This document shows, in pieces, positions 1 to 53,426 of a stretch of 53,426 nt of DNA. A model generated the notes under the pieces. It had not been told where the DNA came from and did not search any database. It saw nothing but the letters and a program-made list of their open reading frames with translations. The stretch is from IMG/VR virus record IMGVR_UViG_2541047798_000005, one strand, 5' to 3'. Within the stretch, counting starts at the first letter, position 1. The number at the start of each line of letters is the position of its first letter. The position numbers were made by a program, and so were the translations under genes. Source of the stretch: a virus. Its lineage: Duplodnaviria > Heunggongvirae > Uroviricota > Caudoviricetes.

Positions 1-1215
1 ATGCTTACGGATACCAGGTTAAGGGCCATCGCCAACAAGCCATACGACGGTCCAAGCGAGATAGCTGATCGTGATGGCCTGTCAGCCAGGATAAGCCCAA
101 AAGGGAAAATTACTTTCCAGTACCGTTACAGATTCAACGGTAAGCCAGTGCGAATGAAGATCGGTGAATACGGGAAAATGAGTCTGAAAGACGCCCGCTA
201 TGCGGTGTCTGAATACAGGGAGTTGCTTACGAAAGGGAAGAATCCGGCACTGTGCGTAAAGCAGGCCATAGCCTTTGAGCAGGGCAAGCGATCTATATCC
301 GACGTAGTGGAAGACTATCTATCCCTGCCGAACGTCATTAAGCTGGTGGCATATAAAGAAGTCAAAAGCGCATTGATGCGCCACGTAGTCAACAAGTACG
401 GCGACTACATAGCTGACGACGTAACGACAAAACAGTGGATGGATATATTTGGCGAGATCACTGCGGCGGGTCACGCGGTTACGGCTGGTTTGATATTGAA
501 GCGAATGAAAATCATCGTTAACAGCGCAATCAGGCGTGGGCTAATGACTAACACGGCGATAAACAATATCCGTGTAGCTGACGTTGGCGAGCATTATGCG
601 GTGGGGGAGCGTTACCTTTCATGTGAGGAGATAGGCCACTTCTGGCGCACGGTAGACAGTTCGCAGATCTATCCGCAGAACAAAATAGCCTTAAAGCTAT
701 TATTGCTAACCGGGTGCAGGGTTGGTGAATTGCAGAAAATGAGAAGGGAACACCTAGATCTGGACAACGGTGTATGGACCGTTCCGGCGGCGGTGGCGAA
801 GACAAGAAGTGAAATCAGGCGGGGATTATCTGACTTGTCGATAAAAATGCTCAGGGAGGTTTTAACCTCCCATGAGTATGATTATGTATTCCCGCCAGTG
901 ATTAACGGCGGCAACAGGCCAGTAAACGTATCAGTGATAAAAGTAGCTGCAATATTCGTGCGTAAAAGGATGGGCGGTAAATCATGGTCCTGTCACGACC
1001 TCCGCAGGACGTGCCGGACACACCTTTCAGCTATAGGTGTTCCGGTACATATTGCAGAAAAGATCTTAGGCCATTCATTAAGGGGAATACTGGCGGTGTA
1101 CGACAAATATGATTATCTTGATGAACAAAAGGAGGCACTAAATAAGTTTGCTGATTATGTGTTATCTTTGGCTGACGTTAAACCAATCCGATCAAAGAAC
1201 TGCATTACGTCCTGA
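1..1215 (+). CDS. int: Tyrosine site-specific integrase (P4-like family); ATG at position 1, so upstream context is unseen
   Basis: 404 aa; N-terminus MLTDTRLRAI...KPYDG typical of P4-type integrases; C-terminal catalytic region with HDLRRT...H..LGH...Y motifs. Confidence 0.9.
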   Translation: MLTDTRLRAIANKPYDGPSEIADRDGLSARISPKGKITFQYRYRFNGKPVRMKIGEYGKMSLKDARYAVSEYRELLTKGKNPALCVKQAIAFEQGKRSISDVVEDYLSLPNVIKLVAYKEVKSALMRHVVNKYGDYIADDVTTKQWMDIFGEITAAGHAVTAGLILKRMKIIVNSAIRRGLMTNTAINNIRVADVGEHYAVGERYLSCEEIGHFWRTVDSSQIYPQNKIALKLLLLTGCRVGELQKMRREHLDLDNGVWTVPAAVAKTRSEIRRGLSDLSIKMLREVLTSHEYDYVFPPVINGGNRPVNVSVIKVAAIFVRKRMGGKSWSCHDLRRTCRTHLSAIGVPVHIAEKILGHSLRGILAVYDKYDYLDEQKEALNKFADYVLSLADVKPIRSKNCITS

Positions 1216-1385
1216 TAGCGGTACATAACGCCACGCCCGGTCCCAAGTACGTCAACCGGGTCGGGGAACGGAGTTCCGTTCCGTTCCCATTTTTTACGCC
1301 ATAAGTAAAACGTTCCCCTGCTAATTCCCCCAAGCATCCGGCAGATGGCAGGGCGACTAAGAAGGATTGTCCCGGTTTTATCCAT
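1155..1385 (-). CDS. xis: Excisionase / AlpA-family HTH DNA-binding protein
   Basis: 76 aa; segment LSRPAICRMLGGISRGTFYLWRKK...FPDPV resembles AlpA/Xis HTH; convergent with int and overlaps its 3' end by 60 nt; TAATG coupling with upstream gene. Confidence 0.55.
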   Translation of the reverse strand: MDKTGTILLSRPAICRMLGGISRGTFYLWRKKWERNGTPFPDPVDVLGTGRGVMYRYQDVMQFFDRIGLTSAKDNT

Positions 1386-2047
1386 TATTTATCCCCCGTG
1401 TATTCAACGTGTCCGATACATCCATCAATAATAGCTTGCGCCATATTGCGATAATCGCACGAAAAATCATTGTCGTGGTTAAAGTCAATCTCTTTTGCCG
1501 CGTCTTCACCCATAACATTGACAGCAAGTGCAAGCGCGATTTCAGCAAGTGCCTTTTCTTTCGGATCTATATGCAGCTTGAAAGAGCATGTTGTCCATGA
1601 TAGCGGCCTCTCGCCACAAAAATCTTCCTTGCTTTCACATATAGCCCATTTATCACCAACATATTTAAACCTGACGACATCAAGAATAGTTCCACTTGTC
1701 AAACCTACGCAATCAAGCCACACATTAACAGGAGGCTTATCACCTACGACCCATTCCGTTTTTTCTTGTTGTGTTTCGCAGTCACGGCGTTCATCTTCGA
1801 TTAATCCATCAATAATTTCACTTTCTTTATTCATGCCGTCATCATCCTTGTTAGATAAATTAGCGTATTTATCAAATTTCCAGCTTGCCGCCATAACTGA
1901 ATAAGTGCCGCGAGTATCAGCGCGGACGCCAACTAAATAGCATGATCCAAAATTGTATTCCGTGCGGCATGTTGTTACCTCAAACGATGGGTAAACATCA
2001 GGGTTAGTGCGATGACGAATTATGCCAATTACTCTTGATTCACTCAT
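1385..2047 (-). CDS. Hypothetical protein
   Basis: 220 aa from ATG at 2047 with GAGGA RBS; no recognisable motif. Confidence 0.5.
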   Translation of the reverse strand: MSESRVIGIIRHRTNPDVYPSFEVTTCRTEYNFGSCYLVGVRADTRGTYSVMAASWKFDKYANLSNKDDDGMNKESEIIDGLIEDERRDCETQQEKTEWVVGDKPPVNVWLDCVGLTSGTILDVVRFKYVGDKWAICESKEDFCGERPLSWTTCSFKLHIDPKEKALAEIALALAVNVMGEDAAKEIDFNHDNDFSCDYRNMAQAIIDGCIGHVEYTGDK

Positions 2048-2062
2048 TTTGTTTATCCTCAA

Positions 2063-2239
2063 TTACGCCACTGTTACATTGTCAACCTTAATAAAATATT
2101 CAGGATGATTTTCTATTTCGTGCTTAAAGTGCGCGTGACACAATCGCCACTCACGCGCCTGGTTGTGAAAGTAATAAACGTATTCGCCATCAACCTTATA
2201 CAAAATGCCTGTAGGTTTAGCCATGTAATAACTAGCCAT
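2063..2239 (-). CDS. Hypothetical small protein (58 aa)
   Basis: Not in ORF track (<60 aa); start overlaps ninB stop (TAATG). Confidence 0.4.
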   Translation of the reverse strand: MASYYMAKPTGILYKVDGEYVYYFHNQAREWRLCHAHFKHEIENHPEYFIKVDNVTVA

Positions 2240-2670
2240 TATTGCCCCCAGCGTTTTATAAATTCCTCGTTTAATTTCGTATCACCTGACCATTGAACAT
2301 TATGTTCAGCACCGAACGAGTAGATCAGTTCGATTAATTCGCTAAATTCCGCTTTACTCATCCGGCTGGTTGATGTTCCCAGCACAACAAAGCCTGATTT
2401 GTCCAGGTTAGGGACAACGCCATATTTCTTAAGCCCGGCAGTGAATACCGCCTTCCAGTCTTCCGGCGACAGCCTCTTACCGTACCAATTAACCTGATCA
2501 CTAATGTCGGTTAGCAACGCCCATAGAAGGCTATTTTGGCTTAGCGAGCGGGTTTTCTCCTGGATGGTGATTATCAGCGGGCTTTTGCTATCAGGCTGTA
2601 TTTCCCTTATCTGCCTGATAGCATTTTCTTTCACGGCGTCGTTGACTATCTCAAATCTAATTTGCCTCAT
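2239..2670 (-). CDS. ninB: Recombination protein NinB (Orf family)
   Basis: 143 aa; collinear similarity to lambda NinB as recalled (IQEKTRSLSQNSLLWALLTDIS...DWKAVFTA...VVPNLDKSGFVVLGTSTSRMSKAEF...WG). Confidence 0.85.
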   Translation of the reverse strand: MRQIRFEIVNDAVKENAIRQIREIQPDSKSPLIITIQEKTRSLSQNSLLWALLTDISDQVNWYGKRLSPEDWKAVFTAGLKKYGVVPNLDKSGFVVLGTSTSRMSKAEFSELIELIYSFGAEHNVQWSGDTKLNEEFIKRWGQ

Positions 2671-2864
2671 AATACACCGTTGCTATTTTTCCATTGCGCC
2701 CGCGCATACATGATCGCCCATAAAGAAATGAGCCTTGAACTAGCCATATGGTCGTTTTTTAGTTTTTTCATATCAACGACGACAGGACGATCAGGATCAT
2801 CGTCGCGCATGTATTCCGCAATCGTGCTCAGGTCTTCAACTGTTAAATCTAATTCCTTATCCAT
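2667..2864 (-). CDS. Hypothetical protein
   Basis: 65 aa ORF in operon context, overlapping neighbours by 4 nt. Confidence 0.4.
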   Translation of the reverse strand: MDKELDLTVEDLSTIAEYMRDDDPDRPVVVDMKKLKNDHMASSRLISLWAIMYARAQWKNSNGVL

Positions 2865-2873
2865 AACGCCACC

Positions 2874-3080
2874 TCACACAATACGCATTGTGTTTCGTAA
2901 TTCACCGCGCAGCGCCTGCAGTGCATCACGCATTGGTACAAAAACCCGGTTAAATTTTACGTGTTTATATTTCCGCATCAGTGGCGGTGTATACACCTTT
3001 GCGTCGTATACTTCCCACGGATAATAAACGCGCGTATCGTCAATAAACGTTTCAACTGAATAAAAGATTACCCGTCTCAT
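2874..3080 (-). CDS. Hypothetical protein
   Basis: 68 aa ORF in operon context. Confidence 0.4.
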   Translation of the reverse strand: MRRVIFYSVETFIDDTRVYYPWEVYDAKVYTPPLMRKYKHVKFNRVFVPMRDALQALRGELRNTMRIV

Positions 3081-3604
3081 AATTCCAACCCCGTTTCACC
3101 GTTAAGTTTTTCGATCTCAAATACTGGTTTATCCGGCAGCAGGCCGTTATTTTTCCGGTATTCATTCAGGCGGTTGTTAAATTCAAATACGATAGGACTC
3201 GAACAACCATAGAAGCGAGCTGATCTAAAAAAGTATTTCCCATCAAATTTATTAACTGTTAATAAATTTTCACTGCCTAACATCTTTAAAACCCGACAAA
3301 TTTTCCTCTGTTTTATTTCGAGTTTTAATTCTTTTTTAACATCCTCAGCAGAAAAATAATCGCTACTATTCAGAAATAAAGGCATGATTTTTTTTATTGC
3401 CATTTCGCGCACTGACTTCAAGCAATATGATAATCGCGGCCCTCCCATTTCCACAGGAATAATAGCGCCGTCAGAAACCATATCACGCAAACTATTAACG
3501 ATCTCGATTTCAGGACCTGGAATAGATTTAATAATTGTTGCTTCACCAGCAACAGTGGCATCCTGTAAAAATTTCGCTATTTGTGTTTTATAAATGGTTT
3601 TCAT
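3077..3604 (-). CDS. Hypothetical protein
   Basis: 175 aa from ATG at 3604 with GAGG RBS (track ORF begins at an upstream GTG). Confidence 0.5.
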   Translation of the reverse strand: MKTIYKTQIAKFLQDATVAGEATIIKSIPGPEIEIVNSLRDMVSDGAIIPVEMGGPRLSYCLKSVREMAIKKIMPLFLNSSDYFSAEDVKKELKLEIKQRKICRVLKMLGSENLLTVNKFDGKYFFRSARFYGCSSPIVFEFNNRLNEYRKNNGLLPDKPVFEIEKLNGETGLEL

Positions 3605-3682
3605 TGTTTCTAGCCTCGATTTAAGCGCGAAAACAGCCACCAGAAAGCGGTAAACTTTCCGGTAAGCCGTTTCTCAAGTTAA

Positions 3683-5104
3683 TTAAAAAGATGCGTTATT
3701 CTGGTTGTTTCGTGGTGAGAATCGGCTTGCAGACGGACGTTGTTGCATTGACTGGATGCAAGCTGACGCCGCGCGGGCCTGGTCGCATGGTAAGATGTTG
3801 CCGTTGTCGTCAAACCGCTGGTAAACAGTCCCCGTTTTCCCGTGACGGTTTTTCGAAACAATGATCTCCATATATTCGCGGGCAACAGACTGTTCATCAT
3901 AGTACCCGTCGCGGTAGACCATGATGATCCGGTCTGCGTCCTGTTCAAGATTACCGGAATCACGCAGATCAGAATTGTTCGGGCGCTTGTTCGGTCGTTC
4001 CTCAACGCGGCGGGATAATTGCGCCAGTGCCAACACTGGTACGCGCAATTCTTTCGCCATCATCTTCAACGACCATGACAATTGCCCTACAGCGAGATCG
4101 TGACGTTCTGCCTTAGCCAGCTTCATTAACCCGATGTAGTCAATCATTACCATACCCAGGTTGGGATAATCCTGCTTCATTCGTTCAGTTGTGGCGCGTA
4201 TTTCCTCGACAGTTAACTGTGATGCATCAACAATCCACACATCGAGATCAGCAAGTGCGCTCATTCCCTGGGCAACGTGCGCCCATCCTTCGTCATCCAG
4301 TTTTACCGGATTACGTAAGCAATCCGTTGACAAGTTCCCTGCGCCAGCGATAGCGCGTTCAGTCATCTGATCGAGCGACATTTCAAGCGTGAACAACAAA
4401 ACGCCGACCCGCTGACCTTCTCCGCCAGGGTATTGGCGTTCAGCAGCCGCGCGGGCAATTGCCAACGCCAACGCCGATTTACCAGACCCTGGGCGTCCGG
4501 CGATAAGCACCAGATCAGTAGCGTTAATGCCGCCTAACATTTCGTCGAGTGGGTCAATCCCTGTTTTGATGTTGTCAGAGTTCACGCCACACTCCATGCG
4601 TTTACTTAGCACTTCCGTGTATTCCTGGACAGCATCGCGCAACAGCACCGGGATAATCTGATCTTTTGTTACCTTTAATTTTGAATACCGGGAATCAAAA
4701 TCTTTCATCGTCTCTTTGACGACCTCAAGTGTCCCAGTTTCCAGTTTGTAGCGCATATCGTCGATGAGTTCCAACATCTGCCGCCGCTGGTGCTCTTCAC
4801 GTAGTAGCTGTGCATATCCCTTCAGGTTGGCAGCAGAAGGGCACGATCGCGCCGTTTGCATTAGCGGTACAAAGTTTTCATTACCAATCTCATCACCAAC
4901 CAATAACGCGTCGATAAGATTCCTGTTTCTGGCTTGCGCCCGGATAATTTCAAACGCCCGCTTATACAGCGGAATAGTGAACACTTCAGGATCTAGCGTA
5001 GCGAGAACATCTTGCGCGTTAGGAGTGAGGCCGCCTAATAGCAGCCCGCCGATAACTGACGCTTCACGTTCCTGCAGTAGTGAGTTTATCTGCTCAGTTA
5101 CCAT
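3683..5104 (-). CDS. Replicative DNA helicase, DnaB family
   Basis: 473 aa; Walker A GRPGSGKS, DnaB C-terminal RecA-like domain with characteristic N-terminal domain; GGAGG RBS. Confidence 0.9.
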   Translation of the reverse strand: MVTEQINSLLQEREASVIGGLLLGGLTPNAQDVLATLDPEVFTIPLYKRAFEIIRAQARNRNLIDALLVGDEIGNENFVPLMQTARSCPSAANLKGYAQLLREEHQRRQMLELIDDMRYKLETGTLEVVKETMKDFDSRYSKLKVTKDQIIPVLLRDAVQEYTEVLSKRMECGVNSDNIKTGIDPLDEMLGGINATDLVLIAGRPGSGKSALALAIARAAAERQYPGGEGQRVGVLLFTLEMSLDQMTERAIAGAGNLSTDCLRNPVKLDDEGWAHVAQGMSALADLDVWIVDASQLTVEEIRATTERMKQDYPNLGMVMIDYIGLMKLAKAERHDLAVGQLSWSLKMMAKELRVPVLALAQLSRRVEERPNKRPNNSDLRDSGNLEQDADRIIMVYRDGYYDEQSVAREYMEIIVSKNRHGKTGTVYQRFDDNGNILPCDQARAASACIQSMQQRPSASRFSPRNNQNNASF

Positions 5105-5122
5105 TATGTCATTACCTCCGGT

Positions 5123-6241
5123 TTACAAAATGGAATATTCAGGGTAATAAACAAAGCGCCCGATCTCACCATAATCCTGGCTGTAAATAATCACCGCTGC
5201 CATACGACGTGACCGCCAGCCGCCATTAGTTGAGTAAGCGTCTTTACCCGCTAACGTGCCGTGATACTCAACAACGCCTAACGATGATTCAATTAGCCGT
5301 TGATGATGCCAGTGCCCGCAATGAGCGTAAACCGCCGCAGACTTGCCAAAGTCTTCTCGCCAGTCAGAGACGCAGGCAGACAACAAATTTTCAGGTTTTT
5401 TGATAGTATGACCGTGATGATATGCAAGGAATGTTTTGCCGTACTGTGTGTGGTGGACGATAGCAGGGGACACATCAACAGTTACGCGCGGTTCATCTTC
5501 GTAAAAAGCCGCCAGCGCCGCACGTAGCCAAATCATGCCAGACTGATCGTGATTGCCTGATAGTACCTGGATTTCAATATCCTTATGATTTAACAACATC
5601 TTTCCTACCGCCCGACGTACCGCTCGGATCGCTACATAGACAAGTTTTGCATAGCGTGAATCGCAATCCAGTACGTGATTGCTTGATGGCGTAACTGGCA
5701 ACAGCCCGTCAGTGTGAAGAACATCCCCACCGAGAAGCAAAACAGCTTTTTCAGACATCGGCGCAGCGCCCACCGCGTAGTCAAAGAATTCATTCAACAC
5801 GCGTTCAGCGATCCCAGTGTCGTAGCTCTCGCCGCATTCAGCTTTATGAGCAAGCGCCCCGATATGCAGATCAAATACCGGATAAAGGGCCAGGCTTTTT
5901 TGAAAATCAATTTCAGGCACTGGCACGGCCTCCGCGCGTGGTATTTCTTCCGTGAATGCGTCGCGGGCAGCTTCCATTAGCCTTTCCATTTCATCACGGT
6001 CACGGGCAGTTTTAATCCAGCGCATGACCGTATTACCAGCCTTATCGACAAGAACAGATTCACCAGTAACGCCAAAACCAGGCGCGCGACGCGTTGATAT
6101 TAAACCGCGTTTCGCCAGTTTTGCGCCTAGCCGCTCGACGTTGCGTTTTGACATGCCATATTTTTCAGCGATCTGCTTGTACGTTAAACCGTTGTTATAT
6201 TCAGCGATCAATTGCTCATCGCTGATTTTTCTTTGCGACAT
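5123..6241 (-). CDS. N-terminal HTH domain fused to calcineurin-like metallophosphoesterase
   Basis: 372 aa; N-terminal HTH (LTYKQIAEKYGMSKRNVERL); phosphoesterase motifs DLHIG, GGDVLHTD, GNHD, HHGH, GHWHH. Confidence 0.6.
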   Translation of the reverse strand: MSQRKISDEQLIAEYNNGLTYKQIAEKYGMSKRNVERLGAKLAKRGLISTRRAPGFGVTGESVLVDKAGNTVMRWIKTARDRDEMERLMEAARDAFTEEIPRAEAVPVPEIDFQKSLALYPVFDLHIGALAHKAECGESYDTGIAERVLNEFFDYAVGAAPMSEKAVLLLGGDVLHTDGLLPVTPSSNHVLDCDSRYAKLVYVAIRAVRRAVGKMLLNHKDIEIQVLSGNHDQSGMIWLRAALAAFYEDEPRVTVDVSPAIVHHTQYGKTFLAYHHGHTIKKPENLLSACVSDWREDFGKSAAVYAHCGHWHHQRLIESSLGVVEYHGTLAGKDAYSTNGGWRSRRMAAVIIYSQDYGEIGRFVYYPEYSIL

Positions 6242-6274
6242 AATGTTATTTCCTCATGTTTACATTTTGTATAT

Positions 6275-6997
6275 TTATTGACAGCAAACAATCTCTTTAT
6301 ATGTTTCTTCTACCATGTCGAATACTTCCGGCCTGTAATAAAAAAATTCAGTGCTACCATCAAACTTAACAGGGAAGTTTATTTTATAGTCACTGAAAGC
6401 ATCGTGCATTTTGCTTTCTATTTCCTGCATAATCTCAGTAGGCCCATTCCATGTTTTAACTACCTGTAAATCAGTCAGCCTTACACCTGCCTTACGAGCA
6501 CTTTTAAATACTCTGTTCCTCCTTTCGTTCTCTTTTACGCTTACACCAATTTTCATTTGTGTAGGCACTTCAAGATCATCAACCATGATGTAAAGTTTTC
6601 CGTTGTAGTGTGATAAAAACCCGTATTTAGCGCATTTCGGGCAACCGCGCCCGCTCTTAATGTCTCTAGGTTTAGCCGACCACTCATGATCACAAACCTT
6701 GCAGCGGCATAATACTTTTATTTTGTCGCCGGTAATTTCCCCAAGCACTTCAATATCAGGATTAACCTTAGCAATAGCCGATATTTGTTCTTCATGCGAT
6801 AACTTCATATTCCCAGCGCATTTCTGGCAACCACGTCCATATTTAATATTGCTAGGTGTAGCCGACCATTCATGGTTACAAACTTTGCAGCGACATAATA
6901 CTTTTGTACTGTTATTAACAATTTCCCCTAACACTTCAACATCAGGATTAACTTTCGCGATAGCTGCAACTTGTTCTTCATGTGTTAACTTGCGCAT
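6275..6997 (-). CDS. Duplicated zinc-ribbon domains fused to a T5orf172-like (GIY-YIG-related) domain
   Basis: 240 aa; two 63-aa repeats each with CRCKVC...GRGC.KC; C-terminal GKLYIMV...KIGVS...IESKMHDAF...GSTEFF pattern. Confidence 0.55.
   Translation of the reverse strand: MRKLTHEEQVAAIAKVNPDVEVLGEIVNNSTKVLCRCKVCNHEWSATPSNIKYGRGCQKCAGNMKLSHEEQISAIAKVNPDIEVLGEITGDKIKVLCRCKVCDHEWSAKPRDIKSGRGCPKCAKYGFLSHYNGKLYIMVDDLEVPTQMKIGVSVKENERRNRVFKSARKAGVRLTDLQVVKTWNGPTEIMQEIESKMHDAFSDYKINFPVKFDGSTEFFYYRPEVFDMVEETYKEIVCCQ
6629..6985 (-). repeat. Intragenic tandem duplication (about 189-bp unit, two copies) encoding the two zinc-ribbon repeats
   Basis: Protein repeats are near-identical; the DNA copies are clearly related (e.g. 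around 6735 versus 6921). Confidence 0.6.
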
Positions 6998-7136
6998 CGC
7001 TCCAACTCCTTAAGAACATCATGCGCGCTACAACGCAAAAACCCACCGCGACACCCGTTTGCACAGGTTGCAGTGTCTTATTGCGTCAGAGACGCCATCA
7101 GGTGGCTAATTTTCGATTTACAGAATGGTAGGTAGG

Positions 7137-7238
7137 TTATGGATTGATTAGCAGGTACAGACCGCCGAACAAGGCGACGTTAACAGCGATTGCCGCAGCG
7201 ATGGCAAAAGCCAGGGCGAAAACGTGTTTACCGTCCAT
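7137..7238 (-). CDS. Small hydrophobic peptide (33 aa)
   Basis: ATG with GAGAGG RBS; MDGKHVFALAFAIAAAIAVNVALFGGLYLLINP. Confidence 0.35.
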   Translation of the reverse strand: MDGKHVFALAFAIAAAIAVNVALFGGLYLLINP

Positions 7239-7371
7239 TTTAAAATCCTCTCTGTAACGCTCTATAACGAGCTAATCGCAAAAAGGTAAGCAAGTGTAGC
7301 ACCACATGCGATTTAGCTCGCTGGTGAGGTTGTTTTGTGGGTAATTTTGGATTTTTGCGGATCGTGATTGG

Positions 7372-8424
7372 TCAAAGAACGCCAGCGCGCGTATCACGTA
7401 GCGTTTTTGGTTTAAGCAGGAAATCAAGTGTCGCGGTGAAGCCATCGCCGAAGTAAAAATCTGAAGCCGTGTTTTTGAACGTTTCGAAGTAGGCGACAAA
7501 GCCGTTAATGCTTTTGTCTTTCAGGTAGTCAGTGAACGCATAGATCTTGCGTTCAAGATCCCGATCCAGTTCGGCAGGTGGTAACAGGCCGTCAAACGTG
7601 CTGTTAAATGCTTCCACCACGTCGGCAGCGTTTACAGTGGCTGACAGTTTGCGCCATTGTTCAGCATCAGTCAGATACCCATCAAATTTAGTTACCCGGC
7701 AAATGTTGATAGGCTTAGGTACTCCACCACGGCTACGCCATTGGGTTAAAGCCCACTCAATTACTAACGTGATCTCATTCTCCGTATACGCTTTACGTGT
7801 TTTTGTTTCTGTCAGTAGTTCTACGAATGGCTTAGCATCACGACATTTGCATCCTGCCTTGTCGTTGTAGAAGGCAAGGCAACGCAATGCCGCTTCGTTT
7901 ACGCCATCCTGATTGACCATTTTTTGTTCATTTTCGACAATACACGAAGTGTATATATCTTTTTCTCTTTCTTTTTCTACTTCTAATTCTAATTCATGAC
8001 CCTTTCCTGACCCGGTCATGACCCTATCATGACCTTTTTGTGTTGGATTGATTAACTTTTCTAATTTTAATTGCTCCTTCGCTGTGTTTATGGCGGCCCT
8101 GTAAGCGCTTTTAGAAGTCATTGATTGGTCCAGCCTTTTCAATAACTTTAAACAAGTTATGTGGCCTTGAGAACATTCAAACAAACCAATTTCGATGAAG
8201 TATTTCATCATTTCTTCTATACGTTTTTCAGTAGATCCGACGTTTCGCGCAATTATTCTTGCGTCATGTCGTAGGTCAAAAGTTAGATTGTGCTGATCTA
8301 CGTCATAAGTTATTAGTTCTAGGCAATACCAATAAAGCCCGTACCCTTCCAGGCCATAATCTAACAAAACGTTTTGAAGTTTTTCATCGCGGTTCGCATC
8401 GCTGTCATGCTTAAACCACTTCAT
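7372..8424 (-). CDS. Replication initiation protein with phage replisome-organizer-type N-terminal domain
   Basis: 350 aa; N-terminus MKWFKHDSDANRDEKLQNVLLDYGLEGYGLYWYCLELI typical of replisome-organizer / DUF4373-type N-domains; sits where lambda O would be. Confidence 0.65.
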   Translation of the reverse strand: MKWFKHDSDANRDEKLQNVLLDYGLEGYGLYWYCLELITYDVDQHNLTFDLRHDARIIARNVGSTEKRIEEMMKYFIEIGLFECSQGHITCLKLLKRLDQSMTSKSAYRAAINTAKEQLKLEKLINPTQKGHDRVMTGSGKGHELELEVEKEREKDIYTSCIVENEQKMVNQDGVNEAALRCLAFYNDKAGCKCRDAKPFVELLTETKTRKAYTENEITLVIEWALTQWRSRGGVPKPINICRVTKFDGYLTDAEQWRKLSATVNAADVVEAFNSTFDGLLPPAELDRDLERKIYAFTDYLKDKSINGFVAYFETFKNTASDFYFGDGFTATLDFLLKPKTLRDTRAGVL

Positions 8425-8427
8425 AGA

Positions 8428-8685
8428 TCATCCCTCCGGCAACATCACTACATAGACATCACTGAATGCATCAAGACGACAAACAAATCCTTTATCCATT
8501 AACGCGGCGAAGGCATCATGTACCGTATGAACAGGAAGTTCACACATTGCGGCTACTTCTTTGCGTGATGCATCATGTACCCGTCCTTTGTTATCTGCCT
8601 TTTCAGCCAGAGCCATTAAGACAAGTTTTTGAATCGGGCTATTAAGTTTTACGTTCCATGCTTTACTAATCATGTTCATACTCAT
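8428..8685 (-). CDS. Cro/CII-like small HTH regulator, first gene of the minus-strand early operon
   Basis: 85 aa from ATG at 8685 with AGGAG RBS; predicted HTH; divergent from cI-like gene. Confidence 0.55.
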   Translation of the reverse strand: MSMNMISKAWNVKLNSPIQKLVLMALAEKADNKGRVHDASRKEVAAMCELPVHTVHDAFAALMDKGFVCRLDAFSDVYVVMLPEG

Positions 8686-8794
8686 CGCATTTTCTCCTAT
8701 GGTTAGAGTGAACGCGCGGGCGGGCATCCCATTAGCATTAGATAGCAGTGACTGACCGCTCAACAGATCCCGCCGTTGCGTGATATTTGTTTTT

Positions 8795-8827
8795 CGCTTC
8801 GCAGCGACACCGGATTTTTAAAGAGCA
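8795..8827 (-). promoter_or_regulatory. nut-like site (boxA-like TGCTCTTTAAAAA plus hairpin CGCUGCGAAGCG) in leader of the minus-strand operon
   Basis: Minus-strand reading gives a close match to rrn/lambda boxA followed 8 nt later by a short GNRA-type hairpin. Confidence 0.4.
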
Positions 8828-8990
8828 TAAGGTAAGTGCCTTTTTGTGCCTTCAGTTATCTTTTTCCTTGCGTCTTTGCAAGTATGGCCTTACCTTGTCT
8901 GCAAGTTTACAAAATGGAATTTTAAGATCAAGGCTTAAAATACACGTTTTGTGACTTGCATCAAACTTTTTGAGGTTATAGGGTAGCGAC

Positions 8991-9638
8991 ATGAAAACAA
9001 AATGGTATGACTTAGCAAAGCAGCTCATGCGGGCGCAGGGCATGAGCCAGGATTCACTCGCGGATCGTATGGGGATAACTAAAGGCGGCCTGTCACACTG
9101 GCTGAACGGTCGCCGAGAGCCAAATCTTGAAGATATTGCGCGGATTATGCGCGAGCTTGGTCGTCGGCAGTTTACTGTTACACATGATGGCATGGTCATT
9201 GATGATTCTGTTTCTAATACACTTCAGGCCGTGCCGCCGCGTGATTTAGGTAGTTACCCGGTTATTGACTGGAAGGACACAGTAAACAATATGGATGACG
9301 CAAGGCGTTCAGCATTACGACACGTTACGACTAGCGTTATTTGTTCAGATGACAGTTACTGGCTGGTTGCCAAAGGTGAATCAATGAACGCGCCGCAGGG
9401 GTTGAGCATCCCGGCGGGGACGATGATACTTGTGGACCCGCACGCGCCAGCTATTGACGGCAAACTGGTTATAGCCCAGCTTGAGGAAGGGCAGATACCG
9501 ACGTTTAAACAGTTGATTATTGATGGAGGTCAAAGGCTTTTACGTTCGCTCAATCCGCTGTATCCGCCAATCCCTATGAATCCAGAATCAAAAATTATAG
9601 GCGTGGTGGTTGATGCGAAGATCGTAAACCTGCCATAA
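8991..9638 (+). CDS. cI: cI-like repressor (N-terminal HTH, C-terminal S24 LexA-like peptidase domain)
   Basis: 215 aa; HTH (GMSQDSLADRMGITKGGLSHWLNGRR); S24 motifs GESM and K-containing C-terminus; no RBS before ATG, consistent with a leaderless pRM-type transcript. Confidence 0.85.
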   Translation: MKTKWYDLAKQLMRAQGMSQDSLADRMGITKGGLSHWLNGRREPNLEDIARIMRELGRRQFTVTHDGMVIDDSVSNTLQAVPPRDLGSYPVIDWKDTVNNMDDARRSALRHVTTSVICSDDSYWLVAKGESMNAPQGLSIPAGTMILVDPHAPAIDGKLVIAQLEEGQIPTFKQLIIDGGQRLLRSLNPLYPPIPMNPESKIIGVVVDAKIVNLP

Positions 9639-9644
9639 ACATTA

Positions 9645-9668
9645 GCCGCCGAATGGCGGCTTTTCTTT
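9645..9668 (+). terminator. Rho-independent terminator downstream of cI
   Basis: GCCGCC-gaat-GGCGGC hairpin followed by TTTTCTTT. Confidence 0.7.
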
Positions 9669-9761
9669 GCCTGGAAAACACCAAAACGTAAACAGAAAAC
9701 GTTATTTATTATTTAAATATCAATGGCATATAAAATATTTTAAAAAAGTATACAAAATGGA

Positions 9762-9790
9762 TTGACTCGATGTTTTACGGGGCGTATATT
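9762..9790 (+). promoter_or_regulatory. pL-like sigma70 promoter (TTGACT-17-TATATT)
   Basis: Near-consensus -35/-10 with 17-bp spacer, immediately preceded by the TACAAAATGG motif; about 350-nt leader before the N-like gene. Confidence 0.6.
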
Positions 9791-10044
9791 GCGAGTCAAA
9801 GGAAGGGCGCAGGTAACAAAAGCAACTTCCTGGCACTTTAAAAATCAGGCTTAACACCTTGTCAACCGTGGAGTAACTCCCCGATGGGGGACCGAAAGCG
9901 GCACTGATAACAAGGCGCATGGGGTGTTTAAAGCGTTACATCCCCCACGAAACCGCACGCAAGGCGACGAGTCAGCTTGCTTGGAGTGAGCAAGGTCACG
10001 CCGGGAACGGCGATGATTGCGGGATTAGTTGAAAGATGTTAAGC

Positions 10045-10082
10045 CGCTCATTAACAATCTGGTCAGCCGCTGGAAGTGCGGC
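10045..10082 (+). promoter_or_regulatory. nutL-like site: boxA-like CGCTCATTAACAA plus boxB-like hairpin GCCGC-UGGAAGU-GCGGC
   Basis: boxA has one mismatch to rrn boxA GCTCTTTAACAA; hairpin 8 nt downstream; lies between pL-like promoter and N-like gene. Confidence 0.55.
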
Positions 10083-10138
10083 AATTAACGAAGATGATTT
10101 TTTATTAAGTATCATCAAGGATATACGGAGATCAGATT

Positions 10139-10429
10139 ATGAGCGTTACAATTATATATGGTAAATGTGATAGCAAAATGAATGCCAGGGAACGCAGAAG
10201 GATAAAAAGAGAAAACGAAAGAAAATCATCACCTGCAATCAATAAAACAGACAATGTGGATAAAGCTATTCGATTTGCAAACGAGGAAAGATGCAAACCA
10301 AATAGCATTAAAGAACGTCGCAAAGGATCAGTAAAATGGTATACGGAAAATGAAAGCGGCAGCTACTACCACGCAACGCAACCACGCCATTTAGGGGAAA
10401 AACCCCTGGATAAAGTCCGCTACCATTAA
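10139..10429 (+). CDS. N-like transcription antitermination protein (arginine-rich motif)
   Basis: 96 aa; arginine-rich motif NARERRRIKRENERK near N-terminus, as in lambda/P22 N; first gene after pL/nutL-like elements. Confidence 0.55.
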   Translation: MSVTIIYGKCDSKMNARERRRIKRENERKSSPAINKTDNVDKAIRFANEERCKPNSIKERRKGSVKWYTENESGSYYHATQPRHLGEKPLDKVRYH

Positions 10430-10575
10430 TACAAAATGTAAACATCCGGAGATGACATTATGGTTATTCAGGCGCTTCAATTCAAACTGGCAGTAGCGGA
10501 AATGCTTCACGATGCCGAAATGTGGAGCGCCGCGAATAAAGCCTTATACATAGTGTTAACAGCACGGGAGATTAA

Positions 10576-11220
10576 ATGGTGAAAACAGAGTTACATAAAA
10601 AGCTATGGACGATTCAGCAAACGCTGAACGCGCCGAAAAATCAGCGTAATAATTTTGGTGGATATAATTACAGGTCGGCGGAGGATATTTTAGAGGCGGT
10701 TAAACCACTGCTTCAAAGTATTACGCTGACTGTAAGCGATGAAATTGTCCTGATCGGCAATCGCTATTATGTGAAAGCTACGGCGACGCTAAGCGACGGT
10801 GAAGACGAAATAGCGGTAACGGCTTACGCCAGGGAAGAAGAAAGCAAGAAGGGAATGGACGCAAGCCAGCTAACAGGTGCGACATCAAGTTACGCGCGAA
10901 AATATGCTTTGAACGGTTTATTCTGCATTGATGATGCGCGAGATCCTGATACTGACGCATACGCTAAGCAGACAGGCCAGCAGCCTCGCCAGCAGAAAAA
11001 CCCACCAAAACAACAACCACAGCAGCAGAAAGCGCCGCCAAATCCTGATGAAGTATTAGCACGTTTCTGTGATGCAGCAGCGAAAGCGCAGGACGCTAAC
11101 AAGCTGCGTGAAATATTTGGCAAATGCTGGAAATTACTACCGGAAGGATCGGAACATCGAATCAAGGCAAAAGATGTTTATGACATCCGGGTAGCAGAGC
11201 TTAACGGGGAGATGGGTTAA
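10576..11220 (+). CDS. erf: ERF-family single-strand annealing recombinase
   Basis: 214 aa; NFGGYNYRSAEDILEAVKPLL... typical ERF N-domain; Q/P-rich linker. Confidence 0.8.
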   Translation: MVKTELHKKLWTIQQTLNAPKNQRNNFGGYNYRSAEDILEAVKPLLQSITLTVSDEIVLIGNRYYVKATATLSDGEDEIAVTAYAREEESKKGMDASQLTGATSSYARKYALNGLFCIDDARDPDTDAYAKQTGQQPRQQKNPPKQQPQQQKAPPNPDEVLARFCDAAAKAQDANKLREIFGKCWKLLPEGSEHRIKAKDVYDIRVAELNGEMG

Positions 11221-11624
11221 TGAGTTTAAATTCAATCACGCTGGGCGGGAATATCGGTAATGATATGGAGGTTCGCTACACACAAAACGGGAAAGCGATT
11301 GGTAGTTTTCCGTTAGCTGTAACGAATGGCTACGGCGATAATAAGCGGACAATGTGGGTCACTTGCCTGGTATTTGGTGAGCGTGCGGAAAAATTAGCGC
11401 CACATATCCGCAAGGGTGGAAAAATAGTGGTAAGCGGTCGCCTGGATGTTCGGCAATATGACCGGAACGACGGCACGAAGGGAACGGCGGTAGAAGTGGC
11501 GGTTAACGAATTTGAATTCATGAACGTTAACCAACAAGGCCAGCAGCAGAAAGCGCCTCCGCAGCAGCAGAATAATAACGGGAATAATCCGCCGATGGAC
11601 TTTGATGACGATATCCCGTTTTGA
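11220..11624 (+). CDS. ssb: Single-stranded DNA-binding protein
   Basis: 134 aa; OB-fold region, Q-rich linker, acidic C-terminal tail DFDDDIPF. Confidence 0.9.
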   Translation: MSLNSITLGGNIGNDMEVRYTQNGKAIGSFPLAVTNGYGDNKRTMWVTCLVFGERAEKLAPHIRKGGKIVVSGRLDVRQYDRNDGTKGTAVEVAVNEFEFMNVNQQGQQQKAPPQQQNNNGNNPPMDFDDDIPF

Positions 11625-11639
11625 TCCAATAGGTTAGCG

Positions 11640-11918
11640 ATGGTTGATTATCTAAAACCGCCACCACCGCCACGAACAAAAGAGCAAGTATTAAAAGAAG
11701 CCCGTGATCAAATCGATCGCGGGCTTTTTTTATGCGGCACGGCAGCGGAACGGATGGCGAAAAGATTTAGTGACCTGTACGCAAAACAAATATGGTTCGA
11801 CAACTGGCAGGCAAGTTTTTATCCGCTGCAAAGAAAACCGGATATGCACTGGCCTGAATATGTCGATCCACGTATGCGCAAATATCGCGGGCGTATGGGC
11901 CAGGTTATTAACGATTAA
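11640..11918 (+). CDS. Hypothetical protein
   Basis: 92 aa ORF in operon. Confidence 0.4.
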   Translation: MVDYLKPPPPPRTKEQVLKEARDQIDRGLFLCGTAAERMAKRFSDLYAKQIWFDNWQASFYPLQRKPDMHWPEYVDPRMRKYRGRMGQVIND

Positions 11919-12157
11919 TGAGGTTTCAAATCATGATCGAAAAAAAAGATGTTGATAAAGAGCTGCCTGACTCATCTGATGACTATGTCACTTTTAACGG
12001 CGGCCTGTATGAGTTCGAAACGTCTGCCGGGTGGCACGATAAATGGCCTATGCCAACGCGCAAGGAATTAAGCGAACGTAAAACATTTGGCGAAGATGCC
12101 GAACGCCTGGCCAATAACAAATGGCTTGATAAGTTCATTGCGGAGGCTGATAAATGA
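11918..12157 (+). CDS. Hypothetical protein
   Basis: 79 aa; start coupled to upstream stop (TAATG). Confidence 0.4.
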   Translation: MRFQIMIEKKDVDKELPDSSDDYVTFNGGLYEFETSAGWHDKWPMPTRKELSERKTFGEDAERLANNKWLDKFIAEADK

Positions 12158-12273
12158 GCATGGTAAAAATTGCGGCATTAGCCGCCGCCTTCGTTATTGG
12201 GGTGATTTATATCACAGCTTCTTTTTATGTCGCCGTTTTTATTGCTGAATTAATTGTTGCATTGTTGGGGTGA
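12154..12273 (+). CDS. Small hydrophobic membrane peptide (39 aa)
   Basis: ATGA overlap with upstream stop; MSMVKIAALAAAFVIGVIYITASFYVAVFIAELIVALLG. Confidence 0.4.
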   Translation: MSMVKIAALAAAFVIGVIYITASFYVAVFIAELIVALLG

Positions 12274-12276
12274 GTT

Positions 12277-12396
12277 ATGAAGGTTTGCAAGAATATTGTA
12301 AGGGTCGCTTTTTGCGTTATTTGTTTCCTGTTTACGATTGTGTTTTGCGGCGCACTTGCTGCGGTGATTAGCTTTATTTGTAAAGGGGCGATGTGA
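12277..12396 (+). CDS. Small hydrophobic Cys-rich membrane peptide (39 aa)
   Basis: MKVCKNIVRVAFCVICFLFTIVFCGALAAVISFICKGAM; stop overlaps next start. Confidence 0.4.
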   Translation: MKVCKNIVRVAFCVICFLFTIVFCGALAAVISFICKGAM

Positions 12397-12668
12397 TGGT
12401 TACTTGGAATGCAAAAGATGGCGATCTTGTTGTTTTGCCAGAATATCGTAGCGACCCTGGTCTGGTTGTGCTGAACAAGACATATAACGATCTTGAGCGC
12501 CCGATCCTGGTTAAATATCTGGATGGAACGATTATTGAGCCTCGTTTCTTTGACAAGATTGAACTGAAGGCCCGCAATGTTCGCGTTAAGCCGTTCCGGG
12601 ATTATGTTGAAGACCACTGGCGGAAATTGTTTGCCGGGCTGAATGGGATGTACGGCGTATGGCTATAA
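12396..12668 (+). CDS. Hypothetical protein
   Basis: 90 aa from ATG at 12396. Confidence 0.4.
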   Translation: MVTWNAKDGDLVVLPEYRSDPGLVVLNKTYNDLERPILVKYLDGTIIEPRFFDKIELKARNVRVKPFRDYVEDHWRKLFAGLNGMYGVWL

Positions 12669-12850
12669 AATTAGTGAAAGTAAAACACCTGAAAGGCGGT
12701 GAGAAGATCCGCACTTGGTATGGCTATGAGTTTATTATAGCTGCCTTTTCTTTTTTGCCTGGTGGTCAAGTAATATTATTTGATGAGGAAGATGATGAGG
12801 TGGGGAGATGGCATCTTGAACAATATGTTGAGGTGTTAAATGAAAATTAA
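12659..12850 (+). CDS. Hypothetical protein
   Basis: 63 aa ORF. Confidence 0.35.
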   Translation: MAIKLVKVKHLKGGEKIRTWYGYEFIIAAFSFLPGGQVILFDEEDDEVGRWHLEQYVEVLNEN

Positions 12851-13172
12851 ATTACATAAGGCCTATGATAGTCAGACTAACAAGCTATCACTATTTATTG
12901 AGTTCGAACGCCGGATTGTGTGTGTCCCGTGGGCGCGTCGCTTTAATGATGCAGCAGGGCGTAGACAATTCGCTATAGACATGCTGTTACGTGGCTGCGG
13001 CCTTATGCGTCCGCTATCCGATTTAAAACGGATGATGCCTGGATCGTTCGGTCAGATTGATGAAATAGAAATAAGCCCGGAAGAACTGAAACGGGAGCGT
13101 GATTTATTCCTTTCAAGCGAAGGAAACCCGTTTAATTCAGAAACTGAAATGAAATGGCATCATCCACTATAA
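12840..13172 (+). CDS. Hypothetical protein
   Basis: 110 aa ORF. Confidence 0.4.
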   Translation: MKIKLHKAYDSQTNKLSLFIEFERRIVCVPWARRFNDAAGRRQFAIDMLLRGCGLMRPLSDLKRMMPGSFGQIDEIEISPEELKRERDLFLSSEGNPFNSETEMKWHHPL

Positions 13173-13183
13173 GGGTAAATATT

Positions 13184-13804
13184 ATGAACAATATCAAAAC
13201 GGCTTATTCACTCGGCAGCGAAGGCATGTTAATTACTCGCTACACAGAGGACGCGAGCTTTCACGAAGTGGTAACTAAGGATTATCACGAAGTTTTAAAA
13301 GATATGGAAGCAGGAGTGTATGACAGTGACTTAAATCTGGCGCTACAGATTGTCGATATTATGATGAATGCATCAATCCGCGATTACGTGTCTTTAAGCA
13401 TGGAAGAAAAAACATCGGTAGCGCGTTATGTGTTCTGCCTCACTTTCGTAAGACGCATGGAGGAGGAATTCGGACGCGCACCAGTGCCGGAAGATGTTGA
13501 TCCGCTCGCGTTCGGAAGTGCTGTTATTTTCCCGTTGAACAAGGATCTGCTTGTCAGTGTTTCACTGCATTCTATGCGCGGCCTGATGAAAAAGGTCTTT
13601 GAGGTTAAGATGTTGCAGAAATTTATTGAGGAAGGACACGAAGAAGTGAACGTTAAGGCGTTTATTCCGGTGCTTTACGGAAAATTTGTTGGCGATGATA
13701 TGCGCGCTAATGAATTCGGCGTACAGGCGGCTATAGCTACGCTTAACGAAGCAATGAAAAGTGCACAGCCTATTCATGAACAGGAAAAACGTGTACTGCA
13801 TTAA
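13184..13804 (+). CDS. Hypothetical protein
   Basis: 206 aa from ATG at 13184 with AAGGG RBS. Confidence 0.5.
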   Translation: MNNIKTAYSLGSEGMLITRYTEDASFHEVVTKDYHEVLKDMEAGVYDSDLNLALQIVDIMMNASIRDYVSLSMEEKTSVARYVFCLTFVRRMEEEFGRAPVPEDVDPLAFGSAVIFPLNKDLLVSVSLHSMRGLMKKVFEVKMLQKFIEEGHEEVNVKAFIPVLYGKFVGDDMRANEFGVQAAIATLNEAMKSAQPIHEQEKRVLH

Positions 13805-13902
13805 CAGCGTGATTGCGATCACATAAATATACATTTTGTATTGCGATCGCATATCCGTTTTGTAAACTGAAATTAAGAGGTTTACGGCACGGAGGAAACA
13901 AG

Positions 13903-14121
13903 ATGGAACGCGAATTGATGCTTTATTGCGTAGAAGGTGGCGTAGGTCACGATGCCTACGTCGCCGGGAAAGGCTACCCAGCCGATGAAGTGCTTTCTAA
14001 TATGCACTTCAGAGAAAATGAAAGCCAGGTGTCTGTGTGGAAACGGTGCATTGATGGTATTGAGGTTGTAAGTATCGAACGGTATTTAGGCACGTTCGAT
14101 TACGGTGTTATTGAGGCTTAA
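13903..14121 (+). CDS. Hypothetical protein
   Basis: 72 aa from ATG at 13903 with GGAGG RBS; preceded by motif-bearing intergenic region. Confidence 0.45.
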   Translation: MERELMLYCVEGGVGHDAYVAGKGYPADEVLSNMHFRENESQVSVWKRCIDGIEVVSIERYLGTFDYGVIEA

Positions 14122-14219
14122 TTATGGACGACACATTGTTTTATATGTGCTGTTGCTGGGGTTTTATTGCCTTATGTCTGTTTATCAGGTGGTTTATTGA
14201 ATACCATATGAGGTGAGGC

Positions 14220-14414
14220 ATGGAACAGAAAACTGATTATAGAATACCTGACAACCTGAAGTTGGTTGGTATTGGTTTTGGCTGTCATTTTGTATCTGAC
14301 ACAAACGGTGCAATTTATTTAGTGCGCATCATTGATGGCGTTCAGCATATAAGAAGGCTAGGACTTTACATCAAAGCATTCAGAAGGGGTTATTTAAAAA
14401 CTCATGAAATTTAA
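14220..14414 (+). CDS. Hypothetical protein
   Basis: 64 aa ORF. Confidence 0.35.
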   Translation: MEQKTDYRIPDNLKLVGIGFGCHFVSDTNGAIYLVRIIDGVQHIRRLGLYIKAFRRGYLKTHEI

Positions 14415-14607
14415 ACATTACATGGAATGGAAAATTCCAGAAGCAGCAACAAAGGCAGCGCCAGGAAATTATTCTGGCGTTTATTTTTATATGGATGGCA
14501 AATGGTATTTCGGCAGCAGGCCGGATCACTATTATCAGGAAATATGCAAGCCTCACGTATGGGATATTAAAGAGCGTGTGAAAGGCGGGGTAATTGAGGG
14601 CGTTTAA
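14404..14607 (+). CDS. Hypothetical protein
   Basis: 67 aa ORF. Confidence 0.35.
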   Translation: MKFKHYMEWKIPEAATKAAPGNYSGVYFYMDGKWYFGSRPDHYYQEICKPHVWDIKERVKGGVIEGV

Positions 14608-14845
14608 AATGCTTAAGAGCTTTTTTAACTGGTTGGGGGCGTGGCTTTTGGCTACGCTTTTTGTTTTCCTGGCGGCCATGACTGTTATCGGTGTTATTAT
14701 GCTGGGGGCTATTTTTATTACGTGGTCGCTTCCTGAATTTAACGACATTGGGAATATTCTTTTTGCAGCCCGCGCTTTATTGGCTGTTAGCGCATTCATT
14801 GGTTTTTGCTGGACTGCCGCGCCGGATTGGACTGACACATGGTGA
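14594..14845 (+). CDS. Small integral membrane protein
   Basis: 83 aa with two predicted TM segments. Confidence 0.4.
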   Translation: MRAFKMLKSFFNWLGAWLLATLFVFLAAMTVIGVIMLGAIFITWSLPEFNDIGNILFAARALLAVSAFIGFCWTAAPDWTDTW

Positions 14846-14849
14846 TCCT

Positions 14850-15083
14850 ATGGCCTTATTCAATATGTCAGAGCCGCAATTTAACGCCGTAAAGACTGCC
14901 GCCCGCGCCGCGCTTTCGGCCTGCAAAGCGGAGGTAGAGAAGAACGGCTACAGCGATAAAGCCACGCGGCTGATATTAGATAAGCATTATCGCAAGGTCG
15001 CCCCGCTAATCAGTATTGAGCGTTTTGTGTGGTTGGTGGGGTATCTGAATAACCGCTGGGGAACAGATCAGGATTATTTCTAA
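14850..15083 (+). CDS. Hypothetical protein
   Basis: 77 aa from ATG at 14850. Confidence 0.35.
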   Translation: MALFNMSEPQFNAVKTAARAALSACKAEVEKNGYSDKATRLILDKHYRKVAPLISIERFVWLVGYLNNRWGTDQDYF

Positions 15084-15092
15084 GGGGGCGTA

Positions 15093-15632
15093 ATGAAAAA
15101 TGATTACGGCGGCAGCCATACGCCGAAAGAAATAAAGGACTTATGGCAAACGCCAAAACCCGTTTTTAGAGGAATGGATCGAGAATTCGAGTTCGTCGCG
15201 GATGTGGCGGCAAACAAGGCAAACGCATTAATACCGCGATATATAACCGAAGAAATGGACACGCTCCATTATCCGTGGGGAGCGGTGGCGATGCCTGGTG
15301 AGTATGTCTGGATGAATCCGCCATATTCTAATCCGGGGCCATTCGTTGATAAAGCGGCGCTTGAACACAGCCGAAATCATATCGGATGCGTAATGTTATT
15401 GCCCGCTGACATTTCTGTTAGCTGGTTTATGAACGGCGTGGAGACGGCAAACGAATGCCGATTAATCACGCGCGGGCGGCTGGCGTTTATCAATGCTGCA
15501 ACAGGGAAACCAGTAAGCGGGAACAATAAGGGGAGCTTGTTCCTGATCTGGCATCCACGATGCAGACATGAATGTATTTTCACGCAGATAACACGTAAAG
15601 AGCTATATGCAAGAGGTGCAGAAAATGAATAA
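15093..15632 (+). CDS. dam: Phage-type DNA N6-adenine methyltransferase (Dam family)
   Basis: 179 aa; catalytic NPPY motif (VWMNPPYSNPGPF); size and layout of phage Dam family. Confidence 0.8.
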   Translation: MKNDYGGSHTPKEIKDLWQTPKPVFRGMDREFEFVADVAANKANALIPRYITEEMDTLHYPWGAVAMPGEYVWMNPPYSNPGPFVDKAALEHSRNHIGCVMLLPADISVSWFMNGVETANECRLITRGRLAFINAATGKPVSGNNKGSLFLIWHPRCRHECIFTQITRKELYARGAENE

Positions 15633-15945
15633 AGCGGCTGAATTACTGAGACTTGCGGCTGAAACTATCGAGGCAAGAGGGGAGCAAAACGGATACGATC
15701 GAAAAGAAGAAAAATCAGCGCCAAAAATAGCGGCTATTTTCAACGCTAAGATGAATGCGAATTTAACCCCACTTGATGTATGGGATCTAATGATTTGCCT
15801 CAAGGAAGCGCGTTTAGGGGCTATTCTCGCTAATGGAACTGATCCGCTCGACACTCTTATAGACCTTATTGCTTATAACGCGCTTAAGGCCGAACAGATA
15901 TTAGCGTATCGGGAGGAAGAGCTAAATGAAGATGGTGGCAATTGA
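15625..15945 (+). CDS. Hypothetical protein
   Basis: 106 aa from ATG at 15625. Confidence 0.4.
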   Translation: MNKAAELLRLAAETIEARGEQNGYDRKEEKSAPKIAAIFNAKMNANLTPLDVWDLMICLKEARLGAILANGTDPLDTLIDLIAYNALKAEQILAYREEELNEDGGN

Positions 15946-16429
15946 CAGGTTATTAGCCTGCGTTTATGTCGCCGTTTTCGTTATCATCAATCTTATTGTT
16001 AACCACTGTGGCCCGTGGGTAATTCCGATCACCACGGTAGCCGCCGTGTGTGTCAATATGATGATTCGTGATTTTCTGTTATATGACGGCGGCCTTAAAT
16101 GGTCGGCTACAACATGCGCCGCCGCTGGCGCAATCACGGTGCTGATAAATTACGACGCCGGAATGGTGGCGATCGCGTCATTCGTCGCGGTTGTTTCCGG
16201 TGCGCTTATTTCTGGCGGCGTTTACCGGGTTTTACCTGGTGATTTCGATTCTAAACGCTGGCCTGCAAATATAGCGTCCGCCATTGGCGATGCGTTAATT
16301 TTCCCAACGCTATCGTTTATGGCATTCATGCCGGAAATATCAGCTATGCAATTCATCTCAAAAATGGCGGCGGTAACGGTGATCACTATCATCATGCGCC
16401 GCTACTTTACGTTCGAGGGTAGGAAATGA
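15926..16429 (+). CDS. Integral membrane protein, function unknown
   Basis: 167 aa, 4-5 predicted TM helices; GGAGG RBS. Confidence 0.5.
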   Translation: MKMVAIDRLLACVYVAVFVIINLIVNHCGPWVIPITTVAAVCVNMMIRDFLLYDGGLKWSATTCAAAGAITVLINYDAGMVAIASFVAVVSGALISGGVYRVLPGDFDSKRWPANIASAIGDALIFPTLSFMAFMPEISAMQFISKMAAVTVITIIMRRYFTFEGRK

Positions 16430-17190
16430 GTGGGCTTAGAAATTGGGTGGTGTGGTCGCTGTACGACGGCAGCGGATACGCCGTTAAAGATTGGGCCGAC
16501 GCTGGTTATAAATGCTATTGCTTCAACTATGATGGCGCTAATCACGGCGATTATGAAGGCGTCAAAATCATTCATCCGAACATTGAGTATATCAACGTAT
16601 GGATTGACAGCCATTTCCTGGTAATGTTCTCCCCTGAATTGTCTGTTTATCCAGATCCTGACATTATCCTGGGCTTTCCTCCGTGCGACGATCTTGCGGT
16701 GTCCGGCGCTCGCTGGTTTGCTGATAAGCGGAAAAAAGATCCTTACTTCCAGCAGAAGGCGGCATACAACGCAAAACTGGTAGAAACGCTTGCTGATATG
16801 TACCACGTCCCGTGGATGGTGGAAAATCCGGTAGGTGCGCTGTCAACGTTATGGCGCAAACCTGATTTTATCTTCAACCCGTGCGCTTACGGTGGCTACC
16901 TGCCTGAAGACGACAAACACCCTGCTTTCCCTGAATACATAGCTGCCCGCGACGCATACACGAAGAAAACTTGTATCTGGTGCGGGAATGGATTTAAGCA
17001 GCCGCTATTCCGGCCTGTACCTATGCCGGATGAATGGGAAGACAGCAAACAGCACGCGAAGTTAGGAGGAAAGTCGAAACGCACTAAGATGATCCGCTCA
17101 CTAACGCCGCGCGGCTTTGCCCGTGCTGTATTCCTGGCTAACGACCGGGCCATCACTCGTACTACGCTTAACCGCATTTTACCGGACTAA
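16426..17190 (+). CDS. DNA C5-cytosine methyltransferase-like protein with non-canonical PCD motif
   Basis: 254 aa; motif I-like SLYDGSG, motif IV-like GFPPCDDLAVSG (PCD instead of PCQ), motif VI-like MVENPVGAL; too short for a full target-recognition domain. Confidence 0.5.
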   Translation: MSGLRNWVVWSLYDGSGYAVKDWADAGYKCYCFNYDGANHGDYEGVKIIHPNIEYINVWIDSHFLVMFSPELSVYPDPDIILGFPPCDDLAVSGARWFADKRKKDPYFQQKAAYNAKLVETLADMYHVPWMVENPVGALSTLWRKPDFIFNPCAYGGYLPEDDKHPAFPEYIAARDAYTKKTCIWCGNGFKQPLFRPVPMPDEWEDSKQHAKLGGKSKRTKMIRSLTPRGFARAVFLANDRAITRTTLNRILPD

Positions 17191-17348
17191 AGTTTACAAA
17201 ATGGCATCATTGCGTGATGCGGATCACATAATGGCGCTTTTGCCTTGTTTGGTGGTATCCATTTTGTATACTTCAAGCAAACAAAATGCTCTTTAAAAAT
17301 CCGGCAGCGCTGAAATGCGTAGAAATCACCTGAAAAGGAGAGAGCATT

Positions 17349-17525
17349 ATGTCTTTTGATGATTACCAATGGCATGACGACTATGAACGAGAAAGCGTCA
17401 TGCGTGCAATGTGCAATGTATGCAGCACGAAAAAAGGAGAATGTAACGAGTACAACGAATGTGTAGATCACTCGCTAAGGGCCGGACACGCCGAAAGGCT
17501 GAACGAAACAGAGAATCAAAAATAA
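17349..17525 (+). CDS. Small Cys-containing hypothetical protein (58 aa)
   Basis: Not in ORF track; ATG with GGAGAG RBS; follows an inverted-repeat motif pair. Confidence 0.4.
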   Translation: MSFDDYQWHDDYERESVMRAMCNVCSTKKGECNEYNECVDHSLRAGHAERLNETENQK

Positions 17526-17539
17526 TTGGGGTGGTTTTT

Positions 17540-18145
17540 ATGCAAAACCCTAAGAAACCAATAAGACGCCGTTGCAAATGCTGCGGCGTTTTTTTTGAGC
17601 CTAAATATCACAATCAAACGTGGTGCAGCGACGAATGCCTGGAAGAACTGAAATTTGACCAGTTATGCCGCGACCGTGAGAAGGCTATGAAGGCTATGGA
17701 ACGGAAGAAACGCCGTGATAGCCAGCGGGAAGAACGCAACCGGAAGCGGAAGCAGTTAAATCCGCGTAGCTATTGGTTAAAGCAGGCACAAGCGGTATTT
17801 AATGCCTATATCCGCGAACGTGACGCGCGGTTGCCGTGCATATCCTGCGGGACTTACTACGGTGAGCAATGCGGATACGATGCGGGGCATTACAGGACGG
17901 TCGCCGCCGCCGGACACCTTCGCTTCAATGAAGATAACGTCCATAAACAATGTAGGCACTGCAATCAGACATTAGACGGAAACATACAAGCCTATCGCCC
18001 AGCACTGATTCGAAAAATTGGCCTCGCCAGGGTGGAAGCGCTGGAGAACAACAATGATACGCATAAATGGACGATCGCAGAATGTAAGGAGCTAATAAAC
18101 ATCTATCAGGCAAAATTGGACGCCTTAAGGAGAAAGGCAGCATGA
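17540..18145 (+). CDS. ninG: NinG/Rap recombination protein
   Basis: 201 aa; strong similarity to lambda NinG as recalled (RRCKCCG..F.P....Q.WCS.EC; RSYWLKQAQAVFNAYIRERD; HYRTVAAAGHLRFNEDNVHKQC). Confidence 0.85.
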   Translation: MQNPKKPIRRRCKCCGVFFEPKYHNQTWCSDECLEELKFDQLCRDREKAMKAMERKKRRDSQREERNRKRKQLNPRSYWLKQAQAVFNAYIRERDARLPCISCGTYYGEQCGYDAGHYRTVAAAGHLRFNEDNVHKQCRHCNQTLDGNIQAYRPALIRKIGLARVEALENNNDTHKWTIAECKELINIYQAKLDALRRKAA

Positions 18146-18549
18146 ACGAGTATACATTTAGCCTACCTTACCCGCCATCTAATAACCGATATTACCGACA
18201 TTCACGAGGTTTTCACTATATCAGCGAAGTGGGGAAGGAATACCGGGAACAAGTAAAAGACATCATCGAATTATTAAATTTAGACATTAACCTATCTTGC
18301 CGACTGGCAATCGCCATTTATGCCGCGCCGCCGGATAACCGGGTCAGAGATCTTGATAATATCCCAAAATGCCTTTTTGACAGCCTTACTTGTGCCGGAT
18401 TCTGGAATGATGATGGGCAAATCGACTCAATAAAAATTGTCCGCTGCCGGAAGGTAAAAGGCGGGCGATTGTTTATTAAGGTATGCGAACGCGGCGACCT
18501 GCTACCGGATATTAACGAATATGCGACTAATATGTGGGGTGAGCAATGA
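18142..18549 (+). CDS. rusA: RusA-family Holliday junction resolvase
   Basis: 135 aa; LPYPPSNNRYYRH...RDLDN...FWNDD... pattern matching E. coli RusA. Confidence 0.85.
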   Translation: MNEYTFSLPYPPSNNRYYRHSRGFHYISEVGKEYREQVKDIIELLNLDINLSCRLAIAIYAAPPDNRVRDLDNIPKCLFDSLTCAGFWNDDGQIDSIKIVRCRKVKGGRLFIKVCERGDLLPDINEYATNMWGEQ

Positions 18550-18728
18550 AAAACGAAATTAAAGATCTGCAAATAGATGTTCAACGTGACGAGCATGATT
18601 TAGCGACAGTCAGACGAATCCAGGCTTTTCACATGCAGGAATTACTTGCGCTGAAAGAGCTTGAAAGAAAACTGGTGCAAACCATTTCTGATCGCAAACG
18701 CCTTATTGCTCGCTATGGGGGCAAATAA
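18546..18728 (+). CDS. Hypothetical protein
   Basis: 60 aa ORF, translationally coupled. Confidence 0.4.
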   Translation: MKNEIKDLQIDVQRDEHDLATVRRIQAFHMQELLALKELERKLVQTISDRKRLIARYGGK

Positions 18729-19456
18729 TGAATTTAGAATCCATTCTGAAATTCCACTTTCCCAAATCACCGCGATTATCAGACGAAAGCCGGGGAACAT
18801 CCCCGGATGCACTTAATACGACGGATGCGCTTACCGCCGCTGGTATGGCGCAATCGCGCGTAGAGCTTGGCTATAGTGCTTTTTTAGGGAAAATGGAGCT
18901 ATCGCAAGCTGAAAAACACAGGGCCGTAATTTTGCTTACAGAGCGTTTAAGGGTTATGGCGAAAGATTACGAATACGTGATGGAATTAAATGAAGAACAA
19001 CGCAATGATCTTATTATTCTTGTTGCCGTTTTCGCGTTTCGGGATTACTGCCAAAGTGCGGCTACCGAAAAGGTTTGCCCTAAGTGCGGAGGTAACGGGC
19101 TTTTACCGAATCCATATTGTGAATACACATCGACAGTTTGCTCGCGGTGCAACGGCAAAGGCTACGTTAAAAACCATTGCCAGAGGTGCAAGGGGCGTGG
19201 CGAAGTACCGGATAAAGCAGCCAGCGAAGCGGCGGAAATGCCAGTATTCAAAACGTGCCAGCACTGCGGCGGGCGCGGGTACTCGCGTTTCCCTGTAGAT
19301 CTCGTCCGGCAGGCCGTTAACCAGCTTGTTTTCCCGGTAAGCAGATCAACATGGTGGAAGAAATACCGGGTTTTCTATGAAGACGCCATAGCGGAGCTAT
19401 TCAAAGAAGAGGCCCGCGCGGAAAGCGAAATTAAACGAGTGACACGGGGTGAATAA
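18728..19456 (+). CDS. Q: Late-gene antiterminator Q (lambda type)
   Basis: 242 aa; N-terminus MNLESILKFHFPKSPRLSDESRG...AAGMAQS closely parallels lambda Q MRLESVAKFHSPKSPMMSD...; Cys clusters (zinc finger). Confidence 0.85.
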   Translation: MNLESILKFHFPKSPRLSDESRGTSPDALNTTDALTAAGMAQSRVELGYSAFLGKMELSQAEKHRAVILLTERLRVMAKDYEYVMELNEEQRNDLIILVAVFAFRDYCQSAATEKVCPKCGGNGLLPNPYCEYTSTVCSRCNGKGYVKNHCQRCKGRGEVPDKAASEAAEMPVFKTCQHCGGRGYSRFPVDLVRQAVNQLVFPVSRSTWWKKYRVFYEDAIAELFKEEARAESEIKRVTRGE

Positions 19457-19659
19457 TGGACAAGTTAGAAATAAACGATCAGTTTGCCGTTATCTTGTTC
19501 GAAGATAAAACGGGCGGCGCGTGGTGTAAGAAAGTAACTGGTGCAGAAGCGCGATTGATATTGGGTATGGCAAGCGCATTAAACGAAGGCGAATTGCCAG
19601 CCGTACCTATTGAGCCTGTTCACATTTACGGGAGGAATAGAGAAGATGAAAATAATTAA
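19456..19659 (+). CDS. Hypothetical protein
   Basis: 67 aa ORF. Confidence 0.4.
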   Translation: MDKLEINDQFAVILFEDKTGGAWCKKVTGAEARLILGMASALNEGELPAVPIEPVHIYGRNREDENN

Positions 19660-19993
19660 TATCGGGTGGTTATATTGCGAAAACTGCGACGACGACGGCA
19701 TGGTTGTTAAGACTGAAAAAGGTTGCGGCTTCTTTTTGTATCAAGGCGATAAGTTTGTTTGTCCGCGATGCGGTGGTCATGGTGAGATAGAAATTATTGA
19801 AGATAGTGCTACAGCACCAGAGCCGGAGCGCATTGTTCTTGACGAAAAAATAAAAATTCATCCTGATTTATTGCAGCAAATTATCGATCACATATCGGCA
19901 GCAGCAATCTATGCAGATAATAATTATCATCGTAAAATGAACGTAAAACGTGTTCTTGAGCAGTATTTCGAGGGTGGTGATAATGAAGCCTAA
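19648..19993 (+). CDS. Zinc-ribbon hypothetical protein
   Basis: 114 aa from ATG at 19648 with GGGAGG RBS; CENC...CPRCGG motif. Confidence 0.45.
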
Positions 19994-20252
19994 ATTAAAA
20001 GAACATGAATTCAGGGATCTTGTAAACGGAATAACTGATAAGTCCAGGACTTATTCAAATACACAACAATTAAGGGCTGTGATAGTTACTGAATTAAGGA
20101 AATATATAGACCTAAGAGATCCGGTCGATGTTATGACGATGGACGAGGCCATCAAGCGCCGTTCGGCTGAATGGTCAGTGAGTAATACCGGATTAACCGG
20201 ATATATTGAAGGCTATAACGACTGTTTACAGGATCATAGCGATGGCAAGTAA
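19983..20252 (+). CDS. Hypothetical protein
   Basis: 89 aa from ATG at 19983. Confidence 0.4.
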   Translation: MKPKLKEHEFRDLVNGITDKSRTYSNTQQLRAVIVTELRKYIDLRDPVDVMTMDEAIKRRSAEWSVSNTGLTGYIEGYNDCLQDHSDGK

Positions 20253-20550
20253 AGACCTGCATTTGAATCTGAAAGGGGAATACTTCCACGCCATCCGGGC
20301 GGGAAAGAAGGTGGAAGAATACAGGCTTTACAATGACTATTGGCGTAAACGCCTGGAGGGGCGGGAATATGAACGCCTGATCATTAAGCTGGGGTATCCA
20401 GCCAGCCACGAAGCGCACCGGATCATAAACCTGCCTTATTTCGGGTACGAAGTAAAAACTATCACGCATCCATTATTCGGCCCTGATCCTGTTAAGGTAT
20501 TCGCAATTAAATGTGATGTGAATTGGATGTTAAGGTGGGGTGAGCAATGA
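20242..20550 (+). CDS. ASCH-domain-like protein
   Basis: 102 aa; LKGEYFHAIRAGKKVEEYR pattern resembling ASCH (PUA-like) domains. Confidence 0.45.
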   Translation: MASKDLHLNLKGEYFHAIRAGKKVEEYRLYNDYWRKRLEGREYERLIIKLGYPASHEAHRIINLPYFGYEVKTITHPLFGPDPVKVFAIKCDVNWMLRWGEQ

Positions 20551-20762
20551 AAAAAGCTGGCCTGTCAATCAGTCGTGTGTTGTGCGGCGACGAAAGCGAG
20601 ATCCGCATAGAAATTAAATTTAGCACGGGTAAAGAGATAATTCTCTATACGACACCTGAAAACCTGACGCTGGCGCTTACTGGTAAATCTGAAACGCCGT
20701 GCGACGTCCGGTTGCGCAATATTGAGATTAAGGAAATAGGAAGGGTGAGAAATGAAAAGTAA
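20547..20762 (+). CDS. Hypothetical protein
   Basis: 71 aa ORF. Confidence 0.35.
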   Translation: MKKAGLSISRVLCGDESEIRIEIKFSTGKEIILYTTPENLTLALTGKSETPCDVRLRNIEIKEIGRVRNEK

Positions 20763-20964
20763 CCGTAAACGCCTGGTAAGGTCATATGACAAAGCGTTAA
20801 AGGTTTTTGATGATCTGCGACACAATAAACGCCAGCGCCGCAAATGGGCGCGAATGCTTGTTGGTGAATGGCATAACGAAGATTTCTTTCTGGAAGCGCG
20901 GCACATGACGCAAGAAGACGCGGACCAATTAGCTTACGATAACGTTTATTATATGATGTGGTGA
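20752..20964 (+). CDS. Hypothetical protein
   Basis: 70 aa ORF. Confidence 0.35.
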   Translation: MKSNRKRLVRSYDKALKVFDDLRHNKRQRRKWARMLVGEWHNEDFFLEARHMTQEDADQLAYDNVYYMMW

Positions 20965-20968
20965 CAAT

Positions 20969-21334
20969 ATGCAAATAATCCTTGATTACCTTTGCCACGC
21001 TGCAAATACAATTTTTGGCATGTATCAGCAACAATTCCTCAAAGAATGGGACGACATGCTGAATGATATCCTCGATAAAGGATTAATAATGGAGGTTGAC
21101 GAGCTTACAATCAAATTTAATTATGAGGGTGAAATTTATCTAATTTGGGTCGGGAATAGATGGTATTCATACGGTCATATTTATTCAATTGGCGATAAAT
21201 ACATTAAACGAAGCCAGGAATTCAGACCGCGCTTCCGAACAATGCGCCGCCTGCATGATCTGCATATGAAGTTATTCGAAGATCAGGAAGCACGGGAATT
21301 ATTCAAAATTTACGGGGATAAATCATGGAGCTAA
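20969..21334 (+). CDS. Hypothetical protein
   Basis: 121 aa ORF. Confidence 0.4.
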   Translation: MQIILDYLCHAANTIFGMYQQQFLKEWDDMLNDILDKGLIMEVDELTIKFNYEGEIYLIWVGNRWYSYGHIYSIGDKYIKRSQEFRPRFRTMRRLHDLHMKLFEDQEARELFKIYGDKSWS

Positions 21335-21555
21335 AAATCTGGCAGGCTATCGACGTGGTTGATAACGAATTATCTATGTTTGCCACTGACGGAAAGCGCG
21401 TGGTGATCGCCACATGGACGCGCAACCATGATGATATTGCTTTTCGTCGCAAGGCGGCGGAATGGCTTTTCTCTGATGGCGGCTACACGATGAACATCGC
21501 ACAGCTTGCCAGAATGAAAGATGAAAAGCTGGTGGACAGCTACACAACTGCGTAA
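21325..21555 (+). CDS. Hypothetical protein
   Basis: 76 aa ORF. Confidence 0.35.
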   Translation: MELKIWQAIDVVDNELSMFATDGKRVVIATWTRNHDDIAFRRKAAEWLFSDGGYTMNIAQLARMKDEKLVDSYTTA

Positions 21556-21565
21556 CGGGGTAAAT

Positions 21566-21799
21566 ATGCGTATCTATGAACACAAGCGGGATAAAACCCG
21601 CTTTTTTGTTCGTGCTGGCGTGGCGTACCAGTATCACGAATGCGGTTACATTGAGGCGCTTGCTTACGATCTGGACTTCGAGCAAGAAAAGGAATGGTTC
21701 GATTTTAAAATTTACCGTAAGCGCAAACCAACGCGCGACGAGCGCCACGCTATCCGTGACTTTTTAATCAGCATTGAGCGTTGGGGGACAGAAGAATGA
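21566..21799 (+). CDS. Hypothetical protein
   Basis: 77 aa from ATG at 21566. Confidence 0.35.
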   Translation: MRIYEHKRDKTRFFVRAGVAYQYHECGYIEALAYDLDFEQEKEWFDFKIYRKRKPTRDERHAIRDFLISIERWGTEE

Positions 21800-22074
21800 G
21801 AACAAAGAAAACAGCAGATCAGAAAGCGTTAGTTATCGCTACAACGGATGTATCGTTATTTACGAAGGGTGAAGAGATAGATCTTAAATTGCTTTTCGGA
21901 ATGTTTGAGCCACACGAAAAGCCGTGGTTCGTACATGAAGATAAACAAGGCAATATGCGCGTAGTAGTACCTGACAGTAAAAGCGATATATTTTTTGGTG
22001 TTCCAGATCCGTTACATGACGGTGAAATGCTGGCGGTATTGTTGATCTCTGATGCTGTTACTTATAAGGGGTAA
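21796..22074 (+). CDS. Hypothetical protein
   Basis: 92 aa from ATG at 21796. Confidence 0.35.
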   Translation: MRTKKTADQKALVIATTDVSLFTKGEEIDLKLLFGMFEPHEKPWFVHEDKQGNMRVVVPDSKSDIFFGVPDPLHDGEMLAVLLISDAVTYKG

Positions 22075-22076
22075 AG

Positions 22077-22304
22077 ATGAAAGTAAAATTCTTGCACGAT
22101 CACGGTTATCCGTCATTGAAACAGGTTGTTGGTAAGGTCGTTAATGTCGTTCATAGCGATGATGTCACTTGCATGATTAACGGTGCTGATTTAATCGCCG
22201 CTGGCGCTGATGACCATTACATCAATCCTGCCTGGTCGTATACGTTCAGCCTGGGCGACTTCGTTGGCGACAAGGGGCGCGGGCTGGAAGTAGTCGAGGG
22301 TTAA
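22077..22304 (+). CDS. Hypothetical protein
   Basis: 75 aa ORF. Confidence 0.35.
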   Translation: MKVKFLHDHGYPSLKQVVGKVVNVVHSDDVTCMINGADLIAAGADDHYINPAWSYTFSLGDFVGDKGRGLEVVEG

Positions 22305-22308
22305 CATC

Positions 22309-22557
22309 ATGGACGTTTACGAAGATCTATACCTTCAGACGAATACCCACACTTTTTATTTTTTGAAAAACGGCGTTGTATATCGCAGTGACGACGGGAT
22401 GGTAATGAAGGAGTGGTTATTTAAGCGTAAAGACCTACTCGACGATCTGGTTTTTGCCGGGATATTTCGTAAACGTCCGGCTAACCTGGAAGAAGAAATG
22501 TTGATTGAGGTAATTGAAAATGAAAATCAGGGTAAGTTATTTCCGGGCGAAAGATAA
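22309..22557 (+). CDS. Hypothetical protein
   Basis: 82 aa ORF. Confidence 0.35.
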   Translation: MDVYEDLYLQTNTHTFYFLKNGVVYRSDDGMVMKEWLFKRKDLLDDLVFAGIFRKRPANLEEEMLIEVIENENQGKLFPGER

Positions 22558-22771
22558 GGCAACAGGAAAGCAGATGGCGATCCTGGTTAACGAGGCCAAT
22601 TATATGTTTGTGCTTCAGCCGTGGTGCATAGCTGACTATAACGATGATTATCGCCGTCACGGTGCGCGGGGTGCTGTTGGTATGAAAGGCTGGCAACCGC
22701 GCGACATGGGAAACTATTGTGAATGGAAATTGGTGGCAAAATACACGGTAGACTATAAAGGGGTTTTCTGA
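22520..22771 (+). CDS. Hypothetical protein
   Basis: 83 aa from ATG at 22520 with GAGG RBS. Confidence 0.35.
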   Translation: MKIRVSYFRAKDKATGKQMAILVNEANYMFVLQPWCIADYNDDYRRHGARGAVGMKGWQPRDMGNYCEWKLVAKYTVDYKGVF

Positions 22772-22773
22772 TT

Positions 22774-22989
22774 ATGTTTGCAAGATGCGTTTACTCTGAC
22801 ACTGCGTGCTTTACTGTTGGTGAATTATATAGCGTTGATCTTCTTAACGGGTGCAAGCGCGGCGCTGGCAGGATTCATTATGTAAAAGATAATGATGGTG
22901 ATGCGTGGCAATTTTACGGCGATCATGCGAAAGGGGTTGTTAAGGGTAGTTTTGATAATCGTGTAATGGCGCATTTTGTTAAGTGGTGA
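22774..22989 (+). CDS. Hypothetical protein
   Basis: 71 aa ORF. Confidence 0.35.
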   Translation: MFARCVYSDTACFTVGELYSVDLLNGCKRGAGRIHYVKDNDGDAWQFYGDHAKGVVKGSFDNRVMAHFVKW

Positions 22990-23030
22990 GGTGTTGGACA
23001 ACCATAAATGTGATCTGTATCACAATGTAT

Positions 23031-23064
23031 ACGAAATGGCATTGTTTCGACAGTGCCATTTTGT
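23031..23064. promoter_or_regulatory. Inverted repeat ACGAAATGGCA-N12-TGCCATTTTGT (variant of the recurrent motif) upstream of the 23104 ORF
   Basis: 11-bp arms with one mismatch; followed by TTATATATAAG (-10-like). Confidence 0.4.
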
Positions 23065-23103
23065 TATATATAAGCCACGAAAAGGCGGAGGGGAGGCAAG
23101 AAA

Positions 23104-23244
23104 ATGAACGCTAACGCTAAATATCCGGCATGGGTTTTTGAGTTATATGCCCGCTACTTTGAATTGCTGGCACCAGGTGAAGAAGCATTAAGCATTGACG
23201 AATACGCGGAGTGTTTGGGGTTCAAAGGAGGCAAAGAAGGATAA
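23104..23244 (+). CDS. Small hypothetical protein (46 aa)
   Basis: Not in ORF track; ATG with GGAGG RBS. Confidence 0.35.
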   Translation: MNANAKYPAWVFELYARYFELLAPGEEALSIDEYAECLGFKGGKEG

Positions 23245-23287
23245 AGCACGGTGTCGGATGGCTCCATCAAACCAGAAGGGTTGAATC

Positions 23288-23587
23288 ATGAAAAGCGATA
23301 AATTCATTGCGTGCTGTTTTGTTGAAGTGCCTAAAGGTGATGTTTTCTGTAATTACGAATTTAAAGACAGTTTAGGCCGATCTCATGTTGTTGTTGGTAA
23401 GCGCGGCGACTGGTTATATATCACTGATGGAGACAGGATCTTCACTAAAAACCAGTTGTTAAGAATAAAGGCAGAAAATAATGAAATACCAGTAGGTAAT
23501 ATGGGGATCATGAATTATCACGCCTGCCTATGTTTAAAGCATGATGCGGTGAATAAAGCGCGTAGCTTACCTGGTGCTGAATTTTAA
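23288..23587 (+). CDS. Hypothetical protein
   Basis: 99 aa ORF. Confidence 0.4.
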   Translation: MKSDKFIACCFVEVPKGDVFCNYEFKDSLGRSHVVVGKRGDWLYITDGDRIFTKNQLLRIKAENNEIPVGNMGIMNYHACLCLKHDAVNKARSLPGAEF

Positions 23588-23610
23588 TTTATTACGAAGG
23601 AGAATAGCAA

Positions 23611-23934
23611 GTGTCTAAATTTATCAGCGTTAAGGTTTTCCGTGGCACTTTTCCAGAAGATGAAAAAATCGGACAATTCGCCGGACAACCTGGCGCATGT
23701 TTCCGTGTAGCCACTGATGACGAAGCTAACGTCAAGTGCTTCCATGTATCTGAACCTCCTTTTGACGTGAAACACCTTGACGATGCAAATCACGTTAAAC
23801 ATTTTGTTTTCGCATCTGTGGTGCTCAATCCTTGCCCTGATGCTGAAGTGGAATTGCTTGGGGCTAAACTGGTTGCGGAATATAAAATGACTGAAGGAGA
23901 AGAAGGGGGAATTAAAATTGAGCGCATCAAATAA
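23611..23934 (+). CDS. Hypothetical protein
   Basis: 107 aa, GTG start with GAAGGAG RBS. Confidence 0.4.
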   Translation: MSKFISVKVFRGTFPEDEKIGQFAGQPGACFRVATDDEANVKCFHVSEPPFDVKHLDDANHVKHFVFASVVLNPCPDAEVELLGAKLVAEYKMTEGEEGGIKIERIK

Positions 23935-24172
23935 GCTGTATAAAGTCAGGTGTAAAGGCGAATACCCTGGCTTTACGGTTGGTTGCGAATACCTGGGCCA
24001 CATTGGGTACGGTCCTTTCGGTGAGTTGGGGATGAATACAATGGACGACGACGGCGATAGCCGGACGCTTGATCTTGATTCAGATGATTTCGAATACATC
24101 CCGCCAGTAACTTGCCGCATAGTTGATGACTTCCTGGCTGAACATGAAGACGAGGACGATGATGATGATTGA
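23918..24172 (+). CDS. Acidic hypothetical protein
   Basis: 84 aa, non-ATG start; poly-Asp C-terminus. Confidence 0.3.
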   Translation: MSASNKLYKVRCKGEYPGFTVGCEYLGHIGYGPFGELGMNTMDDDGDSRTLDLDSDDFEYIPPVTCRIVDDFLAEHEDEDDDDD

Positions 24173-24365
24173 GTGCCTTATAGCTGTGATTGTTCTGCTT
24201 TATATCGCTGGTGCGATCCTGATGTCGTGTTTTATTAAATTTAGCGGCGCTGAACCTGGTGGCCTTGAGATTCCTTTATGGCCTGTAGTGATATTTCTCG
24301 CTTTCTTCGATGCTACGGTAGTGCAGATCAAGCGAGCCATTAAGGAGCGCAAAAATGGGAAATAG
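24159..24365 (+). CDS. Small membrane protein (start ambiguous)
   Basis: About 68 aa with 2 predicted TM segments. Confidence 0.3.
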   Translation: MMMIECLIAVIVLLYIAGAILMSCFIKFSGAEPGGLEIPLWPVVIFLAFFDATVVQIKRAIKERKNGK

Positions 24366-24579
24366 CGACCATCAATATGACGGTGTTTATCAGTCATTGG
24401 CTTCACGCGCCTATTATCGCCTTGAAGGTGAACACGTAATGATGCGATTGCGCCAGTTTGATCCGTGGCATGAACCGTTTTTAACTATGACATCTGCGGA
24501 GGTCATCACGATGTTTAATCACGGATACTGGCGCAAGATTGGCGATATTAAGTTCAGGATGTTTAAAGATGGCAGCTAA
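24355..24579 (+). CDS. Small protein, paralog family member A
   Basis: 74 aa; shares DGVY...Y.LEGE.VMMR motif with the next two ORFs. Confidence 0.45.
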   Translation: MGNSDHQYDGVYQSLASRAYYRLEGEHVMMRLRQFDPWHEPFLTMTSAEVITMFNHGYWRKIGDIKFRMFKDGS

Positions 24580-24744
24580 ATGATTGAAGATGGCGTGTAC
24601 GCAGCAACAGTAGTAGACAGGTTGTTTTACCGCGTAGAAGGTGATGATATTCGCATTCGCGTTGGCGGTGGTGAGTGGGTAGCGCCAATCATTAGGACTA
24701 CGCGAGAAACAATCAAATATTTCTTGATGCTGGTGAACTGGTGA
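24580..24744 (+). CDS. Small protein, paralog family member B
   Basis: 54 aa, not in ORF track; MIEDGVYAATVVDRLFYRVEGDDIRIR. Confidence 0.4.
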   Translation: MIEDGVYAATVVDRLFYRVEGDDIRIRVGGGEWVAPIIRTTRETIKYFLMLVNW

Positions 24745-24757
24745 GGGTTAGCGATCT

Positions 24758-24934
24758 ATGAACGAGATCGAAGACGGCATCTATTTGCATAAGGTATTTA
24801 ACATCGCTTATTTGGTTAGAGGTGAATCGGTGATGATAAGACCTGATGATGTTCCTTATTGGGAATTAAGCGACATGGATCGGTGGCATATGCAAACATT
24901 GCTTGATAATGGCCTGATATATAGAAAGCCGTAA
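24758..24934 (+). CDS. Small protein, paralog family member C
   Basis: 58 aa, not in ORF track; MNEIEDGIYLHKVFNIAYLVRGESVMIR; GAGGG RBS. Confidence 0.4.
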   Translation: MNEIEDGIYLHKVFNIAYLVRGESVMIRPDDVPYWELSDMDRWHMQTLLDNGLIYRKP

Positions 24935-24942
24935 AGCCGTAT

Positions 24943-24971
24943 TTGTAGGTCGCAAACAAACAGATTAAAAT
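24943..24971 (+). promoter_or_regulatory. pR'-like late promoter (TTGTAG-17-TAAAAT) with -10-like pause element just downstream
   Basis: Reasonable sigma70 promoter immediately upstream of a terminator and the lysis cassette, mirroring lambda pR'/tR'. Confidence 0.45.
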
Positions 24972-24998
24972 ATTACCTAACAATGCGAAACTGTAACT

Positions 24999-25024
24999 AC
25001 CCGGCCACGTGCCGGGTTTTTGCT
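24999..25024 (+). terminator. tR'-like rho-independent terminator upstream of holin
   Basis: CCCGGC-cacgt-GCCGGG hairpin followed by TTTTT. Confidence 0.6.
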
Positions 25025-25041
25025 TTGTTGGAGGTAAATCT

Positions 25042-25242
25042 ATGTTCGACAGAATACGGGAGGCGTGTGCATATGTGACTGGTGCAGTAACCGCTTTTTT
25101 CGGTGCTATAACCATCAATGACGTTGCAGTGTTCGTTGGTATCTTATCAACCATAGGCACATTTGCCGTTAACTATTACTTCAAATCACAGGAGAACAAA
25201 AGGGCGCAAGAGGAACACGACGCACGAATGGGGAATAAGTAA
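25042..25242 (+). CDS. Holin (class II / pinholin-like)
   Basis: 66 aa from ATG at 25042 (GGAGG RBS); two TM segments and charged C-terminus, resembling phage 21 S21. Confidence 0.7.
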   Translation: MFDRIREACAYVTGAVTAFFGAITINDVAVFVGILSTIGTFAVNYYFKSQENKRAQEEHDARMGNK

Positions 25243-25734
25243 ATGATTAGCCAATCGCTGAAAAACAAGATTGTTGCGGCGGCGGCTGGTGGGGCGATCG
25301 CTATTGCGGCGGTGATGATTAAGCCATTAGAGGGCGTTGAGTACGATCCGTATCGTGATGTTGTCGGTGTATGGACTGTTTGCCACGGTCACACCGGAAA
25401 AGACATCATGCTTGGCAAGACTTACACGCAATCGGAATGCGATGCTTTGTTAAATAAAGATCTACACAAAACCGCAAAAGCGATTGACCCATATATCAAA
25501 GTCGAAATATCAGATTTTACCCGCGCTGCACTTTATTCATTCGCCTATAACGTAGGCGCAACCAACTTCAAAACATCAACCTTATTAAAACTACTCAATG
25601 ACGGCAAGAAATCAGAGGCGTGCGCACAGCTTAAACGCTGGGTATACGCTGGCGGTAAGAAGTGGCAAGGGTTAGTTAACCGCCGCGATGTTGAATATGC
25701 CGTTTGCGAATGGGGTGAAACATGGACAAGGTGA
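25243..25734 (+). CDS. SAR endolysin (GH24 lysozyme with N-terminal signal-anchor-release segment)
   Basis: 163 aa; hydrophobic Gly/Ala-rich N-terminus followed by lysozyme catalytic region (E...D...T). Confidence 0.8.
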
Positions 25735-26192
25735 AGACGTTAATCATCGCCGTTGTTGTTTGCATTATTGCCGGGCTTGCTGCCGTAACGTGCTATTACC
25801 AGGGTGAAACGGCAAGGTTGCAGGAAGAAGTCACGGTGACGAAAGGCGCACTGAAAACAGCAAGTAACACTATTCAGCAGATGAAGGAGCGAAACGCAGA
25901 ACTGTCAAAACTTGATAAGAGGTATCACGATGAAATTAAAGCTATCAGATCTGACATTGCCGATCTGCGCACTGGCATTGATAACGGCACTATCAGGCTG
26001 CGCGTCAACGCAATACCCGTGCGAGTGTCCGACTCCGCCGAATCCGCCAGCCGCATTGATGGAGCCTCCTGTAGACTCACTCCCGACGCTGAATCGGCTT
26101 ATCTATCCCTCAGAGAACAACTAAAAACGAAAGACGCTCAGATTACTGGTCTTCAGGACTACATCAAAACTCAGTGCTTACGCAAAGAATAA
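25722..26192 (+). CDS. Rz: i-spanin (Rz)
   Basis: 156 aa; N-terminal TM, coiled-coil periplasmic domain; overlaps endolysin end. Confidence 0.8.
25930..26124 (+). CDS. Rz1: o-spanin (Rz1) lipoprotein embedded in Rz in the +1 frame
   Basis: 64 aa from ATG at 25930 (AGAGG RBS); lipobox LSGC; proline-rich mature region. Confidence 0.8.
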   Translation: MKLKLSDLTLPICALALITALSGCASTQYPCECPTPPNPPAALMEPPVDSLPTLNRLIYPSENN

Positions 26193-26470
26193 CAGCGCGT
26201 GGACGTGTCGCCGTTTCTGCCAGCCAGCCATAACCGGGCCAATCCTTCCCGCGAGCGACGGCGGAAATTCAAAAACACGTAATACCGGATCAACAGTCCC
26301 ATTAACAGGTCAGGCGCTACCTGGGTAGAAGAAAGCGCCACCCACCTATTTTATAAAATTCTGAAAACGGTACTCATGCAGCGCCGTTTTTAGTGTTTTA
26401 TAGCTGTTTTCACTCCCTGCGGTGTCGAGTTTTGCGGGGGTTATATTTTTCAGAATAGGAGATTATTCTG

Positions 26471-27013
26471 ATGGCTAAGGCTAAAGGCATTAAGTTGCCT
26501 CACTTCAAGATCCCGCTTTTTGAGCATACCACTGTTTTCTTTTGCCCGACCCGCGAGATGTTCTATGAATTTTGCGAAAAGGCAGGAATTCCGATTGAAC
26601 CTGATTTCGAGTTGGCTGGAGGATTAACGCTTACTTGCACTGGCGAGAATGGTGGTAACTTCTACGTGATCGCAGTATTCAACAATGAGTTGGGAACGCT
26701 GGTCCATGAATGCGCCCACACTACATTCCACGTTTTAAGTGATGTAGGCGTCGTGGCTACCACGGTTCCTACCCATCCGGCGAATGAGACTTACGCTTAC
26801 ATGGTAGACCGTATCTTCGATGCGTTTTTCCCTATCATAGCAGAATCAAACGAAGCACAGGTTGCAGCAATGCAGGCGGCAGAAGTCGTCGATCAGGCGC
26901 TGGAACAGGCAGAACAGCCGAAGGAAGAGGAAAAACCCGCGAAGAAAGGCAAACGTAAGCCCAAAGCAAAAGAAGCGTATGTGCCGCGCGTAATGAGCTT
27001 TAAACGAGGCTGA
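26471..27013 (+). CDS. Hypothetical protein with HExxH-like motif and Lys-rich C-terminal tail
   Basis: 180 aa; LVHECAHTTFH; C-terminus QPKEEEKPAKKGKRKPKAKE; AGGAG RBS. Confidence 0.5.
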   Translation: MAKAKGIKLPHFKIPLFEHTTVFFCPTREMFYEFCEKAGIPIEPDFELAGGLTLTCTGENGGNFYVIAVFNNELGTLVHECAHTTFHVLSDVGVVATTVPTHPANETYAYMVDRIFDAFFPIIAESNEAQVAAMQAAEVVDQALEQAEQPKEEEKPAKKGKRKPKAKEAYVPRVMSFKRG

Positions 27014-27015
27014 TT

Positions 27016-27105
27016 ATGATTGCGTCAATATTAACGTTTATGGGTGGCGTGGCGTTCGGGTTCATTATTTGCCTGTTTATGGTGATTATGTCTATGCGAG
27101 GCTGA
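27016..27105 (+). CDS. Tiny hydrophobic peptide 1 (29 aa)
   Basis: MIASILTFMGGVAFGFIICLFMVIMSMRG; own RBS (GAGGCTGATTATG, repeated at the next ORF). Confidence 0.4.
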   Translation: MIASILTFMGGVAFGFIICLFMVIMSMRG

Positions 27106-27107
27106 TT

Positions 27108-27203
27108 ATGGACGCTTACATCATCGCCGGATTAATTGGTATTTCTGTATTTCTGGTGAGTTTTGTTATTGCCGTACTGATAACCGTAAAAAGCAAGTAT
27201 TAG
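27108..27203 (+). CDS. Tiny hydrophobic peptide 2 (31 aa)
   Basis: MDAYIIAGLIGISVFLVSFVIAVLITVKSKY; same RBS-start motif as peptide 1. Confidence 0.4.
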   Translation: MDAYIIAGLIGISVFLVSFVIAVLITVKSKY

Positions 27204-27216
27204 ATGGGGTGGCAAG

Positions 27217-27291
27217 ATGATTGACCCGCTAATTATCCTTTCTGCCTGCGTCGCTGTATGGCTGGCGATCATGATATTCATTGAAAGCTGA
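27217..27291 (+). CDS. Tiny hydrophobic peptide 3 (24 aa)
   Basis: MIDPLIILSACVAVWLAIMIFIES. Confidence 0.35.
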   Translation: MIDPLIILSACVAVWLAIMIFIES

Positions 27292-27302
27292 AGGTATCCA
27301 CA

Positions 27303-27383
27303 ATGAACGCATACGAAATGCTATTGCTGGTGGCTGTAGTTGTGGTTATTGCTGTGGACGTATACCGGGAGATGAAAAAATGA
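27303..27383 (+). CDS. Tiny hydrophobic peptide 4 (26 aa)
   Basis: MNAYEMLLLVAVVVVIAVDVYREMKK; AAGG RBS. Confidence 0.35.
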   Translation: MNAYEMLLLVAVVVVIAVDVYREMKK

Positions 27384-27448
27384 AATGGCTTGATTTCTTT
27401 TTCCTGATCGTTGCGATTGTTTTTACCATGATCGCGTTAACTCAATAG
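27380..27448 (+). CDS. Tiny hydrophobic peptide 5 (22 aa)
   Basis: MKWLDFFFLIVAIVFTMIALTQ; ATGA overlap with peptide 4. Confidence 0.35.
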   Translation: MKWLDFFFLIVAIVFTMIALTQ

Positions 27449-27456
27449 GTGAACGC

Positions 27457-27531
27457 ATGAATGCTATTGATATTATGTTGATCGTGTGTACCGTTGCGTT
27501 AATTATTATTGGGGTGATTATCAATGTCTGA
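27457..27531 (+). CDS. Tiny hydrophobic peptide 6 (24 aa)
   Basis: MNAIDIMLIVCTVALIIIGVIINV; AGGTG RBS. Confidence 0.35.
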   Translation: MNAIDIMLIVCTVALIIIGVIINV

Positions 27532-27592
27532 TGGTGATTTCTTAATCATGGCTATATGCACGCTGTTAACTGTTATTGTTTTCTTCGCGTAA
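27524..27592 (+). CDS. Tiny hydrophobic peptide 7 (22 aa)
   Basis: MSDGDFLIMAICTLLTVIVFFA; overlaps peptide 6 by 8 nt. Confidence 0.3.
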   Translation: MSDGDFLIMAICTLLTVIVFFA

Positions 27593-27601
27593 AGGTAAAC
27601 A

Positions 27602-27685
27602 ATGAAAGAATTATTCGATTGGTTGGAAGTATTAACATACTGTGCAAGTTTTGTTGCTTGCGTATATATCATCAATAAATATTAA
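27602..27685 (+). CDS. Tiny hydrophobic peptide 8 (27 aa)
   Basis: MKELFDWLEVLTYCASFVACVYIINKY; AAAGG RBS. Confidence 0.35.
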   Translation: MKELFDWLEVLTYCASFVACVYIINKY

Positions 27686-27696
27686 AAGGTGACGTT

Positions 27697-27840
27697 ATGA
27701 ACGATGAAGAACTAAAAATAGCAGATGAAATAAGAAAGGCACTTGATTCAGCAGAAAATAATGAAACCATCTATCTTTCCGAACAGGAAGTAGAAAAGAT
27801 GATGAATGAATTTAAATTAAGATTTGGAAAAGATAATTAA
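27697..27840 (+). CDS. Small hydrophilic protein (47 aa)
   Basis: AAGGTG RBS; MNDEELKIADEIRKALDSAENNETIYLSEQEVEKMMNEFKLRFGKDN. Confidence 0.35.
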   Translation: MNDEELKIADEIRKALDSAENNETIYLSEQEVEKMMNEFKLRFGKDN

Positions 27841-27850
27841 GAGGTGAATT

Positions 27851-28366
27851 ATGGCCCGCACGAAAAAGGCAAAGGCTGACGATAAAAAGCCGGAAGCCAA
27901 AAAGGTGGGCCGTCCGCATGGCTATACCGAAGAAAAGGCATTAGAGATCTGTGAGCTGGTGGCGGACGGTCAGAGTATTAACAAAATCTCGAAGATGCCT
28001 GGTATGCCGAACCGTTCAACAATCCTCAAATGGTTCCGTGATGTACCGGAGTTTTCCACCATGTACGCACGCGCGAAGGAGATCGGATTTGAGGTGTTGG
28101 CTGATGAGATTATCGATATAGCCGACGCAGCGGAGAACACTGACAAAGATCAATGCCGCCGTCATCAACTGATGATTGAAACTCGCAAGTGGTTACTGGC
28201 AAAACTGCAACCGCGTAAATACGGCGAACGCGTCACACAGGAGATCGTCGGTAACAAGGAAGAAGCACCCGTCCAGGTAGAAGTAAATCAGACTACTGTC
28301 CTTGAGATAATCGATAACCTGAATAAGGAGTACAATACTCATGGAGACTGCGACGACAAAGATTGA
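27851..28366 (+). CDS. Terminase small subunit
   Basis: 171 aa; basic N-terminus, HTH-like region, position immediately upstream of the large terminase gene; GAGGTG RBS. Confidence 0.7.
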   Translation: MARTKKAKADDKKPEAKKVGRPHGYTEEKALEICELVADGQSINKISKMPGMPNRSTILKWFRDVPEFSTMYARAKEIGFEVLADEIIDIADAAENTDKDQCRRHQLMIETRKWLLAKLQPRKYGERVTQEIVGNKEEAPVQVEVNQTTVLEIIDNLNKEYNTHGDCDDKD

Positions 28367-29855
28367 CAGAGAGGTTCTAAGGGGGTTGTGTGTTAAAGGT
28401 TGTGCTCCCAAAGACATATCAGCACCTTTGTTTTTTAGTTCCTACTTTTATAAGCAACAGGTTGGCAAGGACTTTTTGGTTGGGCGTCATCACAGAATAA
28501 TTGCCGATACGCTACAACGAGTTATTAATGGTGAAATCACCAGGTTGATAATCAACATCCCACCGGGCTATGGCAAAACAATGATTGCCACAATTCACAT
28601 GATGGCCCGCTGCCTCGCAATAGAACCCCGCACCAGATTCCTGCATGTATCGTATTCACACGGACTCGCCTTGCTTAATTCCTCAGAGGCAAGAAACATA
28701 ATCACGATGCCGCAATATCAGGAATTGTGGCCTATGCAAATGCGCAACGATTCGAACGCGAAAAACCTGTGGTGGACCACTCAGGGTGGCGGCGTGTATG
28801 CGACGTCATCGCTTGGACAGGTGACAGGGTTCCGCGCCGGGTACATGGAACCTGGGTTTAACGGCGCAATGATTATTGATGACCCCCTGAAACCAGCTGA
28901 CGCTTATTCTGATGTGGTGCGAAAGCAGGTTAATACCAATTACAACGACACGCTTTCTTCGCGCCTGGCTGTGCAAACAACGCCAGTGATCGTCATCATG
29001 CAGCGTATCCACTACGATGATTTATCCGGCTACCTGTTACGTGGCGGTAGTGGTGAGAAATGGCATCACCTTTGCCTGCCAGTGAAGATCGACAACAGTC
29101 TTGACTATTGGGATCTGTACCCGGAAAACAAATTTGCTATTCCTGTTCCTCACAACCTGCCGGATGGCTGGCTATGGTTGCATAAGCATAGTGATAAAGA
29201 TGAATCAACTCTTAAATCACATCGCCGAACATTCGAAGCTCAATATATGCAGTGTCCGCGCAAGTTCGATCAAGAGGGCGCATTGTGGACTGAAGCGATG
29301 ATAACCGCCGCGCACAGGATGCAGATAACGCAGGAGAAAATTCGCACGGTGATAGCCATCGACCCGGCGACAACATCATCTGATGAGTCAGACGAAACAG
29401 GGATTGTAGCCTGTTCCGCTTATGGTGGTGGCAAGAATGCTCAGTATTCAGTAGACGGTGACTACTCAGGCCGCATGTCACCTAATGACTGGGCGCAAGC
29501 AGCAATGAACGCCTACAACATCCATGAAGCTGACGCGATGGTTATCGAAACCAACCAGGGCGGCGAAATGGCAGAGGCCACGCTGCGTAATGCCGGATTT
29601 AAAGGCCGCATTGTTAAGGTACACGCAAGTAAGGGTAAATTCGCCCGTGCCGAACCAATATCTGCATTGTATGCACAGGGTAGGGTGGCCCACACTGGCA
29701 GCCTGTACACGCTGGAAAATCAAATGATGGAATATGTGCCAGCTACCGCTAAAAAATCCCCTGACCGTATGGATGCGATGGTATGGGGGATCACTGAATT
29801 AAGCCAACCACAGGCGATGGGCCTTATGTTACCTAAACGCCTGCGCGGATTTTAA
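28341..29855 (+). CDS. Terminase large subunit
   Basis: 504 aa; Walker A-like IPPGYGKT, acidic nuclease-domain residues in C-terminal half. Confidence 0.85.
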   Translation: METATTKIDREVLRGLCVKGCAPKDISAPLFFSSYFYKQQVGKDFLVGRHHRIIADTLQRVINGEITRLIINIPPGYGKTMIATIHMMARCLAIEPRTRFLHVSYSHGLALLNSSEARNIITMPQYQELWPMQMRNDSNAKNLWWTTQGGGVYATSSLGQVTGFRAGYMEPGFNGAMIIDDPLKPADAYSDVVRKQVNTNYNDTLSSRLAVQTTPVIVIMQRIHYDDLSGYLLRGGSGEKWHHLCLPVKIDNSLDYWDLYPENKFAIPVPHNLPDGWLWLHKHSDKDESTLKSHRRTFEAQYMQCPRKFDQEGALWTEAMITAAHRMQITQEKIRTVIAIDPATTSSDESDETGIVACSAYGGGKNAQYSVDGDYSGRMSPNDWAQAAMNAYNIHEADAMVIETNQGGEMAEATLRNAGFKGRIVKVHASKGKFARAEPISALYAQGRVAHTGSLYTLENQMMEYVPATAKKSPDRMDAMVWGITELSQPQAMGLMLPKRLRGF

Positions 29856-29872
29856 GTTATTGATTATTGTCA

Positions 29873-29889
29873 ACTTCGAAAAATTTTCG
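29873..29889. promoter_or_regulatory. Perfect 17-bp palindrome TTCGAAAAATTTTCGAA between terminase and portal genes
   Basis: Exact inverted symmetry; function unknown. Confidence 0.3.
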
Positions 29890-30003
29890 AAGATGAACAA
29901 GAATAATTCTCAATTGGCTACATAAAATCTGTCTCACAATCCCCCACAAGTTTTTCTATTTTTCGCGTAGCAACGCGTAAACATGTATTCAGGAGTAAAC
30001 ATT

Positions 30004-31374
30004 ATGCCATCCAATTTAGAATTGGCGGTTAATGCTGCCTTGTCACAACGCCAGGCGGCCTTTGCCCGCTATGCAGCCGCTAACCCATTCTCAATGGGTA
30101 TTGATGCAAAACGTGATGCTGCGTGGAGTGAATACGGATTCAAAGAAGAAATCACCTATGCCGATTTATACAAACTGTATCGTCGCGGTGGTATCGCTCA
30201 CGGTGCTATTGAGAAGATCATTACTACGTGCTGGCGCACCAGGCCAACGCTGATTGAAGGTACGGAAGACGAGAAAGCGGAAAAGGAAACTTCGTGGGAA
30301 AGAGAAATCAAAAAACGATTCGACAATAGATTCTGGCGCGTAATTGCTGAATGCGATCGCCGCCGCCTCATCGGTCGTTATGCTGGACTGTTAATTCACG
30401 TCAGGGATAACAAGCCGTGGGATCAGCCAGTAACAAAAGGCGTAGGCATTGCCAAATTTACCCCCGTATGGGCTGGTGCTCTTACACCGAAGGACTTCGA
30501 AGAAAACCCGGATAAAGAAAACTATGGCCTGCCTACATGGTGGGAATACAAGGAGCGCATTAACAGTAAGACCATAGCAAGAAAGATACATCCAGATCGC
30601 ATATTTATCTTCGGTGATTATTCTGATGATGCCATCGCTTTCCTTGAACCGTCCTATAACGCATTCGTTTCACTGGAGAAAGTGGAAGGCGGCAGCGGTG
30701 AATCATTCCTGAAAAACGCAGCACGTCAACTGGCTATCTCGTTCGATAAAGAAATTGATTTCCGTTCTCTGGCTGCAACATACGGTTGCGACGTTACAGA
30801 GCTACGCGAAAAATTCAATGAAGCGGCAGAGGATATAAATAAAGGTAATGATGTGATGATGGCATTACAGGGAGCTACCGTTAGCCCGCTGGTTACTGCC
30901 GTAGCAGATCCTTCCGCTACCTATGACGTCAACCTGCAAACCGCAGCCGCTGGTATCGATATTCCAACGCGTATCCTGGTTGGGAATCAGCAGGGCGAAC
31001 GCGCATCAACCGAAGACCTCCGCTACTTCAATAACCGCTGCATGACCCGCCGTGAGGAAATAGGAGGTGAGCTTGAGGAGCTATTCCGCAAGATGGCAGA
31101 TCTCCGCCTTATCAGTATGCCAGTAGACGTATCTGTACTGTGGGACGACCTTAACGCCATGACAAAAGCAGAGCTACTCGACGCGGCATACAAAATGGCA
31201 CAAATCAATCAGGCATGTCTCGCTACTGGTGAGGAAATATTCAGCGGTGACGAGATCCGCGAAGCTGCCGGATACGATGGCCCGGCTAGTGAGGTAGAAC
31301 TGGAAGAGGAAAACGATGATGAATGTGAAGAAGATAATCAGGCGAATACCTCCAGCCGCGATAATGCCATCTAA
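30004..31374 (+). CDS. Portal protein (putative)
   Basis: 456 aa from ATG at 30004 with AGGAG RBS; position after terminase; acidic C-terminus. Confidence 0.6.
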   Translation: MPSNLELAVNAALSQRQAAFARYAAANPFSMGIDAKRDAAWSEYGFKEEITYADLYKLYRRGGIAHGAIEKIITTCWRTRPTLIEGTEDEKAEKETSWEREIKKRFDNRFWRVIAECDRRRLIGRYAGLLIHVRDNKPWDQPVTKGVGIAKFTPVWAGALTPKDFEENPDKENYGLPTWWEYKERINSKTIARKIHPDRIFIFGDYSDDAIAFLEPSYNAFVSLEKVEGGSGESFLKNAARQLAISFDKEIDFRSLAATYGCDVTELREKFNEAAEDINKGNDVMMALQGATVSPLVTAVADPSATYDVNLQTAAAGIDIPTRILVGNQQGERASTEDLRYFNNRCMTRREEIGGELEELFRKMADLRLISMPVDVSVLWDDLNAMTKAELLDAAYKMAQINQACLATGEEIFSGDEIREAAGYDGPASEVELEEENDDECEEDNQANTSSRDNAI

Positions 31375-32260
31375 CACCGAAGACCCGACCATGACAGGGA
31401 AGTTAAGGTCTGGTGCTATTAAGCGTTTCAAATCCTGCCTGAAAAAAGTAGCCGATCCATATATCGCCATATTGGACAGAATCCAATATAGCCTGGCTGT
31501 TAATAAGAAATACACCTTTCAGATTTACATGGATGAATTTCACGACATGCTGGAGGACGCAAGCGACATGATTGATGAGATATTCGAGTTAACAGACCCG
31601 GAAAACTTCTGGTTCTGGCAGAATTACGTGAAGGTGGCCTATCAGCGCGGCACGGCACAGGAATATGCCAACCTCGCTAACCAGTCTGTCACGTACTCAA
31701 GCGCCTACCCTGATGTATCTGCCGTGTTATCAAGCACAACTTACCGCACCCGCCTTGCCCTGGTACGTACCCGTGTATTTGAGGAAATGCGCGGGCTGAC
31801 CGCACAGATCAAAAAGGATATGGCAAGAAGATTAACCGAAGGTATGGCACGCGGTTTAAATCCACTGGAAATAGCGCGCACATTGAATCAGGAGACGCGG
31901 TTACCGCTATACAGGTGCAAACGTATTGCCCGAACTGAAATATGCACAGCGTTACGCACAGCGCGTATGGATGAGGCAGAAGCGGCGACAGAAGAATTTA
32001 ATCTGCGCACTATGCAAATGCACATTTCGGCATTATCACCGACTACCAGGCTATCGCACGCGCAGCGGCACGGTAAAACATACACCATAGATGAGCAGCG
32101 CGAATGGTGGAGTAGATCCCCTAATTCAATTAACTGCAAATGTAGCACGATTACCGTATTAGTTGACGAAGACGGTAACATATTAAACGAACGAATATTA
32201 GATCGGGCGCAAGAAAACTATAAAGTTGCGCACGCTAAATATGGCGAAGATTGGGAGTAA
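31316..32260 (+). CDS. Head morphogenesis protein (Mu F / SPP1 gp7-like, putative); start uncertain (alternatives at 31364 and 31391)
   Basis: 314 aa; position between portal and scaffold/capsid genes; overlaps portal 3' end in another frame. Confidence 0.55.
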   Translation: MMNVKKIIRRIPPAAIMPSNTEDPTMTGKLRSGAIKRFKSCLKKVADPYIAILDRIQYSLAVNKKYTFQIYMDEFHDMLEDASDMIDEIFELTDPENFWFWQNYVKVAYQRGTAQEYANLANQSVTYSSAYPDVSAVLSSTTYRTRLALVRTRVFEEMRGLTAQIKKDMARRLTEGMARGLNPLEIARTLNQETRLPLYRCKRIARTEICTALRTARMDEAEAATEEFNLRTMQMHISALSPTTRLSHAQRHGKTYTIDEQREWWSRSPNSINCKCSTITVLVDEDGNILNERILDRAQENYKVAHAKYGEDWE

Positions 32261-32265
32261 AAACC

Positions 32266-33555
32266 GTGAGTAAAGAATTAATTCAGGTTAATACCAAATT
32301 AACCGCTAATACCATACGCCGGGAAACGTATAACGGGCGGGAACATATTGTTGTTCCGTCCTACACGTTACCCTTTAACATCGTAATGAACCGGGAATAT
32401 TACCCGGAAGCTGAAATTATCGCTAATTACCAGTCACTGGAGGGTACGCTTGCCCCGCTGGGCCATCCTACCGTTGACGGTAAATTTGTTTCAGCATTTA
32501 GCCCGGAAGGATTAAACACGGGTTTTTGTGGTGCGTGGAACAGAAACGTTGAGTTACGCGGCAACCGTGTTTATGTGGAAAAATGGGTGGATGTGGAAAC
32601 CGCCAGCCATTCAAGCCAGGGCCGCGAATTATTAGCCCGACTGGAAGCACTGGAGAAAGGAGAAAGCAAAGATCCTATCTGGTCGTCCGTCGCTGTATAT
32701 CGTCAGCGTATGCCAGCCACTGAAGAAATGAAAGCCCAGGGTGCTGACAGCGTTGTCAAAATTATGTCGATTGACCATGACGCTATCTTGCTGCATGAGC
32801 CGCCAGCCGCTTCGCCGGAACAGGGCGTAGGCTTAATGGTTAATACCGACCAGGCGAAGCCGTTAATGGCGGTGGCAATGAAAGAAAATAGCTATCGCAC
32901 ACTTGAAAAACAGTTAACCGCTGCCGCGCGGGAAATGTTCCCTGACGCTGATTACGTATACGTGGTGGACTTCACTGATAGAGAGGTGACGATCGCCACT
33001 AATGAAAACTGTGCGGAAAGATACAACTACGAAAAACAGGCTGATAAAATTATTCTCAATAATGGCGAGCTTGCAACCAACGAGGAAAGTAAATCATGGT
33101 TTGCTCAGTTCGCTGAACACCTTTCTAATCTTTTCTCCCTGAATGAAAAAATTAAGGCCAATAAATCGGAGGACGATCCCATGCCTTTGACAAAAGAAGA
33201 ACGCGCCGAACTGGTAAAAGAAATTAACGAAGGCTTAGCCGCCAATATCGCTAATGCAGTAGCAGAGGCATTAAAACCAGTACAGGCAAGCGTAGAAGAA
33301 TTGCAGACCAACCAAGAAGAATTACAGACCAACCAGAAAGCAATTAAAGAAGAAATTGCAGCAAACGCAAATAAAGAAGTAGCAGAAAAACGCGCCGCAG
33401 TAGCAAAAGTTCACGGCGAAATTGTTGCTAACGCATTAAGCGGTGAAGCATTAGAGGCAATGTTTAAATCCCTGGGTAAAGCAACTCCGCTAGCCGCCAA
33501 CACAGCAAGTGAAGACAAAAAAGGCGAAGTCCCTGACTTTAACACTTATTTCTAA
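32266..33555 (+). CDS. Putative scaffold / prohead-core protein with C-terminal coiled coil
   Basis: About 429 aa from GTG at 32266 with GGGAG RBS; coiled-coil heptads in C-terminal third; position upstream of capsid gene. Confidence 0.45.
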   Translation: MSKELIQVNTKLTANTIRRETYNGREHIVVPSYTLPFNIVMNREYYPEAEIIANYQSLEGTLAPLGHPTVDGKFVSAFSPEGLNTGFCGAWNRNVELRGNRVYVEKWVDVETASHSSQGRELLARLEALEKGESKDPIWSSVAVYRQRMPATEEMKAQGADSVVKIMSIDHDAILLHEPPAASPEQGVGLMVNTDQAKPLMAVAMKENSYRTLEKQLTAAAREMFPDADYVYVVDFTDREVTIATNENCAERYNYEKQADKIILNNGELATNEESKSWFAQFAEHLSNLFSLNEKIKANKSEDDPMPLTKEERAELVKEINEGLAANIANAVAEALKPVQASVEELQTNQEELQTNQKAIKEEIAANANKEVAEKRAAVAKVHGEIVANALSGEALEAMFKSLGKATPLAANTASEDKKGEVPDFNTYF

Positions 33556-33569
33556 CTGGAGGGAATACA

Positions 33570-33998
33570 ATGTCTCGTTTTCGTCGTGTAAATATTGATG
33601 GTAAATCCATTACCGAAACCTACACTGCTAAGGTCGCAGTAAAACCAGGTGAACTGGTAAAACTGGACGGAGGTGAGTTTGCAAAAGCAACCAGTGCTGA
33701 TGTCGGTGCAGCTCAGTTGTACATCGTCAACCCGGCATTCCACGAAGGCAAAACCATTACTGATGCAATCGCTGCAAATGAAACTGTTGTTGCTGATTAT
33801 GTGGAACAGGGCCGAGAGTTTGCTCTCCTTGTTCCTGCAGCCGCTTATGTTAAGGGTGCAGCTATTGCTCTCGCAGCCGACGGGGTGAAACTGTTTGTTG
33901 CGCCAAGTGAACAGGCAGCGCCAGATCCGATCATCGCATACTGCCAGGAAGACGTAACCCTGGAGGCGGAAGATCTTATCCGCGTTCGCGTTGCTTAA
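33570..33998 (+). CDS. Putative head structural protein (decoration / scaffold-like)
   Basis: 142 aa, Ala-rich; GGAGGG RBS; between scaffold-like and major capsid genes. Confidence 0.4.
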   Translation: MSRFRRVNIDGKSITETYTAKVAVKPGELVKLDGGEFAKATSADVGAAQLYIVNPAFHEGKTITDAIAANETVVADYVEQGREFALLVPAAAYVKGAAIALAADGVKLFVAPSEQAAPDPIIAYCQEDVTLEAEDLIRVRVA

Positions 33999-34015
33999 TT
34001 TAAAAGGGGAAAAAC

Positions 34016-35080
34016 ATGTACTTTACAAAAGAAAACCTTGCCACCAACGCCCGTATGCAGGGCCATTGGAAAGAACTGTGGGCGCAACGCAATATCTTCA
34101 ACGAGCAGCACAACGCCATGATTGCAGCAAATCAGGCAAATATGACCGCTGAAATGTTGACCTGTAACGCCGTCGGCGGCTTCGCAAAAGAATTCTGGAA
34201 AGAAATCGATAACCAGATTATCGAACTGAACACCGAAGAAATCGGTATTGAGATCGTAAACGACCTGATGGGTGTGCAAACCGTACTGCCAGTCGGTAAA
34301 ACGCTGAAAATGTACAACGTATCCGGTGACATCAATGATGAAGTTGTGATGTCTATGGATGGTCAAGCGCCACACGGCTTTGATCACACCGAATACGATA
34401 GCGATGGCGACCCGATCCCGATGTTCGCGGCTGGTTACGGTGTTAACTGGCGTCTCGCTCAGGGCTTAAATACTGTAGGTATCGACCTTGCATTAGACAG
34501 CCAGCGCCTTAAACTGAAAAAATTCAACAAAGCACGCGTCCAGTTCTACCTGAATGGTAACGATCGCATCGTGGTTGATGATCATAAAGCAATGGGTATT
34601 AAAAACCACAAAAACACCCAGCAACTTAAACTGAAAACTGTCGCTAAAATCGACCTTACCACTGCGGCTTTCGATAAGATTATTGAATTCTTTACCACTG
34701 GTGAGTTCGGGAAACTGGCCCGCGCCAACTTCGTAGCTAAATACGATGTAATGTGGGTATCGCCAGAAATCATGGCTAACCTGGCACGCCCACACATCGT
34801 TAATGGTGCTGTAGTCGGTAGCGTGCTGAGCGTCATTATGCCGTTCGCTCCGGTTGGTGAGATTCGCCAGAGCTATGCATTGTCCGGCAACGAGTTCATT
34901 GCTTATCAGCGCAGCCGTAGCGTAATTACCCCGCTGGTTGGTATGACTACTGGTGTTGTACCGTTACCGCGCATGATGCCGACTGATAACTACAACTTCC
35001 GCATCATGTCCGCTGAGGGTCTGCAAATCACCCGTGACATGGAAGGTCGTTCAGGAGTGGTCTACGGCAGCAATACCTGA
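34016..35080 (+). CDS. Major capsid protein (putative)
   Basis: 354 aa; strong RBS; followed by a strong terminator, typical of major capsid genes. Confidence 0.6.
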   Translation: MYFTKENLATNARMQGHWKELWAQRNIFNEQHNAMIAANQANMTAEMLTCNAVGGFAKEFWKEIDNQIIELNTEEIGIEIVNDLMGVQTVLPVGKTLKMYNVSGDINDEVVMSMDGQAPHGFDHTEYDSDGDPIPMFAAGYGVNWRLAQGLNTVGIDLALDSQRLKLKKFNKARVQFYLNGNDRIVVDDHKAMGIKNHKNTQQLKLKTVAKIDLTTAAFDKIIEFFTTGEFGKLARANFVAKYDVMWVSPEIMANLARPHIVNGAVVGSVLSVIMPFAPVGEIRQSYALSGNEFIAYQRSRSVITPLVGMTTGVVPLPRMMPTDNYNFRIMSAEGLQITRDMEGRSGVVYGSNT

Positions 35081-35099
35081 TTGATATGTTTCTGTAGCT

Positions 35100-35127
35100 C
35101 CCCGGCGCAATGCCGGGGATTTTTTTT
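35100..35127 (+). terminator. Rho-independent terminator after the capsid gene
   Basis: CCCCGGC-gcaat-GCCGGGG hairpin followed by a run of 8 T. Confidence 0.8.
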
Positions 35128-35145
35128 GTATGTGGAGAAAACAAA

Positions 35146-35532
35146 ATGGTTACCACACAACAGGCGCGGGAATATCTCGAAAGCCAGGGGATTGAAATAC
35201 CAGACGTGGTTTTATCTTTGCTGGTGGAGCAGGCAAATAGCGTTAATGAATGCCTTGATGCCAATTATCCGTCCTCCACTGCAACATTGATTCAGCTTTA
35301 TCTCATTGGCCTGTTAGGACTCAGCCAGGCTGATAAATACATTTCCTCGCAGACTGGGCCGAACGGTGCGATCCAGTCCTACCGCTATGTCGATTTTAAT
35401 AAAAGATGGAAGGCAGCTTGCTCGTTGCTTCGTTCAATTGACAAACATAATTGCACAGCCGAACTAATCCCGGCAGATCCCGAAGCCACCGCGCACGCCG
35501 GACTATGGATCGGTAAGAGTAGGAGGATGTAA
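35146..35532 (+). CDS. Head-tail connector / head completion protein (putative)
   Basis: 128 aa from ATG at 35146 with GGAG RBS; position. Confidence 0.4.
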   Translation: MVTTQQAREYLESQGIEIPDVVLSLLVEQANSVNECLDANYPSSTATLIQLYLIGLLGLSQADKYISSQTGPNGAIQSYRYVDFNKRWKAACSLLRSIDKHNCTAELIPADPEATAHAGLWIGKSRRM

Positions 35533-35534
35533 CA

Positions 35535-35720
35535 ATGTGGAACGACCTAACACTACCGAAGCCACTAATGCCGAAGCCGTTTACCCGCGTATGGGTGAAG
35601 ACTGACACCGGGCGACAGGTGGCGGCATATCTCAATGATGCTGGTGAATGGGTGATTCTTTGCCCGCGCGTGGCGAAAACTCATCCAAAGGTCATTAGCT
35701 GGAGTTACGGCTATGAGTAA
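35535..35720 (+). CDS. Hypothetical protein
   Basis: 61 aa ORF. Confidence 0.35.
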   Translation: MWNDLTLPKPLMPKPFTRVWVKTDTGRQVAAYLNDAGEWVILCPRVAKTHPKVISWSYGYE

Positions 35721-36081
35721 GATTGCGCGATTCAGTTACAAGGCATTAGCCACCATCTACCCCGTAACGCATGACGACTGGACAAACGCCGACGTATACG
35801 GCGCACCATACCTGATTAACTGCGCATGGGAGCGCACCGACGGCACTGCAACAGACACAAACGGTAATGAGGTTAGCAATACAATAACCGTATTTACCGA
35901 ACTGCTTCATAATATGCAGCCAGTGCAGCGCCCGAAAAACGGCTGGATGATTGCCACTGGCGACACCACTAATATTTCCGACCCGCTGGTGGCTGGGGCC
36001 AACGTTATTACCGGGATCGTTGAATGGGATATGAGCATGTTTAACGACACGCCGGATTATAAGATCGTGACAGGGGGTTAA
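35713..36081 (+). CDS. Head-tail joining protein (putative)
   Basis: 122 aa; position. Confidence 0.35.
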   Translation: MSKIARFSYKALATIYPVTHDDWTNADVYGAPYLINCAWERTDGTATDTNGNEVSNTITVFTELLHNMQPVQRPKNGWMIATGDTTNISDPLVAGANVITGIVEWDMSMFNDTPDYKIVTGG

Positions 36082-36083
36082 TC

Positions 36084-36548
36084 ATGCCTATCAAGGGGGT
36101 TAAACGCGTCCGTGAGAGATTAAAGCAGGAGCTAAAGGAAATCACCGATAAAAAGACGCACGAAGTTTTATGGCGCGTCGGTATGCTGGCTGGTGGCTTC
36201 GCGGCTAATATGACGCCAGTCGATACGGGCTTCTTAATTAACAGTCAGTTCCAGTACATAGGGAACACGGCGGACGGTATGCAATTACGCCTGGGATATA
36301 CGGCCCGCTACGCTGAATGGGTGCACAATATGCCGGGTACATTAAAAGGCCAGCCGCGCGAAGATTTCGGCAAAACGAATAACCTTTCAGATTTCGGACC
36401 GAAACAGGTAATTAGTTTTGGTGGTGGTACTGGAAAGGGTAATTATTGGGATCCAAATGCGGAGCCTGGATTCTTGCGTAAGGCATTCGAAGATCCTAAC
36501 CACGCCGATGATATTTATAAAGAAATTGTAGAAGGTTACAAAGTATGA
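36084..36548 (+). CDS. Tail component, HK97 gp10-like (putative)
   Basis: 154 aa; position and general resemblance to gp10-family head-tail proteins. Confidence 0.4.
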   Translation: MPIKGVKRVRERLKQELKEITDKKTHEVLWRVGMLAGGFAANMTPVDTGFLINSQFQYIGNTADGMQLRLGYTARYAEWVHNMPGTLKGQPREDFGKTNNLSDFGPKQVISFGGGTGKGNYWDPNAEPGFLRKAFEDPNHADDIYKEIVEGYKV

Positions 36549-36931
36549 AACGCAGCGAAGTTTACGACGAAATAAGGGATTGGATTCAATCCCACGGATA
36601 CGATGAAGGCTATATTTTGCAGGCCCGTTTCTGGAATGAGCGAAGTAATTCGAATAATGACAGATACATCGTGATCCAGCAAAACGGCGGCGCGGCTGGT
36701 GAGGAAGCAATAACCCGTGATTATTTCCGCATCCTGGTTATTTCAGCGCGTAATGATGCAAATATCAGTGAGGTGGAAGACCTTGCCGATGCCATCCGTC
36801 AAAGTATGTTAACAGAATATAAAACTGATAAAATTACACACATGAAGCCAGTTGGCGCTATTCCTGCAATACAGACAAGAGAAGGGCGCTTTATTTTTAC
36901 CGTAGCCTTTCAAACCATCATATCAAGATAA
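36545..36931 (+). CDS. Tail terminator / completion protein (putative)
   Basis: 128 aa; position immediately before the major tail gene. Confidence 0.35.
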   Translation: MKRSEVYDEIRDWIQSHGYDEGYILQARFWNERSNSNNDRYIVIQQNGGAAGEEAITRDYFRILVISARNDANISEVEDLADAIRQSMLTEYKTDKITHMKPVGAIPAIQTREGRFIFTVAFQTIISR

Positions 36932-36944
36932 GAGGTAAATTAAC

Positions 36945-37421
36945 ATGTCTCAGACTTGCGAAAAAGGCACGTTTACAGGCCGTGACGTTGCTGTATTCTT
37001 CGCTATCGCTTGTCCAAATGCGAAGCCGGAAGCTGAAGCGTACAAAGCGTTAGGCATGATGCGTGGTAAAACACTTTCCGTTGAATGGGAAACCGCTGAC
37101 GCCACCGCCGATAAATCAGCCGATTACACGAAAGAATCAATGGTTACTTACAAATCCGTTTCTTTCTCCGGCGACGGTGTGTCCCGCACTGAAGAAATCC
37201 ATAATCAGAAAGCGCTGAAACGCCACGTAATTACGCCAGGTGAAACCACCGGATCACAACCTTATGTATGGCTGAAGATCGTTTCTCCTGTAGACGTAAC
37301 TGAAGGCCCATTCCTTTGCACTTCCTTTAAAGAAGAAGATCCGCATGATGATGTTTCCACCTGGTCTATTGAGTGCGAAAGCGCTGGCAAGGTAACGGTA
37401 GGCGACGTTCCGCCAGCATAA
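36945..37421 (+). CDS. Major tail protein (putative)
   Basis: 158 aa; strong RBS; followed by hairpin attenuator; position before chaperone and tape measure. Confidence 0.55.
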   Translation: MSQTCEKGTFTGRDVAVFFAIACPNAKPEAEAYKALGMMRGKTLSVEWETADATADKSADYTKESMVTYKSVSFSGDGVSRTEEIHNQKALKRHVITPGETTGSQPYVWLKIVSPVDVTEGPFLCTSFKEEDPHDDVSTWSIECESAGKVTVGDVPPA

Positions 37422-37439
37422 CAGCCAATATTAACAATC

Positions 37440-37463
37440 GGGGCTATTTGGCCCCTTTTCTTT
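37440..37463 (+). terminator. Hairpin attenuator / terminator after major tail gene
   Basis: GGGGC-tatttg-GCCCC followed by TTTTCTTTT. Confidence 0.5.
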
Positions 37464-37476
37464 TAAGGTGAATACT

Positions 37477-38175
37477 ATGATCCATGTTCGTACAGGACAA
37501 TTTGCTGCCGTGGTGAACGGTAAGCGCTATGAGTTTAATCCTTGCTTTGCTGCGATGGCTAAAATCGGCAACGATAGTGAGCTTGTCGAATATTTCGCAC
37601 TTATCCACGGCGGCAAATATCCATCACGATTGCCAGCAGATCCAGACCTACGCAATCGCATTCTGGCGCGGTGTTATGGTGAAATAGTTAAGACATCAAT
37701 GCACATCCTGAAATGTTGCTCAGACGACGAAATAGGCCCGTTATTGGGCGAATGCTGGTTTACTCCTTCGGGTAAGTTAAAGTTAAAGCCCGGATTAATG
37801 CCGATCGAGGATATCATCACGCTTGCGCAGCACTGCATGTACCACGGTCTTATTGGTGATGGCCCGGAAGAAGAGTCCGGGGAAATCCCGGAAGGGGAAT
37901 ATAAGCCGACTTTTAACGTCCTTGAATTCGTCTATTCTGCCGTTGCTCACCTGGGCTTGTCAGAATCGGAAGCATGGAATATGACAATGACCGGATATAG
38001 GGCCGCTGTACGCGCTAAAACGCCGCCAGACGAAAGAAACGAGAAAAGCAAGCCAAACATTCACATAAATAAACGTGCTTATGACGAGCAAATGGAGGCC
38101 GCTAAAAAGGCACTAGAAAGAATGAAAAATCGTGAGCAAGAAAAGCCCGGTAGATCCGGGCGTTTTGCTAATTGA
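37477..38175 (+). CDS. Tail assembly chaperone (putative)
   Basis: 232 aa from ATG at 37477; located between major tail and tape measure genes. Confidence 0.4.
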   Translation: MIHVRTGQFAAVVNGKRYEFNPCFAAMAKIGNDSELVEYFALIHGGKYPSRLPADPDLRNRILARCYGEIVKTSMHILKCCSDDEIGPLLGECWFTPSGKLKLKPGLMPIEDIITLAQHCMYHGLIGDGPEEESGEIPEGEYKPTFNVLEFVYSAVAHLGLSESEAWNMTMTGYRAAVRAKTPPDERNEKSKPNIHINKRAYDEQMEAAKKALERMKNREQEKPGRSGRFAN

Positions 38176-38542
38176 AATCTTTAATTGCTGTACCTGGTGA
38201 ACTGTGTGTGATTGTATTGTATACAGACTTTGCCTTACTGCGATCTTTCCATTCTTTTAGGATGCAGTTATCAAACTTTGCGATAACCCTTGAAGGGGAT
38301 AATTCTTCAACATCCATGTAAGTAAATCCTATCGTGCTGGTTACTGAATACCATACGTGATAACTATAATTACCGTCATGCTCGATTCTTTGTGGTTCCC
38401 CCATTATTTTATTCACTTGCTCACAAGTCATTCCAACTTGCAAATTTTTATCAGCTAACTTAACGAAATCAGTTGATCTTGCGCACCCTGTAAGAGCTAA
38501 AGCCATAACACCAATGAGAACCGCTTTGATTATTTTTTTCAT
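38168..38542 (-). CDS. Lipoprotein (moron)
   Basis: 124 aa; signal peptide with lipobox LTGC; AAGGGG RBS; opposite strand to tail operon. Confidence 0.65.
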   Translation of the reverse strand: MKKIIKAVLIGVMALALTGCARSTDFVKLADKNLQVGMTCEQVNKIMGEPQRIEHDGNYSYHVWYSVTSTIGFTYMDVEELSPSRVIAKFDNCILKEWKDRSKAKSVYNTITHSSPGTAIKDFN

Positions 38543-38552
38543 GATTTACCCC

Positions 38553-39212
38553 TTAATTCCAGTTGCAAGCGTTTTTCACTTTGTCGATGTGGTTATAAAG
38601 ACCATCAATGTTAAACACTGCTTTCTCAATGTCGCCAGCTTCCGGCACTACTTCAATGATGAATTGTTTTTCGTTAACCAGTTTTTTAATCATTGGGATG
38701 GCTTTTTTGCCGTCCCATAATCCAAGAGCTTTATAATTAGTTGACCGCCACCACTCAGTAGCTACAGCTTTGTGAACGCCGATCCGGTAGTTAATATAAG
38801 TAGTGTCCCCGGCGTCAGTTACATGGTGTGACCATGCTACGAACATTTTTGTTTTATTACCCTGGCAAGCGATTGTTAATACCGGTTTATTCTTATCCTG
38901 TGCCTTCAGTGTCGGGAAAGCATCAAGACTTCCGCTGAATTGTTCTGCTTTCACAAAAAGGAATACGTTTTTTGCGTCCTGCATATCATCTTTTCTTTCA
39001 ACTACAAGCCACTGTTTACCAGCATTTTCTTTTTCTAACTGTGCATCGTATGCGGCTTGTTTTGCTTGTTGTTCTGCAAGCCATTTAGCATTTTTCTCTG
39101 CTAATGCTTGTTGCTCTTGATTGGTCACTATAGGCGCTTTTTCATTATCCTCATTGCAACCAACCAGACCCAATACCGCCGCAATCATTGCCACTTTTGC
39201 TAACCGTTTCAT
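38553..39212 (-). CDS. Lipoprotein (moron)
   Basis: 219 aa; signal peptide with lipobox LVGC; opposite strand to tail operon. Confidence 0.65.
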   Translation of the reverse strand: MKRLAKVAMIAAVLGLVGCNEDNEKAPIVTNQEQQALAEKNAKWLAEQQAKQAAYDAQLEKENAGKQWLVVERKDDMQDAKNVFLFVKAEQFSGSLDAFPTLKAQDKNKPVLTIACQGNKTKMFVAWSHHVTDAGDTTYINYRIGVHKAVATEWWRSTNYKALGLWDGKKAIPMIKKLVNEKQFIIEVVPEAGDIEKAVFNIDGLYNHIDKVKNACNWN

Positions 39213-39258
39213 AACCCACCACGCTAACTTGATTTACTGACCATTCCCTTTAGCTTCC

Positions 39259-39300
39259 TTATACAAAATGGAGTCGTTGAAGTAAAGCCATTTTGTATAA
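39259..39300. promoter_or_regulatory. Perfect 13-bp inverted repeat TTATACAAAATGG-N16-CCATTTTGTATAA; candidate divergent promoter/operator
   Basis: Each arm ends in a TATAA(A/G) -10-like hexamer facing outward toward the tape measure gene (+) and the lipoprotein genes (-). Confidence 0.5.
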
Positions 39301-39339
39301 AATAGATACACAGATCACATTTTTGCATGAGGTTAAATC

Positions 39340-41682
39340 ATGGCTACCAGTGTAGGTACAATTTATTACGAAGTTGATGCGAAAACTGGTCAACTTCTCG
39401 TTGCACAACGACAGGCAGACCAGGCCTTTGATCGTATAGAGCGCGGCGCAAAACAGGCTGACCGCCAGGTAAACACCCTGAAAACATCCATCAAGGCACT
39501 GACCAGGGTTATCCATCTGCTAATTGCTGCGGAGGCTGTGCGCCAATTTATGGATATGGCGGAGCAAGCAAAAATGCTTCGCGTAAAAATCAAAATGCTT
39601 ACGGGCGATGCGGAGTCCGCCGGACGGGTTTTCGACGGCCTGAAAGCAATATCCAGGGAGACGGGGCAGAGCCTGAAAGATACTGGCGAATTATGGCAAG
39701 GCCTGGCTATCTCACTAAAAAACACCTCCGCTACGGAAGGGCAATTGCTTAACCTGGTTGGCACTATTCAGAAAATGGGTGCATTAGGCGGCGCGTCAGC
39801 GGAACAGATGTCTAACTCAATGCGTCAATTCCGTCAGTCTATCGACGGCGGTGTTCTTCGTGCCGAAGAATTTAACAGCCTGCTTGAAAATACGCCGACC
39901 ATCGTACAAACAATGGCCCGCCATATGGGATTATCAATGGGCCAGTTCCGCGCCGAAATGCTGGACGGCAAGATCACGGCTGAAAGGATGGTTAACGCAA
40001 TACAGGCGGCTACGCAGGAAACAAACGATAAGTTTGCTCAGTTGCCGCGCACATCCGGCATGGCTATCAATGAGCTTAAAGTAGAAATTATGGGCCTTGT
40101 TGAGCAGTTGGATGATCTTTTTGGCGTGTCAGATGGCGTTGTTTCAGCTATCGACTTGATCACGAAAGGCGTTAAAGGGCTTGGCGATGGCGCTAAATTC
40201 GCTAAAACCTGCTTCGACACACTCAAAACGGCTGGTAGCGAATTTATCGACATGTTTGATGATGTGGCTGTTAAGGCTGGAGAGGTGGCAGAGAAGATCA
40301 TCGCAATGGTGACGCCAATCAAGGCGCTAATGGATGGCTATAAATGGATGAAGGAGGTAGTAGGAGAGCAAACCGACGAATATAACAGCAACTACGAGAA
40401 GAAATACGGGAAGACCGTTGGCAAGGTCATGCAACTACAGGATGATCTGACCGCAGCAATCCAGGCTACAGAAGAAGCAAGGAAAAATGAACAGAATGCT
40501 GCCAATGACGGAGCGATTACCGGATTCGACAAGCCAGTAGACAAGCCGAAAAAACAGAAAAAAGAGAAGAAATCGGAAGCTGATCGGCTTGGTGACAAAG
40601 GTATAAGCGTTTCTGATCAGTACAACAAAGACGCCGCCGCCATGCGCAAAGCGTTGGAGAACGGCAAGGCCATTGATGCTGCATTTGCCCAGGGTAAAAT
40701 CACGCTCCTTGAGTACCGCGCCGCGCAAAAAGGGATCGGCAAGGAACTGAAAGAAGAATTAGCACAAATTCCGGTAGATGAATTGCGTGATAAATGGTCA
40801 CAAATAGTAAGCCCGATGGATCAGCTAAAAGGCGAAGTTGACCCCATCCAGCAGGCGCAAAATGAATGGGCCATCCGTAAGCAAATGCTTATAGACCTGG
40901 GCGCTACTGAAGCGCAACAGAAACAGGAATTGTTAGCCTATGAGCAACAGATCCGCGATCTGAAATGGGAACAATGGCAGGCGCAAAGCGACACAAACGG
41001 CCTTATCGGTGATTGTGTTAATGGCCTTAAAGGCGGAATGAGTAATGCGCTTGTTGGCCTGTTAAACGGCACTCAATCATTGAGTGATGTTTTTGCTAAC
41101 TTAGGAAGCAATATACTCGGCAATATCGGTAACAGACTCTCAGACATAGCTGCAAACTGGATAGCAGATCAGATCATGATGGAGACACAAAGCAAGGCCA
41201 CGCAAACAAGTACAACAGCAAGCGCGGTAGCAGCTCAGGGAAGCATTGCTGCGGCGGCGGCCCCAGCAGCGGCGGCAACTGCGGCGTCAACTGGCGGTAG
41301 CTGGGCGGCGGCTGGTTCGGCGGCGCTCACTGCGATCATGTCGCTGGCTACGTCAATTTTCGGCGGCGGTCGCTTTAATGGTGGTAGCGTCATTGGTGGT
41401 AATATGTACCGCGTAGGGGAACACAACAGGCCGGAGCTATTCCAGACATCTAACGGCAATCAATATATGATCCCTGGCGAGAACGGCAGAGTTATTCCGG
41501 GCCGTGATATTGGCGGCGGTGGCGGTATTAGTATGCCTGTCAGTATCAGCATTCAGACCACGAACGGATTCAGCGACGAAGACAGCCGCAGACTTGAATT
41601 AACAATGGAACGTGTAGCCATGAAAATGATAACAAGGGAATCTCAAAGACCAGGCGGAATGTTGCAACCTCGCCGCAAATAA
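39340..41682 (+). CDS. H: Tail tape measure protein
   Basis: 780 aa; extended alpha-helical region and Gly/Ala-rich segment; followed by lambda-type M, L, K, I, J. Confidence 0.85.
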   Translation: MATSVGTIYYEVDAKTGQLLVAQRQADQAFDRIERGAKQADRQVNTLKTSIKALTRVIHLLIAAEAVRQFMDMAEQAKMLRVKIKMLTGDAESAGRVFDGLKAISRETGQSLKDTGELWQGLAISLKNTSATEGQLLNLVGTIQKMGALGGASAEQMSNSMRQFRQSIDGGVLRAEEFNSLLENTPTIVQTMARHMGLSMGQFRAEMLDGKITAERMVNAIQAATQETNDKFAQLPRTSGMAINELKVEIMGLVEQLDDLFGVSDGVVSAIDLITKGVKGLGDGAKFAKTCFDTLKTAGSEFIDMFDDVAVKAGEVAEKIIAMVTPIKALMDGYKWMKEVVGEQTDEYNSNYEKKYGKTVGKVMQLQDDLTAAIQATEEARKNEQNAANDGAITGFDKPVDKPKKQKKEKKSEADRLGDKGISVSDQYNKDAAAMRKALENGKAIDAAFAQGKITLLEYRAAQKGIGKELKEELAQIPVDELRDKWSQIVSPMDQLKGEVDPIQQAQNEWAIRKQMLIDLGATEAQQKQELLAYEQQIRDLKWEQWQAQSDTNGLIGDCVNGLKGGMSNALVGLLNGTQSLSDVFANLGSNILGNIGNRLSDIAANWIADQIMMETQSKATQTSTTASAVAAQGSIAAAAAPAAAATAASTGGSWAAAGSAALTAIMSLATSIFGGGRFNGGSVIGGNMYRVGEHNRPELFQTSNGNQYMIPGENGRVIPGRDIGGGGGISMPVSISIQTTNGFSDEDSRRLELTMERVAMKMITRESQRPGGMLQPRRK

Positions 41683-41686
41683 ACTA

Positions 41687-41716
41687 AACCCCGGTGCAAT
41701 GCCGGGGTTATTTTTC
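41687..41716 (+). terminator. Rho-independent terminator after tape measure gene
   Basis: CCCCGG-tgcaatg-CCGGGG hairpin plus T-run; near-identical to the terminator at 35100. Confidence 0.75.
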
Positions 41717-41768
41717 GTATTTATAAACGACCATTCCGCGCGATATATCCCCTTTCGAATATCTCGAC

Positions 41769-42023
41769 TCACTTATGAGTGCCTTTCACGCCACATAACT
41801 TGTTATAGGCATGGTGCTCAACAATTAACCAAACCTTCAAATCTTCGCTAAACAGCCTCCAATCAAGATTGATATCCATTTTGTATCCGTAACCGTCGCG
41901 TAACTTTTTGGGGTAAACTTCTTTTCTCAGAAAGGCTTTAAGTAATTCCTTACCTTTCTTGATGATCCGGTCCTGTGCGTTTTTCTGTGCTTTCAGATTT
42001 CTGTCAATCGCTACCAGTTTCAT
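41769..42023 (-). CDS. Small basic protein, candidate toxin-like component of a two-gene cassette
   Basis: 84 aa; 17 nt downstream of a 51-aa ORF on the same strand; family not confidently assigned. Confidence 0.35.
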   Translation of the reverse strand: MKLVAIDRNLKAQKNAQDRIIKKGKELLKAFLRKEVYPKKLRDGYGYKMDINLDWRLFSEDLKVWLIVEHHAYNKLCGVKGTHK

Positions 42024-42040
42024 AACTCACCCCATCATCC

Positions 42041-42196
42041 TTAGTTAAGTGCCTTCAGGAAGAAGTCCCGGTATTCATCTTCTTTCGCATTCATCATGAA
42101 TTGACCGTATTTGAATGCGTCGTCGAAACCCTTAACGATTGCTATTTCCACTTGTTCGAATGCGTTATTTAGCATTACTACTACATAGCGTTTCAT
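42041..42196 (-). CDS. Small protein (51 aa), candidate antitoxin-like partner
   Basis: Not in ORF track; ATG with GGAGG RBS; candidate promoter TTCACA-17-TATATA upstream on minus strand. Confidence 0.35.
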   Translation of the reverse strand: MKRYVVVMLNNAFEQVEIAIVKGFDDAFKYGQFMMNAKEDEYRDFFLKALN

Positions 42197-42236
42197 TTTG
42201 GGCCTCCTTCGTTGGTACTGCTTTCTTCTTGCTTTC

Positions 42237-42304
42237 TATATACATCTTGTTGCGTGCTATGTGAAGCCATTTTGTAAACTAGCTATAATCATTGTGACAA
42301 TGAT
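42237..42304. promoter_or_regulatory. Control region: minus-strand promoter (TTCACA-17-TATATA), CCATTTTGTAAAC motif, TATAAT box and perfect palindrome ATCATTGTgACAATGAT (42288-42304)
   Basis: Direct reading; palindrome has 8-bp arms around a single central base. Confidence 0.45.
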
Positions 42305-42363
42305 CTTATTTTTCGCGTAGAAGCGCGTAAAGATATATACAAAATGTAACTTGTGGGGGTTTT

Positions 42364-42717
42364 ATGCCGGAAGTGTTCAGATGGACGCCGCAAAGAAGCT
42401 ACAGCGTGACCAGGAAGCCAGACGTATCTGTTGTTAAGCTGGGCGATGGTTATGAGCAAAGACAGGTAAAAGGTATCAATCCATTGCTTGATAGCTACAC
42501 CCTGGTGTTTAAAGGCAGTAGCGCCGGATGTGGTGATGGTGGAAACGTAGCAATCCAGGCGGAAGCATTCTTGAGGGCGCGCGGCGCGGTCGAGGCTTTT
42601 TACTGGTCGCCGTCAATGGATAACGTGCAAAGGCTTTTTGTCTGTCGGCAATGGAGCATGACTAAAGACGGGCCTTTGTACACGCTAAACGCAACGTTTG
42701 AGCAAGTTGTTGGCTAA
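42364..42717 (+). CDS. M: Minor tail protein M
   Basis: 117 aa; similarity to lambda gpM as recalled (...FRW.....LGDGY.QR...G.N.....Y...F......FEQVV). Confidence 0.8.
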   Translation: MPEVFRWTPQRSYSVTRKPDVSVVKLGDGYEQRQVKGINPLLDSYTLVFKGSSAGCGDGGNVAIQAEAFLRARGAVEAFYWSPSMDNVQRLFVCRQWSMTKDGPLYTLNATFEQVVG

Positions 42718-42914
42718 TGGGGGTTGTTATGTACGGGACTTGTGTAGTTGACAAAACTTACGCTTTTACATTGTTTGACGACTATGAGATCAACGACCTT
42801 ACTGTAAAAGCTGACAACGGCGATATATGGTATCTTCACGACGTTGGTGATGGGTACGTTGGGTGTAGATCCCGGGAAGGGAAGGAGGTTTTATTTTTGG
42901 TTGATGGCGTATAA
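42717..42914 (+). CDS. Hypothetical small protein (moron, between M and L)
   Basis: 65 aa; followed by terminator. Confidence 0.4.
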   Translation: MGVVMYGTCVVDKTYAFTLFDDYEINDLTVKADNGDIWYLHDVGDGYVGCRSREGKEVLFLVDGV

Positions 42915-42918
42915 ACAC

Positions 42919-42947
42919 GACCCCGCGCGAAGCGGGGTTATTTTTAT
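42919..42947 (+). terminator. Rho-independent terminator
   Basis: CCCCGC-gcgaa-GCGGGG hairpin followed by TTATTTTTA. Confidence 0.7.
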
Positions 42948-43070
42948 TCTATTTCCATTAATGCTATATTTTCTGCTATCGTTTTCCAGTCCAGATCTAC
43001 AGCATGAACGCCAAATACTATCAACCCCATTATTATTAGCGCCAAAACTTCTATTTTTATAATCAGTCAC

Positions 43071-43319
43071 CTATAAGTTATCACGCAGATAATTAACGCC
43101 CTTATCAGTGACGAATGAATGGTTAACCTGGTTTTCATCCGTCATGATGATGAATAACTTTTCATGTAGGTATTTCGCTTTCGGGTACAGCGTTAAACAG
43201 ACCTGGTACAGTATCCCGCGCTCAATCAGCAAATCAATAAATTCGTGTTCATGATAACCGATGAGGCGGGCGGCCTGTTTCAACGTGTACACATAATCAC
43301 CGTGATTGCGCCGCCCCAT
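43071..43319 (-). CDS. Hypothetical protein (moron cassette gene 3)
   Basis: 82 aa; opposite strand to tail operon. Confidence 0.45.
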   Translation of the reverse strand: MGRRNHGDYVYTLKQAARLIGYHEHEFIDLLIERGILYQVCLTLYPKAKYLHEKLFIIMTDENQVNHSFVTDKGVNYLRDNL

Positions 43320-43328
43320 GTTGCCGCC

Positions 43329-43676
43329 TTATTTATCGAATGCTGAAAGGTTATCGATACAGAAATCTTTCGCCGCTTTTTCGTATTCGCGTTTTGCTTC
43401 TGGATCGTCAGCCGGGAAACCTTTTGCGTGTATTTCACCAGGGCAAGACTGGTCCATAGAATCTGCATAATAAGCAGTGAAGCTACCATTAATATCTTTC
43501 GGGTTCATATCTTCCACCTCATCAACTATCTGTACCGGATTAGCAGCATATTTCACTGGATGGCCTAAACTACATTCAAGAATCCTGCCTTCTTCCAGGG
43601 CTACTTCTTCGCTATCAAATAATCCGAAACACTCCTTGCTACCACTTAACCACACATCAAGACTGTATTTTTTCAT
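43329..43676 (-). CDS. Hypothetical protein (moron cassette gene 2)
   Basis: 115 aa from ATG at 43676 with GAGG RBS. Confidence 0.45.
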   Translation of the reverse strand: MKKYSLDVWLSGSKECFGLFDSEEVALEEGRILECSLGHPVKYAANPVQIVDEVEDMNPKDINGSFTAYYADSMDQSCPGEIHAKGFPADDPEAKREYEKAAKDFCIDNLSAFDK

Positions 43677-43845
43677 TTTTGTTAGCCTCATATTTGACAG
43701 GTTCGATCTGGTATCCCAAAAGGCGGTCATCCTCAGCAAGTAAAAGCGCGTCAACCAATGCTTCACCCTCGTCGTCATACAGGGCGATAACCTTTTCCCT
43801 ACCGTCTGTCATGAATACCGTCAACTTCCATAGCTTTTCAGTCAT
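43657..43845 (-). CDS. Hypothetical small acidic protein (moron cassette gene 1)
   Basis: 62 aa from ATG at 43845 with GGAGG RBS; overlaps gene 2 start by 20 nt. Confidence 0.4.
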   Translation of the reverse strand: MTEKLWKLTVFMTDGREKVIALYDDEGEALVDALLLAEDDRLLGYQIEPVKYEANKNEKIQS

Positions 43846-43974
43846 AACGCACCTCCGCGCCATTTTGTTAACTATGCTTCCGTTTGAGTAAAATATACAT
43901 ATTGTAAAAACCGCGATCAATCCATTTTGGTATGATTTAGCGTGACGCAGATCACAGAATGACAAGGTGAGAAA

Positions 43975-44679
43975 ATGCGCAATATTCCGAGAGAAATGAT
44001 TATTGATTCCGTCGATGCCGGAGTCGGCGCGGTAATTGACTTGTTTGAATTAGACCTCACGCCCCTGGGTGGCGAGGTTATCCGCTTCCATTCCGGCGTG
44101 AATGGCTATTACGGCCCGGTTATCTGGAAGGGGGTGGCTTACAACAGCTACCCTATCGAGGCCACTGGCTTCGAAATGAAAAACGAGGGTGTCTATTCAC
44201 GCCCGCAAATGGTTGTAGCCAACATTGGCGGCCTAATCACCGGGATGAATAACGATTTCAACGACCTGCGAGGAATGAAAGTTACACGCCGCCAGGTGGA
44301 AGTAAAATACCTGGACGCCATCAACTTCCCCAACGGCAACCCGGATGCAGATCCGTCTATCGAGGCGGTGTCTTTTTACGTCGTTGAGGCGATGAGCGAA
44401 GAAACAGCCGACCAGGTGCAATATGAGCTGTCAACGCCAATTGATGCTGACAAGGCGGTTATCCCAGGGCGCACAATCCTTGCTGACGTTTGCCAATGGC
44501 AATATCGCGGCGACGGTTGCGGATACAGTGGCGGCCCTGTAGCTACTGATAAAGACGAATCGACCAGCGATCCAAAGCTGGATAAATGCAGCCACCGCCT
44601 GAGCGGTTGCCGTTTACGTTTCCCGCGCCCGAATCCGTTACCAATTTCATGTTTCCCAGGATCGAGCAAGGTGGGTTGA
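43975..44679 (+). CDS. L: Minor tail protein L
   Basis: 234 aa; similarity to lambda gpL as recalled (...DLTPLGGEV..F......Y..YPI...GFE.......RP...V.N......GM......L.G..V.RR.V....LDA.NF.NGN..ADP...). Confidence 0.85.
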   Translation: MRNIPREMIIDSVDAGVGAVIDLFELDLTPLGGEVIRFHSGVNGYYGPVIWKGVAYNSYPIEATGFEMKNEGVYSRPQMVVANIGGLITGMNNDFNDLRGMKVTRRQVEVKYLDAINFPNGNPDADPSIEAVSFYVVEAMSEETADQVQYELSTPIDADKAVIPGRTILADVCQWQYRGDGCGYSGGPVATDKDESTSDPKLDKCSHRLSGCRLRFPRPNPLPISCFPGSSKVG

Positions 44680-44681
44680 TT

Positions 44682-45413
44682 ATGGCACTTGAAGATAAAA
44701 TGATTCGCTATGCAGCAGCCCACCCGCGCGAGGAAGTGTGCGGGCTGGTGATAGATAACGATTATTTTTACCCGTGCGCTAACGTGTCTGAAACGCCGCA
44801 CAACAGCTTTAAAATCTCGCCTGACGATTATATCAAAGCTGACGAATTGGGCGTTATAACAGCCGTTTTCCACTCTCACGTTGAAGATATTCCGGTATTG
44901 TCGGCACGGGATCGACAACAGCAGGTTATTTCCGGCCTGCCGTGGTTTTTATGTTCCGGTGGCATGGTGAGGAAATTCCGCCCGGTGGCGCACCTGTTAG
45001 GCCGTAAATTTGAACACGGGAAAACAGATTGCTACTCGCTTTTTCGTGACGCCTATCACCTTTGCGGCGTGGATCTGCCTGACTTTGAACGCCACGATGG
45101 GTGGTGGCTGCGTGGGGAAAACCTGTACATAAAAAACCTGCCATTGAACGGGTTTTTCATGGTTGATGCGCAAAGCATTCAGCCTGGTGACGTGATTATT
45201 CGCCAGCCGTTCAAGGGTGCTGACCCATGTCACGCGATGATTTACCTGGGCGATAACACTGTTTTGCATCATGACAATGCCGGACTGCTAAGCCGCCGCG
45301 AGCAAATGCGGCCCGCGTATGTTCGACAAACGCATTCAATATGGAGATCTGACAAATGCTCAAATTTAGATTTACGGGCAATCTTCGAAGATATTACGGC
45401 AAAGTGTGTTTAA
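44682..45413 (+). CDS. K: Tail assembly protein K
   Basis: 243 aa from ATG at 44682; lambda K-like region (DGWWLRGENLYIKN..., HAMIYLGDN); MPN/NlpC-like. Confidence 0.75.
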   Translation: MALEDKMIRYAAAHPREEVCGLVIDNDYFYPCANVSETPHNSFKISPDDYIKADELGVITAVFHSHVEDIPVLSARDRQQQVISGLPWFLCSGGMVRKFRPVAHLLGRKFEHGKTDCYSLFRDAYHLCGVDLPDFERHDGWWLRGENLYIKNLPLNGFFMVDAQSIQPGDVIIRQPFKGADPCHAMIYLGDNTVLHHDNAGLLSRREQMRPAYVRQTHSIWRSDKCSNLDLRAIFEDITAKCV

Positions 45414-45886
45414 ACGTTGATACGCCAGCACAAGGACTTAGCCTATTGACCGCGCAGAATCAGGAGTTCAAGAAGGCTTTTTTAAATACACCTTTGCGGT
45501 TACGGATTGCCGGGAAAGATTATAACGAAAAGACGGCCCCGGCAGCGGTTAATAGTAAATACCCTGACGGAACTACCGTCATTATTGCGCCAGTAGTTGA
45601 AGGCGGTATTGCTGGGATTGGTGTTGTAGGCTGGATCCTGATTGGTGTTTCGGTGGTTAGCGTTGCGTTCTCAATCTTTATGTCCCGCAACATGAAGATA
45701 AAAACATCGGCAGAAAGCGCACAAGATAACACCATAACGAACAACACCTACACCAGCATTGAAAACAAGGTGGGCCAGGGTAGACCAGTGCCAATACTAT
45801 TAGGTGAAATGAAAATAGGTTCAAACGTCGGATCGTTAGGCATAGACACAAGCAACAATAGAGACGCCTTAGACGTTGTAAGTTAA
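45356..45886 (+). CDS. I: Tail assembly protein I
   Basis: 176 aa; position and hydrophobic central segment as in lambda gpI. Confidence 0.65.
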   Translation: MLKFRFTGNLRRYYGKVCLNVDTPAQGLSLLTAQNQEFKKAFLNTPLRLRIAGKDYNEKTAPAAVNSKYPDGTTVIIAPVVEGGIAGIGVVGWILIGVSVVSVAFSIFMSRNMKIKTSAESAQDNTITNNTYTSIENKVGQGRPVPILLGEMKIGSNVGSLGIDTSNNRDALDVVS

Positions 45887-45899
45887 CAGGAGAAAAACC

Positions 45900-48800
45900 A
45901 TGAGTAGCGGCGGCGGCAAAGCCAAAACACCAACATTATTGAACGATAACCTGTATCACAAACAGTTTTATCGTGTTTTAGATATTCTCAGCGAAGGGCC
46001 GATATACGGTCCGGTAAACCAGAAGGCGCCATTGAATGACGTGATGCTTAATGACACTCCTGTTACTGACGCAAACGGGAATACATCAATTCCGGGGATT
46101 AGTATAGCCTGGCGCAACGGCACGGCTGACCAATCGCCGATTAATGGTTTTAACGCCATTGAGTCAACCGTTATTGTCAACGCAAAGGTAACTCACGACA
46201 CACCAATAATCAGGACTGTTTCAGATCCAAACGTTACCCGCGTCAGGTTGAATCTTGGTGTTGATGCTCTCGTTCAGTCAGATGAAAAGGGCAATCAATA
46301 TAATACATCCGTCATGTTGATGGTTGATGTTAAACCGTCATCATCTTCTACGTGGTCGCTGATTAAAGACATACACATTGGCCCTGGTAAACAAAGCGGT
46401 GAATACCTGGAAGCTCACATCATTAAAGCGCCGGATGAAAAACCGTTTGATATTCGCGTTCGTCGCATAACACCAGACAGCAACGGCGATCTATTGCGGA
46501 ATGATACGCGGTGGAGTAGTTACAGCGAAATAATAGATGATAATCTGTCTTATCCTCATACCGCTGTAGCTGGCGCCGTAATTGACCATGATCAGTATAC
46601 TGATACGCCTACCCGCACCTATCACCTTCGCGGCCTGATTGTTGATGTGCCTGACAACTACAACCCTGAAACGCGCACATATTCAGGTTTATGGCTTGGT
46701 GGATTTAAAAAGGCGTATACCAATAACCCTGCATGGCTTTTCCGGTATCTGGTTAAAAACGAGCGCTTTGGACTTGCTCGACATGCTGGTTACATTGATG
46801 TTGATGATGGCGCTTTGTACGTGCTTTCTCAATACTGCGATCAGTTGGTTGATGATGGCTATGGTGGCCTTGAACCTCGCATGACGCTTAACGCTTACAT
46901 TACGGAGCAAATGAGCGCCCGCGACCTACTGGATAACATCGCAGGTATGTTCCGTGGTATCGCGTTATGGGACGGACAACGTCTTACCGTGATGATTGAT
47001 GCGCCACAAGATCCAATCGCCACCATCACAAATGCAAACGTCGTTGATGGCGCGTTTACTCGTTCAAGTATCGCACGCGCAGAATGCTACAACGCCGTGA
47101 TCGTATCCTGGACTGACCCTGAAAACGGCTGGGAGCAATCAAAAGAATATGTCGCAGATGATAAACTAATCGCCCGTGATGGTTATAACGAAACCACGTT
47201 GGAGGCGTTCGGTTGCACTTCACGCGGGCAAGCGCACCGCGCTGGTAAATGGCTGATCGAAACAGCGAAACGCGAGCCGTCAAAATTCACATTTAAAATG
47301 GCCCGTGACGCCATTCACTTTACGCCGGGGGATATAATCGAGATCCTCGATAATAATCGCGCAGGCGCTCGTTTAGGCGGTCGCATCGTGGCGAACAATG
47401 GCAGAGCGATCACGGTCGACAAGGTTGATTCTGAATATATCGCGGCTGGCGACACCATCAGCTTACTTGATAGCGATGGTAAATTTAAAAAACACCAGAT
47501 CATCGGAGTTAACGGGAACATTATCACCCTTGCAGCCGCCCCGGCGTGGATTCGTAACGGCACTGTTTTTGCTGTATCAACCAACGCAGCAAAACCCGTT
47601 TTATGTCGAATCACCAGTGTAGCAGAAACAGAAAATAACAGCGTATACACCATCGAGGCCGCACAGCATGATCCACATAAGCAGGCCGTAGTCGATAATG
47701 GCGCAATCTTCGAGATCAATAACGACACGCTTAATCACTTCCGCGTGCCGAACATTGAAAATCTGAAGGTGTTAAACGTTGGATCTGAAACGGTTCAATG
47801 TCGCGCAACATGGGAAACACAGACGACAACGCGTCGCCTGACCTTTGAGATTCGCGTGTATAACGCCGAAGGCGCTGTAGTTAAAAGCTACGAAACCACG
47901 AATTACAGTTATGATTTTTATGGCATTGATGCTGGCAACTACTCATTAGGCATTCGTGGCAGAAATGACACGGGCATGAAGGGTGCGGAAAGCATTGTCG
48001 ATCTGGTTATTGGCGCACCAGCGGCCCCAGTTGGCGTTAATTGGGTTCCCGGTGTATTCCAGGCTACAGTTTACCCGATCAGCAGAACAACGCTCACCAC
48101 TGATACCAGTTACGAGTTTTATTACTCAGGTGAAACGCAGATCACTGATCCGGCATCAATAACCACTAAAGCACAATATACCGGGCGTGGTCATCAGTGG
48201 ACGTTTGGCGGCATGAATACAGGTCACACATATTACGTTTATGTGCGCGCGCGTAACGCTTTTGGTGTGTCTGACTTTGTGGAAGCGTCAGGTAAGCCAA
48301 CAGAAAACTTTGATGAAATTACCGATTACGTCACCAAAGACGTAATGAATTCCAAACAATTTAAAGAAATGGTTGGTGACATTAAAGATCTAGGCGACCG
48401 CACTGATCTTATCGAAAGCGCTACGAATGACCTTAAAACTGCTACTGACAACCTCAAAACTGCAACTGATAATCTGACCAACATAACTGACGATTTAAGG
48501 ACTGAAACTGACAACCTAACCATAGAAACAGGATCAATAAAAGCTGATACTGATACGCTCAAAAAAGAAACGGAAGATCTTTATAAAAAAGTTAAGGAAA
48601 ACGCCGATGATATTGGACAGCATGAGTCGAGAATCGACTCGCTGGAGGTGTCTAGCGAAAAAGTTGGCAGCGAACTGGCGCAAGCAAAAGCAAGTCTGCA
48701 AAACGCCTCACTTGCTCTTATTAATAACTCGCTTGCACAGACTAACACTCGCGTAACTCTTACCGCTCAGTACAAGAAAGGCAGGACAGAGACGAAAGCG

Positions 48801-50870
48801 GAAATTGACCGCATTGACAACGTTATCGCTGAAGAGAAAAAAGCGACAGCGGAATCACTGGAAACCATCACGGCAGAAATGAATGTGATGGACACAAACC
48901 TTAAAGGTCAGATCTCTAATGTGCAACGCGCAGTAGCTGACGAGGCCAGCGCCCGCGCTGAAGCTATTAACGGTGTAAATGCCTCAATAAGCAATCTTGA
49001 CAAGAAAACTGACGCCAGCGTAAACCGTCTTGATCAGGCAATTGCAGACGAAACAAGTGCGCGTACTCAGGCTATCAGCGACGTGAACGCAAGTATCTCA
49101 ACACTTGACAAGAAAACTGACGCCAGCGTTAAGCGCCTCGATAATGCAATATCAGATGAAACGCAGGCAAGAAGCGACGCAATAACAGTGGTTAAAGCTG
49201 ATTTAACAACGCTTGAAAATAACACAAATGCCAGTGTTAGCCGTCTTGATCAAGCTATCGCTGATGAATCAAGCGCACGTGCTCAGGCGATATCAGGTAT
49301 CAGCGCGACGCTTGGCGGCGTTAAAAGTGAGGTTGATAAAAACAGCGACGAGATAGATCAGGCGAAAGCAAGTCTGCAAAACGCATCTCTGGCGCTTATT
49401 AATAACTCAATGGCGCAAAGCAAGATGAGCACTGTTATTGAGGCGAAATACAGGAAAGGACAAACAAAAACAAAAGCGGAAATAGCAAGGGTAGACACAG
49501 CAATCGCAGATGAGGCGAGCGCACGCGCAGAAGCTATTAGCAACGTTAACGCCAGCGTCAGTAGTCTTGAAAGCAAAACCGACGCGAGCGTTTCCCGTCT
49601 TGATAAAGCAATCGCAGATGAGGCGAGCGCACGCGCAGAAGCTATTAGCGGGGTTAATGCGTCAATTTCCACGCTCGATAGCAAGGTGACAAGCAACGTA
49701 ACCAGGATGGATAAAGCGATCGCAGATGAGAAGAATGCACGCACTGACGCAATCAGCAGCCTTAACTCATCGCTTACCAGTACGATTAATTCGAAAGTAT
49801 CCGAAGTGTCAACTGCACTTTCTACGCATGAAACATCAAGCGCGGAAAAATTTGGCCAGATCTCGGCATCTTTCGACGATGTAAACTCAAGCATCACGGA
49901 ATGGTCACAGGCTATGGCAACGGCAGACGAGGCATTGTCAACCAGAATCGACCAGTTGAAAGTAACTATTAACGGAAACACAACGGCGATAGAAACGACA
50001 TCAAAAGCACTGACTGACTTCAAAGGTAACGTTGATGCGTCATATTCAATTAAGATTGCCACTGATAAAAACGGTATGAAATACGCTACAGGAATGTCGC
50101 TCGGCCTTACTGGTAGCGGGACTAACGTTCAATCGCAGTGTATTTTCCTCGTTGACCGTTTCGTGCTTATGACTGCGGCAGGTGGCTCCTATCAGACCCC
50201 GTTCTATGTTACTAACGGTGCTTGCTACATCCGTGATGCGTGGATCAGAGACGCATCAATCACTACCGCGAAGATTGCGCAGCAAATTCAGTCAACCAAC
50301 TATAAAGCTGGTTCGGCTGGCTGGATGCTAAATAAAAACGGCAATGCGGAGTTCAACAACGTCACTGTACGCGGTACGGTGTACGCAACATCTGGTAAAT
50401 TCACTGGTGAGATTCAGGCCACAAGCGGGAAGTTTAAAGGTACAGTAGAGGCAAAGTCATTTGTCGGTGACGTTGCTAACATGGGGGTTGGTCCAGATCG
50501 AGTGCTTGGGCATAACGGAAGTTATAGCGCAACCATCACATATAAAGACAGCACGGATAATGCATTGACGAAATCAGTTATGCTTATGGCGACTATTTCA
50601 TTAATGTCTGGTGAATATAGATCCACTTATAACGTAACGTTTAGTTGCGGAGATAAAAACAAAACAATTTCATATTACGTGCCTTATGGTGGATGCACAT
50701 TAACAGTGCAATGCGCTTTTTCTGGTTTAAAAGCATCAGATATTATCGGGAAAATATATTGTCCTCAAACATCATCATCTGAAGGATACGCATATTGTAC
50801 CGCGTTGTATTCTCCAACAATGATAGTAGCAAGAGGCACCGGATCATTTAGAACATCAACGACAGCATAA
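45900..50870 (+). CDS. J: Host-specificity central tail fibre protein J with expanded coiled-coil repeat region and divergent C-terminus
   Basis: 1656 aa; N-terminal two-thirds collinear with lambda J as recalled; residues about 930-1300 are coiled-coil tandem repeats. Confidence 0.85.
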   Translation: MSSGGGKAKTPTLLNDNLYHKQFYRVLDILSEGPIYGPVNQKAPLNDVMLNDTPVTDANGNTSIPGISIAWRNGTADQSPINGFNAIESTVIVNAKVTHDTPIIRTVSDPNVTRVRLNLGVDALVQSDEKGNQYNTSVMLMVDVKPSSSSTWSLIKDIHIGPGKQSGEYLEAHIIKAPDEKPFDIRVRRITPDSNGDLLRNDTRWSSYSEIIDDNLSYPHTAVAGAVIDHDQYTDTPTRTYHLRGLIVDVPDNYNPETRTYSGLWLGGFKKAYTNNPAWLFRYLVKNERFGLARHAGYIDVDDGALYVLSQYCDQLVDDGYGGLEPRMTLNAYITEQMSARDLLDNIAGMFRGIALWDGQRLTVMIDAPQDPIATITNANVVDGAFTRSSIARAECYNAVIVSWTDPENGWEQSKEYVADDKLIARDGYNETTLEAFGCTSRGQAHRAGKWLIETAKREPSKFTFKMARDAIHFTPGDIIEILDNNRAGARLGGRIVANNGRAITVDKVDSEYIAAGDTISLLDSDGKFKKHQIIGVNGNIITLAAAPAWIRNGTVFAVSTNAAKPVLCRITSVAETENNSVYTIEAAQHDPHKQAVVDNGAIFEINNDTLNHFRVPNIENLKVLNVGSETVQCRATWETQTTTRRLTFEIRVYNAEGAVVKSYETTNYSYDFYGIDAGNYSLGIRGRNDTGMKGAESIVDLVIGAPAAPVGVNWVPGVFQATVYPISRTTLTTDTSYEFYYSGETQITDPASITTKAQYTGRGHQWTFGGMNTGHTYYVYVRARNAFGVSDFVEASGKPTENFDEITDYVTKDVMNSKQFKEMVGDIKDLGDRTDLIESATNDLKTATDNLKTATDNLTNITDDLRTETDNLTIETGSIKADTDTLKKETEDLYKKVKENADDIGQHESRIDSLEVSSEKVGSELAQAKASLQNASLALINNSLAQTNTRVTLTAQYKKGRTETKAEIDRIDNVIAEEKKATAESLETITAEMNVMDTNLKGQISNVQRAVADEASARAEAINGVNASISNLDKKTDASVNRLDQAIADETSARTQAISDVNASISTLDKKTDASVKRLDNAISDETQARSDAITVVKADLTTLENNTNASVSRLDQAIADESSARAQAISGISATLGGVKSEVDKNSDEIDQAKASLQNASLALINNSMAQSKMSTVIEAKYRKGQTKTKAEIARVDTAIADEASARAEAISNVNASVSSLESKTDASVSRLDKAIADEASARAEAISGVNASISTLDSKVTSNVTRMDKAIADEKNARTDAISSLNSSLTSTINSKVSEVSTALSTHETSSAEKFGQISASFDDVNSSITEWSQAMATADEALSTRIDQLKVTINGNTTAIETTSKALTDFKGNVDASYSIKIATDKNGMKYATGMSLGLTGSGTNVQSQCIFLVDRFVLMTAAGGSYQTPFYVTNGACYIRDAWIRDASITTAKIAQQIQSTNYKAGSAGWMLNKNGNAEFNNVTVRGTVYATSGKFTGEIQATSGKFKGTVEAKSFVGDVANMGVGPDRVLGHNGSYSATITYKDSTDNALTKSVMLMATISLMSGEYRSTYNVTFSCGDKNKTISYYVPYGGCTLTVQCAFSGLKASDIIGKIYCPQTSSSEGYAYCTALYSPTMIVARGTGSFRTSTTA
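48680..49740 (+). repeat. Nested tandem repeats within J (about 40-aa AIADE.SAR..AIS.VNAS coiled-coil units plus a larger duplication beginning DQAKASLQNASLALINNS)
   Basis: Repetition visible at both protein and DNA level; generates a spurious 234-aa antisense ORF. Confidence 0.7.
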
Positions 50871-50898
50871 AAAACGGGGCATAAGCCCCGTTTTTTTT
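50870..50898. terminator. Bidirectional rho-independent terminator between J and the convergent minus-strand gene
   Basis: ACGGGGC-ataa-GCCCCGT hairpin flanked by A-run and T-run. Confidence 0.8.
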
Positions 50899-50909
50899 AT
50901 GCATTGTTT

Positions 50910-51155
50910 TTATTTTTTACACCCATCATTTACACCAGAAAAATGGATAGGTAAATTACATTCACTGTCAATAATTTTACCTTGTAGTTGTTTTTCTTTC
51001 CATGAGTCAGTATTGAAATAACTCGAACGTTGGTTATCAAGGCCAGTATCACCATATTGAGCAGTGCCAGCATCACTCTTATCTGTCGAATTTACAGAAG
51101 CAAAAGCACCAAAAGACAGAGCTGATAAGATGCAAGCAACAATTAGTTTTTTCAT
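50910..51155 (-). CDS. Small secreted protein (moron)
   Basis: 81 aa from ATG at 51155; Sec signal peptide MKKLIVACILSALSFGAFA; two Cys near C-terminus. Confidence 0.5.
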   Translation of the reverse strand: MKKLIVACILSALSFGAFASVNSTDKSDAGTAQYGDTGLDNQRSSYFNTDSWKEKQLQGKIIDSECNLPIHFSGVNDGCKK

Positions 51156-51352
51156 TGTATTCACCTTACTGTTTGTTTTACTGTCATTTGTTGTTCGTGA
51201 TGATCCACCCATCCGATGAGCAAATCACCGCAGAAGCTATCATTTCGTATGTTGATATAGATCAAAAAATACATTATGTATAAGCCCAAAGTGTAACACA
51301 GATCACAAAATGGTAGAATTGTTTAGTTAATTAACAAAACGGAGTTATTGCG

Positions 51353-53149
51353 ATGATTTACACAACAGGCACTATAGCTGTTAGCGGAAACACAGTTACC
51401 GGGGCAGGGACTGAATTCAACGCCGCATTATCTCTGATCAGAGTGGGTTGCACTCTTATTGCCATTAGCGATCCGGTGCAGATTTTTTCAATCACAAAGG
51501 TAAAAAGCGCAACAAGTTTGTCGGTAACTCCTGCGGCAAGTCCGGCTATTCCGGCTGGAACTAAATTTAGCATCCTGCTTTCAGATTCGATCTCTGTGGA
51601 TGGTCTTGCTCAGGATGTTGCCGAAACACTGCGTTACTACCAGGGCAAAGAATCAGAAATAGCTGACGCTGTGGAGTTTTTCAGCGACAACAAAGATGTG
51701 ATTTCAGCATCAAAATTAGCATTAGCATCAGCTACCACTGCAACCAATGCGGCAACAACAGCGACAAGCGCCGCCGATTCAGCCAAGACATACAGAGACG
51801 AAGCCCACGAATACGCCAATCAGACCGCACAGCCTTACGCGTATGTTTTGCAACCGCTGCCGGACGTATGGATACCGTTTAACGATTCTCTCGATATGAT
51901 CACGGGCTACGGCCCTGGTACTAAAAAAGTAACCATTAATGGGGAAGAAAAAACAATATCATCAGATAAAGTTGTTTCTTTCTCACGCGCAAGCACTGCT
52001 ACTTACATTAACAAATCAGGTGTTTTAACTGTGGCTGGTATTAATGAGCCACGTTTTGAACGCGAAGGATTACTGATTGAGGGGACGCGCACAAACCTGT
52101 TAATAAACAGTACAGACCCTTCGAAGTGGAATAAGTCAACTTCACTGGACGTTACAGAAACAGGCACAGATAGTTTTGGGTTTAATTATGGCCGGTTTGT
52201 CGTACAGGATTCGATTGTTGGTACAAGTAAAGCGCATACCATTATCGGACTGTATTCGAGTGCCGGAGGGGTTGATACTTCAGGGGACGAAAAGCATGTA
52301 ACTATATCCTGTCGGGTAAAAAGTGAAGTTGATAATATCGCCGTTCGTATTTTATTTGAACATTATGATGGGGAGGTAAGGACATCAATAGGAGCAGCAA
52401 ACCTGAACCTTACCACCCGCATAATTAGCAAGACAGGTCAGACAAGCCGTGTTACAGCAAGGTCTGTTAAGGATGATGCAACTGGCTGGATATTTTTTGA
52501 GGCTACATTAAAAGCAGATACAACAGAAAATACGGTTGGTGGTTTCGTCCAGTATTCTCCGGATACAGGTCAGATGGTGGCATCAGGGGATTGTCTCGAT
52601 GTAACCACTCCACAGATTGAGGCTGGTGCAGGCGCATCATCTTTTATTGTTACGGGGTCGGCACCAGCAACGCGGGCAAGCGATATGGTGACAGTCCCAA
52701 TCAAGAATAACCTTTATAATCTTCCTTTTACGGTTCTTTGTGAGGTACATAAGAACTGGTATAAAACGCCAAATGCAGCGCCGCGTGTTTTTGATACCGG
52801 CGGTCATCAAACCGGAGCGATGATCGTAATGGGGTTTGGTTCATCAGGTGGGTACGACGGTTTTCCGTATTGTGATATAGGTGGTTCAAACCGACGAATA
52901 AATGAAAATGCCGGGCTGGAAAAAATGCTTATTGGTATGCGGGTAAAGTCCGAACGGTCCACATGTGTAGTCAGTAACGGTAAGTTAAGCAGCGAAACAA
53001 AAACAACCTGGACTTATATTCAAAGCTCCGCAACTATTCGTATCGGTGGTCAGACAACGACAGGACAACGTCATTTATTTGGTCATGTTAGAAATTTTCG
53101 AGTATGGCATAAGGCATTAACTGATGCGCAATTAAGCGAAATTGTTTAA
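51353..53149 (+). CDS. stf: Side tail fibre protein with C-terminal concanavalin/LamG-like domain (putative)
   Basis: 598 aa; N-terminal region with Ala/Thr/Ser-rich segment resembling lambda Stf; C-terminal pattern suggestive of a lectin-like fold. Confidence 0.65.
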   Translation: MIYTTGTIAVSGNTVTGAGTEFNAALSLIRVGCTLIAISDPVQIFSITKVKSATSLSVTPAASPAIPAGTKFSILLSDSISVDGLAQDVAETLRYYQGKESEIADAVEFFSDNKDVISASKLALASATTATNAATTATSAADSAKTYRDEAHEYANQTAQPYAYVLQPLPDVWIPFNDSLDMITGYGPGTKKVTINGEEKTISSDKVVSFSRASTATYINKSGVLTVAGINEPRFEREGLLIEGTRTNLLINSTDPSKWNKSTSLDVTETGTDSFGFNYGRFVVQDSIVGTSKAHTIIGLYSSAGGVDTSGDEKHVTISCRVKSEVDNIAVRILFEHYDGEVRTSIGAANLNLTTRIISKTGQTSRVTARSVKDDATGWIFFEATLKADTTENTVGGFVQYSPDTGQMVASGDCLDVTTPQIEAGAGASSFIVTGSAPATRASDMVTVPIKNNLYNLPFTVLCEVHKNWYKTPNAAPRVFDTGGHQTGAMIVMGFGSSGGYDGFPYCDIGGSNRRINENAGLEKMLIGMRVKSERSTCVVSNGKLSSETKTTWTYIQSSATIRIGGQTTTGQRHLFGHVRNFRVWHKALTDAQLSEIV

Positions 53150-53159
53150 GGTGGTTAAC

Positions 53160-53426
53160 ATGAAAGACGTTAGCTTGCAATTTACTGACAAACAGCAATA
53201 CAACGACATTGTGATTAATAGCGGCTGGCTGGATGCCAATTGGTCAACCGTGTTTATTGATGATATCGGTTTTGTCCTTGTATTCGACGATCCAGAAAGC
53301 GAGACACCTGTACTTATTGGGAAAAAAGGTTATTACGTCAACGTGCGTATAACTGGTGACGATGTTGATATTTCTCAGCTTGAGCCTTTCATCGTTCCAG
53401 ATCCAGGCGTCCGCGCATGGGCTTAA
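53160..53426 (+). CDS. Hypothetical protein downstream of the tail fibre gene (possible assembly factor)
   Basis: 88 aa from ATG at 53160 with AAGGTGG RBS; stop at window end. Confidence 0.4.
   Translation: MKDVSLQFTDKQQYNDIVINSGWLDANWSTVFIDDIGFVLVFDDPESETPVLIGKKGYYVNVRITGDDVDISQLEPFIVPDPGVRAWA

Follow-up and report, generated by a model that had tools for sequence, protein, structure and literature searches.

A lambda-type Q gene separated by 5.5 kb from the candidate late regulatory site in a temperate coliphage of the mEp021 type

In the phage DNA analysed here, a stretch of 53,426 nt to which we refer as the window, the gene of a lambda-type antiterminator Q is followed by a long run of small genes, and this raises the question of where Q acts and how the intervening genes are transcribed. 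A preliminary description of the sequence had offered two alternatives, namely that Q acts at a distant pR'/tR'-like element just upstream of the holin gene, or that an unrecognised pR' lies near Q and the whole block is late-expressed cargo. Distant action is the better supported, by a layout of the Q-lambda type and by its conservation in the family, and the pR' near Q is not. The source phage belongs to the temperate coliphages of the published mEpimmI (mEp021-type) group: the region 18000-26200 is 88-92% identical to mEpimmI phages across 52-84% of its length, and gene order and the pre-holin element are common to both. The available parts of the article on mEp021 describe an N-like protein, Gp17, the sites nutR1, nutR2 and nutL and the terminators t1-t5, and characterise early (Gp17) antitermination, with "Q-like" proteins merely mentioned; these parts contain no description of the late site or of its separation from Q (PMC11893012). 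On the sequence evidence, this separation appears to be a previously undescribed variation on the known lambda-type Q late-gene switch. All features given below are on the + strand, except where a symmetrical site is indicated.

The Q gene (18728-19456) encodes 242 amino acids, scores 108 bits against Pfam PF03589 (cut-off 26.7) and aligns over its full length with the lambda Q structure PDB 7UBM (E 7.9e-37). These two results bear out the lambda-type Q gene that had been proposed at 18728, and the label is correct because PF03589 is equated with the Q-lambda family in the literature (PMC9388147). Furthermore, the N-terminal segment, which forms the RNA-exit "torus" (PMC9388147), and the zinc cysteines C151/C154/C177/C180 are invariant in an alignment with the Q proteins of lambda, P22, ST104 and 640R1. 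Q belongs to the same protein family as those of lambda and P22 but differs from them by an additional CxxC...CxxC zinc knuckle in the arm, at residues about 115-149. The closest relatives outside the family, the P22-like Q proteins of the ST104/ES18 type (about 255 aa, 36-39% identity), also carry an arm insertion with extra CxxC pairs. Upstream of Q, in the early right operon, are a NinG/Rap-like gene (17459-18145; PF05766, E 1e-66, annotated as NinG/Rap in relatives) and a gene for a RusA-type Holliday junction resolvase (18142-18549; PF05866, E 1e-14).

There is no non-coding space directly after Q. Its stop codon (19454-19456) overlaps the following ATG in the sequence TAATG, and 12 of the 13 family loci that were fully sampled show such an overlap of the Q stop with the next ORF. 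The gapless run of about 22 small ORFs reported previously is confirmed by this overlap and by the gene map (19456-24934); gaps longer than 50 nt occur only twice in the Q-holin interval, at 22990-23103 and 24935-25041. The promoter scan found no + strand promoter-like site in 18000-19894, and neither the 3' end of Q nor the sequence just beyond it contains a -10 combined with a pause element and a terminator. In relatives, sequence homology ends exactly at the Q stop codon and different genes follow directly, so no conserved cis site lies there. The distance from the Q stop to the -35 of the pre-holin element is 5487 nt, in agreement with the earlier estimate of about 5.5 kb, and among 32 family loci it ranges from 1.9 to 6.7 kb, with 8-25 genes intervening.

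This arrangement departs from the rule. The expectation that Q stands directly 5' of the late promoter was borne out outside the family: among some 130 more distant loci with a lambda-family Q, the array of promoter, pause element and terminator almost always begins 36-78 nt after Q. In a first outgroup sample, -10 and pause element lie 37-77 nt after the Q stop in 69 of 70 Q-lambda-family loci, and a terminator at most 170 nt from it in 59 of the 66 IMG/VR loci with downstream DNA. In a second sample, of 60 prophage loci from many genera, the gap after Q is at least 30 nt in 56/58 and a terminator occurs within 300 nt in 45/60; a Photorhabdus locus that seemed an exception has the cassette on reading by eye. 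Lambda and P22 themselves have Q about 40-80 nt from the site, and ST104 has its promoter start about 30 nt after Q, with the terminator at about 125 nt.

The element proposed at 24943-25024, TTGTAG-17-TAAAAT followed by a hairpin, was confirmed at these positions. A weak -35-like hexamer (TTGTAG, 24943-24948; 3/6 matches to TTGACA) is separated by 17 nt from the -10 hexamer of a putative late promoter (TAAAAT, 24966-24971; 5/6 matches), which is invariant in all relatives. The near-invariant block AAACAAACAGAT (24954-24965) adjoins the -10. Seven nucleotides after TAAAAT stands the family-invariant, -10-like AACAAT (24979-24984, about +1 to +6), a candidate sigma70-dependent pause element and analogue of the lambda AACGAT, which lies at +1 to +6 (PMC4005639). 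An intrinsic terminator detected by scanning, equivalent to tR', follows at 24999-25024 (about +21 to +46 relative to the inferred start) and consists of a 7-bp G+C hairpin (24999-25017) and then T5. The folding energy is -13 kcal/mol when the hairpin is taken by itself and -20.7 kcal/mol (z -4.1) when the entire 52-nt leader is folded. This terminator is TERM_5 of mEp021 and is annotated also in mEp010, mEp013 and mEp044.

The same anatomy is found in known sites. Lambda and P22 likewise have a -10 followed about 6-7 nt on by a -10-like AAC..T element (lambda pR' reads TAAATT-6-AACGAT), P22 has a terminator shortly downstream (+30 to +58), and the lysis genes open the late operon. The pause elements of the Q-lambda-family outgroup loci are AACGAT, AACACT, AACAGT or AATGAT, and pR' of ST104, TATCAT-AACCCT-AACAGT (TATCAT-6-AACAGT), resembles TAAAAT-ATTACCT-AACAAT here. 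The differences from lambda and P22 are a weak -35, a pause spacing of 7 rather than 6 nt and a presumed Q-binding element of unrelated sequence. The lambda Q-binding element is located between -35 and -10.

Comparison of 29 sequence variants of the element, drawn from 56 loci of relatives, showed that the core is invariant in 29/29, though three different genes may precede it. The 12-nt block has the consensus AAACAAAYRGAT, with one single-base exception, and its position between -35 and -10 makes it a candidate Q-binding element. The -35 position reads TTGTRG in most relatives and ATCGCG in the MagusPhagus-type subset, 4 of the 29 variants, among which is the viable phage MagusPhagus. This weak, unconserved -35 and the 7-nt pause spacing, where 60 of the 69 outgroup loci have 6 nt (another 7 have 7 nt and 2 have 5 nt), count against a late promoter at this site.

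The preliminary description had considered the pre-holin element the only one of its kind. The pattern "-10, 5-7 nt, AAC[AG]NT" is as frequent as chance predicts (13 copies observed, 14 expected). On both strands of the whole window a terminator follows the pattern at 24966 alone, so that a -10 joined to a pause element and a terminator is indeed unique to this site. A weaker look-alike exists at 26351-26391, downstream of the lysis genes, where TAAAAT, 6 nt and AACGGT precede a hairpin, and AACGGT there belongs to the terminator stem itself. That hairpin (26361-26391; -13.5 kcal/mol, z -3.8; TERM_6 of mEp021) closes the lysis cassette, composed of a holin gene (25042-25242; PF16080, HP1-family holin, E 6.7e-15), the first gene 3' of the element, a lysozyme/endolysin gene (25243-25734; homologues annotated as "lysozyme R" or endolysin in relatives), an Rz-like spanin gene (25722-26192; so annotated in MagusPhagus) and, embedded in the latter, an ORF for an Rz1-like lipoprotein (25912-26124). 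For the holin, the GTG at 25009 was rejected as start in favour of the ATG at 25042.

On these grounds we consider it rather probable that 24943-25024 is the late regulatory site of the family, served by Q in trans, and that the block between them is an accessory region of the early operon. Q would be made from the early rightward operon, diffuse to the element 5.5 kb downstream and load on a polymerase paused at about +16. The pre-holin terminator would stop transcription just 5' of the holin gene, yielding an RNA of about 45 nt; the Q-modified polymerase would read through this and the post-lysis terminator and so reach the lysis genes and the structural genes. Rather than being late cargo, the block would make up the distal part of the early operon, as a hypervariable accessory region. 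It would share a transcript with Q, be coupled to it in translation and be read by polymerase made termination-resistant by the N-like Gp17, loaded at nutR2 5' of ninG. Read-through by Gp17 is assumed here, and nutR2 was not located in the window.

The 22 small genes of the block (19456-24934) are tightly packed or overlapping, and its length takes 25 distinct values among the 32 family loci. Judged from the pattern of substitutions among relatives (3042/1954/8077 at codon positions 1/2/3), these ORFs are real coding genes. PHROG families were obtained for 18 of 20 tested ORFs, none with an assigned function, PADLOC gave no match on the block and Pfam none above cut-off; thus the ASCH-like protein noticed earlier is a sub-threshold match (E 0.021; 16 bits, with the cut-off at 21), and the three tandem paralogs share a mutual identity of only 34-38%. 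By synteny and ORF length, the gene at 22309-22557 is the counterpart of mEp021 gp41 (82 aa), annotated as a virion structural protein (MH706966), and the available text of the mEp021 article mentions two virion proteins encoded 5' of the lysis region (PMC11893012). Such a gene would be more natural inside a late block, and it counts against the early-operon reading.

The pre-holin terminator had been taken as the first after Q, but this is refuted by two terminator-like hairpins inside the block. The first, followed by T6, lies at 21584-21609 within the ORF 21566-21799 (-16.7 kcal/mol, z -6.2; found by scanning), and in mEp554 the ARNold terminator T9 is annotated within the matching ORF. The second (23026-23070; -22 kcal/mol, z -6.0), a long hairpin that lies in the mid-block gap and carries a U-rich tail, is probably an internal terminator, with terminators annotated at the equivalent place in mEp010, mEp044 and mEp554. 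A Gp17-modified polymerase would explain the passage of both.

The 114-nt mid-block gap also holds a perfect CRP-consensus palindrome, TGTGATCTGTATCACA (23009-23024, symmetrical, read from the sequence), and a reading compatible with the preferred one, to which we assign a tentative and rather low likelihood, is that a CRP-dependent promoter in 22990-23103 additionally serves the last third of the block (23104-24934), whose genes would then be expressed independently, for example from the prophage. The palindrome is followed by TTGTTT-17-TATATA, which would centre the site near -61. The exact TGTGA-N6-TCACA is kept in 10 other family loci, a 71-nt core around it matches in 28 loci despite differing flanking genes, and a partial second copy stands in a divergent intergenic region (39263-39325). 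Against this promoter, its -10 is without the conserved T at the end, the strong terminator-like hairpin forms in the same DNA, and the palindrome, whose use by CRP is putative, could bind a phage protein instead.

Less probable still is that the pre-holin element is a mere terminator of the early operon (t5), perhaps with an incidental weak promoter, the late genes being reached by Gp17 read-through and Q being dispensable or acting elsewhere. The promoter part alone is not above chance and is absent from the list of the consensus promoter scan, and an outgroup pR' profile gives 24970-24994 only as its third-best match (E 3.9, not significant). Moreover, t5 is among the terminators shown experimentally in the N-like system, according to a figure legend (PMC11893012), though its identity with the pre-holin terminator is not certain. 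The weak, unconserved -35 fits this account as well. However, Q is present in every family member with all its conserved functional segments, the layout agrees with outgroup pR' sites, and the -10, the upstream 12-nt block and AACAAT are invariant well outside the hairpin, a conservation that a mere terminator would not need.

It is very doubtful that Q loads without a dedicated promoter, on early-operon polymerase that takes sigma70 from solution, pauses at TAAAAT or AACAAT and is Q-modified there. Sigma70 can associate in trans with elongating polymerase and make it pause at -10-like elements in vivo (PMC4604602), the MagusPhagus-type subset lacks the -35, and no terminator separates the last block gene from the element. 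Nevertheless, the TTG at the -35 position and the 17-nt spacer are kept in most variants, and all studied Q proteins use promoter-proximal paused complexes, the short RNA threading into Q (PMC9388147), which a long nascent RNA would not do likewise. A hidden late promoter, dependent on Q and placed at the end of its gene or directly beyond it, with the block as late cargo and the pre-holin element as a secondary signal, is equally improbable: it would let a Q-modified polymerase pass the block hairpins and would suit the gp41 counterpart, but it is contradicted by the stop-start overlap, by the break in homology at the Q stop and by searches that included 19456-19700, where the unrecognised pR' had been suspected, and yielded neither a promoter-like site nor a cassette.

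With the distal site as the preferred late promoter, the comparison of the block with the toxin genes of Stx phages, made in the preliminary description, is misleading. Stx-type and other lambdoid phages do carry variable accessory genes between Q and holin, but there the cargo lies 3' of pR'/tR' and is therefore Q-dependent, whereas here it lies 5' of the pR'-like site; in vB_EcoS-640R1, promoter, pause element and terminator stand less than 100 nt from Q and are followed by a tRNA gene and ORFs. A further parallel is the nin region of lambda, where the distal early operon likewise holds small accessory genes, mosaic and tightly packed, that need antitermination to be transcribed, and ninG and rusA stand just 5' of Q in the window; in lambda, however, the nin genes precede Q, which is the last early gene, while here most accessory genes are 3' of it.

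Between 18000 and 26200 the window aligns with phages mEp010, MagusPhagus, mEp044, mEp013, mEp554, mEp021 and mEp515 at 88-92% identity over 52-84%, and it has the gene order of the mEp021-type genomes; by these sequence comparisons it is a member of the mEpimmI phage group. A 2025 description of these phages calls them Nus-dependent, non-lambdoid temperate coliphages; they have Gp17 as their N-like antiterminator, nut sites at three places and the terminators t1-t5, and their prevalence in human gut samples was reported to equal that of lambdoid phages (accessible portions of PMC11893012). In the same portions of that paper ‘Q-like’ proteins are named only in passing, with no description of the late promoter or of the position of Q. 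The arrangement predicted here, in which a hypervariable island of genes parts the halves of a lambda-type Q switch throughout a prevalent and little-studied group, is a new form of a known system.

The Q antiterminator gene (18728-19456, + strand) encodes a protein of 242 aa that matches Pfam PF03589 at 108 bits (cut-off 26.7) and aligns full-length with the lambda Q structure 7UBM (E 7.9e-37, residues 1-114 and 150-240). PF03589 is assigned to the Q-lambda family, PF06530 and PF06323 being the Q21 and Q82 families (PMC9388147), so the term ‘lambda-type’ used in the preliminary description is right. In a six-sequence alignment, the N-terminal segment (lambda residues 1-44), which in lambda Q refolds into the RNA-exit torus (PMC9388147), has invariant M1, L3, E4, K8, P12-P15, D19, G39 and M40, among others, and the cysteines of the zinc-ribbon arm (C151, C154, C177 and C180) are also invariant. 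Residues ~115-149 constitute an insertion in the arm with a second CxxC...CxxC pair, a zinc knuckle of the CxxCxGxG type. The arm carrying this extra knuckle is the counterpart of the part of lambda Q contacting DNA and sigma region 4; the sequence of the insert differs between the Q subtypes of the family (242 aa vs 240 aa), while the candidate DNA element is unchanged. Outside the family, the nearest relatives are gene 23 of ST104, gp73 of ES18 and Q of 640R1 (35-39% identity), which have arm insertions similar to, or longer than, those of the family. Neither IMG/VR nor the species-representative genomes yielded relatives of 41%-85% identity; the latter gave no matches when scanned with Q alone and relatives of at most 41% identity when scanned with the Q alignment, so that these searches did not trace the origin of the arrangement. 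Q genes of lambda's own length and score (621 nt, 33% identity to the query) occur in short contigs (L182-L200) of unrelated genomes, including Oceanobacillus, Shewanella, Bradyrhizobium and Kitasatospora, and are most likely lambda DNA contaminating the assemblies.

The candidate late site lies on the + strand just before the holin gene. It consists of a -35-like TTGTAG (24943-48; 3/6 consensus positions), a 17-nt spacer containing AAACAAACAGAT, an invariant -10 hexamer TAAAAT (24966-71; 5/6 positions), the 7 nt ATTACCT and then AACAAT (24979-84), a match, at the sequence level only, to a -10-like pause element; a terminator (24999-25024) follows, formed by a hairpin with a 7-bp G+C stem (24999-25017) and T5. 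Downstream of it are a Shine-Dalgarno sequence, the holin (ATG at 25042; Pfam PF16080, E 7e-15), lysozyme and spanins. With a transcription start near 24979 the terminated RNA would be ~45 nt long, and a pause near +16 would fall just before the terminator hairpin. The site had been presented as a convincing promoter plus terminator: the terminator is borne out; the -10 is invariant, the -35 is weak and unconserved, the promoter scan did not list the site, and the putative promoter, taken alone, is weak evidence. The pattern of a -10, 5-7 nt and AAC[AG]NT occurs in the window at chance rate; of the copies on either strand of the whole window, the one at 24966 is alone in having a terminator after it. 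Between the -35 and the -10, a near-invariant 12-nt block with no similarity to lambda sequence is a candidate Q-binding element. An nhmmer profile of the outgroup pR' regions found nothing significant in the window, the pre-holin site ranking third (E 3.9), and Rfam matched nothing within 16000-27500 at an E cut-off of 1.

The element is present in 38 IMG/VR contigs and in sequenced phages and, together with the holin, in 32 of 5426 complete E. coli genomes. Comparison of 29 distinct variants, in which three different genes can precede it, shows little or no change in the core (AAACAAAYRGAT, the -10, AACAATGCGAAA and on to the hairpin); for the -35, most variants have TTGTRG and a MagusPhagus-type subset has ATCGCG. 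In MagusPhagus (L003, 8920-9000) and in three other variants (L012, L021 and L043) the sequence upstream of AAACAAA is different (…CATAATCGCGCATAAAAAACAAATAGATTAAAAT), with no recognisable -35, yet MagusPhagus is an isolated, viable phage. A site after the lysis genes (26351-26391), superficially similar to the pre-holin one, in which TAAAAT, 6 nt and AACGGT accompany a hairpin plus T5 (-13.5 kcal/mol), was considered as a second Q site and rejected, as AACGGT falls within the terminator stem and the upstream sequence is unrelated. This site, TERM_6 in the mEp021 annotation, lacks both a TTG at the -35 position and the AAACAAAYRGAT block, and is probably a mere terminator for late transcription to read through.

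The predicted layout of the pre-holin element is that of known late promoters of the Q-lambda type. In lambda pR', TAAATT is followed after 6 nt by AACGAT at +1 to +6, which induces the sigma70-dependent +16 pause needed by Q; P22 pR' has the same arrangement, with its terminator at +30 to +58, and ST104 pR' (TATCAT-AACCCT-AACAGT) is similarly laid out. The position relative to Q is different. In the structural papers on Q the cassette is the Q gene followed by the adjacent pR' transcription unit (PMC9388147), whereas in the window, as the preliminary description had pointed out, Q is distant from the only pR'/tR'-like element, 5487 nt and 22 genes lying between them. In the 32 family loci with both features, the distance from the Q stop to the element is 1927-6725 nt, with 25 distinct values, and the next ORF overlaps the Q stop in 12 of the 13 fully sampled loci. 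Among the 70 loci of the first outgroup sample (Q identity 34-41%), 69 show a -10 plus pause element 37-77 nt after the Q stop; the two hexamers are 6 nt apart in 60 loci, 7 nt in 7 and 5 nt in 2. A strong terminator lies at most 170 nt from the Q stop in 59 of the 66 IMG/VR outgroup loci with downstream DNA. The other sample comprised 60 prophage loci, spread over many enterobacterial genera: Q is followed by a gap of 30 nt or more in 56/58 and by a terminator within 300 nt in 45/60, and most of these loci combine a gap with the cassette. A Photorhabdus locus (L161) was rejected as an exception, the cassette being present when read by eye; in Mangrovibacter (L160) the ORF overlapping the Q stop looks spurious, Q is separated from the lysis genes by reverse-strand and antirepressor-like genes, and the late site was not located on inspection. 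Separation of Q from its putative late site is a family-wide trait and unusual among lambda-family Q loci.

This separation matters because classical genetic studies of lambda (Echols et al. 1976; Burt and Brammar 1982; both cited in PMC5303824) reported a preference of Q for action in cis and because adjacency is treated as part of the cassette. The mEpimmI phages, in which the halves of the switch are naturally separated by a variable 2-7 kb, would offer a natural test of proximity for Q function and lysis timing, and the candidate site of ~80 nt is a concrete target for their late regulation. If the distal site proves unresponsive to Q, late control in mEpimmI differs from that of lambda.

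The Q stop codon overlaps the next ATG and, in agreement with the earlier count of about 22 small ORFs following without a gap, 22 + strand ORFs of 46-121 aa, mostly overlapping or few bases apart, extend to 24934; the only gaps >50 nt from Q to the holin are 22990-23103 and 24935-25041. Judged by their substitution pattern these ORFs are real genes, since a codon-position bias is seen in every ORF (3042/1954/8077 substitutions among family members at positions 1/2/3 over the block). PHROG families were assigned to 18 of the 20 ORFs tested, none with known function for the block, while Pfam gave nothing above cut-off and PADLOC no matches; the protein called ASCH-like has a Pfam match of only E 0.021, below the cut-off. 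The ORFs at 24355-24934 (74, 54 and 58 aa), given previously as three tandem paralogs, are so only probably, because of a common motif, DG(V/I)Y…Y.(V/L).G…(I/M)R, and 34-38% identity; their copy number varies among relatives. The analogy with the toxin-gene position of Stx phages fails in regulatory terms, because the cargo of Stx-type and other lambdoid phages, for example 640R1, is downstream of pR'/tR', whereas the block is wholly upstream of the only pR'-like site. In this fast-evolving island of 8-25 small genes, which would be expressed with Q, host-takeover or anti-defence functions could be sought.

Two terminator-like hairpins (both z about -6) are present on the + strand of the block, one inside a gene (21584-21609) and one in the 114-nt gap (23026-23070), and their equivalents are annotated as terminators in relatives; a polymerase reading the block must, therefore, resist termination. 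The simplest model would be a long early operon, with nutR2, ninG, rusA, Q and the block placed after pR, nutR1, gp17 and further genes; Gp17-modified polymerase would read it, while unmodified polymerase would end at the pre-holin terminator. An arginine-rich ORF of 96 aa (10139-10429; …ARERRRIKRENERK…), probably the Gp17 N-like antiterminator, comes after a CI-like repressor gene (8991-9638, + strand), and the two together place pR near 9.76 kb, ~15 kb upstream of the pre-holin terminator. The third nut site, nutR2, is placed after the methyltransferase gene in PMC11893012, and this gene stands just upstream of ninG; when 17185-17355 was compared with the remainder of the window, the similarity search yielded an over-represented 9-mer and not nutR2. 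One ORF of the block (22309-22557), without Pfam or PHROG match, is the counterpart in size and position of mEp021 gp41 (82 aa), annotated as a virion structural protein. According to the same source, gp41 was detected in purified virions and two virion proteins are encoded upstream of the lysis region, the non-SSB one being likened by the authors to a RegA-like RNA-binding protein (PMC11893012). The presence of a gp41 counterpart within the block sits awkwardly with the early-operon model.

From the sequence evidence, we regard as rather probable a combined model in which a lambda-type Q switch acts at the distal pre-holin site and the block belongs to the early operon. It seems highly improbable that, at least in the MagusPhagus-like subtype devoid of a -35, the pre-holin site has no autonomous promoter and Q is loaded on the early-operon polymerase, with sigma70 joining in trans and pausing it at TAAAAT/AACAAT; if true, such promoter-independent, mid-operon loading would explain why Q need not adjoin a promoter. 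In a milder reading, the island between Q and its site would tie its own genes to Q timing and weaken the reported cis preference of Q. An unrecognised pR' near Q, the other possibility raised at the outset, found no support around the end of the gene. In fact, six family members are near-identical up to GGGGTGAATAATG, which comprises the Shine-Dalgarno sequence, the Q stop and the next start, and past the stop mEp021 and mEp044 carry different genes, which excludes a conserved cis site just after Q; furthermore, there is no promoter/pause/terminator arrangement within the final 130 nt of Q. Action of Q at a distant site is the alternative supported by the layout and conservation of the pre-holin element and by the lack of a Q-proximal site. 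The mid-block gap (22990-23103) was rejected as an alternative pR', being without the -10 plus AAC..T arrangement.

The same gap holds a conserved non-coding element of 71 nt (23005-23075), the core of which is matched in 28 family loci despite different flanking genes. Within it, TGTGATCTGTATCACA is a perfect palindrome of the CRP consensus (its left half, AAATGTGATCT, agrees at 11/11 positions), and a hairpin with an 11-bp stem and a U-rich tail comes next. The element may act as an internal terminator, as a CRP-dependent promoter for 23104-24934, or as both. On the - strand, a divergent intergenic region contains a partial, related copy (39263-39325). The 9-mer ACAAAATGG/CCATTTTGT occurs 15 times in the window vs 0.9 expected (at 5125, 8909, 8997, 9752, 17196, 17259, 23056, 31190, 35141, 39263, 39288, 41876, 42267, 43860 and 51305), about half of the copies being outside ORFs of at least 80 aa, and forms the inverted pairs 17196/17259, 23031/23056 and 39263/39288. 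It may be an operator half-site, a common terminator stem or a small repeated element; copies flank the CI-like repressor gene, and the one at 9752 is directly upstream of a rightward promoter, TTGACT-17-TATATT.

Follow-up and report, generated by a model that had tools for sequence, protein, structure and literature searches.

The DNA analysed here (the window; 53,426 nt, IMG/VR record IMGVR_UViG_2541047798_000005) belongs to a temperate coliphage of the mEpimmI (mEp021-like) group, which is not lambdoid, the affiliation assumed in the original prediction. Its plus strand carries a run of eight mini-ORFs of 22–31 aa (m1 to m8, 27016–27685), and since all eight show one hydrophobic stretch (Kyte-Doolittle mean over 15 residues of 2.2–3.4), the number of single-TM ORFs in the predicted array is eight rather than seven. 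A GGAG-, GAGG- or GGTG-type (Shine-Dalgarno-like, SD) motif lies 5' of every start codon, in agreement with the expectation that each ORF has its own ribosome binding site (RBS), and the overlaps that had been described, by ATGA and by 8 nt, occur at m4/m5 and m6/m7, respectively. The identical RBS-start string noted at the first two ORFs is also present, and at its full length is a 14 nt repeat that flanks m1 on both sides and comprises the SD, the stop codon of the preceding gene and the start codon of the following gene. The hydrophilic 47 aa ORF reported to follow the array was likewise recovered (m9). Features of the locus are given in Table 1.

Table 1. Features of the peptide gene array and its surroundings, with positions in the window. 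Peptide families are named by letter; counts of loci refer to the 55 loci compared in the text.
Feature	Position	Strand	Description
Holin gene	25042–25242		Two TM domains
Terminator-like hairpin with T-run	26364–26391	+	From folding; between spanin gene and p180 gene
Terminator-like hairpin with T-run	26413–26450	+	From folding; between spanin gene and p180 gene
p180 gene	26471–27013	+	180 aa; stop codon 2 nt before m1
Junction repeat, copy 1	27005–27018	+	14 nt, CGAGGCTGATTATG; left flank of m1
m1 (family K1)	27016–27105	+	29 aa, MIASILTFMGGVAFGFIICLFMVIMSMRG; single TM helix; GGxxxG invariant; pN/pS 0.31
Junction repeat, copy 2	27097–27110	+	14 nt, CGAGGCTGATTATG; right flank of m1
m2 (family J)	27108–27203	+	31 aa, MDAYIIAGLIGISVFLVSFVIAVLITVKSKY; N-terminus acidic, C-terminus basic; pN/pS 0.22
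m3 (family A)	27217–27291	+	24 aa, MIDPLIILSACVAVWLAIMIFIES; in 50 of 55 loci; pN/pS 0.27
m4 (family B)	27303–27383	+	26 aa, MNAYEMLLLVAVVVVIAVDVYREMKK; in 53 of 55 loci; pN/pS 0.28
m5 (family C1)	27380–27448	+	22 aa, MKWLDFFFLIVAIVFTMIALTQ; in 51 of 55 loci; pN/pS 0.12
m6 (family D)	27457–27531	+	24 aa, MNAIDIMLIVCTVALIIIGVIINV; pN/pS 0.38
m7 (family E)	27524–27592	+	22 aa, MSDGDFLIMAICTLLTVIVFFA; pN/pS 0.26
m8 (family F)	27602–27685	+	27 aa, MKELFDWLEVLTYCASFVACVYIINKY; in 51 of 55 loci; pN/pS 0.08, the tightest constraint of the families
m9	27697–27840	+	47 aa, hydrophilic, not a membrane peptide; rare accessory insert, in 6 of 55 loci
TerS gene	27851–28366	+	Small terminase subunit, Sf6_terminase type; Pfam PF20901 on a homologue

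Upstream of the array is a complete set of lysis genes, encoding a holin with two TM domains, a SAR-type endolysin, Rz and Rz1. The array had been placed between the lysis cassette and the terminase, and this order is correct, except that on the lysis side the gene for a 180 aa protein (p180) intervenes. The lysis cassette is about 0.8 kb away, and the interval contains two hairpins and the p180 gene as well as non-coding sequence that is conserved as a block. The hairpins set the array-bearing unit apart from the lysis genes, and terminators have been annotated at the equivalent place in mEp021 (TERM_6) and mEp013 (T11). The p180 gene is always found directly upstream of the array; in its product the residues H79-E80-x-x-H83 and E106 are invariant and are accompanied by a lysine-rich, low-complexity tail, and the protein is probably a small zincin-like metallopeptidase. 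At the other end, the start codon of TerS is 10 nt past the last ORF of the chain. Spacing between consecutive genes from p180 to TerS is −8 to +13 nt, each SD lies inside or just past the preceding gene, and this spacing is conserved, an arrangement that points to translational coupling of the chain from p180 through TerS. Promoter-like sites were not detected on the plus strand between 25410 and 28600, and the six on the minus strand compare with 7.0 ± 2.9 expected, so neither strand is enriched for them. The array stretch itself is T-rich and of low GC content, and it sits in the packaging/late part of the genome, downstream of the terminator-like hairpins. A search of its neighborhood for transporter or modification-enzyme genes found none.

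Within the window, counting both strands, there are 14 ORFs of 20–50 aa that combine an SD, an ATG start and a TM-like stretch, and eight of these fall in the 670 nt of the array. When this 670 nt stretch was shuffled 2000 times, the mean number of such ORFs was 0.07 and the maximum two, which excludes a chance origin. All 15 families tested are under frame-specific purifying selection, with in-frame pN/pS values of 0.08–0.38 compared to 0.6–3.3 in shifted frames, and TerS, used as a control, gave 0.19. Peptides A and F remain 100% identical in a phage with a p180 protein that is just 59% identical. The eight mini-genes of the stretch genuinely code for protein and are selected at the amino acid level, as expected if the predicted genes for single-helix membrane peptides are real. 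Poorly conserved, non-coding sequence in relatives, which the original prediction had named as evidence against itself, is not what was found.

Comparison was extended to 55 loci, which besides that of the window came from seven phages in GenBank and 47 contigs in IMG/VR. All 55 have an array at the same place, between the conserved HExxH protein (p180) and the small terminase, and the array described above represents, for this phage, a locus kept in every mEpimmI temperate coliphage examined. The copy-number comparison that had been suggested revealed 3–12 cassettes per locus, drawn from about 20 peptide families of 20–47 residues, and 43 different architectures, while the canonical order of the cassettes is violated in none. 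In mEp021 five cassettes occupy about 470 bp, and mEp010 has ten. Family E (m7) is always accompanied by family D. Some phages carry cassettes that have decayed by loss of the start codon, frameshift or 5' truncation, and individual members must therefore be dispensable. Cassettes are gained, lost and sometimes decayed, and the gene boundaries at which this happens are similar to each other. The possibility that frameshifting joins the mini-ORFs into one multi-pass protein was also considered and rejected, each having its own SD, ATG and stop codon; free presence or absence of cassettes would scramble any fixed multi-pass topology, and the idea was dropped.

A blastn search with 27100–27850 against 50,697 phage records returned seven mEp-group phages and nothing else, the DNA pattern of peptide A matched only mEpimmI contigs in IMG/VR, and a profile search for more distant p180 loci gave the same 47 contigs again. 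No p180 was found in a scan of genome contigs, and in a Providencia prophage with a large terminase of 65% identity, ordinary genes and no array are found upstream of terS.

The array had been described as a diversifying paralog family, and this holds for some of its members. Against shuffled sequences, significant similarity was detected between B and G2 (z = 11), among C1, C2 and C3 (6.5–8.9), between K2 and K2b (6) and between G and G2 (5), but not between families A, F, K1 or J and any other family (mean z over 171 pairs, 1.3). Parts of the array would accordingly appear, from these similarities, to be diverged tandem paralogues. An acidic residue (D/E) occurs among the first five residues in 16 of the 19 families, and the C-termini are mostly neutral or basic. 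In 13 of 14 families, a test for a single conserved helical face, based on the helical moment of variability, did not reach significance, so that a specific interface between helices is not directly indicated.

One cassette has a wider distribution. K1 (m1) is also found, at 93–95% DNA identity, in the strictly lytic rV5-like phages, where in rV5 and FV3 it is intact and solitary, lies in an unannotated 95 nt gap, and retains the invariant GGxxxG. It is flanked there by the same type of stop-start junction as m1, and the locus has no p180 gene and no visible lysis gene nearby. Judging from this sequence identity, K1 appears to have moved, junctions included, between the mEpimmI group and these unrelated lytic phages; the sharing of gene and junctions suggests gene transfer at a scale of less than 100 nt, and transfer of genes as small as this would escape standard annotation.

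Database searches contributed little to the assignment of function. With ten proteins of the locus, Pfam, PHROGs and PADLOC gave nothing usable for the peptides and no toxin, holin or defence family, the nearest being a near-match of K1 to phrog_6302 (E = 0.001), a family without an assigned function. NCBIfam, searched with p180, m9 and TerS alone, gave no usable match, and m9 also had none in Pfam or PHROGs. Rfam reported no family at E ≤ 1 between 26000 and 28600 except for a spurious stem-loop outside the array, and a HMMER search with peptide J against 1.84 billion cluster representatives recovered four close relatives and no distant family. RefSeq annotation across the array stretch amounts to no more than two or three hypothetical proteins. 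The text searched of the paper defining the mEpimmI group does not mention the array, and no paper searched describes about 20 families sharing one phage locus in an array of fixed order but variable cassette content.

The reading that we favor, and consider reasonably probable, is that the peptides are autonomous, single-pass inner-membrane microproteins, probably of the lytic phase, that act within the membrane. Given their position in the packaging/late unit past the hairpins, the genes would be expressed during lytic growth, and from hydropathy and charge the products are predicted to insert into the inner membrane. The predicted orientation is N-out, C-in, because the N-terminus is mostly acidic and the C-terminus neutral or basic, as in the Pf3 coat protein. 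Since the peptides are too short for soluble domains, the cassettes are individually dispensable and K1 occurs alone elsewhere, we infer that each peptide acts by itself, possibly through helix-helix contacts in the bilayer, either with another copy of the peptide or with a membrane protein of the host or the phage. As a set of varying composition, they would tune the condition of the host inner membrane in late infection. Of the functions suggested at the outset, membrane modulation remains the best general reading. A more specific version, tentative and rather unlikely, would have the array supply a modular battery of inhibitors that work inside the membrane, with every peptide binding the TM domain of its own host inner-membrane protein in lytic growth. 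Possible targets would include abortive-infection effectors and quality-control or insertion machinery, both membrane-embedded, and the entry routes of rival phages. Cassettes would then be traded, even between phages as unrelated as the rV5-like ones, as minimal units consisting of a 70–90 nt ORF with self-similar SD-stop-start junctions that could be plugged into any operon. If true, such a battery would add a new class to the known phage counter-measures and a new, minimal form to the known mobile genes.

Several other explanations were weighed against the favored one. The peptides may be helpers of the lysis clock which, accumulating late in the inner membrane, perturb the proton-motive force or bind the two-TMD holin and so advance or delay its triggering, the number of cassettes tuning lysis time. 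This accords with an array about 0.8 kb past a complete holin/SAR-endolysin/spanin cassette, probably expressed simultaneously with it, with products that are small and wholly membrane-embedded, and with the tandem holin-like membrane protein genes found beside the lysis genes of Gordonia and mycobacterial phages (PMC9671378, PMC13056207). Those phages resemble the mEpimmI group in that consecutive membrane protein genes near the lysis genes vary among relatives, but their tandem holin-like proteins have 79–180 aa, 1–4 TM helices and charged tails, and number about four at most beside the endolysin (PMC9671378), whereas the array encodes up to 12 peptides of 22–31 aa, lies past a terminator and a full set of holin, endolysin and spanin genes, and shows coupling to the terminase rather than to the holin. 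The peptides also lack the features of holins and antiholins, being outside the lysis cassette, mostly tailless and not of the typical build of ~60–220 aa with TMDs and a charged cytoplasmic tail (they are 3–6 times smaller than the known examples), and no holin family was matched. With the non-coding block, two hairpins and p180 in between, and K1 remote from visible lysis genes in the rV5-like phages, a role in lysis timing is unlikely, if still worth keeping in view. Superinfection exclusion or defence, by which the peptides would stop the DNA entry or development of competitors at the inner membrane, a variable battery facing variable competitors, is distinctly unlikely. Many exclusion proteins, such as T4 Imm, P22 SieA and HK97 gp15, are small inner-membrane proteins. 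The presence or absence of cassettes is highly polymorphic, as at conflict loci (43 architectures in 55 loci), and the p180 homologue of P22 adjoins sieA. Nevertheless, no promoter-like site for expression in a lysogen was found, there was no PADLOC match, and for the mEpimmI group experiments have attributed exclusion to the repressor and to Lpp lipoproteins (PMC11893012). The array also lies past the hairpins and ahead of the terminase genes, and K1 is kept in strictly lytic phages, so that exclusion, one of the functions first proposed, is weakened as far as lysogens are concerned and survives as a rival.

It is very improbable that the peptides are precursors from which the HExxH peptidase p180 matures a processed or secreted product resembling a bacteriocin, PSM or RiPP. 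In PSM-alpha and leaderless bacteriocin operons, genes for tiny peptides follow one another in tandem with separate RBSs, and the array recalls these, with the gene for a putative metallopeptidase always immediately upstream and apparently in translational coupling. Against this, the peptides have neither a leader nor a conserved cleavage motif, their cores are uniformly hydrophobic instead of amphipathic and their N-termini acidic, no transporter or modification enzyme is encoded nearby, the p180 homologues of P22-like phages have no peptide genes alongside, and the K1 locus of rV5-like phages has no p180 gene. Membrane toxins of a type I toxin-antitoxin kind, repressed by antisense RNA and stabilising the prophage, were part of the original prediction and can hardly be upheld. 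The peptides are similar in size and hydrophobicity to Ibs, ShoB, TisB and Ldr (under about 60 aa, with one TM helix), very small hydrophobic peptides are encoded by tandem genes in ibs/sib and ldr/rdl (PMC2887945), and prophage-borne systems exist (PMC12648545). However, type I units are individually equipped with a promoter and an antisense RNA, and gaps of −8 to +13 nt are too tight for separate promoters, long 5' UTRs and antisense genes; the minus-strand promoter-like sites are at chance level, no antitoxin RNA (Rfam) or toxin family such as Hok, Ldr, Ibs, TisB, ShoB or Zor (Pfam, PHROGs) was matched, and K1 is present in lytic phages as well. Equally hard to credit is the view that the peptides are irrelevant, the ORF chain serving as a spacer or a relay of translation by which the level of TerS is fixed, or being T-rich DNA open by accident. 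While the tight coupling from p180 to TerS would suit a relay, and T-rich, low-GC DNA alone yields hydrophobic ORFs (a general point in PMC11188072), amino acid selection comparable to that on TerS in all 15 families, the retention of identical peptides across diverged phages and the rarity of such ORFs in shuffled sequence all argue against it. Chains of 3–12 links are all tolerated, so the length of a relay is not the conserved property.

For the favored reading of single-helix membrane microproteins, precedents come from small bacterial regulators of larger membrane proteins (AcrZ, MgrB, MgtS, PmrR, KdpF and CydX), and viral and artificial examples of single helices include the 44 aa E5 protein of BPV and the ‘traptamers’. 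Regulators of the AcrZ type have, like the array peptides, 20–50 residues, one TM helix and almost no soluble part, with any action of the array peptides likewise expected to run through contacts within the bilayer, and by this analogy may provide the best guide to how the array peptides work. They differ in being single genes with their own regulation, as opposed to 3–12 cassettes that share a late phage operon and are coupled in translation, and have no sequence relationship to the array peptides. Classical phage ‘morons’, as described by Hendrix and colleagues, carry their own promoter and terminator. The array cassettes resemble them as variable accessory inserts among core genes that move between unrelated phages (compare K1), but have only an SD-stop-start junction, without a promoter or terminator of their own, and depend on the host operon. 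A catalogue of phage small genes is reportedly available from Fremin et al. (2022), and such catalogues share with the array unannotated small ORFs recognised by their conservation. Small membrane proteins have been reviewed (PMC12648545). The intergenic microproteins of Enterobacteriaceae, which are under purifying selection, are also unannotated (15–70 codons), mostly hydrophobic and known by conservation, but that survey treats one family at a time, and prophages and tandem arrays are not mentioned in the text searched (PMC11188072).

No part of phage and bacterial genomes is less well annotated than the tiny membrane proteins. Phages of the mEpimmI group occur commonly in the human gut, can be grown on E. 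coli K-12 and are represented by isolates in hand, and because these phages offer about 20 peptide families in 43 natural combinations, the locus provides a ready system for the roles of single-helix microproteins in infection and for the birth, duplication and movement of minimal genes. The fixed order of the cassettes and their tight coupling would also be compatible with the chain helping to set the translation of TerS.

Analysis of ORFs of at least 20 aa between positions 26400 and 28500 revealed an unbroken plus-strand chain that leads from p180, a putative zincin-like protein, through nine small ORFs (m1-m9) to the terminase genes. Since all eight ORFs from m1 to m8 contain a hydrophobic stretch sufficient to cross the membrane once as a helix (15-residue Kyte-Doolittle means of 2.2–3.4), the single-TM array described in the original prediction is retained, with eight members instead of seven. 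A GGAG/GAGG/GGTG-type motif lies 5–12 nt upstream of every mini-ORF start. The overlaps reported previously (ATGA at m4/m5 and 8 nt at m6/m7) were confirmed, as was the string common to the starts of m1 and m2, which measures 14 nt (CGAGGCTGATTATG; 27005-27018 and 27097-27110). Both strands of the 53-kb window contain 14 ORFs of this type, eight of them within the array stretch, whereas 2000 shuffles of that stretch gave a mean of 0.07 and a maximum of two, so the array is not a product of chance. Other SD-preceded mini-ORFs with a hydrophobic helix (30–39 aa) are found at 14124-14216 (+), at 7137-7238 (-), and as a neighbouring pair of 39 aa each at 12154-12273 and 12277-12396 (+).

Features of the array region and p180 homologues in P22-like phages (window coordinates unless a locus is named)
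Feature	Coordinates	Strand	Description
Class II holin	25042-25242		Upstream lysis cassette
Endolysin	25243-25734		Upstream lysis cassette; hydrophobic N-terminus
Rz	25722-26192		Upstream lysis cassette; embedded lipoprotein ORF
Hairpins with T-runs	26364-26391, 26413-26450		Terminator-like; 3' of non-coding block
p180	26471-27013	+	180-aa ORF
m1	27016-27105	+	29 aa
m2	27108-27203	+	31 aa
m3	27217-27291	+	24 aa
m4	27303-27383	+	26 aa
m5	27380-27448	+	22 aa
m6	27457-27531	+	24 aa
m7	27524-27592	+	22 aa
m8	27602-27685	+	27 aa
m9	27697-27840	+	47 aa, hydrophilic
Small terminase (TerS)	27851-28366	+	Followed by large terminase
ST64T gp49	L151 2501-2890		p180 homologue between Rz and terS
HK620 hkcC and P22 unannotated ORF adjoining sieA	L152/L153 2501-2866		p180 homologues

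The GenBank records nearest to the window are MagusPhagus, mEp010, mEp044, mEp554, mEp013, mEp021 and mEp515, which make up the mEpimmI group of Nus-dependent, non-lambdoid, temperate coliphages that are frequent in human faeces and for which the status of a new family has been proposed (PMC11893012); the earlier description of the phage as lambdoid is therefore wrong. In the text of that publication that was searched, no small genes, transmembrane genes or genes close to the terminase are described. A related prophage occurs in 34 of 5426 complete E. coli genomes, and RefSeq annotation under the array stretch consists of two or three hypothetical proteins at most.

The region was compared across 55 loci (the window, seven GenBank phages and 47 IMG/VR contigs) anchored on p180 and TerS, which are separated by 322–1307 bp. 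In every one of them this interval is filled with mini-ORFs of the same kind, and clustering gave about 20 peptide families, the window carrying, in this order, K1-J-A-B-C1-D-E-F (m1-m8) followed by the hydrophilic ORF. In-frame pN/pS, calculated for the 15 families that had sufficient members, was 0.08–0.38, compared to 0.6–3.3 in the two shifted frames and 0.19 for the small terminase in its own frame, with variable sites mostly at third codon positions. Purifying selection thus acts on the amino acid sequences of the peptides with a strength similar to that seen for a core gene. One contig, whose p180 shares only 59% identity with that of the window, encodes A and F peptides that match those of the window at 100% identity. 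These comparisons mark the mini-ORFs as real genes, not the poorly conserved non-coding sequence named as a possibility with the original prediction. Frame-specific selection also contradicts the idea that the chain is a mere translational relay or a run of chance ORFs, an explanation made scarcely credible by the fact that chains of anywhere from 3 to 12 links are tolerated.

The comparison of copy number that had been suggested earlier gave 3–12 membrane cassettes per array (median 9), in 43 distinct architectures among the 55 loci. One canonical order (K1, K2/K2b/K3/Q, J, P, G2, A, G/G3, H, B, C2, C1, D, E, C3, M, F and an optional 47-aa ORF) is violated by none of the arrays. Families B (53/55), C1 (51/55), F (51/55) and A (50/55) are near-universal, the remainder are accessory, and E is always accompanied by D. 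The spacing of adjacent genes is tight and constant for each junction (-8, -4, 2, 4, 5, 8, 10, 11 or 13 nt), and terS starts 10–11 nt after the last cassette ends, so that from p180 to TerS the genes form a chain, every one beginning at or beside the stop of the one before, a layout associated with translational coupling. Paralogy z-scores against composition-preserving shuffles were 11 for B and G2, 6.5–8.9 among C1, C2 and C3, 6 for K2 and K2b, and 5 for G and G2, with weaker relatedness of B to D, H and M. The paralog family originally envisaged is thus supported in part: several families are diverged paralogues, whereas A, F, K1 and J are not significantly related to the others. Since intergenic strings made of a stop plus SD recur (e.g., TAGGTGA, TGAAGGT) and the first codons of paralogues are alike (ATGAAY...TAYGA), they may provide short homologies for unequal recombination. 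Cassette decay by start codon loss, frameshift or 5' truncation is seen in individual phages, and the 322-bp array is the product of a deletion ending within cassette E. The overall picture is one of a birth-and-death family of accessory genes. The m9 ORF, located between the final membrane cassette and terS, is present in only six of the 55 loci; it matches no family and seems to be an accessory insert in its own right.

One cassette has a wider distribution. The m1 gene and its two junctions (27002-27110) have counterparts in more than 70 rV5-like (Vequintavirus) records, at DNA identities of mostly 93–95% (87–95% overall). In FV3 (L004 2006-2095) and rV5 (L059 406-495) the matching segment takes up a 95-nt gap that lies, without annotation, between annotated genes. 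It is an intact 29-codon ORF that differs from the window peptide at 2–3 residues and is bordered on either side by a stop-start junction of the same type; it is therefore a conserved gene absent from the annotation of these records. No further mini-ORFs were found near K1 in FV3 and rV5. Two K1 allele types occur within mEpimmI, that of the window being the one common with rV5, and GGxxxG is invariant across all copies. Judging by sequence, this 90-nt gene has moved between unrelated phages, one temperate and the other strictly lytic. Both retain it intact, which implies that the cassette can function without the array, p180 or lysogeny. Among the records that carry an rV5-type K1 segment are several GenBank entries named 'Campylobacter phage' (MG0656xx; C5, C15, A142 and others; 135–141 kb), which resemble rV5-like coliphage genomes and may reflect misnaming or contaminated samples.

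The p180 protein, a putative peptidase, has an HExxH...E motif and belongs to phrog_1365. Homologues are found at two sites in P22-like phages, the Rz-terS interval and the immI region, where they adjoin sieA; the corresponding ORF of P22-pbi is unannotated, and a promoter feature alone is listed there. Since the mini-ORF array is absent beside these homologues, and also from a Providencia prophage whose large terminase is related, it appears to be an mEpimmI speciality, independent of p180 and of terminase type.

The lysis cassette upstream of the array is standard. Its endolysin begins with a hydrophobic, Ala/Gly-rich segment, which suggests a signal-anchor-release (SAR) type enzyme, partnered by the small two-TMD holin. 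A non-coding block (about 26232-26340) lies in the interval from the spanin gene to p180. Its identity among 45 distinct relatives is at least 95%, which exceeds the conservation of the genes on its flanks, and terminators are annotated in mEp021 and mEp013 at the site corresponding to the hairpins. An Rfam search of the block (up to 26450) returned only a spurious stem-loop match (E = 0.26); the block may encode a regulatory RNA or contain a site that controls late transcription, such as a promoter or antitermination element. Between 25410 and 28600, no promoter-like site was found on the plus strand, and those on the minus strand were not above chance level. From their position, p180, the array and the terminase genes would be part of late (packaging/morphogenesis) transcription, read through the terminators.

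The peptides are almost wholly hydrophobic helix. D or E is found among the first five residues in 16 of 19 families and C-termini are mostly neutral or basic, so the positive-inside rule, and likeness to the Pf3 coat protein, a precedent for such a topology, predict inner-membrane insertion with N-out and C-in. As a peptide of 22–24 residues has no room for a soluble domain, any activity would lie inside the bilayer. Selection on the helix sequence, the presence of K1 alone in lytic phages and the dispensability of any single cassette suggest accessory functions in the lytic cycle that are autonomous, sequence-specific and dispensable. The reading that we consider most likely, with moderate confidence, is that the peptides are intramembrane modulators, which would associate with one another or with membrane proteins of host or phage, and would jointly form a variable battery shaping the inner membrane at a late stage of infection. 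No conserved helical face was detected in 13 of the 14 families analysed.

Helpers of the lysis clock would suit the neighbourhood and timing of the array, but the terminator, the coupling to terS and the rV5 context of K1 do not fit, and such a role is unlikely. Superinfection exclusion or defence is rather less plausible still: it matches the polymorphism of the array, but the lysogen would have to express the peptides, of which no sign was found, and K1 also resides in lytic phages. That the peptides are precursors processed by p180 is very improbable, given that leader and transporter are both absent and that other p180 homologues occur without peptide genes. The type I toxin-like activity proposed originally can practically be set aside, as the promoter and antisense-RNA layout that defines type I toxin-antitoxin systems is not present.

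No Pfam, PHROG or PADLOC model was matched by any peptide above threshold, and NCBIfam gave nothing for m9, p180 or TerS. A search of 1.84 billion cluster representatives yielded only four close relatives of peptide J, and the DNA pattern of peptide A is found in IMG/VR in mEpimmI contigs only. By mode of action, the closest analogues would be bacterial small membrane-protein regulators and the viral E5 protein (PMC12648545), while by position they are the tandem holin-like genes of actinobacteriophages, which encode 79–180 aa and number about four at most (PMC9671378). Selected hydrophobic microproteins are an already known phenomenon (PMC11188072). The literature searched contained no fixed-order, cassette-variable array of about 20 single-helix families (20–47 residues) chained translationally into a phage packaging operon. 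The observation of the array is solid and unusual, and the mEpimmI array is a system that is easy to work with experimentally.

Two relatives carry HNH endonuclease genes, both probably homing endonucleases, at different points of the region. In mEp013 (L007 2092-2577) the gene takes the place of the 3' part of p180, and in a metagenomic contig (L056 2752-3273) it sits between the endolysin and Rz genes. The same contig has an intein match on a gene overlapping the end of the portal gene.

Follow-up and report, generated by a model that had tools for sequence, protein, structure and literature searches.

Minus-strand cassettes at four junctions of the tail genes of an mEp021-like coliphage: probable moron-type insertions, exchangeable at two sites and fixed at two

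The window, that is, the whole 53,426-nucleotide stretch of DNA analysed here, corresponds to an mEp021-like temperate siphophage of E. coli, integrated as a prophage, its similarity to and synteny with mEp021 placing it in the mEpimmI group. In the tail region, DNA identity to mEp021, mEp010, mEp013, mEp044, mEp515, mEp554 and MagusPhagus is 84-87%, a level which spans 55-69% of the 16.5-kb region in all six mEp phages, while the tail proteins are 77-100% identical. A prophage of E. coli CB7286, situated between two fragments of an abgT-family gene, shows 98.9% DNA identity to the window, and about one sixth of the complete E. coli genomes match some part of the region. This gut coliphage tail module is widespread, and its fixed and exchangeable parts have now been mapped comparatively. 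The phage encodes a LexA-family repressor (8991-9638; HTH_3 and Peptidase_S24 domains) as well as a Q-type antiterminator (PF03589, E = 2.5e-31). Its tail genes, which follow the lambda order, and their terminators are the following:

36945..37421, plus strand: tail tube gene, lambda V position (Pfam Phage_tail_2, E = 5e-9; RefSeq "phage tail tube protein")
37440..37455, plus strand: terminator hairpin 3' of the tube gene, dG -11.5 kcal/mol, then UUUUCUUUU
37468..38175, plus strand: DUF6246 gene, tail-chaperone (G/T) position (Pfam DUF6246, E = 4e-54)
38145..38161: bidirectional terminator common to the DUF6246 gene and cassette 1, dG -13.8 / -14.6 kcal/mol
39340..41682, plus strand: tape measure protein, lambda H position (Pfam TMP_3, E = 1e-49)
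41687..41709: bidirectional terminator common to the tape-measure gene and cassette 2, dG -16.3 / -14.2 kcal/mol
42364..42717, plus strand: minor tail protein M (Pfam Phage_min_tail, E = 1e-27)
42919..42939: bidirectional terminator between the 65-aa gene and cassette 3, dG -16.1 / -14.5 kcal/mol
43975..45886, plus strand: tail tip genes L, K and I (Phage_tail_L, E = 9e-72; K with NLPC_P60 and JAB)
45900..50870, plus strand: central tail fibre/host-specificity protein J, 1656 aa (so named in mEp021, mEp010 and RefSeq)
50875..50898: bidirectional terminator common to J and cassette 4, dG -18.5 / -23.3 kcal/mol, z -5.5 / -6.8
51353..53149, plus strand: side tail fibre/tail tip gene (88% DNA identity to coliphage side-tail-fibre genes; RefSeq name)

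The terminators are GC-rich hairpins with U-tracts, most of them readable on both strands (z -2.2 to -6.8), and have been predicted independently in the records of mEp010, mEp013, mEp515 and mEp021; for the one at 38145..38161, none of 200 shuffles folded equally well. An earlier note on this DNA had placed terminators on the flanks of each insertion. The hairpins are indeed present, but only on the convergent (3') flank and not on both. Between the tail genes lie eight minus-strand genes, together with one small gene co-oriented with M:

38168..38542, minus strand: cassette 1, A124, lipoprotein of 124 aa; signal MKKIIKAVLIGVMALALTG/C, lipobox LTG/C; phrog_18614, E = 9e-64
38553..39212, minus strand: cassette 1, B219, lipoprotein of 219 aa; lipobox LVG/C; VasI/TagO-type domain (Pfam VasI, E = 1.2e-15, 58 bits, cut-off 26.5)
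41769..42023, minus strand: cassette 2, C84, ParE-like-domain protein of 84 aa, basic (pI 9.9); Pfam ParE_like PF24732 (E = 9e-12, 45 bits, cut-off 24.4)
42041..42196, minus strand: cassette 2, D51, 51 aa, acidic (pI 5.1), 17 bp upstream of C84; phrog_29810
42717..42914, plus strand: p65, acidic protein of 65 aa at the position of ES18 gene 24; phrog_3249, E = 1.5e-22
43071..43319, minus strand: cassette 3, F82, stand-alone KilAC (antirepressor C-terminal) domain protein of 82 aa; Pfam ANT (E = 1e-6, 29.4 bits, cut-off 25.3)
43329..43676, minus strand: cassette 3, G115, acidic, 115 aa; variable N-terminal domain, near-invariant C-terminal 45 aa
43657..43845, minus strand: cassette 3, H62, acidic, 62 aa, first gene of the cassette; phrog_29559
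50910..51155, minus strand: cassette 4, I81, secreted protein of 81 aa, 40 bp from the J stop codon; signal ...GAFA/SVNS, two conserved Cys

The four minus-strand interruptions described in the earlier note, at the chaperone/H, H/M, M/L and J/fibre junctions, were all found where it had located them, and the RefSeq annotation of the CB7286 prophage has the same genes. Four reverse cassettes at these boundaries split the lambda-order tail genes into five plus-strand segments. Moreover, minus-strand genes occur at the same four junctions in all annotated relatives. That such interruptions might be annotation noise, that is, chance open reading frames on the noncoding strand of long spacers or inversion scars devoid of function, is scarcely credible, even though many short spurious reading frames exist on both strands of the region. 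In fact, an excess of third-codon-position substitutions relative to diverged relatives was found in eight of the nine cassette genes (counts by codon position of 43/25/294 for D51, 72/46/254 for F82 and 260/262/808 for C84), the bias being weaker in G115 and H62. All nine have family-level HMM matches, the lipoboxes and signal peptides stand at the expected positions, and the genes were called independently by RefSeq, by the authors of the mEp phages and in Pharokka-style annotations (seven phages). The noise reading is thereby refuted for eight genes. The ninth, I81, has too few diverged relatives in the set for the coding-substitution test, a point in favour of noise, but homologues 66-73% identical to it retain its signal peptide, the two cysteines (C66 and C79) and a set of 50 invariant residues.

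The cassettes show several of the features by which morons are recognised. They are extra DNA between genes that adjoin each other in related phages: the ES18-like sister phages, whose M protein is 67-70% identical, are without all of the cassette genes, and in some of them H, M and L abut (H-M gap of -1 to 2 bp, M-L gap of 11-36 bp), cassettes 2 and 3 being "extra" only relative to this sister family and to lambda. Their base composition also departs from that of the neighbouring genes, since the GC content of the junction segments is 0.392, 0.401, 0.426 and 0.349 from the first to the fourth, against 0.46-0.51 in the tail genes. Nevertheless, the comparison with relatives, which had been proposed as a means of delimiting the insertions, separated the junctions into two classes. 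The contents of the first and fourth are variable, whereas the cassettes of the second and third are near-universal within the family. Thus, the idea of a cargo hotspot holds for the chaperone/tape-measure and J/fibre junctions but not for H/M and M/L, whose genes are fixed in 33-35 of 35 relatives.

At the chaperone/tape-measure junction every relative carries some insert, in at least eight alternative gene arrangements, and the alternative cargo consists mostly of proteins with signal peptides or lipoboxes or of membrane proteins. A124 was found in 9 of 33 relatives' loci and B219 in 12 of 33. A homologue of A124 (32% identical) occupies the same junction of an ES18-like locus (L063) on the plus strand, and one of B219 (22% identical) lies there in two further loci (L049 and L069). 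A124 is, in addition, weakly BamE/OmlA-like (Pfam BamE E = 1e-3, under the cut-off). Cassette 1 is exchangeable cargo, and its lipoproteins most likely serve from the prophage as superinfection-exclusion factors, which, by analogy with HK97 gp15, would be directed against tape-measure-mediated DNA entry.

The J/fibre junction is likewise occupied in every relative, with at least five alternative gene arrangements, among which I81 is present in 10 of 31 loci. It belongs to a very rare family, which accounts for just 7 of 5.8 billion protein clusters. Its leader is of the signal-peptidase-I type, with no lipobox in a plausible position, and it showed no homology to the tested Lpp proteins, falling into a different cluster (c23 as against c16 and c2). 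I81 occurs in all 10 loci that have the J C-terminus of the window and in none of the 21 with another one, a link confirmed by two recombinants (L013 and L014) in which identity is 94% for the J N-terminus, 100% for the J C-terminus and 73% for Stf. It is therefore a small exported product which adjoins a receptor-binding tail gene and is co-inherited with it, as expected of an exclusion protein. Experiments on sister phages have demonstrated that J/fibre lipoproteins confer exclusion of superinfecting phages (PMC11893012, section 3.7), in a manner that follows the receptor type, OmpA or LamB (PMC11893012). Two of these, Lpp021 (mEp021 gp81) and Lpp010 (mEp010 gp116), come from the same phage group and lie, like I81, at the J/fibre junction on the minus strand (PMC11893012). 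Just as their type changes with the receptor for which J is specific (OmpA/LamB), I81 co-varies perfectly with the J C-terminus, but it is of a different family and its exclusion role here is that of a candidate. By analogy, I81 may be considered a candidate receptor-matched superinfection-exclusion factor, which would act from the prophage against the receptor that the neighbouring J C-terminus uses, although the linkage could merely reflect a physical proximity of 40 bp. Furthermore, mEp021 gp80 (DUF6453), encoded on the minus strand at this same junction, bears an MS-assigned label as virion structural protein, so reverse orientation alone does not mean a moron expressed in lysogeny. A124, B219 and I81 are thus three exported candidates for new superinfection-exclusion factors, and I81 carries a built-in target prediction, the receptor of the linked J C-terminus.

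The genes at the two inner junctions show a different distribution. C84 is present in 35 of 35 relatives, D51 in 33, p65, F82 (87-100% identity) and G115 in 34 each, and H62 in 33. The layout of cassette 2, a small acidic gene 17 bp upstream of a small basic one, is the classic one of type II toxin-antitoxin systems, and since C84 scores above the Pfam ParE_like gathering score, is named "ParE family toxin-like protein" in RefSeq and is, like D51, conserved family-wide, the pair could be read as toxin (C84) and antitoxin (D51), engaged in prophage stabilisation or abortive-infection defence. We consider this doubtful. The obligatory adjacent antitoxin of ParDE systems is missing, in that two relatives (L029 and L030) have an intact C84 without D51 and without any reading frame of at least 20 aa between C84 and M, a situation in which an active toxin should be lethal unless the antitoxin is encoded elsewhere. 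Neither PADLOC nor the sequences of solved ParE/RelE structures in the PDB gave a match to C84, and the AlphaFold model of the protein is of low confidence (pLDDT 57) and without fold match, leaving the ParE fold unconfirmed. D51 matched none of the known antitoxin families, and only 5 representative clusters of it exist among 1.8 billion representative proteins. D51 is a candidate partner or antitoxin of C84, yet a non-obligatory one.

Besides terminators, the junctions contain motif-bearing control regions, positioned ahead of the downstream tail genes:

39260..39319: divergent control region between B219 and the tape-measure gene; inverted pair TATACAAAATGG-N16-CCATTTTGTATA, then GATCACA (39313-39319)
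42267..42347: control region between D51 and M; CCATTTTGTAAAC (42267-42279), TATAAT (42284-42289), CRP-like palindrome TGTGACAATGATCTTA (42293-42308), conserved hairpin CGCGTAGAAGCGCG (42314-42327) and minus-strand box ACATTTTGTATAT (42335-42347)
43860..43956: control region between H62 and L; box CCATTTTGTTAAC (43860-43872), sigma-70-like promoter TTGATC-17-TATATT on the minus strand (43920-43892), box with extended -10 CCATTTTGGTATGAT (43922-43936) and CRP-like palindrome CGTGACGCAGATCACA (43941-43956)
51252..51319: control region upstream of the side-fibre gene; FNR-like TTGATATAGATCAA (51252-51265), CRP-like TGTAACACAGATCACA (51292-51307) and extended -10 TGGTAGAAT (51311-51319)

The claim that such sequences precede the downstream tail genes was borne out, both motifs being enriched (CCATTTTGT with 15 occurrences against 1.0 expected, CAGATCACA with 4 against 0.34) and, across 25-32 distinct relatives, conserved ahead of H, M, L and Stf. 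The first region is nearly invariant in 29 distinct relatives despite the differing cassette to its left, the second is conserved in 32, and the fourth in most of 25. The third, compared across 26 distinct relatives, has a variable spacer between invariant half-sites. On the cassette side, cassettes 1 and 2 each have ahead of them a conserved CCATTTTGT box accompanied by a -10-like hexamer, cassette 3 has TTGATC-17-TATATT, and nothing convincingly promoter-like was seen before I81. These promoter assignments are at no more than consensus level, and taken overall the sigma-70 scan showed no enrichment (25 found against 30 expected). The CCATTTTGT box also stands before early genes; at 17.2 kb and 23.0 kb it forms inverted pairs, although neither site has a minus-strand gene that could be transcribed from it, so that it may be an operator rather than a promoter. 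Restart promoters before the tail genes are plausible from these motifs but not required, since the phage encodes a Q-type antiterminator. The two family-wide reverse cassettes and this phage-wide pair of regulatory motifs, the latter unexplained, deserve to be flagged.

The CCATTTTGT box common to cassettes and tail genes, arranged back-to-back or face-to-face, and the CRP-like palindrome at 42293-42308, downstream of the start regions of both M and D51, bear on the status of cassettes 2 and 3. These two cassettes could consist of accessory or regulatory genes of the lytic cycle that share a class of regulated promoters with the tail genes and that modulate, for instance, tail gene expression, host functions or the choice between lysis and lysogeny. 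Such a role agrees with their persistence under purifying selection in 33-35 of 35 relatives, with the antirepressor-type domain of F82 and with the fact that the KilAC-like protein was counted among the core proteins of the group in its describers' manual analysis (PMC11893012). Nevertheless, one uncultivated genome (L011) is a natural variant that has lost the stretch equivalent to 42731-43863, the entire cassette 3, while retaining the H62/L control region, and two genomes are without D51, so these genes are not absolutely required. Relative to the tail genes the cassettes are, moreover, AT-rich, and they are missing in ES18-like sisters, as expected of acquired DNA, and none of their proteins is labelled as virion protein in the mEp021 record. 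A lytic-cycle function is therefore a possibility to which we give real weight, while leaning against it. Conservation as core tail components, which would speak against the moron interpretation, is seen in part: the genes of the second and third junctions are conserved, but they are not virion components, having no MS-based "virion structural protein" label in mEp021. As judged from their distribution, cassettes 2 and 3 represent old insertions shared throughout the family, not recent morons, and behave as conserved accessory phage genes rather than as host-benefit cargo.

A more radical alternative is that the mEpimmI tail genes form not one Q-dependent late operon but five separately initiated units with a common control module, the reverse cassettes being insulators and antisense partners and one regulator governing tail genes and cassettes together. 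The module would comprise the CCATTTTGT box and a GATC-containing CRP-like palindrome, YGTGAY-N4-ATCACA, also found before early segments at 13.8, 17.2 and 23.0 kb. Candidates for the regulator are the CI-like repressor, the CRP protein of the host, or a factor sensitive to Dam methylation, for instance the Lrp-family protein of the phage in combination with the phage-encoded adenine methylase. We regard this arrangement as rather improbable.

The interpretation that we favour, and hold to be probable, is that of moron-type cassettes at four junctions, with cassettes 1 and 4 as exchangeable cargo encoding exported envelope proteins, two lipoproteins and one secreted disulfide protein, with cassettes 2 and 3 as fixed ones, and with tail gene expression maintained by Q antitermination, restart or both. 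Each cassette starts in a divergent control region beside the downstream tail gene and ends at a hairpin terminator serving the upstream tail gene too. Gene content, coding status, terminators, motifs and the pattern of conservation and variability are shown directly by the analysis; when the cassettes are expressed, whether they exclude other phages and how antitermination and restart interact are inferred. Rightward late transcription would cross the cassettes through Q-type antitermination, re-initiate at the conserved promoter-like modules before H, M, L and Stf, or do both, and antisense read-through would damp cassette expression in lytic growth, as in a noncontiguous operon. The prerequisites of such an operon are present, namely an encoded Q antiterminator and, at each junction, a strong terminator for late transcription to pass. 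The suggestion of anti-phage cargo found no backing among known defence systems, for the nine cassette proteins gave no match in PADLOC-DB 2.0, nor did 10 alternative cargo families from relatives.

The pattern is a known one, since tail-operon morons at these sites have been recognised since HK97 and ES18, and it leaves current concepts unchanged. ES18 (NC_006949) has tail genes of the same family as the window, with a DUF6246 gene at the chaperone position (gene 17), then the tape measure gene, M, L, K, I and J, and finally a fibre gene. Its record labels as "possible moron" genes 18-20 between the DUF6246 and tape-measure genes, gene 22 (minus strand) between the tape-measure gene and M, and genes 24 (plus) and 25 (minus) between M and L, with adjoining predicted terminators as in the window; its J/fibre junction holds genes 30 and 31 and the minus-strand cor exclusion gene 32. 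The cargo is, however, unrelated, except for the distant A124- or B219-like proteins of some ES18-like loci. That of the chaperone/tape-measure junction is co-oriented with the tail genes in ES18 and on the opposite strand in the window, and the H/M and M/L cargo, fixed in the mEpimmI family, differs from the sporadic ES18 type.

The gene for HK97 gp15 is co-oriented with the tail genes. It occupies the same site as the first junction of the window, but gp15 is an inner-membrane protein, whereas the window has there two outer-membrane-type lipoproteins on the opposite strand, without sequence similarity to it. The HK97 gene 15 moron has its own promoter and terminator and deviant GC (Juhala 2000; Cumby 2012, summarised in PMC3594210), and the small envelope protein that it encodes prevents the DNA of phages with matching tails from entering the cell (PMC3594210). 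In phi80, the taiEcA/atiEcA noncontiguous operon constitutes a tested model for coordinating reverse genes with late genes, in which late read-through diminishes expression of the reverse gene (PMC11364771), taiEcA being a reverse gene in the Q operon which is expressed in the lysogen and lowered when Q is expressed (PMC11364771, section 13). It lies, however, upstream of the packaging genes, whereas the window cassettes are inside the tail genes; no homology of the latter to Tai was detected, nor was a counter-defence partner identified.

Like the window cargo, lambda lom and bor encode accessory envelope proteins in or beside the late region. The lambda site corresponding to the fourth junction, between J and stf, is occupied by lom. 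Lom and Bor have been named as prophage-expressed moron products (PMC3594210). Unlike I81, lom is co-oriented with J, and it forms a single interruption of the lambda tail gene series, as against four here.

The tail operon is interrupted at four junctions, at the coordinates proposed in the earlier note, and this four-junction feature is real and well delimited. The same genes have been called independently by RefSeq and by the annotators of seven related phages. In addition, all nine cassette genes match PHROG families, and eight of the nine display an excess of third-codon-position substitutions against diverged relatives (by codon position, 43/25/294 in D51 and 72/46/254 in F82), so that these open reading frames can be considered real genes. 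The junction segments are AT-rich, with GC contents of 0.39, 0.40, 0.43 and 0.35 versus 0.46-0.51 in the tail genes. Among the latter, the tube, DUF6246 (in the chaperone position), tape measure (H), M, L and K genes were confirmed by Pfam; the names of I and J come only from the annotations of relatives.

Cassette genes at the four junctions, with their presence among the mEpimmI-type loci spanning the given junction (domains listed are above the Pfam cut-off)
38168-38542, minus strand: A124, lipobox; chaperone-H junction (cassette 1), 9/33
38553-39212, minus strand: B219, lipobox and VasI/TagO-type domain (E = 1.2e-15); chaperone-H junction (cassette 1), 12/33
41769-42023, minus strand: C84, ParE_like domain (E = 9e-12); H-M junction (cassette 2), 35/35
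42041-42196, minus strand: D51; H-M junction (cassette 2), 33/35
42717-42914, plus strand: p65; M-L junction, 34/35
43071-43319, minus strand: F82, KilAC domain (E = 1e-6); M-L junction (cassette 3), 34/35
43329-43676, minus strand: G115; M-L junction (cassette 3), 34/35
43657-43845, minus strand: H62; M-L junction (cassette 3), 33/35
50910-51155, minus strand: I81, signal peptide and two conserved cysteines; J-fibre junction (cassette 4), 10/31

Searching solved structures by sequence with C84, B219 and F82 returned no match, while family and fold searches with G115 and H62 gave nothing recognisable. Remote-homology searches were uninformative for D51 (five representative clusters, all of close relatives) and I81 (seven clusters).

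The region 36.9-53.4 kb aligns with the tail regions of mEp021, mEp010, mEp013, mEp044, mEp515, mEp554 and MagusPhagus at 84-87% identity over 55-69% of its length, these phages making up the "mEpimmI" group, which was described in 2025 (PMC11893012). The prophage of E. coli CB7286, flanked by two fragments of one abgT-family gene, matches the whole length of this region at 98.9% identity. The junctions were compared across 37 loci of mEpimmI type and 49 from a sister group (M protein 67-70% identical), comprising ES18-, Oslo- and SPN3UB-like phages of Salmonella and E. coli. The insertion hotspot suggested earlier for the whole operon was borne out at the chaperone-H and J-fibre junctions, where cargo is genuinely exchanged (at least eight and at least five alternative gene arrangements, respectively), but not at the H-M and M-L junctions, whose cassettes are fixed (33-35 of 35 loci). 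In fact, since the latter are nearly universal in the mEpimmI loci and absent from the sister group, they represent old, family-fixed insertions; PMC11893012 lists the KilAC-like protein among the core proteins of the group. The tabulated genes were absent from the 49 sister loci, except for remote relatives of A124 (about 31% identity, two loci), and H, M and L abut in some of these phages. At the chaperone-H junction of ES18-like phages, remote homologues of A124 (32% identical) and B219 (22% identical) lie on the opposite strand.

Some relatives carry extra cargo at H-M and M-L, namely zinc-ribbon, T5orf172, HNH and IS200-like transposase genes. One metagenomic locus, L011, has undergone a clean 1.13-kb loss of the entire M-L cassette including the 65-aa plus-strand gene (L011:10354-10480, equivalent to window 42731-43863), with the junction in a short TTAT/TTTG overlap and the L control region kept. 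Homing endonucleases or transposons were discarded as the cause of the interruptions, such genes being absent from the cassettes of the window although relatives have them at these sites. An IS200-like Y1 transposase lies in the H-M junction of L025 (about 8733, plus strand) and an HNH endonuclease in that of mEp515 (L006, 9727-10233), and an HNH gene is found between I and J in mEp021 (L001 13204-13770) and mEp515; selfish elements thus exploit the same gaps as the cargo.

The pattern of tail-gene interruption was already known from earlier phages, and the window adds another case. The ES18 record marks a "possible moron", with adjoining terminators, at three of the same junctions (genes 18-20; 22; 24 and 25), and the J-fibre junction of ES18 holds genes 30 and 31 together with gene 32, the exclusion gene cor. 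Other precedents include HK97 gp15 and lambda lom. Lipoprotein genes inside the structural cluster were noted in the mEpimmI paper, whose searchable text and supplements say nothing of a four-junction layout, of the pair of fixed cassettes or of the regulatory motifs (PMC11893012). What is added here is the division into fixed and exchangeable cassettes, a module joining the J C-terminus to I81, and a phage-wide, so far unexplained, motif pair.

Terminators on both flanks of each insertion had been proposed. GC-rich hairpins carrying U-tracts do occur where tail genes and cassettes converge (38145-38161, 41687-41709, 42919-42939 and 50875-50898), and most of them can be read on either strand, whereas the 5' side of all four cassettes has no terminator; an additional hairpin terminator lies 3' of the tube gene. 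A Q antiterminator is encoded, so that late transcription would be expected to ignore these hairpins, as in lambda:

18728-19456: Q-type antiterminator (PF03589, E = 2.5e-31)

The conserved control modules preceding H, M, L and the side-fibre gene (Stf) could provide added or replacement initiation. In phi80, a reverse gene within the Q operon is on in the lysogen and lowered when Q is made, an arrangement named a "noncontiguous operon" (PMC11364771), and by analogy the same logic would fit the reverse cassettes described here. No RNA-seq study of a strain with a prophage of this kind was found in the literature, the LF82 study dealing with other prophages. Moreover, reverse orientation is no proof of lysogenic expression, since the minus-strand gp80 of mEp021 (DUF6453) bears the label "virion structural protein", which the paper assigns by MS. 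This DUF6453 gene (314-327 aa) lies on the minus strand at the J-fibre junction of mEp021 (L001 18987-19922), mEp515 and L036. ES18-like loci (L038, L042 and others) carry it there on the plus strand, so that the module is inverted between lineages.

The motif-bearing sequences reported before H, M, L and Stf were recovered as two over-represented motifs in divergent upstream regions. The first, the CCATTTTGT box, has 15 copies in the window where 1.0 would be expected, and sites matching CCATTTTGTAWAC with up to two mismatches number 21 against about 3, mostly intergenic and near both early and late genes. The second, CAGATCACA (4 copies against 0.34 expected), makes up the right half of CRP-like palindromes, YGTGAY-N4-ATCACA; most of these palindromes contain a GATC Dam site, and that at 23009 is a perfect TGTGATCTGTATCACA.

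Motif positions in the window
CCATTTTGTAWAC sites (motif scan): 2196, 5121, 7116, 8905, 9748, 13855, 17192/17259, 23027/23056, 39259/39288, 42267/42335, 43860/43922, 51301
YGTGAY-N4-ATCACA palindromes near the CCATTTTGT box: 13808-13823, 17213-17228, 23009-23024, 42293-42308, 43941-43956, 51292-51307

GATCACA stands within 70 bp of 7 of the 16 boxes, against 0.43 expected under random placement. The general CRP consensus TGTGA-N6-TCACA, allowing two mismatches, was not enriched (23 found, 23 expected), and only the stricter version containing GATCACA, together with its joint occurrence with the box, reached significance. When 25-32 distinct relatives are aligned, both motifs hardly change, unlike the palindrome spacers and the adjoining cassettes, a pattern that shows the motif elements to be functional.

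The box may be a promoter element, as -10-like hexamers follow it directly and it is usually oriented toward the next gene. In the H, M, L and Stf control regions such hexamers lie at 39296-39303, 42284-42289, 43931-43936 and 51314-51319, respectively. The box does not correspond to a canonical sigma-70 promoter (a -35 hexamer was not consistently found at 16-18 bp) nor to a textbook extended -10, the TG being one base too near the -10-like hexamer at most sites. Alternatively it may be an operator, given that early genes are also preceded by it, that an inverted pair ACAAAATGG-N16-CCATTTTGT recurs with the same geometry at 23.0 kb and 39.3 kb, the former without any minus-strand gene to transcribe, and that the copy at 9748 directly adjoins the -35 of a strong promoter pointing rightward beside the repressor gene:

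8991-9638, plus strand: LexA-family CI-like repressor (Pfam)
9761-9789, rightward: strong sigma-70 promoter TTGACT-17-TATATT, just 3' of the repressor gene

Lambda cI is transcribed leftward, and the plus-strand repressor gene therefore gives an immunity-region layout unlike that of lambda. Genes for an N6-adenine methyltransferase and an Lrp/AsnC-family regulator are present in the CB7286 prophage and, together with the Dam sites, suggest that methylation-sensitive control is possible. A perfect FNR-type palindrome, TTGATATAGATCAA (51252-51265), lies about 100 bp 5' of the side-fibre gene and is kept as TTGAT-N4-ATCAA in most relatives. Within the 5' leader of gene M there is a conserved hairpin, CGCGUAGAAGCGCG (42314-42327), whose purine-rich loop resembles that of the hairpin GCCGCUGGAAGUGCGGC at 10067-10083. 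The latter follows a boxA-like GCTCATTAACAA and is probably a nutR site; the M-leader hairpin could be a nut-like element, though without an adjoining boxA. Rfam and tRNA scans of the entire window gave no matches.

The suggestion of anti-phage genes found no backing in PADLOC, where neither the cassettes of the window nor 10 alternative cargo families from relatives had a match. Most of the alternative chaperone-H cargo consists of exported proteins, having a signal peptide, a lipobox or membrane helices, and in HK97 this junction harbours gene 15, the first moron ever named, which blocks DNA entry (PMC3594210). At the J-fibre junction, lipoproteins of mEp021 and mEp010 have been shown experimentally to exclude phages using the matching receptor (PMC11893012); I81 shares their junction but is unrelated to them and very rare (7 clusters). 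All 10 loci sharing an identical J C-terminus with the window have I81, as against none of the 21 with another C-terminus. Furthermore, the recombinants L013 and L014, with another J N-terminus and another fibre gene, retain the same J C-terminus and I81. Judging from position, export signals and linkage, our best guess for the products of cassettes 1 and 4 is that they are exclusion factors.

As regards the fixed cassettes, C84 and D51 resemble a toxin-antitoxin pair, with an acidic 51-aa protein encoded upstream of a basic, ParE-like one of 84 aa. Nevertheless, L029 and L030 (9582-10000) keep an intact C84 with neither D51 nor a replacement ORF, the 167 bp between C84 and M being devoid of ORFs that reach 20 aa, and the putative ParE fold was confirmed neither by structure search nor by model. 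The MS-based virion label of the mEp021 record is on none of the genes of cassettes 2 and 3, which are left as conserved accessory genes of the phage. Finally, a gene in the portal position of L087 (31084-32454, roughly window 29983-31374) carries the RefSeq name "anti-CBASS protein Acb1 family protein", which probably reflects either a misnamed portal gene or the presence of a fused domain.

Follow-up and report, generated by a model that had tools for sequence, protein, structure and literature searches.

The segment at positions 38168-39212 of the window (the entire 53,426-nucleotide stretch of DNA analyzed here, which belongs to an E. coli prophage of the mEp021 group, mEpimmI) is a two-gene moron cassette that occupies a dedicated cargo slot, with a conserved repeat upstream and a conserved terminator downstream. 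Phage exclusion at the envelope, proposed for the two encoded lipoproteins in the initial annotation, is still the single most likely function that we would predict for them. We tentatively suggest that the cassette is a lysogen-expressed envelope defence that would act after adsorption, with each lipoprotein working independently and the outer-membrane receptor left unmasked.

Cassette anatomy and the cargo slot

Two minus-strand open reading frames, lipoA and lipoB, lie next to each other with a gap of 10 nt and are antisense to the flanking tail genes. The gene order is tail tube, DUF6246 gene, lipoA/lipoB insert and TMP_3 tape-measure gene, and the features of the locus are as follows.

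37468-38175, plus strand: DUF6246 gene in the tail-assembly-chaperone position, left flank (Pfam PF19759, E 4e-54; phrog_791)
38145-38161, both strands: bidirectional intrinsic terminator, GCCCGG-loop-CCGGGC with T-runs on each strand
38168-38542, minus strand: lipoA, 124 aa, with MKKIIKAVLIGVMALALTGC up to the end of the lipobox and A as the +2 residue
38553-39212, minus strand: lipoB, 219 aa, with MKRLAKVAMIAAVLGLVGC up to the end of the lipobox and N as the +2 residue
39258-39286, minus strand: best candidate sigma-70 promoter, with -35 TTTACT (39286-39281), a 17-nt spacer and -10 TATAAG (39263-39258)
39259-39271/39288-39300: backbone inverted repeat with perfect 13-nt arms and 16 nt between them, the 5' boundary of the slot
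39340-41682, plus strand: tape-measure protein gene, right flank (Pfam TMP_3, E 1e-49; phrog_1538, E 2e-159)

The dN/dS values of lipoA and lipoB are 0.07-0.26, which indicates purifying selection and hence that both are real genes. Together with the exact coordinates of the reading frames and a Gly-Cys pair that is invariant in the homologues, this bears out the original description of two antisense lipoprotein genes at this location. Their placement between a tail chaperone and a tape-measure gene holds as far as the DUF6246 and TMP_3 flanks are concerned, but the word chaperone rests on position, as DUF6246 is a domain without an assigned function. The view of the pair as prophage lipoprotein morons in an independent antisense unit is also supported. 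The GC content of the insert dips to 37-42%, compared to 47-51% in the flanks, and the relatives (8 sequenced phages and ~45 IMG/VR contigs) differ in the cargo that they carry between the conserved flanks. The insert also has a terminator of its own. This terminator starts 7 nt beyond the lipoA stop codon, within the last codons of the DUF6246 gene, the end of which overlaps the lipoA stop codon by 8 nt, and it forms the 3' boundary of the cassette. It is kept in 8/8 relatives and is annotated in mEp013, mEp021, mEp044, mEp515 and mEp010.

At the other boundary, the inverted repeat is invariant in 8/8 relatives compared, irrespective of the cargo, and hence it belongs to the phage backbone and lies outside the insert. 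The repeat is built from a dispersed motif, T[AT]TACAAAATG[GT], which it contains twice in inverted orientation; the window contains 16 copies of TACAAAATG, whereas 1.1 are expected. It is probably a regulatory or promoter-associated site common to all cargo variants. Its interpretation as an RNA hairpin was rejected, the folding z-scores of -1.3 (plus strand) and -0.06 (minus strand) being not distinctive, and covariation is uninformative here because the arms are invariant. The dispersed motif does not qualify as a simple -35 box either, as inspection by eye showed no correctly spaced -10 element downstream of its TTTACA/TATACA copies.

The cassette promoter had been assigned to this palindrome (39259-39300). 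The perfect 13-nt repeat is real, but it is a backbone element and a standard sigma-70 scan finds no promoter in it. The best candidate, which comes from a lenient scan, scores 9/12 and is without a T at -7; it is found at the same position in six relatives, including mEp013, MagusPhagus, mEp044, mEp021 and mEp515. From its sequence, a cassette promoter at the repeat is thus a plausible candidate that is weak by consensus, and this weakness counts against a defence function.

The slot is filled in all of ~45 close relatives. The cargo, 650-1285 bp in length and always on the minus strand, represents eight or more unrelated families; with one exception, these have transmembrane segments, a Sec signal or a lipobox. 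More distant phages with a DUF6246 gene have an empty slot, and there the gene in the chaperone position adjoins the tape-measure gene (gap of -12 to ~100 bp). Judging by the sequences, such an occupancy is typical of a hypervariable conflict locus. The partner of lipoB is lipoA, a 106-aa protein or none at all, and lipoA also pairs with three other partners. As each gene is found separately with other partners, the two shuffle independently and cannot be an obligate pair. A 245-aa lipoprotein of L125 was considered as a lipoA-lipoB fusion, but the similarity is confined to the signal peptide. The cassette itself occurs in E. coli isolates from human, food and animal sources.

The two predicted lipoproteins

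Both proteins begin with a lipoprotein-type signal peptide, and the main elements of the two chains are the following.

lipoA, signal peptide: lipobox LTGC, Cys20 with Ala at +2
lipoA, mature part: conserved Cys40/Cys93
lipoB, signal peptide: lipobox LVGC, Cys19 with Asn at +2
lipoB, after the signal peptide: low-confidence linker, followed by a long helix (~residues 31-63)
lipoB, ~residues 69-215: VasI/IalB-like beta-sandwich; conserved Cys116/Cys216

The N-termini, MKKIIK-AVLIGVMALA-LTGC in lipoA and MKRLAK-VAMIAAVLG-LVGC in lipoB, each combine a positive n-region and a hydrophobic h-region with a lipobox of the pattern [LVI][ASTVI][GAS]C. The lipobox Cys and the Gly before it are invariant in all homologues of both proteins, in agreement with the signal peptides named in the initial annotation. 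According to the Lol sorting rule, a residue other than Asp at position +2 directs a lipoprotein to the outer membrane. Hence, lipoA (Ala) and lipoB (Asn) should both be anchored in the outer membrane and face the periplasm. The conserved Cys pairs would be consistent with such an oxidising compartment.

The match of lipoB to the Pfam VasI family (PF11319, formerly DUF3121) scores 58.1 bits with a threshold of 26.5 and spans profile positions 25-184 of 184, whereas its score against the T6SS VasI/TagO equivalog TIGR03360 (NCBIfam) is below the cutoff (47.4 vs 124.2 bits). A comparison with VasI/TagO (VCA0118; PF11319, TIGR03360) gives the same divided picture. lipoB covers nearly the whole Pfam profile, is of the exported type and has both the conserved Cys pair and the ACNW motif at the C-terminus. 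However, it does not reach the equivalog level, is encoded outside T6SS loci and has a lipobox and a helix in place of the N-terminal Cys-motif region. The product name given by PGAP, "T6SS-associated protein TagO", follows from the family and not from the context, and is misleading for the prophage copies.

The lipoA domain is probably alpha-beta with a BamE/OsmE/BLIP-like fold, although its score against the BamE/SmpA-OmlA family (PF04355) is below the Pfam threshold (18.9 vs 23.2 bits) and involves residues 33-51 only. With BamE/SmpA-OmlA, OsmE and BLIP-like lipoproteins (PF04355 and relatives) it has in common a GMT..eV..i.G.P motif and probably the fold class; these proteins are also small and of the outer-membrane type, as lipoA is predicted to be. 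Unlike BamE, lipoA is a near-orphan whose family occurs only in prophages of the mEpimmI type, and nothing points to a role in the BAM complex.

Both families are tiny and restricted to prophages. lipoB was not found in a scan of GTDB species-representative genomes, and a third word-index search with alignment gave no further relatives of it. Searches of PDB sequences with the lipoA and lipoB family profiles returned chance-level matches only, and a BFVD fold search matched only uncharacterised phage proteins. The fold neighbours of the two proteins are OsmE, BamE and IalB.

Proposed envelope defence and alternative explanations

In the mechanism that we favor, both lipoproteins would be made in the lysogen, where they would most likely serve in envelope-level defence (superinfection exclusion). 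lipoB would present its VasI/TagO/IalB-type beta-sandwich on a helical stalk, and lipoA would contribute a small domain of the BamE/OsmE/BLIP type, a scaffold that often serves as a protein binder or inhibitor. After adsorption, each of them, acting alone, may impede incoming phages in the periplasm, either at the penetration of the tail tip or at the tape-measure-dependent delivery of the DNA, the receptor remaining unmasked. The step from a gene beside the tape-measure gene to a protein that targets tape-measure-dependent entry is made by analogy only. A precedent is the HK97 gp15 moron, which occupies the chaperone/tape-measure position and blocks DNA injection in a phage-tail dependent manner while the receptor is unblocked (PMC3594210). 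The cassette has the same location between tail-chaperone and tape-measure genes as those of the HK97 gp15/YebO type. Furthermore, similar to gp15 (Cumby et al. 2012, via PMC3594210), the cassette forms an accessory transcription unit that deviates in GC content, is variably present among relatives and encodes predicted envelope proteins, and gp15-type small membrane proteins (100 aa + 35 aa) fill this very slot in some sister phages. However, gp15 is a small inner-membrane YebO-like protein, whereas the unit described here is antisense and encodes two lipoproteins of other families with a putative role in exclusion. As these belong to other Pfam families, homology to gp15/YebO is not expected.

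SDIC4B, a protein with a VasI-like fold from Serratia/Enterobacteria defence islands, is reported to confer 10-200-fold phage protection by itself (bioRxiv 10.1101/2024.01.28.577318), and a VasI-type fold can thus serve phage defence. Like lipoB, it is encoded outside T6SS loci, and the two are likened by the reported fold only. SDIC4B resides in chromosomal BrxR-associated islands, whereas lipoB resides in a phage tail slot, and there is no BrxR-like gene near the cassette. Further points count against the defence reading. Neither lipoA nor lipoB has a match in a PADLOC scan (nor to a Sie or defence family in Pfam, PHROGs and PADLOC taken together), and the sole known phenotype of the VasI family concerns T6SS killing and not phages (PMC3166118).

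The initial annotation proposed exclusion by receptor masking of the Cor/Llp type. In such a mechanism, lipoA and/or lipoB would bind, on its periplasmic face, the outer-membrane receptor used by this or related phages and prevent adsorption or triggering, as do Cor/Llp (FhuA) and Lpp010/Lpp021. Both proteins are indeed predicted outer-membrane lipoproteins, and Cor (phi80/N15/HK022), Llp (T5) and the mEpimmI proteins Lpp021/Lpp010, the latter from the same phage group, are likewise prophage lipobox lipoproteins encoded antisense in the tail region. An Lpp-type lipoprotein follows J in 83% of the mEpimmI group (PMC11893012) but not in this prophage, so that the exclusion niche could be filled otherwise, and most lipoB-bearing contigs have the same J C-terminus. 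However, the validated mEpimmI Lpp genes follow J, the receptor-binding gene, and correspond to the receptor type (PMC11893012), whereas lipoA and lipoB are 11 kb from the J C-terminus and do not co-vary with J: lipoB accompanies three or more J C-terminal types, and identical J proteins are found with other slot cargo. Phages of the same type as the window have a different exported protein, of 81 aa, encoded after J. While Cor, Llp and Lpp are ~70-80 aa long, lie beside J and are matched to the receptor type, the two proteins of the cassette are larger, come from families unrelated to these and are encoded beside the tape-measure gene. In a BLASTP comparison with Lpp021, the member compared by sequence, lipoB gives an E value of 5.8 and lipoA no alignment.

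The coexistence with Lpp is equally relevant. lipoB (92-93% identical) and lipoA are found alongside type-C Lpp in further phages and in mEp013. Some relatives have a type-C Lpp following J while the slot next to the tape-measure gene holds lipoB or lipoA, and the two proteins are therefore not substitutes for Lpp. This coexistence and the absence of a linkage to the J receptor-binding domain speak against receptor masking. As the presumed promoter element is moreover part of the backbone, masking of the receptor is weakened as an explanation and appears unlikely. An attempt to assign the receptor from the J C-terminus was abandoned, the identity to known J proteins being 48% or less.

Other explanations leave phage exclusion aside. 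The cassette might act in general lysogenic conversion, improving host fitness via osmotic/envelope-stress tolerance (OsmE/BamE-like), serum resistance (Bor-like) or adhesion/invasion (IalB-like). The fold neighbours OsmE, BamE and IalB, the occurrence in human, food and animal isolates and the fact that morons often encode such factors (PMC3594210) all agree with this possibility, but the extreme turnover at a fixed slot in one phage lineage fits an arms race better than housekeeping fitness, and the families are tiny and prophage-confined, which makes it a possible but rather unlikely function. A part in interbacterial competition is improbable. lipoB would then be a VasI/TagO-like protein that boosts T6SS killing by the host or modulates how a tail-like spike passes the envelope, or lipoA and/or lipoB would be orphan periplasmic immunity proteins or inhibitors that guard the lysogen against T6SS or other muralytic toxins. 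VasI of V. cholerae is an exported protein that is needed for killing but not for Hcp/VgrG secretion (PMC3166118), and lipoB does exceed the Pfam VasI threshold. However, it fails the T6SS equivalog cutoff (47 vs 124 bits), no toxin gene adjoins the cassette and the function of TagO in the T6SS itself is unknown (PMC13584744). Furthermore, 0 of >25 loci examined, which comprise phage tail, immunity and prophage-end regions, lie in a T6SS cluster. Finally, the location of the genes within the tail module could suggest a lytic-cycle role for the phage itself, e.g. envelope remodelling for lysis or tail assembly. This is highly improbable, as the unit is antisense to the late operon and has its own terminator, sister phages do without it and have unrelated genes in its place, and the slot is missing in distant relatives.

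VasI-family proteins in other temperate phages

Other temperate phages also encode exported proteins of the VasI family, at positions of the lysogeny type.

Brucella phage BiPBO1: directly downstream of a CI-like repressor
Labrenzia phage: beside CI/repressor genes
P2-like phages: at the prophage end, after ogr
Pasteurella phage Pmp14: in the chaperone/tape-measure island, adjoining an ATPase-nuclease

The neighbour of the VasI-like gene in Pmp14 was also considered as a tape-measure gene, but it encodes a HATPase_c_3 + PD-(D/E)XK protein and the tape-measure gene is located further on.

A broader, and doubtful, generalization is that exported VasI/TagO-fold proteins may be a widespread means by which prophages block, in the periplasm, the penetration of tail tips or the delivery of DNA that depends on the tape measure, with lipoB as a lipid-anchored version on a helical stalk, and that the slot between the DUF6246 and tape-measure genes of mEpimmI phages may be a hypervariable hotspot of exported defence. 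Its cargo would then be swapped between the fixed repeat and the fixed terminator, and the MKRLAK start common to the signal peptides might serve as an anchor for recombination. If true, this would hint that the VasI of the T6SS acts on the envelope passage of a phage-tail-like spike. If the lipoproteins do exclude phages, two new families, one with a VasI/TagO fold and the other with a BamE/BLIP fold, would join the short list of envelope-level exclusion factors, and there would be a first mechanistic handle on the poorly understood VasI family. The slot, which is compact and always occupied and accepts at least eight unrelated exported proteins, also offers a panel for envelope-acting defence or conversion functions. 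The phage group that bears it is common in the human gut.

The antisense lipoprotein cassette and its boundaries

The window represents an essentially complete prophage that belongs to the mEpimmI (mEp021-like) temperate siphophages of E. coli. The initial annotation described two antisense lipoprotein genes between a tail chaperone gene and the tape-measure gene, and both minus-strand reading frames (here called lipoA and lipoB) were recovered with exactly the same coordinates, each with a lipobox signal peptide. The tape-measure gene was confirmed as well, and the supposed tail chaperone gene is a DUF6246 gene, for which this role is putative and assigned from position only.

36945-37421: tail tube gene (left flank)
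37468-38175: DUF6246 gene (left flank, tail-chaperone position)
38145-38161, both strands: G+C terminator hairpin with T-runs on both strands, 7 nt beyond the lipoA stop
38168-38542, minus: lipoA, 124 aa, lipobox LTGC
38553-39212, minus: lipoB, 219 aa, lipobox LVGC
39340-41682: tape-measure gene (right flank)

The two genes are separated by 10 nt and encode textbook N-terminal lipoprotein signal peptides, in which the Gly-Cys of the lipobox is invariant in all homologues. Purifying selection acts on both (dN/dS 0.20-0.26 for lipoB, 0.07-0.10 for lipoA). The cassette, with inverted strand skews, has a GC content of 37-42% versus 47-51% in the flanks. The flanks are 81-88% identical to those of mEp013, mEp044, mEp554, mEp010, mEp515, mEp021 and MagusPhagus, and chromosomal prophages of E. 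coli match the cassette region at 100% identity. The whole cassette is present in 14 of 5426 complete genomes, in one of which the prophage is integrated at abgT. Elsewhere in the prophage, a 456-aa protein in the portal position between the large terminase and the minor head protein (locus L041, 7929-9299; window ~29983-31374) carries the PGAP name 'anti-CBASS protein Acb1 family protein', which looks like a questionable automatic label.

The terminator hairpin lies within the final codons of the DUF6246 reading frame and is kept in all eight sequenced relatives, several of which carry a terminator annotation there. On the other side, a gap of 127 nt separates lipoB from the tape-measure gene and includes a perfect 13-nt inverted repeat that is present in every related locus fetched and is invariant across relatives regardless of the cargo. 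Hence, it is part of the phage backbone rather than of the insert. The palindrome of the initial annotation is thus real; the cassette promoter assigned to it is less certain, as a standard scan of this gap gave no match. The best candidate in a lenient scan, TTTACT-17-TATAAG (39286-39258, cargo strand), is conserved in position in six phages, but the critical T at -7 is missing. We thus regard a promoter in or at the repeat as plausible, and it would fit the logic of a conserved boundary.

A slot for exchangeable exported proteins

The gap between the DUF6246 and tape-measure genes, which we call the slot, carries different minus-strand cargo in the related phages.

mEp013, minus: lipoA homologue and 59-aa membrane protein
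mEp021, mEp010 and MagusPhagus, minus: 138-aa Sec-signal protein
mEp515, minus: 119-aa Sec-signal protein
mEp044 and mEp554, minus: 100-aa and 35-aa membrane proteins

In a census of 76 IMG/VR loci encoding a DUF6246 relative, the slot was filled in all ~45 close relatives with 650-1285 bp of cargo from at least eight unrelated families (three lipoprotein, at least three Sec-signal, a membrane-protein pair and one non-exported 106-aa protein). Distant relatives have the DUF6246 and tape-measure genes directly next to each other, separated by -12 to ~100 bp. LipoB always adjoins the tape-measure gene, and its partner in the 18 lipoB contigs first fetched was lipoA (nine), the 106-aa protein (eight) or none (one). 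As lipoA in turn occurs with three partners other than lipoB, the two genes are independent modules. Prophage morons encoding envelope lipoproteins are an already known kind, and the mEpimmI study treats exclusion lipoproteins, but neither lipoA and lipoB nor the slot (PMC11893012); the definition of an always-occupied, hypervariable slot for exported proteins is new.

Several further observations concern the cargo. The first slot gene has a near-identical signal-peptide start (MKRLAK, MKRLIK or MKRLVK; window 39156-39212, minus) across unrelated mature proteins, namely lipoB and Sec proteins of 116, 117, 138, 139 and 165 aa (first cargo genes of L099, L100, L103, L113 and L004), which suggests cassette exchange with a junction within the signal-peptide coding region. 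Between the inverted repeat and their differing cargo genes, MagusPhagus, mEp044, mEp021 and mEp515 have a conserved minus-strand mini-ORF (MKNYYRPNEHEHYADFIEEMLKALKNKK, ~27 aa) that is equipped with a strong ribosome-binding site (L002 ~3830-3750; L003, L004, L005); neither the window nor mEp013 has it. Distant environmental DUF6246 phages encode a different, 118-aa lipoprotein (MKKxxAxA...L[AS]GC) at the same junction on the strand of the tail genes (L134, L136, L140; 3346-3702, plus), so that this junction draws lipoprotein cargo in other lineages too. The tail module of the window holds three further antisense islands (41769-42196, 43329-43965 and 50910-51155, all minus): one contains a ParE-like toxin-like gene and a small ORF, another a KilAC-antirepressor-like gene and small ORFs.

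Protein families and possible function

LipoB matches nearly the full Pfam VasI profile (58 bits, threshold 26.5), and PGAP names it TagO, a protein whose role is listed as unknown (PMC13584744). Its AF2 model (pLDDT 71) consists of a disordered linker, a long helix and a beta-sandwich. The lipoB clade is small and found only in E. coli prophages, and more distant exported VasI-family proteins occur in other temperate phages.

P2-like phages: VasI-family gene at the prophage end, following ogr and paired with the gene of a zinc-ribbon membrane protein
Brucella phage BiPBO1: VasI-family gene directly downstream of a CI-like repressor gene
Labrenzia phage: VasI-family gene adjoining CI/repressor genes
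Pasteurella phage Pmp14: VasI-family gene in an accessory island between tail chaperone and tape-measure genes, adjoining a HATPase-nuclease gene

Their recurrence in unrelated temperate phages, at lysogeny-type positions, is also new. The P2-like pair, next to the attachment end, is conserved (L042 3358-4588, L043, L044) and consists of a 110-aa protein with a zinc ribbon and two transmembrane segments and a 297-aa Sec-signal VasI-family protein with three (R/K)LxCYD repeats; a P2-phage homologue matches Pfam IalB weakly as well. In Pmp14, an unrelated siphophage, the island has eight genes (L046/L048, record 12058-17795), and the VasI-family Pmp14_0015 adjoins Pmp14_0014, a 652-aa HATPase_c_3 and PD-(D/E)XK protein that looks like a defence enzyme.

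LipoA matched only phrog_18614; exhaustively searching 1.84 billion representatives with a profile returned two close clusters and, as weak matches, BamE-domain lipoproteins. The membrane in which a lipoprotein resides is set by the +2 rule of Lol sorting. With Ala at +2 in lipoA and Asn in lipoB (Asp in one lipoB variant), both should be destined for the outer membrane, and their conserved Cys pairs would fit a periplasmic location.

The initial annotation proposed Cor/Llp-type receptor masking, which we now consider improbable; the evidence against lipoA and lipoB as Cor/Llp/Lpp analogues is new. The validated exclusion lipoproteins of the group, Lpp021 and Lpp010, have ~72-82 aa, are encoded after the receptor-binding gene J and match the receptor type, OmpA or LamB (PMC11893012). 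Neither lipoA nor lipoB is related in sequence to Lpp021. Moreover, type-C Lpp coexists with lipoB on contigs 2617270943_000003 and 3300045988_106735, with lipoA on contig 3300010283_000003 and with the slot lipoA homologue in mEp013, where the type-C Lpp is described (PMC11893012). An identical J C-terminus is found with other slot cargo, and lipoB with at least three J types. The window prophage has no Lpp-type lipoprotein; the exact position of the validated Lpp of sister phages, after J, is occupied by an 81-aa Sec-signal protein (MKKLIVACILSALSFGAFA followed by S) in the third antisense island.

A role related to type VI secretion is similarly unlikely. In V. cholerae, the exported protein VasI is required for killing by the T6SS and dispensable for secretion (PMC3166118). 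However, lipoB scores 47 bits against the 124-bit cutoff of the T6SS VasI equivalog, and no T6SS locus surrounds the VasI-family genes of the P2-like, BiPBO1, Labrenzia and Pmp14 phages. General lysogenic conversion is only slightly less doubtful. We tentatively favour an envelope-level defence expressed by the lysogen, in which lipoA and lipoB would hinder an incoming phage after adsorption. Besides the weakened case for receptor masking, this reading draws on two analogies. In position, the closest is the gp15 moron of HK97, an inner-membrane protein encoded between the chaperone and tape-measure genes that blocks DNA injection and not the receptor, with an effect dependent on the incoming tail (PMC3594210). 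The closest to lipoB by fold is SDIC4B, which has a VasI-like fold and alone gives 10-200-fold phage protection (bioRxiv 10.1101/2024.01.28.577318). LipoB had no PADLOC match.

Dispersed sequence elements

The inverted repeat consists of two oppositely oriented copies of a dispersed phage motif, TACAAAATG, which occurs 16 times in the window versus 1.1 expected, a count equalled in none of 100 shuffles. The 12-mer T[AT]TACAAAATG[GT] occurs 22 times at no more than one mismatch (2.0 expected). The TACAAAATG copies lie at the following window positions.

2199, 5124, 6263, 8908, 9751, 10430, 13832, 14286
17195, 17260, 31189, 39262, 39289, 41877, 42268, 42338

Most are found in short gaps between genes, in both orientations, and often precede a ribosome-binding site by 20-30 nt; every divergent gap between an antisense island and a tail gene contains the motif. 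The copy at 9751 adjoins a near-consensus promoter (TTGACT-17-TATATT), and in mEp021 a copy (L008 12949-12957) is found upstream of gp81, its validated Lpp exclusion gene. A phage regulator probably binds this motif, which is without description in PMC11893012.

Wherever a plus-strand tail gene follows an antisense island, another recurrent element, ACA(C/T)AGATCACA, precedes its start by 20-60 nt (window 39310-39319, ~43.93 kb and ~51.30 kb; mEp021 locus L008 ~12980). This element contains GATC and a TGTGA-like half site, and ATCACA is invariant in an eight-phage alignment. It may belong to a restart or late-promoter element.
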